Positions 1 through 32,000 of a DNA stretch of 32,000 nucleotides are shown piece by piece. The position numbers were made by a program, and so were the translations under genes. Each line of letters starts with the position of its first letter. The stretch's first letter is position 1. The notes beneath the pieces are model-generated. The model searched no databases and was not told the origin of the DNA. It saw nothing but the letters and a program-made list of their open reading frames with translations. Origin of the DNA: Pyrobaculum aerophilum str. IM2 (GTDB lineage Archaea; Thermoproteota; Thermoprotei; Thermoproteales; Thermoproteaceae); assembly GCF_000007225.1 (NCBI RefSeq), contig NC_003364.1, positions 210,001-242,000 on the forward strand. The letters are read 5' to 3'.

Positions 1-6
1 TACGCC

Positions 7-17
7 TTTTTAAAAAA
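7..17 (+). promoter_or_regulatory. TATA-like box TTTTTAAAAAA, 27 nt upstream of the GTG at 34
   Basis: This is an isolated A/T box in GC-rich sequence. The identical 13-mer CTTTTTAAAAAAC recurs at 7598-7610, again 27 nt before a start codon. The spacing fits archaeal leaderless transcription. Confidence 0.45.
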
Positions 18-33
18 CTTTAAGGCAGTCCCA

Positions 34-216
34 GTGCTCCTTTTTGACTACGACGTCATTGAGACAAATATCGACAAGAGGGTCATTCTACAAGCGGCAT
101 ACTCAGGCCGCCTCCTCCCGCCGAAGACCACGTGGCACACATACCGAGGCCGACACATTTCCCAAATACCCACTATAGACGTCCCAATAGCCAAACTCCT
201 CAAATCCCAGCTGTAA
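34..216 (+). CDS. Small hypothetical protein (60 aa)
   Basis: The ORF has a GTG start at the expected distance from the TATA-like box. I recognised no family. Confidence 0.3.
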   Translation: MLLFDYDVIETNIDKRVILQAAYSGRLLPPKTTWHTYRGRHISQIPTIDVPIAKLLKSQL

Positions 217-546
217 AATCCCTAAGGGCTTTACCGCAACTAACGCCGGGGCTGGACCGGCAATCAGCCGCCTATTTATCGCTGAACGCCCTATCAGTGA
301 AATCTCGCTGTGCTGTAAGCCTTAGATCAACGCCGGCTAACTGTCCGTCGGGAGTAATGCGGGCTTGCCAGGGGGCTCAGCTTAGAAGCACGGAGTTTAG
401 GTAGTATAGTCGCCGAGATCACCTTGTGTGGAGCAACGCGTCGTGGCTCATACAGCTTCTCCCCCGCGCAACTCTGGCGGCGTCCCGGGCCGTGTAAACT
501 GCGCCGGAAATAATACTGGATGTCGCTGTCAGTGCCGGCGCCCCTT

Positions 547-1011
547 TTACCAGTCCAGCCCTTTTATTGCCTTATTGCCTAAGTTGTAGTAATGCTTCTC
601 GGCGTCTAGCCTTGTTATGAGGTGGAAGATGTCTCTTAGTGAGGGGTGCCAGTAATTCCCCGTGGCAATAACGTGGCTCTCCACGCCTTCCAGCTTTTTC
701 AACTCGTCGCGGCTTATTAACCCCTGTCTTATTGCGTATAAAACCTCGTCGAGAATTATCACGTCATACCGCCCGGCGGCGTCAACGGCGTATTGAAGCG
801 CCGCCTTTGGGCTTTTCAACTCGGTGAGATACACTGCATCTATCCCGAGCCTTTTCATGGCTTTATACTCCCCCACCTCCTCGCCCATGTAATAGGGCGT
901 TTTCATAACTCCGACATAAAGTATCCTCATGCCGTGGCCGTAGGCTCTGAGGGCTGTGCCCAACGCCGCCGTGGTCTTCCCCTTGCCCGGCCCGTGGAAA
1001 GCCAGCCTCAT
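547..1011 (-). CDS. cobO: Cob(I)yrinic acid a,c-diamide / cob(I)alamin adenosyltransferase (CobA/CobO/BtuR family)
   Basis: The N-terminal P-loop HGPGKGKTTAALG, the DEVLYA segment and the C-terminal KH..N.G.KAIKGLDW are typical of the BtuR/CobO family. The gene sits in a cobalamin gene cluster. Confidence 0.85.
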   Translation of the reverse strand: MRLAFHGPGKGKTTAALGTALRAYGHGMRILYVGVMKTPYYMGEEVGEYKAMKRLGIDAVYLTELKSPKAALQYAVDAAGRYDVIILDEVLYAIRQGLISRDELKKLEGVESHVIATGNYWHPSLRDIFHLITRLDAEKHYYNLGNKAIKGLDW

Positions 1012-1039
1012 GCCTTTTAGAGATTTGGCGATAAAATAC

Positions 1040-2044
1040 CTAACGGCCGTAGATCCTCTCGTAGAGCCTGAGATATACCCCCGCCAAAAGGGCTGAGAGC
1101 ACGTCGTCTCTAAACATTTCCAGCTCCGGAATGCCGCCGTCTTTTTTCACTCTCTCCACCCAGTAAGTAGTCAACACCGCCTTAAACCCCCCGATATAGT
1201 CCGCCAGGGCCGCGCCTAAAAGCTCGTCGATAATTATCCTGGGAGTATCTGCCGAGTGCTCATCGGGAGCCAGCCCCGGGATGCCGCCAGAGGTTGCGTG
1301 GGCGTCTAGCTCAGCGGCGGCGATTAACAGCGCCCAGACGTTTGGGTCTTTTAACAGCTCTTCCAGCGCCGATAAGATCTCCTCTTCGCCAGCAGGGAGC
1401 GGGGCCTTTTCAAAAAGCCTTTTCACCAGCCCGGCGAATTCGCGCCTTGAGAGGCCGAAAATCCTCTGAAATAAGTCATACCTATCCCCCGCCCGCACTG
1501 CTTTATACACAAGCCTCGCCGCAGTCTGCCCCAGCTCTGTGGCCGGGCCCGCGTAGTGCTCCCCGTCGCCTTCCTGCGCCAGTATAGCCACAGCGTCAGT
1601 GACCGTGCCTGGGCTTCTCCTCCCGTTACACCTCAGCAAGGAGTCCACCGCGGCGAGGGCCTTAGCCTCTGTCGCAGTTCTTAAAAGGTCGGCCATGCCC
1701 CATTTAGACAAAGGCCTATTCACAACTACTGCCACGTTTATCGTGCCTATACAAGTCTGGGGTGTCATGGCCACGGTCGCCGCCACTTTCACGTCCCCCT
1801 CGGAGAGAGACACAAAGGAGTCGGGCAACTCCGCCGCGGTGAAGAAAACCACCGCCTCCAGGCCCAGATCATCCCTCACCTTGGAGGCGTCTTGCAAGAA
1901 ATCCCCGCAATAGTCCTTAGGGACTTGCACAAAGGCCACGGCCTCGGCGTAGTCCGGCGACGGGACTGTGGAAAGAACCTTATACCTATTGCCCAGCTTC
2001 GCCAGCACTAGCCCCTTCCTCTCTTCAATTAACATTTCCCGCAA
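1040..2044 (-). CDS. cbiZ: Adenosylcobinamide amidohydrolase CbiZ with a C-terminal PgpA/CobZ-like (alpha-ribazole phosphatase-like) extension
   Basis: The CbiZ-like core contains GTINVAVVVN...LLRTATEAKALAAVD...SPGTVTDAVAI. The C-terminal ~130 aa carry PgpA-type motifs: DTPRIIIDELLG and FRDDVLSALLAG. The gene overlaps the 3' end of cobT by 20 nt. Confidence 0.7.
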   Translation of the reverse strand: MREMLIEERKGLVLAKLGNRYKVLSTVPSPDYAEAVAFVQVPKDYCGDFLQDASKVRDDLGLEAVVFFTAAELPDSFVSLSEGDVKVAATVAMTPQTCIGTINVAVVVNRPLSKWGMADLLRTATEAKALAAVDSLLRCNGRRSPGTVTDAVAILAQEGDGEHYAGPATELGQTAARLVYKAVRAGDRYDLFQRIFGLSRREFAGLVKRLFEKAPLPAGEEEILSALEELLKDPNVWALLIAAAELDAHATSGGIPGLAPDEHSADTPRIIIDELLGAALADYIGGFKAVLTTYWVERVKKDGGIPELEMFRDDVLSALLAGVYLRLYERIYGR

Positions 2045-3071
2045 CCCCAGCGGATAATAGCCTCTCGTACTCTGCCTCCACTAGTCTGAGCACGTCCTTG
2101 CCCTTACTCAGCGCGTAAAATAACGCGCCTCCCATCGCCACGCCCTCTTTAACAGCGCCTCTTTCATAGGCCCTTAAGCCCTCGTATTTAGAGCCGGCAA
2201 AACTGACGCCGGCAATATACACGTTCTTCACGCCGACTATTTCCATGAGGCCCATGAAATCAGCCGACTTATCCTCGGCAATCCACCTAGTGGTGGCCAC
2301 GTGTAATTTCGCCAGATCTCCACCCAGTCCCTTGTATAAAGCGGCGGCTGCCGCCATTTGAGTGCCTCCCGCCAGCACTGGCACTCCGCCGCATTCCGAA
2401 ACGCCTAGGGCAATGGCGGCTACTGCCAAATGCACGGGGTCTCCCATTTCGCAAACAGCCTCAAGGGGTTTAAGCGGCGCGGACACTCTCCTAAGGCCCT
2501 CTTTAACCACGGCGATTTTAAGCTCTTTAGGGTTATTAGGCGAGGCGGAGCTGGTCCTCCCCCAGGCGTCGTAGCCCATGGCCACAAGTATAGCCATTGC
2601 GGTGGTGGTGCCCCCCGGTATTGACTCGCCTATGTATATACAGCCGAGACGCCCCAGCTCACAGCCCAGGGCCCTGCCTCTCTCCAAGATATTTCTAGCG
2701 GCTTCGCAACTCAAGGCTGGGCCTCTGCGGAAGTCACGCCCCGGCTCGCCGCCTAAATCCACATAGGGCACTTTAGGCGTAATTCTAGACCCTGCGTTTA
2801 CCACTAGCTTGGCAACTTCTCCCGCCACGGCTCTTGTTACTAAAGCCGGCGTTGGGATGCCCTCGGGAGTTACTGGGATGACCTCCATAGTTTTGGGCAT
2901 TCCCAAGAGCAGGTATTCCACGTCCAGGGCCGGGGTGTAGTGAGTTAACTCCGGCGAGGCCCCCGCCACTGAAATGCCGGGGATTAGCGATATGTCTGTA
3001 GTGCCGATAACTATGGCCATTATCTGGGGCTCTAGTTTCATAAGCTGGTTAAAAATCCACTTTTTAAACAT
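2025..3071 (-). CDS. cobT: Archaeal-type nicotinate-nucleotide:dimethylbenzimidazole phosphoribosyltransferase (UPF0284/CobT family)
   Basis: Motifs IGTTDISLIPGISVAGASPELTHYTPALDVEYL and GESIPGGTTTAMAIL resemble the archaeal CobT/UPF0284 family. The gene is in an operon with cbiZ and cobO. Confidence 0.75.
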   Translation of the reverse strand: MFKKWIFNQLMKLEPQIMAIVIGTTDISLIPGISVAGASPELTHYTPALDVEYLLLGMPKTMEVIPVTPEGIPTPALVTRAVAGEVAKLVVNAGSRITPKVPYVDLGGEPGRDFRRGPALSCEAARNILERGRALGCELGRLGCIYIGESIPGGTTTAMAILVAMGYDAWGRTSSASPNNPKELKIAVVKEGLRRVSAPLKPLEAVCEMGDPVHLAVAAIALGVSECGGVPVLAGGTQMAAAAALYKGLGGDLAKLHVATTRWIAEDKSADFMGLMEIVGVKNVYIAGVSFAGSKYEGLRAYERGAVKEGVAMGGALFYALSKGKDVLRLVEAEYERLLSAGVAGNVN

Positions 3072-3288
3072 TTCCTCTGCGAGCCATCATAAGCTGGGCA
3101 AAACTCGTTTAAATGGAAATGCAGTTAAAGCGGCCGGCGTACCAATCTGGGCCAGCACCCAGCTCCACTTAACACAGCAAACACAACCGCGCCTTAATGG
3201 CAGTTCGCAACGGCAAATGCTTATATATTGGTTTTTCTTCCCCTTTTTATGGAATTTTTGAAGAAAGGGTTATCGCAAAGGCGTCGAT

Positions 3289-3894
3289 ATGAAAGTGGCT
3301 TTTTACAGCGGCGGTAAAGATAGCGTATATGCCGCGTTGAGAGAGTGGCCTGTTGACATGTTTATATTCTTACTGTACCAATTCCCCAGGCCCTCGCCGC
3401 ATTTAATGAACATGAACTTCGCCGTGAGGCTTGGGTCGGGAATGGCCCCGGTCTTGGTGTACCAATTGGAGAGGGGGCGCGAATTTCAACAAAAGGCCGA
3501 GTTGCTGAGGAGGCTTGGGGCGGATATAATTGTGGCTGGGGATGTGGACGTCGAGGAGCATTTAAGATATATGGAGAGGCTTGCCGGCGAGGTTGGCGCC
3601 GTCCTAAAAGAGCCGCTGTGGGGCATGGATCACTACGAGCTGTTGGCTAGGGAAGTGGAGGAGCTGGAGTTCATAGTCATTGGGTCCAGCAAAAGGGAGT
3701 TGCTCTGCAGACGGGTTCGTAGGGAGAATTTTCAAGAATTCGCCTCGGCGGCAAGGGCGCTGGGGATAGACGTCTTGGGGGAGTACGGCGAGTATCACAG
3801 CCAAGTTGTGTCAGTCAGCAAGTTCGGAATTAGTCTAAACCCGACGTGTAAAGAGGTTGTGGAATTCGACGGGTATAGCATTGCGCTGATATGA
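3289..3894 (+). CDS. PP-loop ATP pyrophosphatase, DUF71/MJ0570 (diphthine-ammonia ligase-like) family
   Basis: The N-terminal PP-loop is AFYSGGKDS, and the size and layout resemble the MJ0570 family. An ATGA stop/start overlap joins it to the next gene. Confidence 0.6.
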   Translation: MKVAFYSGGKDSVYAALREWPVDMFIFLLYQFPRPSPHLMNMNFAVRLGSGMAPVLVYQLERGREFQQKAELLRRLGADIIVAGDVDVEEHLRYMERLAGEVGAVLKEPLWGMDHYELLAREVEELEFIVIGSSKRELLCRRVRRENFQEFASAARALGIDVLGEYGEYHSQVVSVSKFGISLNPTCKEVVEFDGYSIALI

Positions 3895-4715
3895 TTGAGT
3901 TGCTGGCGAAGTACTCCGACTGCAACGCCGTGCTTTTCTCAGGGGGGATAGACTCCACCCTTGTTCTGACGGCGGCAGTCAAGAGGGGGCTGATGCCTTT
4001 GGCCGTGCACGTCGCTATGAGGAATTGCGGCGTGGATACTAAATACGCGGTGTCTGTCGCGGCGAAGCTAGGCGTCCCGCTGGCGGTGAGGCTTATGGAT
4101 TTGGAAGAGGCCTTGGGCGCGTTGCCAAAAGTCGTTAAGATTTTAGGCCTTTTCAACCCCATGGAGGTGGTTAACTGCGCCGTGGTTTACTTCGGCTTAG
4201 AAAAGGCATTGGAGCTAGGCGCTAAGAGAGTGTGTACTGGCGATGGCGGGGACGAGCTCTTCCTGGGCTACAGCTTCTTCCAGAGGTATAGCCCCGGGGA
4301 ATTAGACAGAGTTAGGAGACGCGTTGTCTCCCGGTGGTATTTCTGTAGTTTTGACCTGGGCAGGTCCCTGGGGGTTGAGGTCGTCGCGCCTTTCACAGCA
4401 CAGGAAGTGGTTGAGCTAGCCTTATCGCTCAGCCCCGTGGAAGTCCTGGGGAAAAAGCCCCTTAGGGACGTCCTAAGGGGGTATTTCCCCGAGGTGGCCG
4501 AAAGGGAAAAGACGCCCCTGGAGAGGGGGTCGTGTTTTGACAGACTTTACGGCGAGATGAGACAAAGGGCAGGAGACGAAGTGGAATACTTGAAGTCGCT
4601 GTTCAAAGAACTGGGTCTGTCATACCCCACCTCCCCAAGGGGATGTCCCAGATGCGGCTATGCCTATTTTGACGGGAGTTATTGCCGTATGTGCGGCTAT
4701 GCACGGGGGAAGTAG
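3891..4715 (+). CDS. Asparagine-synthetase-domain-like PP-loop ATPase with a C-terminal zinc ribbon
   Basis: The PP-loop is LFSGGIDST, with TGDGGDELFLGY downstream. The C-terminal pairs CPRCG...CRMCG form a zinc ribbon. Confidence 0.6.
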   Translation: MIELLAKYSDCNAVLFSGGIDSTLVLTAAVKRGLMPLAVHVAMRNCGVDTKYAVSVAAKLGVPLAVRLMDLEEALGALPKVVKILGLFNPMEVVNCAVVYFGLEKALELGAKRVCTGDGGDELFLGYSFFQRYSPGELDRVRRRVVSRWYFCSFDLGRSLGVEVVAPFTAQEVVELALSLSPVEVLGKKPLRDVLRGYFPEVAEREKTPLERGSCFDRLYGEMRQRAGDEVEYLKSLFKELGLSYPTSPRGCPRCGYAYFDGSYCRMCGYARGK

Positions 4716-5607
4716 CTGGGCCGATCCCCCAGTTCCCGACTTCTCCGATAATTCAAACCCTCTGGGCCCGCCGCGTGAGCTAATACGCCTCGTGAAGGAG
4801 GCTGTTGAGCGCATGGCCTATCTCAAATTCCCCGCCAATCTCGTGGAGGAGGCGCTTTCGGAATATGAAGGAGTGGAGGTGACGGCTTTTAACGGAGCAA
4901 CGGAGGCATTGACTGTCCTCCTCGCGTCGCTTAGGCCGAGGAGGGTGTTGATAGAATGGCCTAATTATACAGACTACGGGAGAATCGCAGAGCTCATCGG
5001 CGCGGAGTACGTATACGTCGATAACTTCAACTCGGCGGGGCCGGGGGACGTTGTCATAATCTCTAACCCCAACAACCCCACGGGGAGGCTTAGGAAGAGG
5101 GAGGAAGTGTTGGACTTGGCTGGGCAATTAGAGAGGAGGGGCGCGGTGCTTGTCGTAGACGAGTCGTTTATAGACTTCACCTCCGAGCCCTCCGCCGCGC
5201 CGGATGTCTTGGTGGTTAAGTCGTACGGCAAGTTTCTGGCGGCGCCGGGACTGAGGCTTGGGGGGATTCTGGGGAGGGTTAGGGGGGCGTTAAAAGCCCC
5301 GTGGAGGGTGAACTCCATAGCGGACTACGCCGTTTTTCACCTCGGGGCCAGCGCCATGAGGCGGCATCGAGAGGCCACGGTTAAATATGTCGCAGAGGAG
5401 TCCCCGAGAGTCCAGAGAGAGTTGGGCAAATGCGCCTCAGTAGTGCCGTCGCCAGTCCACTTCTTTATAGTCAAGGGCCCTATGCCGCAGGGAGTGAAGG
5501 TTAGGCCTTTAACCACCCACGGAATTGAGGGGGCGTACAGAGTCTCTATTAAAACTAGGGAGTTAAACGACGTCCTCATCAAAGCTGTGTGCCGTGAGGT
5601 GTCTTAA
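4660..5607 (+). CDS. cobD: L-threonine-O-3-phosphate decarboxylase-like class I/II aminotransferase (CobD type)
   Basis: The motifs DFSDNSNPLGPP, NPNNPTG, VVDESF and SYGKFLAAPGLRLGG (PLP lysine region) are present, and the gene lies in a cobalamin cluster. The true start may be the in-frame ATG at 4699. Confidence 0.7.
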   Translation: MPILTGVIAVCAAMHGGSSWADPPVPDFSDNSNPLGPPRELIRLVKEAVERMAYLKFPANLVEEALSEYEGVEVTAFNGATEALTVLLASLRPRRVLIEWPNYTDYGRIAELIGAEYVYVDNFNSAGPGDVVIISNPNNPTGRLRKREEVLDLAGQLERRGAVLVVDESFIDFTSEPSAAPDVLVVKSYGKFLAAPGLRLGGILGRVRGALKAPWRVNSIADYAVFHLGASAMRRHREATVKYVAEESPRVQRELGKCASVVPSPVHFFIVKGPMPQGVKVRPLTTHGIEGAYRVSIKTRELNDVLIKAVCREVS

Positions 5608-6268
5608 GTCCCTCCTGGCGTTTTTCACTGCATTTCCCATAGGCGGCGCCGAGCTGAGTTTTAAATGCGTCTGGGCGCTTCCGTATGTGGCGGCGCCTAT
5701 AATTGCGGCTATTCCCACAACGCTGTTATACCTCGGGGCAAGCCCGGCAATTGCCTACATCGCCCTACTAGCCGCCACGGGTCTCCACCATTTAGACGGG
5801 CTTGCAGATGTAGGGGACGCATTGCTAGTTAGAGACAGAGAGGCGGCCCGGAGGGTGCTGGAAGACCCCAGGCGGGGGACTGGAGGCATATTTGCCGTGA
5901 CAGCCGTTGTGGTCACAACGGCGGCTCATCTCCACAGCCCCCTTCAATTACTCCTAGGCGAGGTGTTCTCCAAGTCTACCGCGTTATTATTCGCCGGGTT
6001 CAGCAAGAGCTTTAAGCCAGGCCTTGGAGAGGCTTTCACCGAGGCGGCTAAACGGCAGTGGCCTGCGGCTCTGCCAGCTCTGGCAGTCCTCGCCTATTTA
6101 GCCCCCGTGACAACAGCCGTGTCTCTCGCCACGTCAGCCCTACTCTACCAATTGGCGTATAGACATTTAGGAGGCGCCAACGGCGACGTCTACGGCTATT
6201 TGTTGGAAGTTTCTAGATCGGCGTTTGTAATTTGGTCGGCATATGTGCCTGTGCCGACGGCTTTCTGA
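5594..6268 (+). CDS. cobS: Adenosylcobinamide-GDP ribazoletransferase (cobalamin synthase)
   Basis: This is a polytopic membrane protein with the signature GLHHLDGLADVGDAL. It overlaps both cobD and cbiB. Confidence 0.85.
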   Translation: MRCLKSLLAFFTAFPIGGAELSFKCVWALPYVAAPIIAAIPTTLLYLGASPAIAYIALLAATGLHHLDGLADVGDALLVRDREAARRVLEDPRRGTGGIFAVTAVVVTTAAHLHSPLQLLLGEVFSKSTALLFAGFSKSFKPGLGEAFTEAAKRQWPAALPALAVLAYLAPVTTAVSLATSALLYQLAYRHLGGANGDVYGYLLEVSRSAFVIWSAYVPVPTAF

Positions 6269-7214
6269 GGCCTGTATAGCAGTCGCCATAAGCGCTGCGC
6301 TTCTCGCCGCAAAGCCCGGGTGTTTATTTTCGCGGGCCTTCTGCCCAGACCCCCTGGCACTGGCGGTGGCACTGGCCCTCGAGGCTTTAGACAGGCCAAG
6401 GCTGTGGAGAGGACATTTAGTCACAAACCTAATACCGCCGCAGATACACCCCGTTTCTCTAGTATTTAAAACGGGAGCTAGGCTAATAGGCAGAGGCGGG
6501 TTGCTGAGGGGCGTGTTGGTGCTAATAACGACCTCACTTCCTTTAACCGCCGCGGCAGTTCTTTACGGATTGGCGAGAGGGGACGGGATATTGTGGAGCG
6601 TATTAGAGGGGTATCTGCTCAAACTCTCCTTTTCTATTACCCACATCACATACGGGTGCTTGATGGGATATGACGGCGGGATAGCGTGCGCCGTAGTGAA
6701 GGAGTTCGTCCGCAGAGACTTATCTGGATGCGAAAAAGGCCTCGTCAACAGCGCCTGTATAGAAACCGCGGCGGAGAGCCTTGTTGACTCATTCGCCTCC
6801 ACGCTTTTTTGGTACGGCCTCCTCGGGCTGCCGGGGGCTTGGCTTCAACGCTCTGTCAACACCGCGGACGGGCTCGTGGGCTTTAGACAATACGGCCCGC
6901 TTGGCCTCCCCTCCGCCCTCGCGGACACTCTCATGAACTTCTTGCCGGCGCGGCTCACGTCCTTTTTTCTGCTGGGCGTGGGCGGGTTACGCGCGCCTCA
7001 CGCGCTGTGTCGTATGGAGAGAGTGGAGAGTATTAACGCCCGGTGGCCACTAGCCTCTATCGCCGTAGTTCTCGCAGTTAAGCTAGAAAAAGCGGGCTAC
7101 TATAGTATAGAGGGAGGGGGTTATCCCCAAGACATTGACGTTTACAACGCCTTGAGACTTGTAAATAACACAGCTCTGGCAATAGCCACATTCACAATAC
7201 TAGCAGTGTTGTAG
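6243..7214 (+). CDS. cbiB: Adenosylcobinamide-phosphate synthase (CbiB/CobD membrane protein)
   Basis: This is a membrane protein with CbiB-like segments ETAAESLVDS and NTADGLVGFR...ALADTLMNFLPARLT. Confidence 0.8.
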   Translation: MCLCRRLSEACIAVAISAALLAAKPGCLFSRAFCPDPLALAVALALEALDRPRLWRGHLVTNLIPPQIHPVSLVFKTGARLIGRGGLLRGVLVLITTSLPLTAAAVLYGLARGDGILWSVLEGYLLKLSFSITHITYGCLMGYDGGIACAVVKEFVRRDLSGCEKGLVNSACIETAAESLVDSFASTLFWYGLLGLPGAWLQRSVNTADGLVGFRQYGPLGLPSALADTLMNFLPARLTSFFLLGVGGLRAPHALCRMERVESINARWPLASIAVVLAVKLEKAGYYSIEGGGYPQDIDVYNALRLVNNTALAIATFTILAVL

Positions 7215-7432
7215 CGTTATGCATACCCCCGCCGGCATTAACTCAAGCTTTTTCTATGCCCAGTAGATGTTGGGTATGAGATTTAAAGGAATTTGGCGGA
7301 TTTTACGACTCAGAGGTTAGAGGAGTAAGTAGTGAAAACAGCGATGTTGTCGCAGTGGAGAGGAATTGAAAGAGCACTGCCAAAAGTATTTATTAGGACA
7401 CGTATATGTAGATGTGGAATACTTAGCCCTGC

Positions 7433-7548
7433 CAGTCTCTGTGGCGGAGAGACTGCGCAAGAACGTCCCCTATTCCTCCCGGGCTCCCCAGGGACAGGGC
7501 TCCGCGCTCACTCCTCCCGCGGAGGGGCCGCCCGGGGAGCCCGGGAGG
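7433..7548. other. Two consecutive hairpins, the second with a perfect 15-bp GC-rich stem (candidate structured RNA or regulatory element)
   Basis: In the first hairpin, 7433-7440 CAGTCTCT pairs with 7448-7455 AGAGACTG. In the second, 7475-7489 CCTCCCGGGCTCCCC is the exact reverse complement of 7534-7548 GGGGAGCCCGGGAGG, and an inner 7-bp stem extends the hairpin. Confidence 0.5.
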
Positions 7549-7598
7549 GAAGGGGACATTTAGAAAGGAGTAGGTAATTCATTAAATTAAACGACGGC

Positions 7599-7609
7599 TT
7601 TTTAAAAAA
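7599..7609 (+). promoter_or_regulatory. TATA-like box TTTTTAAAAAA for the CC1-like gene
   Basis: The box lies 27 nt upstream of the ATG at 7626 and has the same 13-mer as at 6-18. Confidence 0.5.
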
Positions 7610-7625
7610 CAGCCATCTGGGAGGC

Positions 7626-7796
7626 ATGGCCAAACAAAAACTAAAGTTCTACGACATAAAAGCGAAACAGTCCTTCGAAACGGACAAATACGAGGTCATT
7701 GAGAAAGAGACGGCCCGCGGGCCGATGTTATTTGCAGTGGCAACCTCGCCGTACACTGGCATAAAGGTGTACAGACTGTTAGGCAAGAAGAAATAA
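7626..7796 (+). CDS. Small basic DNA-binding protein, CC1-like crenarchaeal chromatin protein (56 aa)
   Basis: The ORF is below the 60-aa track threshold, so I translated it by hand: MAKQKLKFYDIKAKQSFETDKYEVIEKETARGPMLFAVATSPYTGIKVYRLLGKKK. It is lysine-rich, about 6 kDa and has its own TATA box. It fits my recollection of the CC1 family of Thermoproteus/Pyrobaculum. Confidence 0.6.
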   Translation: MAKQKLKFYDIKAKQSFETDKYEVIEKETARGPMLFAVATSPYTGIKVYRLLGKKK

Positions 7797-7805
7797 ACCC
7801 CTGCC

Positions 7806-7811
7806 TTTTTT
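7806..7811 (+). terminator. Oligo-T tract (T6) after the CC1-like gene
   Basis: A TTTTTT run lies 10 nt after the stop codon. Archaeal terminators are typically oligo-T. Confidence 0.3.
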
Positions 7812-7817
7812 CTCTCC

Positions 7818-8105
7818 GTGATAGACCAAGTTTTGAGCTCTCCCACTAAGATAAAAATCCTCATTGTCCTGTGGAAATTTGGAGAAATGAACATAACAGA
7901 GCTCGTGAGGCGCGTCGGCGCGTCGCACAGAGCCACAGTACAGCAACTAAGACAATTAATTGAACACGGAGTTGTGGAGGCGAGACAGATAGGCAGAATG
8001 AGGCTGTACAGACTGCCCAACGACGAGGCGGTGCAAAAACTCGCCGAAGCCCTGGCAAGGGCGGACGAGTGGCTGGCCTCAAGCAAAGCCCAGAGACTGG
8101 CGTAG
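7818..8105 (+). CDS. ArsR/winged-helix transcriptional regulator (95 aa)
   Basis: The sequence PTKIKILIVLWKFGEMNITELVRRVGASHRATVQQLRQLIEHGVVE is a typical ArsR-type wHTH. The start is GTG. Confidence 0.7.
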   Translation: MIDQVLSSPTKIKILIVLWKFGEMNITELVRRVGASHRATVQQLRQLIEHGVVEARQIGRMRLYRLPNDEAVQKLAEALARADEWLASSKAQRLA

Positions 8106-8142
8106 ACAACTGCCAGGCCCGGGGGAGCGGGGCGCAAGGCGG

Positions 8143-8379
8143 CTACCCCCCGCATGCGGCAGAGGCGTTTAAAATCAGCTCTAGCAAAACCCCCTCGTTG
8201 TCAGGCAAGCCCCTGTGTGCAACTCCGCACACCTCAATTACAACGTCGTCGCAAACCCCGTAAACAGCCTCTGCATGTATCCCCCACTCCTCTAAAACCT
8301 CCCTGATATACCGCAGCCACTCCCTCAATGTATACACGTAATATTCAGGCCCGCAGACGGATACTCTCACGGGCCGCAC
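8143..8379 (-). CDS. Hypothetical small cysteine-containing protein (78 aa)
   Basis: The ORF lies directly downstream of the molybdoenzyme gene on the same strand. I recognised no family. Confidence 0.4.
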   Translation of the reverse strand: MRPVRVSVCGPEYYVYTLREWLRYIREVLEEWGIHAEAVYGVCDDVVIEVCGVAHRGLPDNEGVLLELILNASAACGG

Positions 8380-8431
8380 AGAGGCATAAAGCCGCGGAGT
8401 TAAAAAACACTGGCCCGCTGTTTTGTTAAAA

Positions 8432-9058
8432 TTATAGAGACACCCTCCTGCCCCTCATTAACGGTCTGCCGAAGTCAAACCTCTCCTCCCGCCACGGATC
8501 CCCATTGAGGGAGTAGCCCTGCGCCTCCCAGTAGCCCGGCACGGGCTCCTCCACTACCTCCAAAGCCCCGAAGTATTTAACGCTCTTCCACGCGTAGCGG
8601 GTAGGCACCACCAGCCTCGCCGGCGCGCCGTGTTTTCTGGGGAGCCTCTCGCCGTTCATTGCCCACGCGATAATTGACGTCTCCTCCATTAACGCCTCTA
8701 TTGGCAAAGAGGCCGAGTAGCCGTCTATACCCCAGGCCAAGGCGAAGGGACCGTAGGGCCTGGCCTCCTCCAGCAAAACCCTAGTCTGCACGCCCCTCCA
8801 CACCACTCTCTCCACCGACCAGCCAGTGACGCAGTGAAAGGGGGCGATTAAGTCCACACACGGGTATTTAGAGGCGAGATCCTTCAAGGGGATTTCAAGA
8901 GGGCGCTCCACTCTTCCCACAATTCTAACGACGTGTTCCTCAAATTTCACCTCCGGCGGGTCAAAGACATCGTAAATAACAAAACGATGCGCCTTGACTT
9001 GATTGGGAGGCCAGGGCAGGTCCACGCGGATCTCCCTACACTCCATAAATGTCTGCAC
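8432..9058 (-). CDS. Sulfite-oxidase-family molybdopterin-binding oxidoreductase (YedY/MsrP-like catalytic domain)
   Basis: The segments FHCVTGWSVERVVWRGV, GERLPRKHGAPARLVVPTRYAWKSVKY and the C-terminal GYWE..GY match the oxidoreductase molybdopterin-binding domain. Confidence 0.8.
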   Translation of the reverse strand: MQTFMECREIRVDLPWPPNQVKAHRFVIYDVFDPPEVKFEEHVVRIVGRVERPLEIPLKDLASKYPCVDLIAPFHCVTGWSVERVVWRGVQTRVLLEEARPYGPFALAWGIDGYSASLPIEALMEETSIIAWAMNGERLPRKHGAPARLVVPTRYAWKSVKYFGALEVVEEPVPGYWEAQGYSLNGDPWREERFDFGRPLMRGRRVSL

Positions 9059-9139
9059 GAATGTACTTAATAAATCCGCAGAGGGGCCGGGCCTGCGTCG
9101 TCCAGATCCGCCGGCGATTGGCGTCGGCTAGAGTTGTAA

Positions 9140-9645
9140 GGCCGCGTTCAATTTTCGCCTCAGCTGTTATAAGGCGTCTTACAGCTGGTCAGTCCAAGCC
9201 ACTTGCCCCCTTAACGCCTCAGCCATTTTTTAACAACGCCGCTCGCCGCCATTGCCCCCACCCTTGTTCTATACCTGAAAGAGACACGTCCGGGTCTGGA
9301 CCGCGGGAGTGATAATCGTGTAAGTTAAGCGCCCTCTCCGTCCGTGCGAACAAGCTGTCATTCCTCTAACATTTGCGATAGGGATTTCATTTTAGTGGTG
9401 GTCACTCTCGGCAGTGCCCTTTCGGCGAGCCAGCGCCTTTCTTCTTCAATTGGCGATATTCAACACAGTCCAGCCTCAGCAAAGCCCGCCAAACTTGAAA
9501 TACCAGCGGCATTTCTAGTGAGACCTTGGCTTACCAGGGACAGCCCGCCTCAAGTTGAAAATCCCTGCTGTTGTGAATGATTTGTAGCATAGACACATGC
9601 TTCCTCATTGACTGGGCTTTGTACAGCAAGATTTATTATTCAAGG
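9140..9645 (-). pseudogene. Decayed copy of the HEPN-like (paREP2a-type) gene family seen at 17875 and 20101
   Basis: The reverse complement aligns by eye with 20101-20646. For example, 9428-9448 is the exact reverse complement of the 21-mer at 20316-20336, and 9388-9420 matches AGGGCAGTGCCGAGAGTGCCCACCACTAAAATG at 31/33 positions. The ORF track shows no minus-strand ORF of 60 aa or more here, so the frame is broken. Confidence 0.6.
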
Positions 9646-9653
9646 CCTTCGAC

Positions 9654-9962
9654 ATGTGTTACATAATAGAGGAGGTGCTGGAGGAGGTACGTTCAGACAA
9701 AACTGTTGAATTCGTGGCAGAGGGCTTGGCGAGGGGGTTCTTCGCCATATACCCCTTCCGCAGGGAACTGGAGCCGTTAGTCAGAGAAATAATCATTATC
9801 TCAGACCCTAGAATTCGGAGGCTGGAACCGCCTGAGGCATACGCAATAGCAATTGGATATAAAGAGGGCGCGGTTGTTTTAACAGAAAAAAGGCGCACTT
9901 GCTTTATAAATATGTTGACAAGTTTAAAAACGTCAAAATGTGGAGGAGCTACGAGCTCCTAG
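9654..9962 (+). CDS. Hypothetical protein (102 aa)
   Basis: The ORF has an A/T box (9631-9640) about 23 nt upstream. I recognised no family, and the last ~25 aa look low quality. Confidence 0.35.
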   Translation: MCYIIEEVLEEVRSDKTVEFVAEGLARGFFAIYPFRRELEPLVREIIIISDPRIRRLEPPEAYAIAIGYKEGAVVLTEKRRTCFINMLTSLKTSKCGGATSS

Positions 9963-10237
9963 CCCACCTGGCGGAGAAAGGGTTAATAAACCTAGAAGAA
10001 GAACTCCCAAGATATGAGAGACTGGACACAGATTCCCTAGAGCGCGACGTCAGGGCCCGTGAGGCCGACTGGGAGGAGATAGAAAAGCTACCGCCTAAAT
10101 TAAAAGCCGCAGTAAAGCTGTATATTGAAACCGGCGACATCAGGCTGGCCCAGAAGCTATCGGGGCTACCCCTAGAGGACTTCGTTCAACTCCTAAGGAG
10201 AGTCAAAGTGCCGCCCTTTGTTACAGTGATAGAGTAA
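9938..10237 (+). CDS. Hypothetical acidic helical protein (99 aa from the ATG at 9938; the ORF track starts it at 9899)
   Basis: The TATA-like TTTATAAATA at 9903-9912 lies about 26-35 nt upstream of the in-frame ATG at 9938. I recognised no family. Confidence 0.4.
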   Translation: MWRSYELLAHLAEKGLINLEEELPRYERLDTDSLERDVRAREADWEEIEKLPPKLKAAVKLYIETGDIRLAQKLSGLPLEDFVQLLRRVKVPPFVTVIE

Positions 10238-10345
10238 AGATAGCTTGCGCAACAACTCCGAGCCGCAACTTTAACGCGAATGGCCTGGCGAGTTGTCCGC
10301 GCGTTGTGGCTGAAATGTATAAAAAGAAAACAGGTTAGTAGCAGT

Positions 10346-10633
10346 ATGATTGTAAAAAATGTCTACGACAATATCGCCACAAATGCCGTCGAGACCGGCC
10401 AGAGAATTTATATCATCTCAACCGCCGCTGCGTATTACGACACGTCGGTAGAGGTAATCTCCGTGAGGATTAGAAACGGCGAGCCTAAATACGTCGTGGA
10501 GGGGAGCGGAAACTTCGTCATATTCGCCGACGACGACGGGATTTGGGCCGTGGACCTAGAGGTGAAGAGGTGGAGGGGGGACTATAAAAAGGTGGTGGAG
10601 GCCCTCAGAAAAGCCCGCGTGGAGGTGTGGTAA
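10346..10633 (+). CDS. Hypothetical protein (95 aa from the ATG at 10346; the ORF track starts it at 10280)
   Basis: TATAAAAA at 10318-10325 lies 28 nt upstream of the ATG at 10346. The gene overlaps the next ORF by 7 nt. Confidence 0.45.
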   Translation: MIVKNVYDNIATNAVETGQRIYIISTAAAYYDTSVEVISVRIRNGEPKYVVEGSGNFVIFADDDGIWAVDLEVKRWRGDYKKVVEALRKARVEVW

Positions 10634-11037
10634 CGCCCCTGGAGGTAAAAATTGTGGAGACCGAGCCAGGAAGGATAGAACTCCCGGAGTTTGACATCTC
10701 TATAACATATAGCATCACCAGCGTCAAGGCGGCTAAAATAGGCGGTGGGTACTTCATAGCGACTACTATAGACATAACAGCGAGATTTATAAAGCCGGCG
10801 GGATGGGCCTTTGGCGTCTGCGCCCCCGGCAACGTCCCCTACAAGCCCGTGCAATTTACCGCCTTTAAGCCCGCCCACGCAGTAATTGAGGCGGACGGAA
10901 AGATCTTCGACATTTACGTAGAGCCAATCGCCGTCATGGTGGCAGACGGGTTCATAACACCGCTAGGCGAGCCCTGCGTCGCCTTGTCAACAGCAACGGG
11001 ATGGACTGTCAGACAACATACTCAAAACACGCATTAG
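10627..11037 (+). CDS. Hypothetical beta-rich protein (136 aa)
   Basis: The ORF is tightly packed with its neighbours. I recognised no family. Confidence 0.4.
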   Translation: MVTPLEVKIVETEPGRIELPEFDISITYSITSVKAAKIGGGYFIATTIDITARFIKPAGWAFGVCAPGNVPYKPVQFTAFKPAHAVIEADGKIFDIYVEPIAVMVADGFITPLGEPCVALSTATGWTVRQHTQNTH

Positions 11038-11297
11038 AAAAACACAGGAAAGACGTCGTGAAATACGCCGGGCTTGAAGCGCTGGATATAATACTCCAAA
11101 AGGCGCCTTTAGTATACAGCCGCGGCAATCCGGACGAAGTGCCTGAAAGGCTCAGGGGAATTGAAATAGAGCGGAGAAGGACGACTGTAAAATACCGATG
11201 TAAGACGTTGCGCGTGGTAATCGCAAAAACAATAAAGTGTTTTACAATAGTAACTATCTTCCCCGATCCCGAGAAACAGCCGGATCTTGAACTATGA
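11001..11297 (+). CDS. Hypothetical protein, weakly DUF4258-like
   Basis: YSKHALEK near the N-terminus and LRVVIAK...FTIVTIF near the C-terminus loosely resemble DUF4258 toxins (HA.eR ... VV...ivTvy). The resemblance is weak. Confidence 0.3.
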   Translation: MDCQTTYSKHALEKHRKDVVKYAGLEALDIILQKAPLVYSRGNPDEVPERLRGIEIERRRTTVKYRCKTLRVVIAKTIKCFTIVTIFPDPEKQPDLEL

Positions 11298-11365
11298 GAA
11301 GTGTAGAAAAATCGTCACATGCCGCTTTACGCCTTGATGGCCTCCGCGTTGCGGATCCAATTCAA

Positions 11366-11381
11366 CCCCCCCCCCCCCCCC
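11366..11381. repeat. Homopolymer C16 tract
   Basis: Direct count gives 16 consecutive C residues in an intergenic region. Confidence 0.95.
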
Positions 11382-11817
11382 TTCCGGCAGATGCCATCCC
11401 GAATGGCGCGATTTTCCTTAGTACGCCAAAGCAATAGAGGGGTGGCAAGCAGGAGCCGTAGGAAGGTTGAAGAGGCGGTGAACATATAGGGGCAATACGA
11501 CGGAGACGAAGAAAGGAGACCTCTGGCTTATTTAACGCTTAACGGGTCTGCGCCGATAGGCTCACGGCACAGCTACTCTGTTTTAAACTTGGCACCGCTA
11601 ACCTCGATAAATGCCTACAGCCGCTCCTTCTTTGCCATTGGCTCTAAAACAATGCATAATCCACAGAAACCCAACTAAAAGAAATTTACGGCGGACAAGA
11701 CCGATTTGAAATTCTACAAGCGCCGCATGATGCCATCTGACAAACTATGAAACACCTTCCCAGAGTTTTCAAAAGACTCCACGCGATCAGCGAGCTAATA
11801 GCGATCTTCAAAAAAGA

Positions 11818-12175
11818 CTTAAAAACCAGCTCGCATCTCGCTTTATGCTCCTGACGGCGGGGTTTGTGCCTTCGCTTTTGTCGCTTTCGGCGCTTAAAAG
11901 CCGCGCGTTGAGGAAGGGAGTTTGGTTTAGACTTGACCCCGCCGCCAGGGCGCTAGTAGACGCAACTCTCCTCTACCTCAAGAGAGGCGGGGTGATTAAA
12001 TCCCCCGCCTTAATAAACGCCTTGAGGGCAGTGGCCGAGAGGATAATGGCAATGACGAGTCCCCTACGGGTATTGGCGAGGGCAGTGGGCATGGCCATTG
12101 CCCGCGCGAGGGGAATTCAAGCAGACGAGGAGAGAGCTGTGGCGCTCGGCCTACAGTGGATAAACACCCCCAAGA
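11818..12175 (+). repeat. Copy A of a ~358-bp direct repeat (promoter plus most of a 120-aa gene); copy B is at 30525-30882
   Basis: The offset between copies is constant at 18707 bp. Both begin with CTTAAAAACCAGCTC, and a perfect 122-bp core lies at 11914-12035. Confidence 0.85.
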
Positions 12176-12207
12176 GGTACAAAAACTTTGCATTAGTTGA
12201 GCCATAA
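11845..12207 (+). CDS. Multi-copy family hypothetical protein (120 aa), paralog of 30552..30908
   Basis: About 90% of residues are identical to the 118-aa ORF at 30552. The TATA-like CTTAAAAACC lies 27 nt upstream of the ATG. The function is unknown. Confidence 0.6.
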   Translation: MLLTAGFVPSLLSLSALKSRALRKGVWFRLDPAARALVDATLLYLKRGGVIKSPALINALRAVAERIMAMTSPLRVLARAVGMAIARARGIQADEERAVALGLQWINTPKRYKNFALVEP

Positions 12208-12409
12208 ACACGGATTTGCAGGCGACGTGTTTCAAACAGCGTGTAGCCAAGGCGGTTCAACCAAGCACCACGGAGTGTAGACGCCATCGCGGATGGCCGT
12301 TGGCAAAGGCGGCGTGGCGCGGTTAGAGAATACCTAAAGAGCCGCTACGGTGAGACGCCCAGAAGGGCAGTTGCCCAAGCCTTAAAGTACGCCCACGGGG
12401 CCATAGCGT

Positions 12410-12662
12410 ATGAGTGGCGGGTACTACGCCTCGCCGCGGATACACGGCTCCAAGGTGCTGTTGGCGAGACTCAGGTATCTACTCGCCGCGGCGTTAATTA
12501 GCCGTTTTGTGGCAGAAAGCCGAGACGCCCTCGATCTGCTGGAGGAGAGCTACGCCATGGCCAGATCCGGGGCGGCCTCATACGGCAAGAGGCGAGGCGT
12601 GCGTGGAGACCGCCAAGAAGGCGCTCGAGACGCTTAAAGGTGTTGAACGGGCGCTGGGCTAG
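12410..12662 (+). pseudogene. Frameshifted HEPN-like gene upstream of the nucleotidyltransferase (tentative)
   Basis: Protein-like sense is split between two frames: ...GGYYAS...AESRDALDLLEESYAMARSG in one and ...GEACVETAKKALETLKGVERALG* ending at 12662 in the other. The second frame overlaps the MNT start by 23 nt. The DNA is homologous by eye to 14190-14360. Confidence 0.35.
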
Positions 12663-12990
12663 GTACGCGTTGGAGAGATTCTCCCTCCTCAAGAGGTGGA
12701 GGGAGCTAGCCGCGATTATCGCGAGGGCGTGTAGGGAGGTGGCGGGCGACTGCGAGGTGTACGTCGTCGGCGGGGCGGTCGAGGACAGGCTGACGGTGCT
12801 GAGCGATATAGACGTGGTCGCGATGGTGGAGGACCCCGCGCTGAGGACAATTGACGTCGTTATAGCGGTGAAGAGAAGGGCCGAGGAGCTGGGGCTACCC
12901 GAGGACGCCCCTATCGACCTGAAGATCTTCACCCCCAGGAATTCCAAGAACTCTTGGAACGCGGCGTTTATAAAAAAGCCGTCAGGATAG
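12640..12990 (+). CDS. Minimal nucleotidyltransferase (MNT, Pol-beta superfamily) with a 3'-terminal frameshift
   Basis: The core VYVVGGAVEDRLTVLSDIDVV is the G[GS]x(9-13)DxD-type NTase motif. After the C5 run at 12932-12936, the alternative frame reads QEFQELLERGVYKKAVRIEP* and ends at the TGA at 12996-12998, overlapping the GTG at 12995. Confidence 0.7.
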   Translation: MLNGRWARYALERFSLLKRWRELAAIIARACREVAGDCEVYVVGGAVEDRLTVLSDIDVVAMVEDPALRTIDVVIAVKRRAEELGLPEDAPIDLKIFTPRNSKNSWNAAFIKKPSG

Positions 12991-12994
12991 AGCC

Positions 12995-14002
12995 GTGAGG
13001 ATTAAGCTGACCTTCGTGCCGGGGCTGGAGGTGGAGTTCGTCGACAGGGAGATGTCGCTTAAGAAGATGGAGGAGTGGGCTAGGGAGAGCACTAGGCATC
13101 CCCAAGTCGTATTCGGCCCAGAGGGCTGTGGTAAAACCGCTTGGCTAAGGCAGTCGGCCGTTCTGCTTAAGGAGCTCGGCTTCCACGTCATTTACGTCGA
13201 TCCTTTGCGGAAGTACTTCGAAGCGTATACAGACGTGAAGGAGGTGGCTAGGCGTCTGGCAGACGCCGCAGCTGGCGTGCTGGGAAATGCAAGGGCGTGG
13301 CTCGCTACCCTCGCCATCGATCTCACCAAGCTCTTGATAGAGAGGATGAAAAAGAAAGTCGCCGTGCTCGTAGACGACGTTTTCCAAGCAATAGGCCTCA
13401 ATGAGGCGGCGCTCTATGTCAAGGCCCTCCTCGGCCTTATAGAGTACCCGCCGAGGAGCATAGACGCCATTGTCGCCGTCGTGGCCACGAGCGAGGGAGT
13501 GACGAGGAGGGAGATCGGGCGGCACAGGTGGGCCCACCTAACGCCGATGTGGAACATGCCCCGCGACGGCTTTCGCCAGCTCTACGACAAATTGCCGGGG
13601 GAAAAGCCGCCGTTTGAAAAAGTGTGGAGGGCGACGGGCGGGAACCCCAACCTCCTCGCCGAGTTGTATAAGGCTAGGTGGGATGCCGACAGCGTTGTTA
13701 AGGAGCTGTTAAGAGAAAAAAGGATAAAAGCCTTCGTCAACTCGCTGAGCGATGCGGAGAGGGAGCTTCTGAGGCGCGCCCTCGACGACCCCGACGCCTT
13801 GTTCACCAGAGAGGGCATCCCGTTGATGGATAAGCTCGTCGACATGAACCTTCTAGTCGACACCCTGCCCGAGCGCGACCCCCGGTTCTGGGCAGGAGAG
13901 CCCCCGCCCGAGAAGGACTTGGGGCTGGGAATCGGGAAAGACGTCGCCTGGCAGACGCCCCTACACAGAGAGGCCGTGAGGAGGGCTCTAGAGGGATCCT
14001 AG
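12995..14002 (+). CDS. P-loop NTPase, archaeal ATPase (Arch_ATPase/COG1672-like; paREP2b-type) copy 1
   Basis: The N-terminus is EFVDRE..L.K.EEWA, Walker A is GPEGCGKT, Walker B-like is VAVLVDDVFQ, and a VVATSEGVTRREIG segment follows. The gene is paralogous to 14428 and 20643. Confidence 0.8.
   Translation: MRIKLTFVPGLEVEFVDREMSLKKMEEWARESTRHPQVVFGPEGCGKTAWLRQSAVLLKELGFHVIYVDPLRKYFEAYTDVKEVARRLADAAAGVLGNARAWLATLAIDLTKLLIERMKKKVAVLVDDVFQAIGLNEAALYVKALLGLIEYPPRSIDAIVAVVATSEGVTRREIGRHRWAHLTPMWNMPRDGFRQLYDKLPGEKPPFEKVWRATGGNPNLLAELYKARWDADSVVKELLREKRIKAFVNSLSDAERELLRRALDDPDALFTREGIPLMDKLVDMNLLVDTLPERDPRFWAGEPPPEKDLGLGIGKDVAWQTPLHREAVRRALEGS
13104..13269 (+). repeat. 166-bp tract identical to 14540-14705
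   Basis: A base-by-base comparison gave 166/166 identity at a constant offset of 1436 bp. Mismatches flank the tract immediately on both sides. Confidence 0.9.
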
Positions 14003-14084
14003 CAGATTTCGGCAGGCCAGCCTCTCCATCCGCGAAACTCTTGGAGCCCCCATCCCAGCTCACCATTATGCAAGCACCGACACT

Positions 14085-14431
14085 TGGAGACCGAGATTCC
14101 GGAGAGCCTCGCCAGAAACGCCGCGGGAAGGGCTTGCCGATGCCCCGAAACTACAGAAAGCGGCGCCGAGGGCGCACGCTCGAGGATTTGGCAGATTCCG
14201 GAAGGCCGGCTACTACGGCGCGAGCATGCCACTAGCAATGGGATACATCCCTCAACGCGCTGCACAGAGGCCGCGCCCTGCGCCGGCAAAGGAGGCGACG
14301 AGGCGCGTCAATTCACAAAAGGGGAGGGCCAAGCAGAGTTGGGAAGGCGCCAGGGGCGTTGAGATATGAGTTGCACCATGCTAAACCGCCGTTGTGTGAG
14401 TATTTAAGCAACAGGCCAAAGCACCTCGTGA
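14085..14431 (+). pseudogene. Decayed HEPN-like remnant upstream of ATPase copy 2
   Basis: The motif ESLARNAAGRA matches ERGLVRNAAGKA of the 17875 and 20101 proteins. AGYYGAS in another frame matches GGYYAS at 12410. The relic ends at GTGAAGAGG, the same junction sequence as at 20643. No continuous frame remains. Confidence 0.4.
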
Positions 14432-15429
14432 AGAGGGTCAAGCTATCACTAACTCCCGGCATAGAGGTGGAGTTCGTAGACAGGGAATTAGCCCTCAAGA
14501 AAGTAGAAGAGTGGGCGGAGAGGAGCACAAGACTTCCCAAAGTCGTATTCGGCCCAGAGGGCTGTGGTAAAACCGCTTGGCTAAGGCAGTCGGCCGTTCT
14601 GCTTAAGGAGCTCGGCTTCCACGTCATTTACGTCGATCCTTTGCGGAAGTACTTCGAAGCGTATACAGACGTGAAGGAGGTGGCTAGGCGTCTGGCAGAC
14701 GCCGCGGCTAAGACGCTGGGAGTTGCCGAGATCAAGCTCGCCTCCCTCGTCATTGACCTCGCCGACGAGCTGATAAGGCGGAGGAAAAGGAAAATCGCCA
14801 TACTGGCAGACGACGTCTTCCAGGCAATAGGGCTGGGGGAGGCGGCGAAGTACGTCAAGGCGCTTCTTGGAATTATCGAGTACCCGCCCAGAAGCGTAGA
14901 GGCCATAGTAGTAGTGGTAGCGACTAGCGAGGGGGTTACGAGGAGGGAGATCGGGCGGCATAGATGGGCCGATCTGCTACCTATGTGGAACCTGCCGAAA
15001 GAGGGGTTTAAGCAACTATACGACCAAATCCCCGGCGAGAAGCCGTCCTTCGAGAAGGTGTGGCGCGCGACCGGAGGCAATCCCCACCTACTGGGCGAGC
15101 TCTACGAAGCGAAGTGGGACGTCGGTATTGTCGTAGACAAGCTCGTGGAGAGGAAGAGGCTGGCGCCGGGCTTTACGGCGAAGTGGCGTCCGTGGCTTGA
15201 AAAGGCCGTGGAGGACCCAGATGCCCTCTGGAGCCCGGACGCCCCGATGGAGTTAATCGACGAGCTCGAGGCGAGAAATCTCATAGTGTATCTCCTCTCC
15301 GAGAGGGACAGCCGCCTCTGGGCTGGGGAGCCCCCACCCGAGAGAGACGCAGAGCTGGGAATAGGCCGGCGAGTCGCTTGGCAGACTCCGCTTCACAGAG
15401 AGGCGGTGAGGAGAGCGCTGGGGGCGTGA
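14428..15429 (+). CDS. P-loop NTPase, archaeal ATPase (paREP2b-type) copy 2
   Basis: It carries the same motifs as copy 1. I place the start at GTG 14428 (VKRVKLSLTPGIEVEFVDRE) by alignment with the GTG AAG AGG start at 20643. The ORF track extends it upstream to 14359. Confidence 0.8.
   Translation: MKRVKLSLTPGIEVEFVDRELALKKVEEWAERSTRLPKVVFGPEGCGKTAWLRQSAVLLKELGFHVIYVDPLRKYFEAYTDVKEVARRLADAAAKTLGVAEIKLASLVIDLADELIRRRKRKIAILADDVFQAIGLGEAAKYVKALLGIIEYPPRSVEAIVVVVATSEGVTRREIGRHRWADLLPMWNLPKEGFKQLYDQIPGEKPSFEKVWRATGGNPHLLGELYEAKWDVGIVVDKLVERKRLAPGFTAKWRPWLEKAVEDPDALWSPDAPMELIDELEARNLIVYLLSERDSRLWAGEPPPERDAELGIGRRVAWQTPLHREAVRRALGA
14540..14705 (+). repeat. 166-bp tract identical to 13104-13269
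   Basis: This is the partner of the tract described at 13104-13269. Confidence 0.9.
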
Positions 15430-15500
15430 TTAAAGCGCCGGTACGGCAGGGCGATTTAGTTATGTTTTAAAAACAAGTCCCCTAGTTTTAACCAGTGGCC

Positions 15501-15996
15501 GTGATAGTTATTCCCAAGCATATTGCTGAAGAGGCCGGGAGGAGGGGGCTAGATTTAGAGGAGTTTGTATTGAGAGCTCTCGGCGAGGCTTTAAATTTAG
15601 ACCCAGAAGAGTGCTCAAGACGAGAGTTGAAATAGCGGAGAGAAATTTAGCGGAAGCGAGGGAATACGCGGCAAAGGGAAATCCCGTACAGGCGAGCGAG
15701 AAGCTCTACAGGGCGGTGGAGGAGTGCATAAAAGCGCTTGCCGAAAAACACAAAACGCCCCAGCTGGAGATTGTTAGAAAAAGGGGGAGGTGGGACACTT
15801 GGCTATTAGGCCAAGCGGCGACTGACTTGAGCAAAATGCTCGGCGAGGAGAGGATTAAACACACGTGGGCTGTTGCATACGACGTACATGTGTGGGCCTC
15901 CACGAGGCTAAGTACAGAGTAGAAGACGTCGAGGCGGCTATGCCGCTGGCCGAGTGGCTACTAAACTACACCAAGAGGGCTATAAAGGCCGAGTAA
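15501..15996 (+). pseudogene. PaREP1-like (HEPN-superfamily) gene interrupted by two -1 frameshifts
   Basis: Three consecutive frames together give a typical PaREP1 layout. The first runs from GTG 15501: IPKHIAEEAGRRGLDLEEFVLRALGEALNLDPEE. The second runs from 15611: RVEIAERNLAEAREYAAKGNPVQASEKLYRAVEECIKALAEKH...AYDVHVW. The third runs 15898-15996: LHEAKYRVEDVEAAMPLAEWLLNYTKRAIKAE*. TTTAAAAA at 15466-15473 lies upstream of the first frame. Confidence 0.6.
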
Positions 15997-16100
15997 AGCG
16001 TCACTACTAATGGGAGTCTTGACCAGAGATCTGGACTTAATAAGGCGCATAAGCTGGCGAGGGCGCGCGGGACGGCAAAGACAAGAAGCAAAACAACAAC

Positions 16101-16648
16101 ATGTATAGTGCAGATCCTAATATGCATATAATAGACCAAGCCGTGGAGTGCCTGGCTCGGTATGACAAGAATCACAAAGAGTTTTACGAGAAAAACCGAG
16201 ATAGAATTGAGACATTCATTAAGGACTTGGGCATTTTAAATTTCATATGCACAGAAGAGATTCGCCGGCCTAAGACCCAGAGCCGACTTCTATATACGTC
16301 CAGAGAGCCGCCACGTGCTTCTCGAGGCAAAGCTATGTGTGAAGTCCGGCGCCACTGCGGGCAGATCCCTAATCCAGAAAATAACCTCAACTAATCTTGC
16401 AAACTATTTCAGAGAAGCCCGACATCTTTGATATCTTCGTCGTAATCCCGCGAGAAGTTACGCCAGTTGCGTTGGAGAAGTTACGCAAAAGTATTCAACA
16501 CGAGGTTGACGCCGTTTTGCGTGAAGTAGGCACGCCCAGAGAATTGAAATGGATTATTAAGCTCGACGTAAAGATCCCCCATTTCTCTCTCAATATGCCA
16601 CTAAGACTAGATGTAGGAGGACGCGCTATAACAATAAACATAAGATAA
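16101..16648 (+). pseudogene. Possible PD-(D/E)XK-like gene split over three frames (tentative)
   Basis: The track ORFs 16101..16394 and 16397..16648 are bridged by an unlisted open frame at 16240-16431 that reads FAGLRPRADFYIRPESRHVLLEAKL, a D...E.K nuclease-like motif. The region has lower GC. Confidence 0.3.
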
Positions 16649-16650
16649 TT

Positions 16651-16935
16651 ATGTTAATAGCTAAGCTCTTTAGGCCGCGGGCAGGGCTAAGGTCAAGGAG
16701 CGCCAGGAGAGTCGCTCTTTACTTAGGGCTAGGCTCGGTAATTGCAATTAGTAAAGTGGGAAAGGTAGAAGGCATCAAGGCCTGCGTCTGGCGCAGACAT
16801 CCCGCCGTATTGTATATTGGAAAGTGCAGAGAGGTAGAGGTGGCAATCCCCGACGCGCTTGACGAAGCAGACAACCTCGTGGAGGCTTTAGCCAAGGAAA
16901 TAGACAAAGAGCCCCTCAACCTCCCCGCGGCGTAA
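16651..16935 (+). CDS. Hypothetical protein (94 aa)
   Basis: Support is the ORF alone. I recognised no family. Confidence 0.3.
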   Translation: MLIAKLFRPRAGLRSRSARRVALYLGLGSVIAISKVGKVEGIKACVWRRHPAVLYIGKCREVEVAIPDALDEADNLVEALAKEIDKEPLNLPAA

Positions 16936-16952
16936 CCCTCAGCCTGGAGGCC

Positions 16953-17647
16953 GTGCTGGGGCCTGCCGAGCTAGGCGTTAACATAGACATATATTCGGAC
17001 GAAAAAGTGCCGAGGGCGCTGGGAATAACCGCCGAGCTGGCAGCGGTGTTAGCAGAGCCAAGGGGTATATCGGCGACGAGCCTATAGACAGCTTCTACGG
17101 GCTAGTTGCGTCGGAAATGGCTGCTGAGACTCTGCGCCAGCTGGCGAGAGAGCTCTACAGACAAGCCGCGGCTACGTACGTCAAAGTGGCCACCTACACC
17201 GGCGTGAGGCAATACGCCCTCACCGACCTAATTGCCTGGATAAAAGCCTCGAGGAACTACGCGCTCGACCTCCCAAACGCCATACCCCTATACTACAACC
17301 CGTGGCTCCGGCAAGTCGCGAAAGATCTCTACGCCCTAGCCCCCGAGGGATACAAGAGGCTGGCAGGAGCTGCAGGCTTGAGGAAGGCGCTTAGAGAGGC
17401 GCGCTCCGCCATTAAGGAGCACTTCAAGAAGAGCAACGAAGTGGAGGTAAAGCCCAGCCGCGTAGGAGAGCTGATGTTGCTCTACCCCAAGAGAGCATCG
17501 CCGCCGTGGAGGCGCTTAGAGAGGCCTTGGCCCGCGCCTTCAAATACGCCTCAGGCGACGCCGCAAGAGAGGCGTTAGAGCACAAGGGACGACTATATAA
17601 AGGCGCTTGGCTATGCGCTAAGGCGAGAGCTCACTAAAAGCACTTGA
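16953..17647 (+). pseudogene. Helical hypothetical protein gene with two or three frameshifts
   Basis: Sensible sequence continues across frames. VLGPAELGVNIDIYSDEKVPRALGITAELAAVLAEP shifts at the G4 run (17062-17065) to GYIGDEPIDSFYGLVASEMAAETLRQ. A shift at the C4 run (17485-17488) then leads to ESIAAVEALREALARAFKYASGDAAREALEHK, possibly followed by DDYIKALGYALRRELTKST*. Confidence 0.4.
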
Positions 17648-17848
17648 CGGCCCCCAGGAGAACGCAGTAGCGAATATGCGGCGAGGACTTGGAAACAGCT
17701 CAACGCCGGGGGGATTAAATCGTGGGCAAATACAAAGGCGAAAATGGGGAATAACGTCAACCTGGCCCAAAACCAGACGCGGCCAAAAATCTTACACAAC
17801 GACGTGAAGAGACAAGACAACTGGCGTTGGCAAGGCCGGGGAAAAGGC

Positions 17849-17857
17849 ATAAAAACC
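17849..17857 (+). promoter_or_regulatory. TATA-like ATAAAAACC, 26 nt upstream of GTG 17875
   Basis: The box is conserved with TATAAAACC at 20075-20083 at the same spacing from the paralogous start. Confidence 0.5.
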
Positions 17858-18002
17858 AGCGCCTAGGCCAAGACGTGGAAATACTGGAAAGGCCGCTTCC
17901 CAAGCCCTCCAGCGTGGATTACGCCTCTGCCCGCGTTTTAGAGGCTCTCGTGGAGGGGCGTCTGGCCGTGGAGTTTCTTGAAAGAGGCCTAGTGAGAAAC
18001 GC
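17852..18002 (+). repeat. 151-bp tract identical to 20078-20228 (promoter plus the first 128 nt of the HEPN-like gene)
   Basis: A base-by-base comparison shows identity at a constant offset of 2226 bp. Confidence 0.9.
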
Positions 18003-18441
18003 CGCTGGTAAGGCTCTTCAAGCTTGGAGGGCTCTGCTGGCGGCTTTGCTGAGGCTGGAGCTGGACAAGTTGATGAAAGTGGCGAATACCGACGAGGAGA
18101 GGAAGTGGCTTGCGGAGAGGGCAGTGCCGAGAGTGCCCACCACTAAAATGAAATTCCTATCGCAGATGCTAGGAGAAATAGGCTATGAAGGGCTGATTTT
18201 TGCAACGAGTACAGCATTAGATCTCCACGACTACCAATACCACGGCCCAGATCCCGACATGGTCCTCTCAAAATATAGGAGCAAGGAAGAGGCCGCCTAC
18301 GACGTTCTAGAACTTGTCGCGGAGATTGTCAAGAGAGTCGAGGGGCTAAAGGGGAGAGTCAAGTGGAGCGGCGAGTTGGAGAGAGCGCTGGAGGAGCTCA
18401 GAGAGAGGCTGAACCAGAGCCGCTCCCCAAGGGGCAATTAA
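17875..18441 (+). CDS. HEPN-like helical protein (PaREP family; paREP2a-type), solo copy
   Basis: It is paralogous to 20101..20646, with an identical N-terminal ~43 aa. Shared segments are RNAAGKA.QAWRALLAALL and LDLHDYQYHGPDPD. I set the start at GTG 17875 by alignment and TATA spacing; the ORF track starts it at 17827. Confidence 0.7.
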   Translation: MEILERPLPKPSSVDYASARVLEALVEGRLAVEFLERGLVRNAAGKALQAWRALLAALLRLELDKLMKVANTDEERKWLAERAVPRVPTTKMKFLSQMLGEIGYEGLIFATSTALDLHDYQYHGPDPDMVLSKYRSKEEAAYDVLELVAEIVKRVEGLKGRVKWSGELERALEELRERLNQSRSPRGN

Positions 18442-18787
18442 CCTCTGTGGAATGGAGGGCGAAACTCTCACCAAGGTGAAGCGGCTAATTGAGAGCGGAA
18501 AAGAGGGGCGGAATTCAGCCCCCCAGGTAAATAGCTGAGATCACGCTGTTGGAGGGCGTTTTGCGCGTCAGATTCGCCTGCCCCGAGGGCCCCAATACCG
18601 ACGTGGAGCCGCCGCCTCTGAAAACCCCAACCTTCCCATTTAGAGACGTAAAGACGGGCCTAGAGACAGTAGACGTGGAAGAGCTTAAAGAGTCGGCCGA
18701 GTGTGCGAAAAGCGACGCCCCAAACCCAGGCGCGTTGAGGAAATGAGAGGGGCGTCGCGCCCCGCCGGGGGGCTCGGCCGCTAGGCC

Positions 18788-19885
18788 ATGTTCTTCGAGC
18801 TGGGGCTGGCCCTAGCCGCGTTACACTTCGGCGTTCCCCTGGGGTACTACGCAGTCGCCAAGAGGTGGCTGAGGAAGGACTGGGGCATAAAAGAAGACGG
18901 GGGCTACCGGCCGAAAATCAGCGTGATAATACCGACGTATAACGAGGCGGAGCACATAGCCCAGAGGCTGGAGAACGTGGCCCAGAGCTACCCCAGGGAC
19001 AAGCTGGAGGTCGTCGTAGTCGACGGCGCGTCGACAGACGGCACGGCGGAAATCGCCGAGAAGTGGGCGGAGAAAGCCGGAGTCGACGTGAAAGTGGTGA
19101 GGGAGGAGCGTAGGGAGGGCAAGGCCAAGTCCCTGAACCGAGCGCTGGGGCTGGCGACTGGCGAGGTGGTGGTGATAGCAGACGCCGACGCCCTGTGGGC
19201 CCCAGACGCCTTGAGAAGGGCCGTGGCAAAGCTGGCAGATCCCTCAGTGGGAGCCGTGTCTTGCGTCAAGAGGCCCATCGGCGGGCCGGGGATAGAAGAG
19301 GGATACCGCGGCTTTTACAACGCGCTGAGGGTGGCGGAGAGCAAGGCGTGGTCTACGCCAATATTCCACGGAGAGCTGGCCGCGTTTAAGAGGGAGGCGC
19401 TGGAGGCTGTGGGCGGGTTCCCTACAGACATCGGCGCAGACGACAGCCACACGGCCACGCTCATCGCGTTGAGAGGGCTGAGGGCAATTGTGGCCGACGA
19501 CGTCCTCTGCGTGGAGACAGTGCCCGAGGAGGGCTACCACGCCTGGAGAATAAGGCGGGCCCAGCACTTAATACAACACTTCGCCAAGGCGGTCCCCCTA
19601 CTGCGCAAGGCCCCGCGGCCCTTCAGAGCCGTGCTTGCGGCCGAGGCGTATTTGCACTTGGTCAACCCCTGGATGTTCGCCGGCGCGGTCGCCGCGCTGA
19701 CGGTCTCCGCGGCCGCGGGCTCTTGGCCCGCCCTCGCGGCCCTCGCGCTCGGCGTCGCGCTACTCGCCTACAAGCCCTACAAGACGTGGGCAACCGCCCA
19801 GGCGTACCTGATGGCCGCCGCCGTCAAAAACCTCAGGACAAAAGAACTGGTGTGGGAAAAGCAGAAGAAAAATACGAAACAATGA
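18788..19885 (+). CDS. Membrane-bound family 2 glycosyltransferase
   Basis: An N-terminal TM helix is followed by ISVIIPTYNEAEHI, VVVDGASTDGT and VVVIADADALW (DxD). Hydrophobic helices lie at the C-terminus. Confidence 0.85.
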   Translation: MFFELGLALAALHFGVPLGYYAVAKRWLRKDWGIKEDGGYRPKISVIIPTYNEAEHIAQRLENVAQSYPRDKLEVVVVDGASTDGTAEIAEKWAEKAGVDVKVVREERREGKAKSLNRALGLATGEVVVIADADALWAPDALRRAVAKLADPSVGAVSCVKRPIGGPGIEEGYRGFYNALRVAESKAWSTPIFHGELAAFKREALEAVGGFPTDIGADDSHTATLIALRGLRAIVADDVLCVETVPEEGYHAWRIRRAQHLIQHFAKAVPLLRKAPRPFRAVLAAEAYLHLVNPWMFAGAVAALTVSAAAGSWPALAALALGVALLAYKPYKTWATAQAYLMAAAVKNLRTKELVWEKQKKNTKQ

Positions 19886-20079
19886 ATAAGCGCGCATACT
19901 ACGACCGAGCGGACGCCCCCTACTTGTTAAAAGAAGACCAGGCTGGGGACGCCATAGAGGCCGGCGAAGATATATTCGTCAAGCTGGACGAGAAGGGGGT
20001 CGTAGGCGTTGAGATCTGGCGCGCGTCAGATCTACTGGAGCCAACAACGGCGTTGAAACCCACTACGGCAAAGATATAA
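19882..20079 (+). CDS. DUF2283-family small protein (antitoxin-like), orphan copy (65 aa)
   Basis: The sequence AYYDRADAPYLL...IEAGEDIFVKLDEKGVVGVEIWRASDLL matches the DUF2283 pattern (YD.eaD.lyi ... D..G.ivGiEi..as). ATG 19882 overlaps the GT2 stop as ATGA. The track ORF 19723..20079 carries an N-terminal extension that I do not accept. Confidence 0.65.
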   Translation: MNKRAYYDRADAPYLLKEDQAGDAIEAGEDIFVKLDEKGVVGVEIWRASDLLEPTTALKPTTAKI

Positions 20080-20083
20080 AACC
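20075..20083 (+). promoter_or_regulatory. TATA-like TATAAAACC, 26 nt upstream of GTG 20101
   Basis: The box is conserved with the one at 17849-17857. Confidence 0.5.
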
Positions 20084-20228
20084 AGCGCCTAGGCCAAGAC
20101 GTGGAAATACTGGAAAGGCCGCTTCCCAAGCCCTCCAGCGTGGATTACGCCTCTGCCCGCGTTTTAGAGGCTCTCGTGGAGGGGCGTCTGGCCGTGGAGT
20201 TTCTTGAAAGAGGCCTAGTGAGAAACGC
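20078..20228 (+). repeat. 151-bp tract identical to 17852-18002
   Basis: This is the partner of the tract described at 17852-18002. Confidence 0.9.
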
Positions 20229-20646
20229 GGCGGGCAAGGCCTTTCAGGCTTGGAGGGCTCTGCTGGCGGCTTTGCTGAGGCTGGAGCTGGACAAGTTGAT
20301 GAATATCGCCAAGACTGAAGAAGAAAGGCGCTGGCTTGCGGAGAGGGCAGTGCCGAGAGTGCCCACCACTAAAATGGTGTCTCTATCGTACATGCTGGAA
20401 GAGGCTGGCCACTGGGGGCTATCCGCGTGGACCGCCTTGGCGTTAGATCTCCACGACTACCAATACCACGGCCCAGATCCCGACATGGCCCTTTCAAAAT
20501 ATAGGAGCAAGGAAGAGGCCGCCCAGGCTGTTTTAAAGCTAGTCACAGAAATAGCCAAAAGGGCCGAGGGGCTGAGGGGGAGGGTTAAGTGGGGCAACGA
20601 GCTTGAGAAAGCCCTCGGCGGGCTCAGGGAAAAACTCGGCGCGTGA
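20101..20646 (+). CDS. HEPN-like helical protein (PaREP family; paREP2a-type), intact and coupled to an ATPase
   Basis: This 181-aa protein has its own TATA box. Its stop TGA (20644-20646) overlaps GTG 20643 of the ATPase. Confidence 0.75.
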   Translation: MEILERPLPKPSSVDYASARVLEALVEGRLAVEFLERGLVRNAAGKAFQAWRALLAALLRLELDKLMNIAKTEEERRWLAERAVPRVPTTKMVSLSYMLEEAGHWGLSAWTALALDLHDYQYHGPDPDMALSKYRSKEEAAQAVLKLVTEIAKRAEGLRGRVKWGNELEKALGGLREKLGA

Positions 20647-21641
20647 AGAGGATACGGCTCCCCCTAGTTCCTGGCGTCGTGGTGGAGTTCGCCGATAGAG
20701 AACTGGCGTTGAAAAAAGTGGAGGAGTGGGCCCGGGGCGGGACTGCTGCTGTGCAGTTGGTGTTCGGCCCCGAGGGTTGCGGCAAGACAGCATGGCTGAG
20801 ACAATCGGCGGAGGTTCTGAGGGAGTTGGGTTTTGACGTAATTTACGTAAACCCTCTGGAGAGGGATTACCTGGCGTATATAGATCTCAAGGAGGTGGCG
20901 AGGAGACTGGCTGAGCATAGCGGCATAGCGGAAGTGAAGCTAGCCGACTTGGCAATACAGCTGGCCAAGTACGCCATTAAGAAGAGGAAGAGGAAAATGG
21001 CAGTGTTGGCCGACGATGTTTTTCAAGCAATTGGCGTCGACAAAGCTGCCTCTTACGTCAAGTGGATGCTCAGCGTAATTGAATACCCGCCGGGGGAGTA
21101 TGAAAACATAGTGGCAGTTGTGGCCACAAGCGAGGGGGTGACCAGGAGGGAGATAGGAGGGCATAGGTGGGCTAGCCCAAGGCCGATGTGGAATATGGCG
21201 AGGGAGGGCTTTAAACAGCTATACGAGCAGATACCGGGCGAAAAGCCGCCGTTTGAAGAGGCGTGGAGACTTACAGGGGGAAACCCCAAATTGTTAGGAG
21301 AGCTGTACGGGGCAAAGTGGGACGTCGACAAGGTGTTGAAAGAGCTGGCGGACAGAAAGAGGATAAACGCTTTCGTTGCAACGCTGGGCGAGGAGGAGAG
21401 GGAGCTCTTAAGGCGCGCCCTCGACGATCCCGATGTCCTATTCACTAAGGAGGGGATTCCGCTGATGGACAGGCTAGTAGATATGAACCTAATAGTGGAC
21501 ACTCTGCCGGAGCGCGACTCCTGGTTCTGGGCAGGTGAGCCTCCGCCCAAGAGAGACGTGGAGCTGGGGATCGGCCGACGAGTCGCCTGGCAGACGCCGC
21601 TCCACCGGGAGGCCGTAAGAAGAGCTTTGGAGAGCACATAA
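20643..21641 (+). CDS. P-loop NTPase, archaeal ATPase (paREP2b-type) copy 3
   Basis: It has EFADRELALKKVEEWA, Walker A GPEGCGKT, Walker B-like MAVLADDVFQ, and the conserved C-terminus WAGEPPP..D.ELGIGRRVAWQTPLHREAVRRAL. Confidence 0.8.
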   Translation: MKRIRLPLVPGVVVEFADRELALKKVEEWARGGTAAVQLVFGPEGCGKTAWLRQSAEVLRELGFDVIYVNPLERDYLAYIDLKEVARRLAEHSGIAEVKLADLAIQLAKYAIKKRKRKMAVLADDVFQAIGVDKAASYVKWMLSVIEYPPGEYENIVAVVATSEGVTRREIGGHRWASPRPMWNMAREGFKQLYEQIPGEKPPFEEAWRLTGGNPKLLGELYGAKWDVDKVLKELADRKRINAFVATLGEEERELLRRALDDPDVLFTKEGIPLMDRLVDMNLIVDTLPERDSWFWAGEPPPKRDVELGIGRRVAWQTPLHREAVRRALEST

Positions 21642-22058
21642 CGGCGTTGCATACCTTCAGCGCGCCGAGATTTAGCCGGAGAGCGTAGCCCACCTCCCTA
21701 TGGGACTGCGTAAGGGTACATGCTGATAGCTGTTCTCATAGCCGTGGCCAACACAGCCGTGGAGCCCGGCCTACAGCAGATGAACACGCAAAGGAGGTAC
21801 AAAACAGCGAATATTGCGGCCGATATATGCACGCCTTACGCTGGCCTAGCGCCCTCTCTGGCAAGACTTAAGCGTAAGCCATCGCGCTCTGAAACATCAA
21901 CCCAAACCAAGGCAGTGGAACTTCCGTCCGCATAAGGCAGTTGGGTGTGCCTGAGGTATCTAGCTTCCCCTCAACAGAGGAACTCTCAAGCTATCCAATA
22001 ACGACATCGCAGTTCCCGCCACGCTGAGCTTCACGCCGCACAGAAAGCAGAGGTTTTG

Positions 22059-22344
22059 ATGAAAGTAGAATATATAAAACACGCGGGGCTAAGGCTTCGC
22101 ATTCGAGATATAGGCGCGGAGGAGGTAGAGCATGTTCTCCAAAGGCCGCAAAAATATATTACGACGTGTTAACACGTACATGGTAGCCATTGGGCCAAGA
22201 CTTAGGAGACAAGGCCGCTGGCTTCTCGTAGTCTACACTAGAGAAGGCGACATCTACCGCGTAGTTACAGTAATCGACGCTAAAAACCCCGACCACGTAG
22301 CTAAAAGACGAGAGGAAAAAGGCAGGTGGGTGAGGGTATGGTGA
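22059..22344 (+). pseudogene. DUF4258-like toxin gene split by a +1 frameshift at an A5 run
   Basis: From ATG 22059 the frame reads MKVEYIKHAGLRLRIRDIGAEEVEHVLQRPQK and stops at 22170-22172. The track ORF 22132..22344 supplies the rest in the +1 frame: ...MVAIGPRLRRQGRWLLVVYTREGDIYRVVTVID... The junction is the A5 run at 22150-22154. Confidence 0.55.
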
Positions 22345-22556
22345 GGCGCGTGCAGTACGACCCAGAAGCCGACATCCTCTACATACTTCTGAGGGAAGGC
22401 CCCGTGGAGGACACGATAGAGGCCGGCGAGGACGTGTTCATCGAGCTGGACGAAAAGGGGGAGGTAATAGGTATAGAGATATGGCGCGCGTCGAACGTGC
22501 TTGAGTCTATAACGCAGACAATAGCGGCGAGAATAAGACAAGAGCTAGCGCGGTGA
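22338..22556 (+). CDS. DUF2283-family antitoxin-like protein (72 aa from the ATG at 22338)
   Basis: The sequence VQYDPEADILYILLREGPVEDTIEAGEDVFIELDEKGEVIGIEIWRASNVL is a strong DUF2283 pattern. The gene overlaps the end of the upstream DUF4258-like gene by 7 nt. Confidence 0.7.
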   Translation: MVRRVQYDPEADILYILLREGPVEDTIEAGEDVFIELDEKGEVIGIEIWRASNVLESITQTIAARIRQELAR

Positions 22557-22900
22557 GGGGCCGCATTATTTTTCACTACGTTTCTAGCCGCTACTTCTAC
22601 GATTCCAAGCTTCTCGAGGGCGGCATTTACGCTCTGGTCCTTTTGGACTGCAACGCCCGCCAGGCGTTGGCTTGATATCGCCGAGGTGGCGCGGGGGCTG
22701 GGGATGCCTATATTCGCCGCCTGGACGGGGGAAAACGACGCGACGCTTGAAGAGGCTGGGGGCCTACGTAGGGAGAGCCCTCGCGAAAATGGGCGCGTTC
22801 CTAAGGACTAAGGGATCTGTTGGCGCGTTAAAGGCGCTCAGAGAGGGGCGGAGCTGATGCACTACGTGAAGGCGGGAGTCCTCACGCCGCGTAGACGGCT

Positions 22901-23893
22901 ATGCGTATTTTGATGATCTCGCCTACATACTACCCCCACGTGGGCGGCGTGGAGTACGTAGTCAAGGCTGTGGCCGAGAGGCTGGCCAAGCTGGGGCACG
23001 AGGTGACGGTTCTGGCAGGGGAGCCAGCCGCTGAGAGGCCGCGGGAAGAGGAGATAAAAGGAGTTAGGGTGGTGAGGTGGCCCACTTGGAGCCCGGGCGG
23101 GGCCTACCACTTGCCGAGAAGGCGGAGCGAGTTAAAAGAGGCCGCAAGGCAGATGGCCTCTGAGTCTGACGTTGCGTACATCCACAGCGCCCACGCCGTC
23201 TTTACTGTATACGCAGGCCTCGCCGCCGCCGGGAGGACAAGGGCCATCTTCACGCCCCACTACCACGGCGGGGGGCATACGCCCTTGAGAAAGGCGCTCT
23301 GGCTTTTCTGGCGCCGCGCAGTGGGCAAGCTGGTAAAGACGGCAGACGCAGTGCACGCAGTCAGCAGGGCGGAGGCCAGGAGGGTCGCGACCCACTACCC
23401 CGAGGCATCGGCGAAGATAAAAGTGGTGCCAAACGGCGTGGAGGAAGACGTCCTCCGCCGCAGGTGGGCCGGGCGTGAGAGCGACTACGCCGTATACGCG
23501 GGGAGGCTTGAGAGGTATAAGAGAGTGGACAGGGCCATGGAGCTTGCTAATAGACTGGGCTTGAGGCTACTCGTTATCGGCGACGGCCCCGATAAGCCGC
23601 GCCTGGAGAAAATCGCCGCTAAATACGGCGCCGAGATTAGGGGCTTCCTCCCCCGCGAGGAGTACTTAAGCGCAGTCGCCGGCGCTAGATATGCGATAAA
23701 CCTCAGCGAGGCCGAGGCGTACAGCGTGTTTATAGCGGAGGCGCTGGCCATGGGCGTCCCCTCAATTGTCAGCAGGGCCATCGCGGAGAACCTAGAGGCC
23801 CAAGGCGAGGCGGTGGCTGAAGGGGTATATTTAGTCAGAAAAGCCGAGATAAAGACGTGGGACGAAGTAGTGGGAGAGCTTTTGAGGCTTTAA
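22901..23893 (+). CDS. Family 4 (GT-B) glycosyltransferase
   Basis: The N-terminus MRILMISPTYYPHVGGVEYVV is typical. The C-terminal half contains GDGP..., and EAYSVFIAEALAMGVPSI resembles the E-x7-E region. Confidence 0.85.
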   Translation: MRILMISPTYYPHVGGVEYVVKAVAERLAKLGHEVTVLAGEPAAERPREEEIKGVRVVRWPTWSPGGAYHLPRRRSELKEAARQMASESDVAYIHSAHAVFTVYAGLAAAGRTRAIFTPHYHGGGHTPLRKALWLFWRRAVGKLVKTADAVHAVSRAEARRVATHYPEASAKIKVVPNGVEEDVLRRRWAGRESDYAVYAGRLERYKRVDRAMELANRLGLRLLVIGDGPDKPRLEKIAAKYGAEIRGFLPREEYLSAVAGARYAINLSEAEAYSVFIAEALAMGVPSIVSRAIAENLEAQGEAVAEGVYLVRKAEIKTWDEVVGELLRL

Positions 23894-23900
23894 CGCGGCC

Positions 23901-25070
23901 GTGAGAATACTGGTAGTAGCCGAGAGGTACTGGCCGGAGGGAGGGGGAGGGGAGCTGGCGACTCACCTCATAATAGGCCTCCTCAGGGGAGAGGCGGAGA
24001 TAACAGTAGTCACGGGCACCCCCAGGCCCGAGCGAGTCAAAGGAGTAAATTACATATACGAGCCGCTTTTGAGGAGGGGGGAAAAGGCCGTGCTCTGGGC
24101 CAACGCCGTGAGGCTGGCCGGCACGAAGAGGTTCAGAGAATTATTGAGACAACACGACGCGGTCTACATCCCGAGATACGCATTCCCAGTTGTACCCGCC
24201 GCGGCCAAGATGGGGAAGAAAACCGTAGTCCACCTACACGGCTACGCCCTGCTGTCATACACGGCTGTTGTGCTAGCGCCCTATGAGAGGCGCAGAGTAG
24301 CGCTAGACGACTTGCGCATTGAGTGCCGAAAGGGCGTTGTACACTGCGCAACTGCCGCGGCCCTGTGGTGGCTGCCCAAGTTGGCCAGGAAGTGGATAAG
24401 ACAAGCCGACGAAGTCATATGCGTGTCGAAAAGACAAGCCCAGATAATAGCGGATGCGGCCCCAGAGCTGAGGGAAAAGGTGAGAGTGGTGTACAACCCC
24501 CGCCCCCCAGAGGAGGTGGAGAAGAGGCTGAGCGAAGTGCCCACTTTTATTTACGCGGGGGGAGACAGCCGCATTAAAGGCCTCCCCGCCGTAATTAGGA
24601 CAATCGCCCTCCTCGGAAAACGCGGACTCCGGACAAGGGTAGTGCTGACGAATAACTACGGCGAGAAAACCCGCCGGGCGCTGGAAGCGCTGGCGGCCCG
24701 CTACCCAGCCGTGGAGGTAAAGCTCACGGGCAGGGCGGGCAGAGGGGAGCTGGCGAGGCTACACGCAGAGGCCTGGGCGCTCCTCGCCCCGTCAATATGG
24801 GAAGAGCCCCTCCCGTACGCAGTATTAGAGGCGGCGGCTTGGGCCACTATGCCAGTGGCGTCGGCCGTGGGGGGAATACCCGAGATAACCGCGGGAACCC
24901 CCGCGGAGAAATACACCGTAGACCTCCGGGAAGTACCCCAAAAGGCCCTGGAGCTCGCCCAGAGCGACCCCCGCGAAGTGTTAAAAGACGCAGAAAAGAC
25001 TAGAGAGGAAGTGAGGCGGAGGTTCAGCCCCCAAGAGGCCGTCAAGAGGCTACTCGAGGCGTTTGTATAG
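23901..25070 (+). CDS. Family 4 (GT-B) glycosyltransferase
   Basis: After a GTG start, the N-terminus is RILVVAERYWPEGGGGELATH. WEEPLPYAVLEAAAWATMPV resembles the E-x7-E region. Confidence 0.8.
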   Translation: MRILVVAERYWPEGGGGELATHLIIGLLRGEAEITVVTGTPRPERVKGVNYIYEPLLRRGEKAVLWANAVRLAGTKRFRELLRQHDAVYIPRYAFPVVPAAAKMGKKTVVHLHGYALLSYTAVVLAPYERRRVALDDLRIECRKGVVHCATAAALWWLPKLARKWIRQADEVICVSKRQAQIIADAAPELREKVRVVYNPRPPEEVEKRLSEVPTFIYAGGDSRIKGLPAVIRTIALLGKRGLRTRVVLTNNYGEKTRRALEALAARYPAVEVKLTGRAGRGELARLHAEAWALLAPSIWEEPLPYAVLEAAAWATMPVASAVGGIPEITAGTPAEKYTVDLREVPQKALELAQSDPREVLKDAEKTREEVRRRFSPQEAVKRLLEAFV

Positions 25071-26390
25071 CCCGACGCCGTTGCGCTCGTAAACCAGCAC
25101 GCCGGGAGGAGGGCCCGCCGAGGCGATGCAAGGCAGATACCACTGCCTCGGGTCTGGGGGAGAGTAGACGTAGAAACCGCTAGGCCCCCAGGAGCAGACC
25201 CATAACGAGACGTTTAAATCGGGCCTATAGGCGTAGGCCAGGGGGATAAACCAGAGGTCCAGAGACCACCTCACCCCCACAGAGGCGTTGGGGGGCAAGA
25301 GGCTGAGGACGGAGAGGTAGGCCTCCCACTTCTCCGGAGTAATCCTCTCCACGTAGGCGAAAAGCCCCTCCCAGCCCCCCGCGAGCCACAGCCACCCGGC
25401 GGCCCCGGGGCCCGCGAGGTGTAGGGCCAGGGCGGCCGGCCAAAGGCCCGACCGCCTCTCCACTAGAGAGGCAAAAACAGCGGCGGGGAGGAGGAGGGAG
25501 GAGACTCTAAGAAGCCTCTCCCCCACTCCAGCCGCCGCAATCCCCAGCGCGAAAACCGCCAGCGCAGTAAGGAGGAGGGGCTGAGACTTAGAGGAGCCCC
25601 TCGCCAAGAGGAGGGCCAGGGGAGGGAGGACGAGTCCGGAGGGGCCGTAAAAGGCGTACAGCACTCCGCGCAGAGGGTCGAGGACGAGAGACCCCTCCCC
25701 CGCCGCCCACCCCTCGCTGGACAGCCCCAGCACAGTCAAAAGCTTGTTGTGAAAAAAGAGAGCCCCCAAGGCGGCCAGGGCCAGGAGGAAGAGGAGGGCC
25801 CTCCTGTCGCGAAGCGCGATGAATAAGGCGAGAAGCCCGGCGTAGGCAAAGCCCAAGTAGTTAATAAAAAGCGACGTGGAGAGAACGGCGATAGAGGCCA
25901 GGGGCCGCCCCCTAGCCCACAGGTAGAGGCCCAGGGGCACTACCACTAACAGAACGGTCTTTTCGGCGATTTGGCCGTCTATTAGGCCGGCCAAAGTCCT
26001 CACAGAGCCCAGCACGGCCCCCGCCGAGAGGAAAAAGGCTAGCCGCCGCGGGGCCCCCAGGGCGTTGAAGAACAGGCCCCACAGAGCGATCCCAGCGGGG
26101 ATTAAGAAGAGGGCGTACAGGCCGTAAAGCCGGCCGAGGGCAAAGGGATCGCCGGAGGCAAAGCCCAAGAGGTGCACCAGGCCGGGGTACTGGCCGGCGC
26201 CCAGCAGAGAGAGGGGGTCTCGCGCCGCCATGAGGGCAAAGTAGACGTGAAGGGCGTAGTCATCGCCCGGGGGGAGCCAGGAGGCGAGCCTTAAAGCCTC
26301 CTTGAGGTAGAGGGCGAGGTAAGGCATTAAAAACAGGGAAATTGCTACAGCAATGGGAAGAGGCCATTTGATCGCGGTTCTGGTGGCCAC
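25050..26390 (-). CDS. Polytopic membrane protein of the glycan cluster (possible GT-C/polymerase-like)
   Basis: This 446-aa protein has many hydrophobic helices and a short soluble C-terminal part. The function is inferred from context only. The start may instead be the internal ATG at 26324. Confidence 0.55.
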   Translation of the reverse strand: MATRTAIKWPLPIAVAISLFLMPYLALYLKEALRLASWLPPGDDYALHVYFALMAARDPLSLLGAGQYPGLVHLLGFASGDPFALGRLYGLYALFLIPAGIALWGLFFNALGAPRRLAFFLSAGAVLGSVRTLAGLIDGQIAEKTVLLVVVPLGLYLWARGRPLASIAVLSTSLFINYLGFAYAGLLALFIALRDRRALLFLLALAALGALFFHNKLLTVLGLSSEGWAAGEGSLVLDPLRGVLYAFYGPSGLVLPPLALLLARGSSKSQPLLLTALAVFALGIAAAGVGERLLRVSSLLLPAAVFASLVERRSGLWPAALALHLAGPGAAGWLWLAGGWEGLFAYVERITPEKWEAYLSVLSLLPPNASVGVRWSLDLWFIPLAYAYRPDLNVSLWVCSWGPSGFYVYSPPDPRQWYLPCIASAGPPPGVLVYERNGVGLYKRLE

Positions 26391-26883
26391 CGCCTACGTC
26401 ACAATCGCCTTTATAAACGTTCTCCTACCCCCGGCAGACCTCCTCGAGAGGCTCAGAGCGGGGGTGTACACGGCATATTTCGACTGGGGAGTAGTGTCCG
26501 CAGACGGGAGCCACGCATACGCCGAGGCGCGCGGCTACAAAGCCGCGGTGAATCTGTGGAAAATAGTCATATGCGACCCCGCGGGCAGGTGTACGTCGCA
26601 ACAAATAAACGCCCTGGCGCTGTACATACAGCTAAAAGCCGCGGGCGCCCTCATAATAGAGGACAGAGGAGGGGGGTGCTACCACGTAGAGCTAAAGCCC
26701 GTGGAAATAGCCCACAGGAGGCTGGCCGCAAAGGCCGACCTCTGCCTGGACAGATCGGGAGCCCCGACTAAAATCAACGCCGAGTTGCATATAGACGGCG
26801 AGGTTGTGAAAATAGGAGGCGCGCCGGCCCGCGTCGAGAGGACGTTCCTGTTCGACCAATACTACGCCATTCACGGCGAATAG
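26353..26883 (+). CDS. Membrane-anchored or secreted hypothetical protein (176 aa)
   Basis: An N-terminal hydrophobic helix HLIAVLVATAYVTIAFINVLL is followed by a soluble domain. I recognised no family. Confidence 0.45.
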   Translation: MGRGHLIAVLVATAYVTIAFINVLLPPADLLERLRAGVYTAYFDWGVVSADGSHAYAEARGYKAAVNLWKIVICDPAGRCTSQQINALALYIQLKAAGALIIEDRGGGCYHVELKPVEIAHRRLAAKADLCLDRSGAPTKINAELHIDGEVVKIGGAPARVERTFLFDQYYAIHGE

Positions 26884-27970
26884 GCGGCGCGGTAGGCCTC
26901 AGCCACGGGGCCCGCTCCCAAATCTCCCGTCGAGGCGTAATAAAGGGCCCAGTCGGCGGACAGGCCGAAAAGCCAGACTTGGGCAAAGAAGGGGGCGAGA
27001 GAGGCGGCCCCCAGCCCGGCCAGAAGGCGGCGGCCCATTCCGGCAGAGGCAAAGGGGAGGGCCGCGAGGAAGTGCCTGTACGCATATCCCCCGAAATCCG
27101 GGCGGGAAGAGGCGAGGAGGATGGAGGCTACCAGGCCCAGAAGGGCTAAGACTCCCATACGCCCCGCGAAAAACGCCGCGGCGATCAGCACCGCCCCCTC
27201 CACGGCGGTTTTAGCCAGCCACCAGGGCGACGCGGAGAAGAGAAGGCGACCCTTGACGCCAAGTCGGAACCAGCCAGCGACCCCGCGAGCGCCCACAGAA
27301 TCCACGACTGGGGGAGCAGGAAGAGCGCGGGCGCCAGGAGGACTACCCACCGAGCCCCCCAGAGAAAAGCCGCCGCCGCCGCGAGGATCCCGCCGTATAT
27401 GTGAAGCCCGGAGGCCAGGGCCAGCGAGGCGAGGACACCCGCCCAAGACCCCTTAGCCGCGAAGTAGGCAGAGGCCCAGACGAGAGGCGCCGCCATACCC
27501 CACTGGCCAAACCACAAGGGCTGAGTGGCGAGGAGAGGCCACAAAACCGCGCCGCGCCCCCAGACCTCGGCCAGAGCCCTCCCGCCCAGTGCCGCCGCTG
27601 AGACCACGAAAAGAGTCCCCCCAAGGGCCAGCTCGAGGGGAGGGGCCTGGGGGAGGTATGTCAGAGGCGCGTAGGAGGCCCACGCGGGGGAGGCCCTCAG
27701 GGCGTACCAAAGCGCCTCGTAATACGGGAGGAGGCGGCCCAGGAGGAAGGGGACCAGGAGGAATTTGCCGAAGGCCAAGGCGAAGGCCAGCGCCGTCTGT
27801 CTGTCCCAGAAAAGGCCCCGGCCCAGGGCCAGCAACCCCGCCAGACCCGCCCAGAAGAGAAGCGGGTGCGCCCCGTAGGCGAGGTAGAGGAGGTACATCG
27901 CCAGAACTCCCCAGCCAGGGCCGAGGCGCCTTGCCGCAGCCAAGCCGCCAAGAACGGCTAGGGCGATCAC
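26871..27970 (-). pseudogene. Wzy/O-antigen-ligase-like polytopic membrane protein gene split by a -1 frameshift
   Basis: The track ORFs 27185..27970 and 26871..27446 overlap in different frames. Membrane-protein-like sequence switches frame at the run at 27281-27284 (CCCC on the plus strand, GGGG in gene sense): ...WILWALAG then VAGWFRLGVKGRLLFSASPWW... Both ORFs read as R/P/G-rich junk beyond the junction. Confidence 0.6.
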
Positions 27971-29244
27971 AGCCTCAACGCCGCTCTAGCCAAGCCCAAG
28001 AGCTCCCCAACTCTCACCACGCCGATGAGGTGCAGAGAGAGAAGCGAGGCGAGGGCCAGGGGCGCGGCCCAGAGGGGTCCCAGGAGGAGGCCCAGGACGG
28101 AGAATAGTAAGGCAACTGAGGCGCCCGCCAGAGAGGGGTAGGCACCCACGTCCCTAGCCGCTAGGAGGAAGCCCGGCAGAAAGCCAAGAGCCAGCGCGGC
28201 CCCGGGGCCCCAAGGCGCTAGGCCGGAGAGGAGGGCAGAGGAGGCCACCAGCGAGGCCGAAGAGACAAGGCCTAGAGCCGCGAGACGGCCCCAAGACCTC
28301 TCCACGTTGTAAACAGCCACGGCAATGTTGACGGCCACCAGCTCAGCCGCAGACACAAGGCCCAGGGCCAGGGAGGGGTAGGCCCCGGAGAAGTCCCTCC
28401 CTAAAAGGCCAAAGAGGGGGCCCGCCAGGGCAGACGCCGCCGCCACCAGGGGCACAGTCGCCCCCATCCCCACCCGCGTCACCCTCTCCGCCACCGCCGT
28501 GCCCAGCCTGGCCATAACGGGGATGCCGGATGTGGATAGCGAGAAGGCGAAGCTCCCCACCACCAACGCCGCCATTGCCGTGAGGTAGAAAACTCCAGCC
28601 GCCGCAGGGCCTGCGACGCGTTCGGCTAAAACGACGCCGGCAGACACCGCGAAGCCCGCCGAGAAGTTATTCCAGTAGTTGCCGGCGCCAGCCGCGAAAA
28701 CCCCCCGCCAGTTGCCGGGGCGCCCAACGCCTACGACGTAAAGCGCCAGGGAGGCCCCCAAAACGGCGGAGAGGGCGGCGGAGAGGGCCACGGAGAGTAC
28801 CGCGTCGCGCAGAGCCCAAAGGAGGAGGAGCTTAAAAAAGGCGTTAAAAACCCCCACTGCGAAGTAGAGACGCGGCCTCCCCCCAGCCACGAGGCCGGCC
28901 AAAGCAGTGTTCAAAACGAGGTTTGCCAAGGCAAGAGCGCCGCCGAGGGGCCGCCCCGCTATAAGGCCGGCGGCAAAAGCCCCGAGGCCAACCCCCGCGG
29001 AGGCCAGGAGGCCGGAAGCCAACGCGGAGCCTCCTCTCTCCGGCACTTCCCTCAACACGTACTGGGCAAAGCCGAAGTTCAGCAACGAAGAGAGGAACAC
29101 GCCAAACCCCACCTCAGCGGCGGCGGAGCCCACAGAGGCCGCGCCTCCCAGCCCCGCCACTAGCACCCAGAAGAGGAGGCCCCCCACTGAGCCCGCCACA
29201 GAGGCCCCCCAGACCCACAGGGCAGAAGAAAGCATTCTCTCCAC
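27967..29244 (-). CDS. Polysaccharide/oligosaccharide flippase-like membrane protein (Wzx/MOP-type)
   Basis: This 425-aa protein has about 12 hydrophobic segments. Its stop overlaps the start of the downstream Wzy-like gene by 4 nt. The assignment rests on topology and context. Confidence 0.6.
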   Translation of the reverse strand: MERMLSSALWVWGASVAGSVGGLLFWVLVAGLGGAASVGSAAAEVGFGVFLSSLLNFGFAQYVLREVPERGGSALASGLLASAGVGLGAFAAGLIAGRPLGGALALANLVLNTALAGLVAGGRPRLYFAVGVFNAFFKLLLLWALRDAVLSVALSAALSAVLGASLALYVVGVGRPGNWRGVFAAGAGNYWNNFSAGFAVSAGVVLAERVAGPAAAGVFYLTAMAALVVGSFAFSLSTSGIPVMARLGTAVAERVTRVGMGATVPLVAAASALAGPLFGLLGRDFSGAYPSLALGLVSAAELVAVNIAVAVYNVERSWGRLAALGLVSSASLVASSALLSGLAPWGPGAALALGFLPGFLLAARDVGAYPSLAGASVALLFSVLGLLLGPLWAAPLALASLLSLHLIGVVRVGELLGLARAALRL

Positions 29245-29250
29245 AAGGCG

Positions 29251-29275
29251 CTTAAAAGAGGGGGTAAAAAATATT
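29251..29275. promoter_or_regulatory. Bidirectional promoter region with two A/T boxes in a 33-bp divergent intergenic space
   Basis: CTTAAAAG at 29251-29258 lies 27 nt before GTG 29278 on the plus strand. AAAAAATATTA at 29264-29274, read on the minus strand, lies 20-30 nt upstream of the minus-strand ATG at 29244. Confidence 0.4.
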
Positions 29276-29277
29276 AA

Positions 29278-30480
29278 GTGGGAGATCTGTCGCCGGTGTG
29301 CATAACAGTAGTGCTACCCACGCTGAACGAGGCCCAGGCGCTACCCAAGGTGGTTGAGGAGCTCAGGGCAACCGGTTACCGCGACATACTAGTAGTAGAC
29401 GGCGGGTCGACTGACGGGACCGTGGAGGAGGCCAAGAGGCTGGGGCTGAGGGTAATAGGCCAGTACGGGAGGGGCAAGGGAATGGCCCTGAGGACGGCCC
29501 TCATGTACGTGGAGACTCCCTACGTCGCCGTGCTAGACGCCGACTATACATACCCCCCGGCAGAGCTGAACAAGTTGGTGCCGCTGCTCAGACACTACGA
29601 CGTCGTTATAGGCGCCAGGCAGGGGAAAATGCCTGCGCTGTACAAGCTTGGGAATAAAGTGCTGGCGTGGCTATTCCGCGTCTTATTCGGCGTGGATCTA
29701 AGGGATCCCCTCACCGGGATGTATGTAGCGAGGACGGACGTGCTCCGAGAAGCTGTTACGGAGGCCAGGGGGTTTGATCTAGAGGTGGAAATCCTGGCCA
29801 AAGCCCTGGCAAACGGGGCGAGAGTGGCCGAGGTCCCCATACAGTACAGAGAGAGAATCGGCAAAAAGAAGCTGAGGCCCTGGCACGGCGTGGGGATAGC
29901 CGTAAAGGCCCTGGAGCTGGCATACCGCCTAAACCCAGCCCTGTTCCTAACCCTAATCGGCGCCCTTATGTTAATACCGGCAGTGGCCCTGGGGGGCTGG
30001 GTGGCCTACCGCTACTTCTACCAGGGAGTCCCCCACTACATGCTGGGCCTCGCCGCCCTCTTAATGTTGGTAATAGGCGGCATATCCACTGCGCTACTCC
30101 CTCTGCACACCACAATACAACAGCTGAGGGCCTCAATAAGGCGGGCGTTAATCCCGCCAGCGCCTACAGACTGCTTGTCGCCGCTCCCGCAACCGCCGCC
30201 TCCCGCGCCTCCCCAGAGGCCCGCCCCCGAGAAAGCCACAGTGCTGGAAAGAGCAGCCCAGGGCCTAATAACCGCCTTCATAGTGTTGCTGGCAGCCGCC
30301 GCGTACTACCTGGGGATTGGAGACGCCGCCACGGCCAACAAACTCGCCGAGTGGGCCTACTACGCATTAGCCGGGGGAGTACTAGCAACGTTAATAGACA
30401 CAGCCATAGCCCAAAGACGGCAAAAACAGCTTCAGCGCCAAGCATTCCGAACCTCACACTCTGCTGTAATAACTTCATAG
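29278..30480 (+). CDS. Family 2 glycosyltransferase, dolichyl-phosphate sugar synthase-like (Dpm1/AglD-like) with C-terminal TM region
   Basis: It has VVLPTLNEAQALPKVV, VVDGGSTDGT and AVLDADYTYPP (DxD), followed by TM helices and a proline-rich linker. Confidence 0.85.
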   Translation: MGDLSPVCITVVLPTLNEAQALPKVVEELRATGYRDILVVDGGSTDGTVEEAKRLGLRVIGQYGRGKGMALRTALMYVETPYVAVLDADYTYPPAELNKLVPLLRHYDVVIGARQGKMPALYKLGNKVLAWLFRVLFGVDLRDPLTGMYVARTDVLREAVTEARGFDLEVEILAKALANGARVAEVPIQYRERIGKKKLRPWHGVGIAVKALELAYRLNPALFLTLIGALMLIPAVALGGWVAYRYFYQGVPHYMLGLAALLMLVIGGISTALLPLHTTIQQLRASIRRALIPPAPTDCLSPLPQPPPPAPPQRPAPEKATVLERAAQGLITAFIVLLAAAAYYLGIGDAATANKLAEWAYYALAGGVLATLIDTAIAQRRQKQLQRQAFRTSHSAVITS

Positions 30481-30524
30481 TCAAATAAGTGTAATATGTC
30501 TATGCAAACGCAAAGAGCGAAAAG

Positions 30525-30882
30525 CTTAAAAACCAGCTCTTAATTCGCTATATGCTCCTGGCGGCGGGGTTTGTGCCTTCGCTTTTGTCGCTTTCGGCGC
30601 TTAAAAGCCGCGCTTTGCGCAAGGGAGTTTGGTTTAGACTTGACCCCGCCGCCAGGGCGCTAGTAGACGCAACTCTCCTCTACCTCAAGAGAGGCGGGGT
30701 GATTAAATCCCCCGCCTTAATAAACGCCTTGAGGGCAGTGGCAGAGAGAATACTGTCCTCAACCTCACCCCTACGGGTACTGGCAAAGGCTGTGGGCATG
30801 GCCATAGCCCGCGCGAGGGGGATTCAAGCAGACGAGGAGAGGGCGATCGCCCTGGGAATACAGTGGATAAATACGCCGAAGC
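30525..30882 (+). repeat. Copy B of the ~358-bp direct repeat (copy A at 11818-12175)
   Basis: See copy A. The offset is 18707 bp. Confidence 0.85.
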
Positions 30883-30908
30883 AGTGGAGGCCGCAGGTGG
30901 CGGACTGA
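30552..30908 (+). CDS. Multi-copy family hypothetical protein (118 aa), paralog of 11845..12207
   Basis: The sequence is near-identical over the first ~105 aa, with the same promoter box at the same spacing. Confidence 0.6.
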   Translation: MLLAAGFVPSLLSLSALKSRALRKGVWFRLDPAARALVDATLLYLKRGGVIKSPALINALRAVAERILSSTSPLRVLAKAVGMAIARARGIQADEERAIALGIQWINTPKQWRPQVAD

Positions 30909-31224
30909 GACAAAGAAGATATGCATATCAAGCATCCCATGCTGGCTCTGTCGATCATTGTACTCGCATAAAATGGGGGACAACATACCGAGGCATATGA
31001 AGCAGATAGACAGGATCCTCAGGAGTAGGTCAACAACAGAAGCGTAAAATGACGTTAGAAGTCACGTAAAAAATGCATTTATGTACCCTATAAGAGCAAT
31101 TAGACATCCAAAAGGGAGATAGCCAAAAGACTGGAAACTGGACTGAGATATAGAGAGGAAAAATGCACTACCTCTGGATGCCTTTAAACTTAGTTGATAT
31201 CCTTCGTCAATATGATCTAAATAA

Positions 31225-32000
31225 ATGTCCAAGCCTTTAATAACAATAATAATACCTACTCTAAATGAGTGTCATAATATACCTATGGTTCTAAAGGAAA
31301 TACATAAGAGATTCAGTAAGGAGGCAGAGATAATAATTGTAGACGGCGGCTCTATTGACTGTACTCTAGACAAAGCCAAGGAGGTATCTCAGACGCTTGG
31401 AATGGACGTTAAGCTGATTAGGCAGAAGAGCAGTGGAGGGAAACCCGGCGCGCTCATAGACGGCTTTAAGGAGGCCAGGGGCCTATATGTAGGAGTCATA
31501 GACGCCGACATGGAGTTCCACCCCTCGGATCTCGAGAGGATGTATAGAGAGGCCTTGAAGGGCTACGACGTCGTGCTGGGTTACAGAAGGGATGTCAGGC
31601 TCTTTTGGAGGAGAGTAATAAGTTGGGGCGCTAGATTACTTGCTAAGATCATGATACCCAGTTTAAGGAGGTTTAAGGACCCAACCACCGAAATGTACGT
31701 TATCAGCAAACACAGTTTAGATACGTGTATAGATAAGATCAAGCCTAGAATTAAGCCAGCGCTTGAGATCTTGGCTAAGTGTAAGGCGAATTCCTACAAA
31801 GAAATGGAAATAATGCAGAGACAGAGATCTCTTGGCGAAAGCAAGTTCTCCATTATGTGGATCTTCCAATACATATGGCAACTCCTAGAACTCACCAATT
31901 ACTTCACAGTCCGTTACATAGCGGGGGCATTAGTAGCCTTGCCTGTATCAATACTGCTGTGGAATTATGTAGGACTACTGGCCCCATTCGTCGGAGCTAT
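31225..32000 (+). CDS. Family 2 glycosyltransferase (Dpm1-like), 3'-truncated by the window end
   Basis: This ORF is absent from the track because it runs off the window, so I translated it by hand: MSKPLITIIIPTLNECHNIPMVLKEI...IIIVDGGSIDCT...GVIDADMEFHP... There is no stop up to position 32000. GC content is markedly lower than in neighbouring genes. Confidence 0.8.
   Translation, partial: MSKPLITIIIPTLNECHNIPMVLKEIHKRFSKEAEIIIVDGGSIDCTLDKAKEVSQTLGMDVKLIRQKSSGGKPGALIDGFKEARGLYVGVIDADMEFHPSDLERMYREALKGYDVVLGYRRDVRLFWRRVISWGARLLAKIMIPSLRRFKDPTTEMYVISKHSLDTCIDKIKPRIKPALEILAKCKANSYKEMEIMQRQRSLGESKFSIMWIFQYIWQLLELTNYFTVRYIAGALVALPVSILLWNYVGLLAPFVGA

Follow-up and report, generated by a model that had tools for sequence, protein, structure and literature searches.

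Recurrent, non-obligate neighbourhood of paREP1 HEPN genes and ATPase_2 NTPases in a variable island of Pyrobaculum aerophilum

Introduction

The paREP1 genes have already been assigned to the HEPN superfamily, as the HEPN-T Parep1/8 family with PDB 2q00 (Anantharaman et al., 2013; PMC3710099), and a further paper describes this HEPN family as "not associated with MNT" and speaks of its "still unidentified antitoxin" (PMC3632139). Their published neighbourhoods consist of tandem paREP genes, or of an MNT plus a REase, with an ATPase_2 neighbour unmentioned (PMC3710099), and paREP1 is a marker of regions in which Pyrobaculum species differ from one another (PMC3558965). Here we analyse a stretch of 32,000 nucleotides from P. 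aerophilum str. IM2 (NC_003364.1, positions 210,001 to 242,000), hereafter the window, in which an earlier note had proposed recurrent modules of HEPN-like genes, in one case with an MNT, and a P-loop ATPase as a candidate uncharacterised toxin-antitoxin- or defence-type system. The 181-aa genes of the window are members of the paREP1/paREP8 family (PF05942), above the Pfam cutoff and with a HEPN fold, so that the family itself is not new. They keep the H, not the R, of the Rx4-6H motif, exactly as published, and differ from the described members in their recurrent ATPase_2 neighbour.

Type VII toxin-antitoxin systems (HepT/MntA) resemble module 1 of the window, a HEPN-then-MNT pair with an intact MNT motif, and HEPN/MNT pairs adjoin the ATPase in several other loci. 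However, the HEPN gene of module 1 is frameshifted, module 3 has no MNT, and the known system does not include a third gene, the ATPase.

The window ATPases are strong members of PF01637 (ATPase_2), and a structure of this family, SSO1545 (PDB 2fna), is their best fold match. Relatives fused to PD-(D/E)XK nuclease domains (DUF234/COG1672, DUF1703) illustrate a theme of ATPase plus nuclease (PMC1913061; PMC3424549), whereas the window subfamily carries no fused nuclease, and any nuclease would be the separate HEPN neighbour. Immune STAND NTPases share with these ATPases a module of nucleotide-binding, helical and winged-helix domains that carries a GxP-like motif, the ATPase fold matches CED-4, Avs3, RPP1 and WRR4A, and bacterial HEPN-STAND fusions provide a precedent for HEPN as a STAND effector (Anantharaman et al., 2013; PMC3710099). 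In contrast, the window ATPase has 332 aa with neither sensor repeats nor a fused effector, matches Pfam STAND models below cutoff only, and has fold scores that do not separate STAND from Orc/Cdc6.

Results

Genomic setting

This part of the Pyrobaculum chromosome is a variable island that holds lineage-expanded "conflict" genes (Table 1). At this spot, sister strains have an additional AAA_15/AAA_21 gene pair, as is typical of variable hotspots. The modules showed no integrase, tRNA or terminal repeats, and PADLOC returned no meaningful match. The repeats of the window, ATPase and paREP1 genes among them, show dN/dS values of 0.14-0.29; they are old paralogues under purifying selection, and chance is rejected.

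Table 1. Features of the window, with coordinates counted from its first nucleotide
Feature	Coordinates	Strand	Evidence or remark
paREP1 pseudogene, three-frame split	9143-9543	-	tblastn, profile, Smith-Waterman
U gene, 120 aa, recurrent just upstream of ATPases	11845-12207	+	BLAST cluster C6
Classical HEPN, frameshifted, MNT partner	12393-12637	+	Pfam HEPN E 0.089 (ORF 12410-12637)
MNT (minimal nucleotidyltransferase), intact	12640-12990	+	PF01909 E 1.7e-4
ATPase 1, minimal STAND/Orc-like AAA+	12995-14002	+	335 aa; PF01637 ATPase_2 E 1.4e-77
ATPase 1-2 spacer, 425 nt; possible paREP1 remnant, unproven	14003-14427		35-nt match
ATPase 2	14428-15429	+	GTG start inside 14359 ORF; PF01637 E 1.5e-77
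paREP1, RHH+HEPN subfamily, three-frame break	15492-15990	+	PF05942 E 1.2e-27
paREP1, solitary, intact	17875-18441	+	PF05942 E 1.2e-28
Small DUF2283-like gene, immediately before the paREP1-ATPase 3 pair	19882-20079	+	Clustering
paREP1, 181 aa, intact (HEPN-T Parep1/8 family)	20101-20646	+	PF05942 E 3.2e-28
ATPase 3, start overlaps paREP1 stop	20643-21641	+	332 aa; PF01637 E 1.9e-75
U gene, second copy	30552-30908	+	91% DNA identity to 11813-12112

Three intact ATPases

The three ATPases are paralogous, as proposed, with pairwise amino acid identities of 65-71% (71% between ATPases 1 and 2), a GPEGCGKT Walker A and an hhhhDD Walker B that reads VDD in ATPase 1. They consist of a nucleotide-binding, a helical and a winged-helix domain, with an invariant TGGNP in the helical domain of the family and no fused sensor or effector domain. 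The AF2 model of ATPase 3 (pLDDT 88.8) was matched by Foldseek to 2fna (best), Orc1/Cdc6, CED-4, Avs3 and plant NLRs, and its fold, with a winged-helix C-terminus, is also similar to DnaA. At the sequence level, nSTAND and NB-ARC Pfam matches are weak and below cutoff, and Orc and DnaA scores are weak. Together, PF01637 membership and the Foldseek matches support the proposed assignment to Arch_ATPase-type, STAND/AAA+-like NTPases. The earlier guess of paREP2a/paREP2b does not hold, since the ATPases match PF01637 only and the orthologue of ATPase 2 in a sister MAG (P0041) is named "P. aerophilum family 1964 protein". The family is multi-copy and variable (at least 10 copies per genome, often broken) and has no NCBIfam equivalog match; the ATPase is therefore not a housekeeping orthologue.

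ATPases 1 and 2 are each preceded by a TATA-like box (TTTATAAAAAA at about -25 and TATTTAAG at about -27, respectively). No such box was found upstream of ATPase 3, whose GTG start overlaps the stop of paREP1 20101-20646 by 4 nt (GTGA), and the two genes would therefore be co-transcribed.

HEPN-type partners

The pair of paREP1 and ATPase 3 is the intact module 3 of the earlier note. Its paREP1 protein is 70% identical to a protein annotated "paREP1 [P. aerophilum IM2]" (P0184), and it is confidently predicted to adopt a HEPN fold (AF2 pLDDT 93.2; top Foldseek matches 2q00, 2hsb, 1wol, 3o10, 1ufb and 1o3u, the first three being HEPN structures). Regarding the RNase motif Rx4-6H, H118 is invariant, within LHDYQYHGPDPD, and the R is absent, which counts against reading the protein as an RNase effector. 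The small gene directly upstream clusters with a DUF2283 protein (22326-22556; PF10049 E 3e-20) and has an equivalent position in sister strain L079.

The solitary copy at 17875-18441, which has a TATA-like box at about -27, shares 82% amino acid identity with the module 3 paREP1; at the DNA level, identity is 94% over the first 300 nt (23 nt of upstream sequence included) and 82% over the remainder. The copy formerly placed at 15501 is likewise paREP1, though of a different subfamily and broken in three frames (profile pieces 15492-15632, E 4e-9; 15530-15919, E 2e-34; 15859-15990, E 1e-7); in the sister genome L003, which is 98% identical, its counterpart is intact and encodes 167 aa. The decayed copy expected at 9140-9645 proved to be a minus-strand paREP1 pseudogene, with 45-59% identity to the 181-aa tblastn query across 3 frames, profile pieces at E 3e-12 and 1e-8 and a DNA Smith-Waterman z of 55; its region forms an inverted repeat with 20316-20402 and 18091-18177.

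Module 1 has the predicted order of frameshifted HEPN, MNT and ATPase 1. The MNT barely exceeds the curated PF01909 cutoff (22.3 bits vs 21), retains an intact GGx10SDID motif and groups with the MNTs that precede ATPases in L028 and L022. The C-terminal 31 aa of the HEPN share 45% identity (E 1e-5) with their counterpart in the HEPN of L028, an Acidilobaceae MAG locus with the same U-HEPN-MNT-ATPase order, and its "PRGH" motif lies in another frame (about 12393-12410). Modules 1 and 3 have partners from different HEPN families, a point against the earlier interpretation.

The U gene, with a TATA-like box at about -27 and no Pfam match for its protein, belongs to a cluster with 12 members spread over 11 loci; 6 members directly precede a same-strand ATPase. 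The two window copies have a dN/dS of 0.26, and no ATPase match was found inside the window downstream of the second.

A HEPN-like relic had also been suggested at 14085-14360, in front of ATPase 2. Within this spacer, a 35-nt match to the "LVRNAAGKA" region of paREP1, at a syntenic offset (z 4.6), scores within the maximum of 200 shuffles, the paREP1 profile gives E 0.02, and ORF 14084-14362 has no Pfam match. The relic is not demonstrable.

paREP1-ATPase adjacency in other genomes

Among paREP1 genes whose metagenome contigs leave room at both flanks, about half (28/59) have a same-strand ATPase within 400 nt, on either side. Against random placement inside the same loci, adjacency was observed in 16/28 cases vs 5.2±1.9 expected (maximum 12 in 2000 placements) and in 30/32 vs 13.3±2.4 (maximum 21); paREP1 and ATPase genes are thus neighbours far more often than under random placement. 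Gaps are stereotyped (79-106 nt from ATPase to paREP1, 108-131 nt from paREP1 to ATPase), alternating arrays exist (e.g., A-P-A-P-A-P in L140), and the window, L079, L048 and L078 share a subtype in which the two genes overlap translationally. Each gene usually has its own TATA-like box, the overlapped window-type pair excepted; this is unlike classic toxin-antitoxin operons and counts against the explanation that we favour below. Pairs stay adjacent despite divergence (mean ATPase distance 0.36-0.38), and the partners co-diverge (Mantel r 0.65 and 0.58, p 0.0005), a correlation confounded by organism phylogeny. Adjacency is found mainly in Pyrobaculum and Thermoproteus, and no fusion of the two proteins occurs among the top 120 matches of a chimeric query.

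Seen from the ATPase side, the linkage looks looser. A HEPN neighbour is present for 23/73 ATPases, the majority having none, and 46/81 (57%) lack any recognised gene upstream; many are solitary, in tandem or preceded by other small genes, many are pseudogenes, and Vulcanisaeta has HEPN-free tandem arrays. Several distinct small genes are found repeatedly on the same strand at 20-130 nt upstream, and the upstream genes of other loci include another ATPase, a retropepsin-like protease, U and MNT. Besides paREP1, the conflict-type neighbours are HEPN-MNT (L016, L017, L028 and the window), RHH-paREP1 and the retropepsin-like protease, and their nature counts in favour of our preferred explanation. 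At the sample sizes available, adjacency of the ATPase to RHH-paREP1, classical HEPN, U or the protease did not exceed random placement. The ATPase lies upstream of paREP1 at least as often as downstream, so that of the fixed linkage once envisaged only the excess of adjacency stands: paREP1-ATPase linkage is recurrent, not fixed. Similarly, intact ATPases beside decaying partners describe the window and not the family, which counts 56 fragment pieces vs 90 full-length ATPases in 77 loci (76 from the genome collection plus the window).

Discussion

The observations of the earlier note largely hold, and its interpretation is borne out in part. We tentatively favour, at somewhat less than even confidence, a minimal STAND/Orc-like NTPase switch in variable islands, with loose coupling to HEPN effectors. 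The ATPase would act as an NTP-driven switch or regulator, the HEPN protein beside it would be a latent RNase effector or toxin, and the pair would behave as a toxin-antitoxin or abortive-defence module, making the ATPase the long-sought partner of paREP1. The clearest case of a HEPN-superfamily neighbour of the ATPase is the paREP1 family, recurrent and non-obligate. Families and folds, the excess of paREP1-ATPase adjacency, the stereotyped gaps and alternating arrays, the pairs that stay together while they diverge, purifying selection, the variable hotspot and the published status of paREP1 speak for this explanation. The many ATPases without a HEPN neighbour, the HEPN-free arrays of Vulcanisaeta, the variable gene order, the lack of fusions among the top 120 chimeric-query matches and of a meaningful PADLOC match, and the concentration of adjacency in Pyrobaculum and Thermoproteus speak against it. 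The analysis demonstrates the family assignments, folds, adjacency statistics, purifying selection and promoter-like boxes; we infer RNase activity, physical or regulatory coupling and a defence role.

The main rival, which we hold only slightly less likely, is that the two genes are functionally uncoupled, an ancestral ATPase-paREP1 segment having been multiplied together with its spacers and promoters, through segmental duplication and unequal crossing-over, within variable regions rich in paREP elements, each gene then acting or decaying alone. Highly conserved spacers with a TATA-like box for each gene, alternating arrays with fixed spacing, frequent pseudogenes in both families and the paREP elements that mark indels between Pyrobaculum genomes fit such a history, as do signs of gene conversion (uneven identity between the two paREP1 copies, 94% vs 82%, and between ATPases 1 and 2, 86% vs 74%), the lack of paREP1-ATPase fusions among the top 120 chimeric-query matches and the existence of the ATPase without paREP1 in other orders. 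Yet adjacency and spacing are kept at about 50-65% ATPase identity between pairs, both genes are under purifying selection, the ATPase also stands beside independently derived HEPN-type genes (the HEPN-MNT loci), and in one subtype the start and stop have come to overlap by 4 nt, implying that paREP1 and ATPase are co-translated.

It is unlikely, in our view, that the locus represents a split modular STAND system, in which all modules would share the 332-aa ATPase as their oligomerising switch and the paREP1 HEPN, HEPN-MNT, retropepsin-like protease or U would be swappable upstream effectors in place of the fused N-terminal effector of Avs/NLR-type proteins. TM-scores to the nucleotide-binding modules of CED-4, Avs3 and plant NLRs equal that of 2fna, which, together with the weak nSTAND and NB-ARC matches, the invariant TGGNP and the small genes recurring upstream, is in line with this notion; against it, the ATPase has no sensor domain, paREP1 is commoner downstream than upstream of it, more than half of the ATPases have no recognised upstream gene, and U, protease and HEPN adjacency does not exceed random placement. 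Most improbable is that the ATPase is a housekeeping protein or serves a selfish or integrated element as an Orc1/Cdc6- or DnaA-like DNA-binding factor, with the HEPN genes as bystanders. Fold, winged-helix C-terminus and multi-copy residence in islands would suit such a factor, but no copies were found on viral contigs, the modules have no integrase, tRNA or terminal repeats, an NCBIfam equivalog is missing and sequence scores to Orc and DnaA are weak; the many variable, often broken copies argue against housekeeping.

Our literature search found no paper reporting paREP1-ATPase linkage, as the earlier note had supposed. The ATPase and paREP1 families are each already known, and it is their recurrent side-by-side placement that is previously undescribed; this pairing may point to a gene pair of a toxin- or defence-like kind.

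The ATPase family and its relation to STAND NTPases

The earlier note had read three genes of the window as paralogous P-loop ATPases with GPEGCGKT and a DD Walker B, and this proved correct: the proteins are 65-71% identical, and GPEGCGKT (Walker A) and (A/V)DD (Walker B) are invariant in these ATPases. All three match PF01637 (ATPase_2) at E ~1e-77, with 254-261 bits against a cutoff of 33.2. The suggestion that they might be the paREP2a/paREP2b repeats did not hold, since PaRep2a and PaRep2b are absent among their Pfam matches at E <= 0.1 and PF01637 is the only Pfam family matched. In one source the orthologue of ATPase 2 is named 'P. aerophilum family 1964 protein', and NCBIfam offers no equivalog. 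Among ATPases 1-3 synonymous substitution is at or close to saturation and dN/dS lies at 0.14-0.22; they are therefore old paralogues maintained by selection.

The AF2 model of the ATPase (pLDDT 88.8) combines P-loop and helical domains with a small winged-helix-like domain at the C-terminus. No PDB relatives were found by sequence. The top Foldseek match is the PF01637 protein SSO1545 (2fna; E 2e-6, TM 0.49), and 2fna, Orc1/Cdc6, DnaA, CED-4, Avs3, SAMD9 and the nucleotide-binding modules of plant NLRs are matched roughly equally. STAND NTPases share a hallmark of nucleotide-binding domain, helical domain and winged helix, with GxP in the helical domain, a motif definition reportedly due to Leipe et al. 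(2004). The ATPase carries an invariant TGGNP in its helical domain. Its fold matches to STAND NTPases (CED-4, Avs3, RPP1, WRR4A) and to Orc/Cdc6 and DnaA are equally good, and the STAND models nSTAND5 and NB-ARC are matched below cutoff only. Unlike STAND NTPases, which carry a fused sensor and/or effector, the 332-aa protein stops after the winged-helix region, with no fused sensor (repeat) or effector domain; the lengths of its 120 best homologues all fall within 316-377 aa. A search of PADLOC-DB 2.0 gave no system match, only P-loop-level similarity of the ATPase to mad8 (E 9e-5 over ~100 aa) and BrxD (E 0.0097), and nothing for paREP1, the minimal nucleotidyltransferase (MNT) or U, an uncharacterised gene family found upstream of some ATPases.

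paREP1 genes and the HEPN/MNT modules

Features of the window (coordinates relative to the window)
Feature	Coordinates	Strand	Remarks
paREP1 wreck	9143-9543	minus	split over three frames
U, first copy	11845-12207		no Pfam match
MNT	12640-12990		PF01909 22.3 bits, cutoff 21 (narrow pass); motif GGAVEDRLTVLSDID
ATPase 1	12995-14002		PF01637
ATPase 2	14428-15429		PF01637
paREP1, other subfamily (RHH-paREP1), RHH-like N-terminal part	near 15500		PF05942 96.5 bits for 15611-15922; three frames
paREP1 copy	17875-18441		82% identical to the 20101-20646 gene; PF05942 99.8 bits (ORF 17827-18441), cutoff 24.4
GT2 glycosyltransferase	18788-19885
DUF2283-like gene	19882-20079		directly precedes the paREP1-ATPase pair
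paREP1, 181 aa	20101-20646		PF05942 98.4 bits, cutoff 24.4
ATPase 3	20643-21641		PF01637
70-aa gene	22132-22344
DUF2283 gene	22326-22556		PF10049 E 3e-20
GT4 glycosyltransferases	22901-25070
Polytopic membrane-protein genes, glycosylation cluster	27185-27970, 27967-29244	minus
GT2 glycosyltransferase	29278-30480
U, second copy	30552-30908		no Pfam match

The 181-aa protein upstream of ATPase 3, previously described as HEPN-like, belongs to paREP1 (PF05942) and shares 70% identity with the P. aerophilum IM2 protein of that name. Its AF2 model (pLDDT 93.2, pTM 0.90) is an all-alpha up-down helical bundle of the HEPN type. Foldseek matches it best to 2q00 (prob 1.00), a Sulfolobus paREP1-type protein, and to the classical HEPN structures 2hsb (TMt 0.73), 1wol, 3o10, 1ufb and 1o3u, at weak E-values of 0.03-1.5; for its own subfamily, no solved structure was found by sequence. 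Together with the published motif pattern of Parep1/8, these matches confirm the HEPN nature of paREP1, an assignment already published. The Rx4-6H motif, put forward as a check on this protein, is incomplete: H118 within 'LHDYQYHGPDPD' is invariant across 34 homologues, and an arginine 4-6 residues before it is absent. This is a published peculiarity of 'HEPN-T (Parep1/8)' (Anantharaman et al., 2013, PMC3710099); it lowers confidence in the putative RNase activity of paREP1 and leaves family membership unaffected.

Both HEPN-like copies reported as standing alone, at 17875 and ~15501, are likewise paREP1; the latter is broken in the window and intact (167 aa) in a 98%-identical sister genome. 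The decayed copy reported at 9140-9645 does exist, within the slightly narrower limits listed in the table. Identity is uneven along the paREP1 pair, with 94% in the 5' 300 nt including 23 nt upstream (17852-18151 vs 20078-20377) and 82% beyond, and along ATPases 1 and 2, with 86% (12997-13290 vs 14433-14726) and then 74%. These sequence patterns suggest gene conversion between copies.

Module 1, read in the earlier note as a frameshifted HEPN gene followed by an MNT and ATPase 1, was borne out. The MNT contains the G[SG]x9-13Dx[DE] nucleotidyltransferase motif, the C-terminal 31 residues of the frameshifted HEPN match the HEPN of another locus (L028), and the order U-HEPN-MNT-ATPase is common to that locus and window 11845-14002. 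The HepT/MntA type VII toxin-antitoxin system has adjacent HEPN and MNT genes, HEPN first; in module 1 the order is of this kind but the HEPN is frameshifted, and modules 2 and 3 have no MNT. The HEPN-like relic proposed before ATPase 2, in module 2, could not be demonstrated: Pfam, six-frame family profiles and DNA Smith-Waterman with shuffles gave just a 35-nt non-significant match in 14003-14427.

Conservation of the paREP1-ATPase neighbourhood

To describe the neighbours of the ATPases, one genome per species was scanned (272 relatives) and family profiles were mapped on six-frame translations of the best 77 loci. These come from Pyrobaculum, Thermoproteus, Vulcanisaeta, Caldivirga, Desulfurococcales, Thermofilales, Nezhaarchaeales and others, and hold 90 full-length ATPases and 56 fragment pieces.

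Neighbours of ATPases in the best 77 loci
Neighbour	Upstream (n=81)	Downstream (n=82)
No recognised gene	46	51
ATPase	15	11
paREP1	6	12
Protease	5
MNT	4	1 (opposite strand)
U	3
RHH-paREP1	1	4
HEPN	1 (opposite strand)	3

A HEPN-superfamily neighbour lies within 350 nt of 23 of the 73 ATPases in these loci with room on both sides. Viewed from the paREP1 side, in 80 loci from a metagenome scan, 20/79 paREP1 copies are followed on the same strand by an ATPase that starts no more than 400 nt away, and for 26/77 an ATPase ends within 400 nt upstream; at least one adjacent ATPase accompanies 28 of the 59 copies with room on both sides. Alternating arrays occur, such as A-P-A-P-A-P-a in L140 (A, ATPase; P, paREP1), and likewise in L121, L122, L151 and L152. 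When genes were placed at random inside the same loci, with adjacency set at <=350 nt, paREP1 lay near an ATPase in 5.2±1.9 cases (maximum 12 in 2000) against 16/28 observed in the genome loci, and an ATPase lay near paREP1 in 13.3±2.4 (maximum 21) against 30/32 observed in the metagenome loci. Applied to RHH-paREP1, classical HEPN, U and the protease, this control gave no significant result with the sample sizes at hand. Taken together, the counts and the control indicate that the paREP1-ATPase neighbourhood is real and specific, and neither fixed in order nor obligatory. Of the fixed partner-ATPase linkage expected across genomes, adjacency above random placement thus stands for paREP1; the order is variable and most ATPases have no HEPN neighbour.

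In adjacent pairs the distances of paREP1 and ATPase are correlated (Mantel r 0.65 when paREP1 comes first, 0.58 when the ATPase does, p 0.0005), a signal confounded by phylogeny; with r similar both ways, the mirror-tree comparison does not discriminate a 'true' gene order. No fused paREP1+ATPase protein appeared among the best 120 matches of a chimeric query in a Rosetta-stone search.

Other arrangements were observed as well. In Vulcanisaeta, ATPases stand in arrays 5-11 nt apart, many frameshifted and with no HEPN between them, eight or more copies in L013 (Vulcanisaeta sp. JCM 14467) and three to five in L014 and L024. Additionally, a retropepsin-like aspartyl protease of ~117 aa (PF13650, E 1.7e-9) is repeatedly found ~85 nt before ATPases and ~315 nt after paREP1 (L016:3565-3924, L026:1402-1755, L043, L045:2674-3027, L073:3529-3924, L101, L134, L151); this spacing points to ATPase-paREP1-protease super-modules, an adjacency that is not significant at n=11.

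Transcription units

The gaps are stereotyped: 79-106 nt lie between an ATPase and a following paREP1, and 108-131 nt between paREP1 and a following ATPase. The spacers are conserved, with TATA-like boxes ~25-30 nt before the GTG starts (AAAGACTTTTAAAAA before paREP1, AAAGCTTAATTA before the ATPase). Given what is generally known of Pyrobaculum, these boxes would fit separate leaderless transcripts for the two genes. In the window such boxes stand ahead of U, both paREP1 genes and the first two ATPases. ATPase 3 lacks one, and its GTG start overlaps the stop codon of paREP1 (GTGA), a boxless subtype that recurs in L079, L048 and L078. To judge by this layout, the overlapped paREP1-ATPase subtype is the only one necessarily co-transcribed.

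A variable genomic region

The window is chromosomal DNA of a Pyrobaculum-like crenarchaeon. From 9 kb to 31 kb it holds small multi-copy genes interspersed among those of a glycosyltransferase and membrane-protein cluster. Over 20102-25377 it is identical to L001, a hot-spring metagenome contig from ENA, and 13043-16310 is 98% identical to JAVZUI010000039 ('Pyrobaculum sp. isolate DRTY-8_201808_bins_12'). In two related loci, L079 (1352-3757) and L159 (6590-8304), the GT2 gene is separated from the DUF2283-paREP1-ATPase module by a 2.4-kb insertion that is absent at window 19672-19884, with flanks 95-98% identical. Its two genes, for a 449-aa AAA_15/AAA_21 (OLD/ABC-like) ATPase and a 122-aa protein, form a pair of typical defence type. 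Its presence in sister strains and absence from the window mark a strain-variable hotspot. Conversely, ~490 nt of the window (16310-16803), in or near small ORFs at 16397-16935, are absent from the otherwise 92-98% identical L003. The module region is a variable hotspot. It has been reported that paREP1/8 elements lie at 6 of the 16 largest regions differing between P. oguniense and P. arsenaticum (PMC3558965). No tRNA, Rfam family, tandem or terminal repeats were found bordering the modules.

Between the two U copies, which are 91% identical (11813-12112 vs 30520-30819), lies an 18.7-kb stretch that contains the three ATPase modules together with the glycosyltransferase cluster. Further members of the U family stand 30-75 nt ahead of ATPases in MAGs of Desulfurococcales and of other groups (L011, L033, L050, L057). 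The DUF2283 gene overlaps the 70-aa gene upstream of it, which clusters with proteins of 'HALRRMEERG' N-terminus, which we take to be DUF4258-like, and is seemingly N-terminally shortened in the window. The DUF2283 gene also shares a 72-nt segment (76% identity) with the second, DUF2283-like gene. GC content is 0.68-0.69 at 27000-29000, with an extreme AT skew of +0.5, coinciding with the minus-strand membrane-protein genes; positions 31000-32000 are AT-rich (GC 0.43 vs ~0.57 in the rest) and contain no convincing ORF, tRNA, Rfam match or repeat array.

Interpretation and significance

We propose that the ATPase may be an NTP switch of minimal STAND/Orc-like type whose winged helix would bind nucleic acids, and that it would act with adjoining HEPN proteins, paREP1 above all, in a toxin-antitoxin-like or abortive-defence-like manner. 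Such a coupled ATPase-HEPN module is the most economical mechanistic reading; the coupling itself we infer, and we hold it tentatively, with chances somewhat short of even. According to Makarova et al. (2013, PMC3632139), paREP1 is not linked to MNT and its antitoxin is unidentified, a question that the coupled module would answer. The main rival, which we rate only slightly less likely, is that the pair has merely been co-amplified in paREP arrays. The separate promoters and conserved spacers of paREP1 and the ATPase favour co-amplification, as do the frequent pseudogenes, the lack of fusions among those best 120 matches and the large number of ATPases that have no HEPN gene next to them.

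The pair does not fit a classical two-gene toxin-antitoxin operon: both gene orders are seen (20/79 and 26/77), outside the overlapped subtype each gene has a TATA-like box of its own, and the majority of ATPases lack a HEPN neighbour. A viral origin was rejected, both families being absent from IMG/VR contigs. The broader proposal built on the coupled module is that paREP1 and the 'family 1964' minimal STAND-like ATPase make up a two-component conflict system of the Thermoproteales that had gone unrecognised. In it the ATPase would supply the regulator or antitoxin that paREP1 has been missing and, more broadly, would be a shared NTP-driven switch with interchangeable, separately encoded effectors (predicted HEPN RNases and the retropepsin-like protease); this we consider unlikely.

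Both gene families and the HEPN assignment of paREP1 are already known. What appears to be new is the statistically supported neighbourhood of paREP1 and ATPase_2, the alternating arrays and the overlapped subtype; no description of the linkage was found in the literature searched, which covered subscription papers only in part. paREP1 ranks with the largest gene-family expansions in Pyrobaculum and related archaea and has been a partnerless HEPN 'toxin candidate' since 2009-2013, and PF01637 is one of the commonest groups of uncharacterised ATPases in archaea; their neighbourhood link provides a concrete, testable pairing. If the coupling is true, a HEPN-based system under a minimal STAND-like NTPase would join the sparse catalogue of archaeal defence and toxin-antitoxin systems; if it is false, these loci would be a record of how paREP arrays grow by co-amplification.
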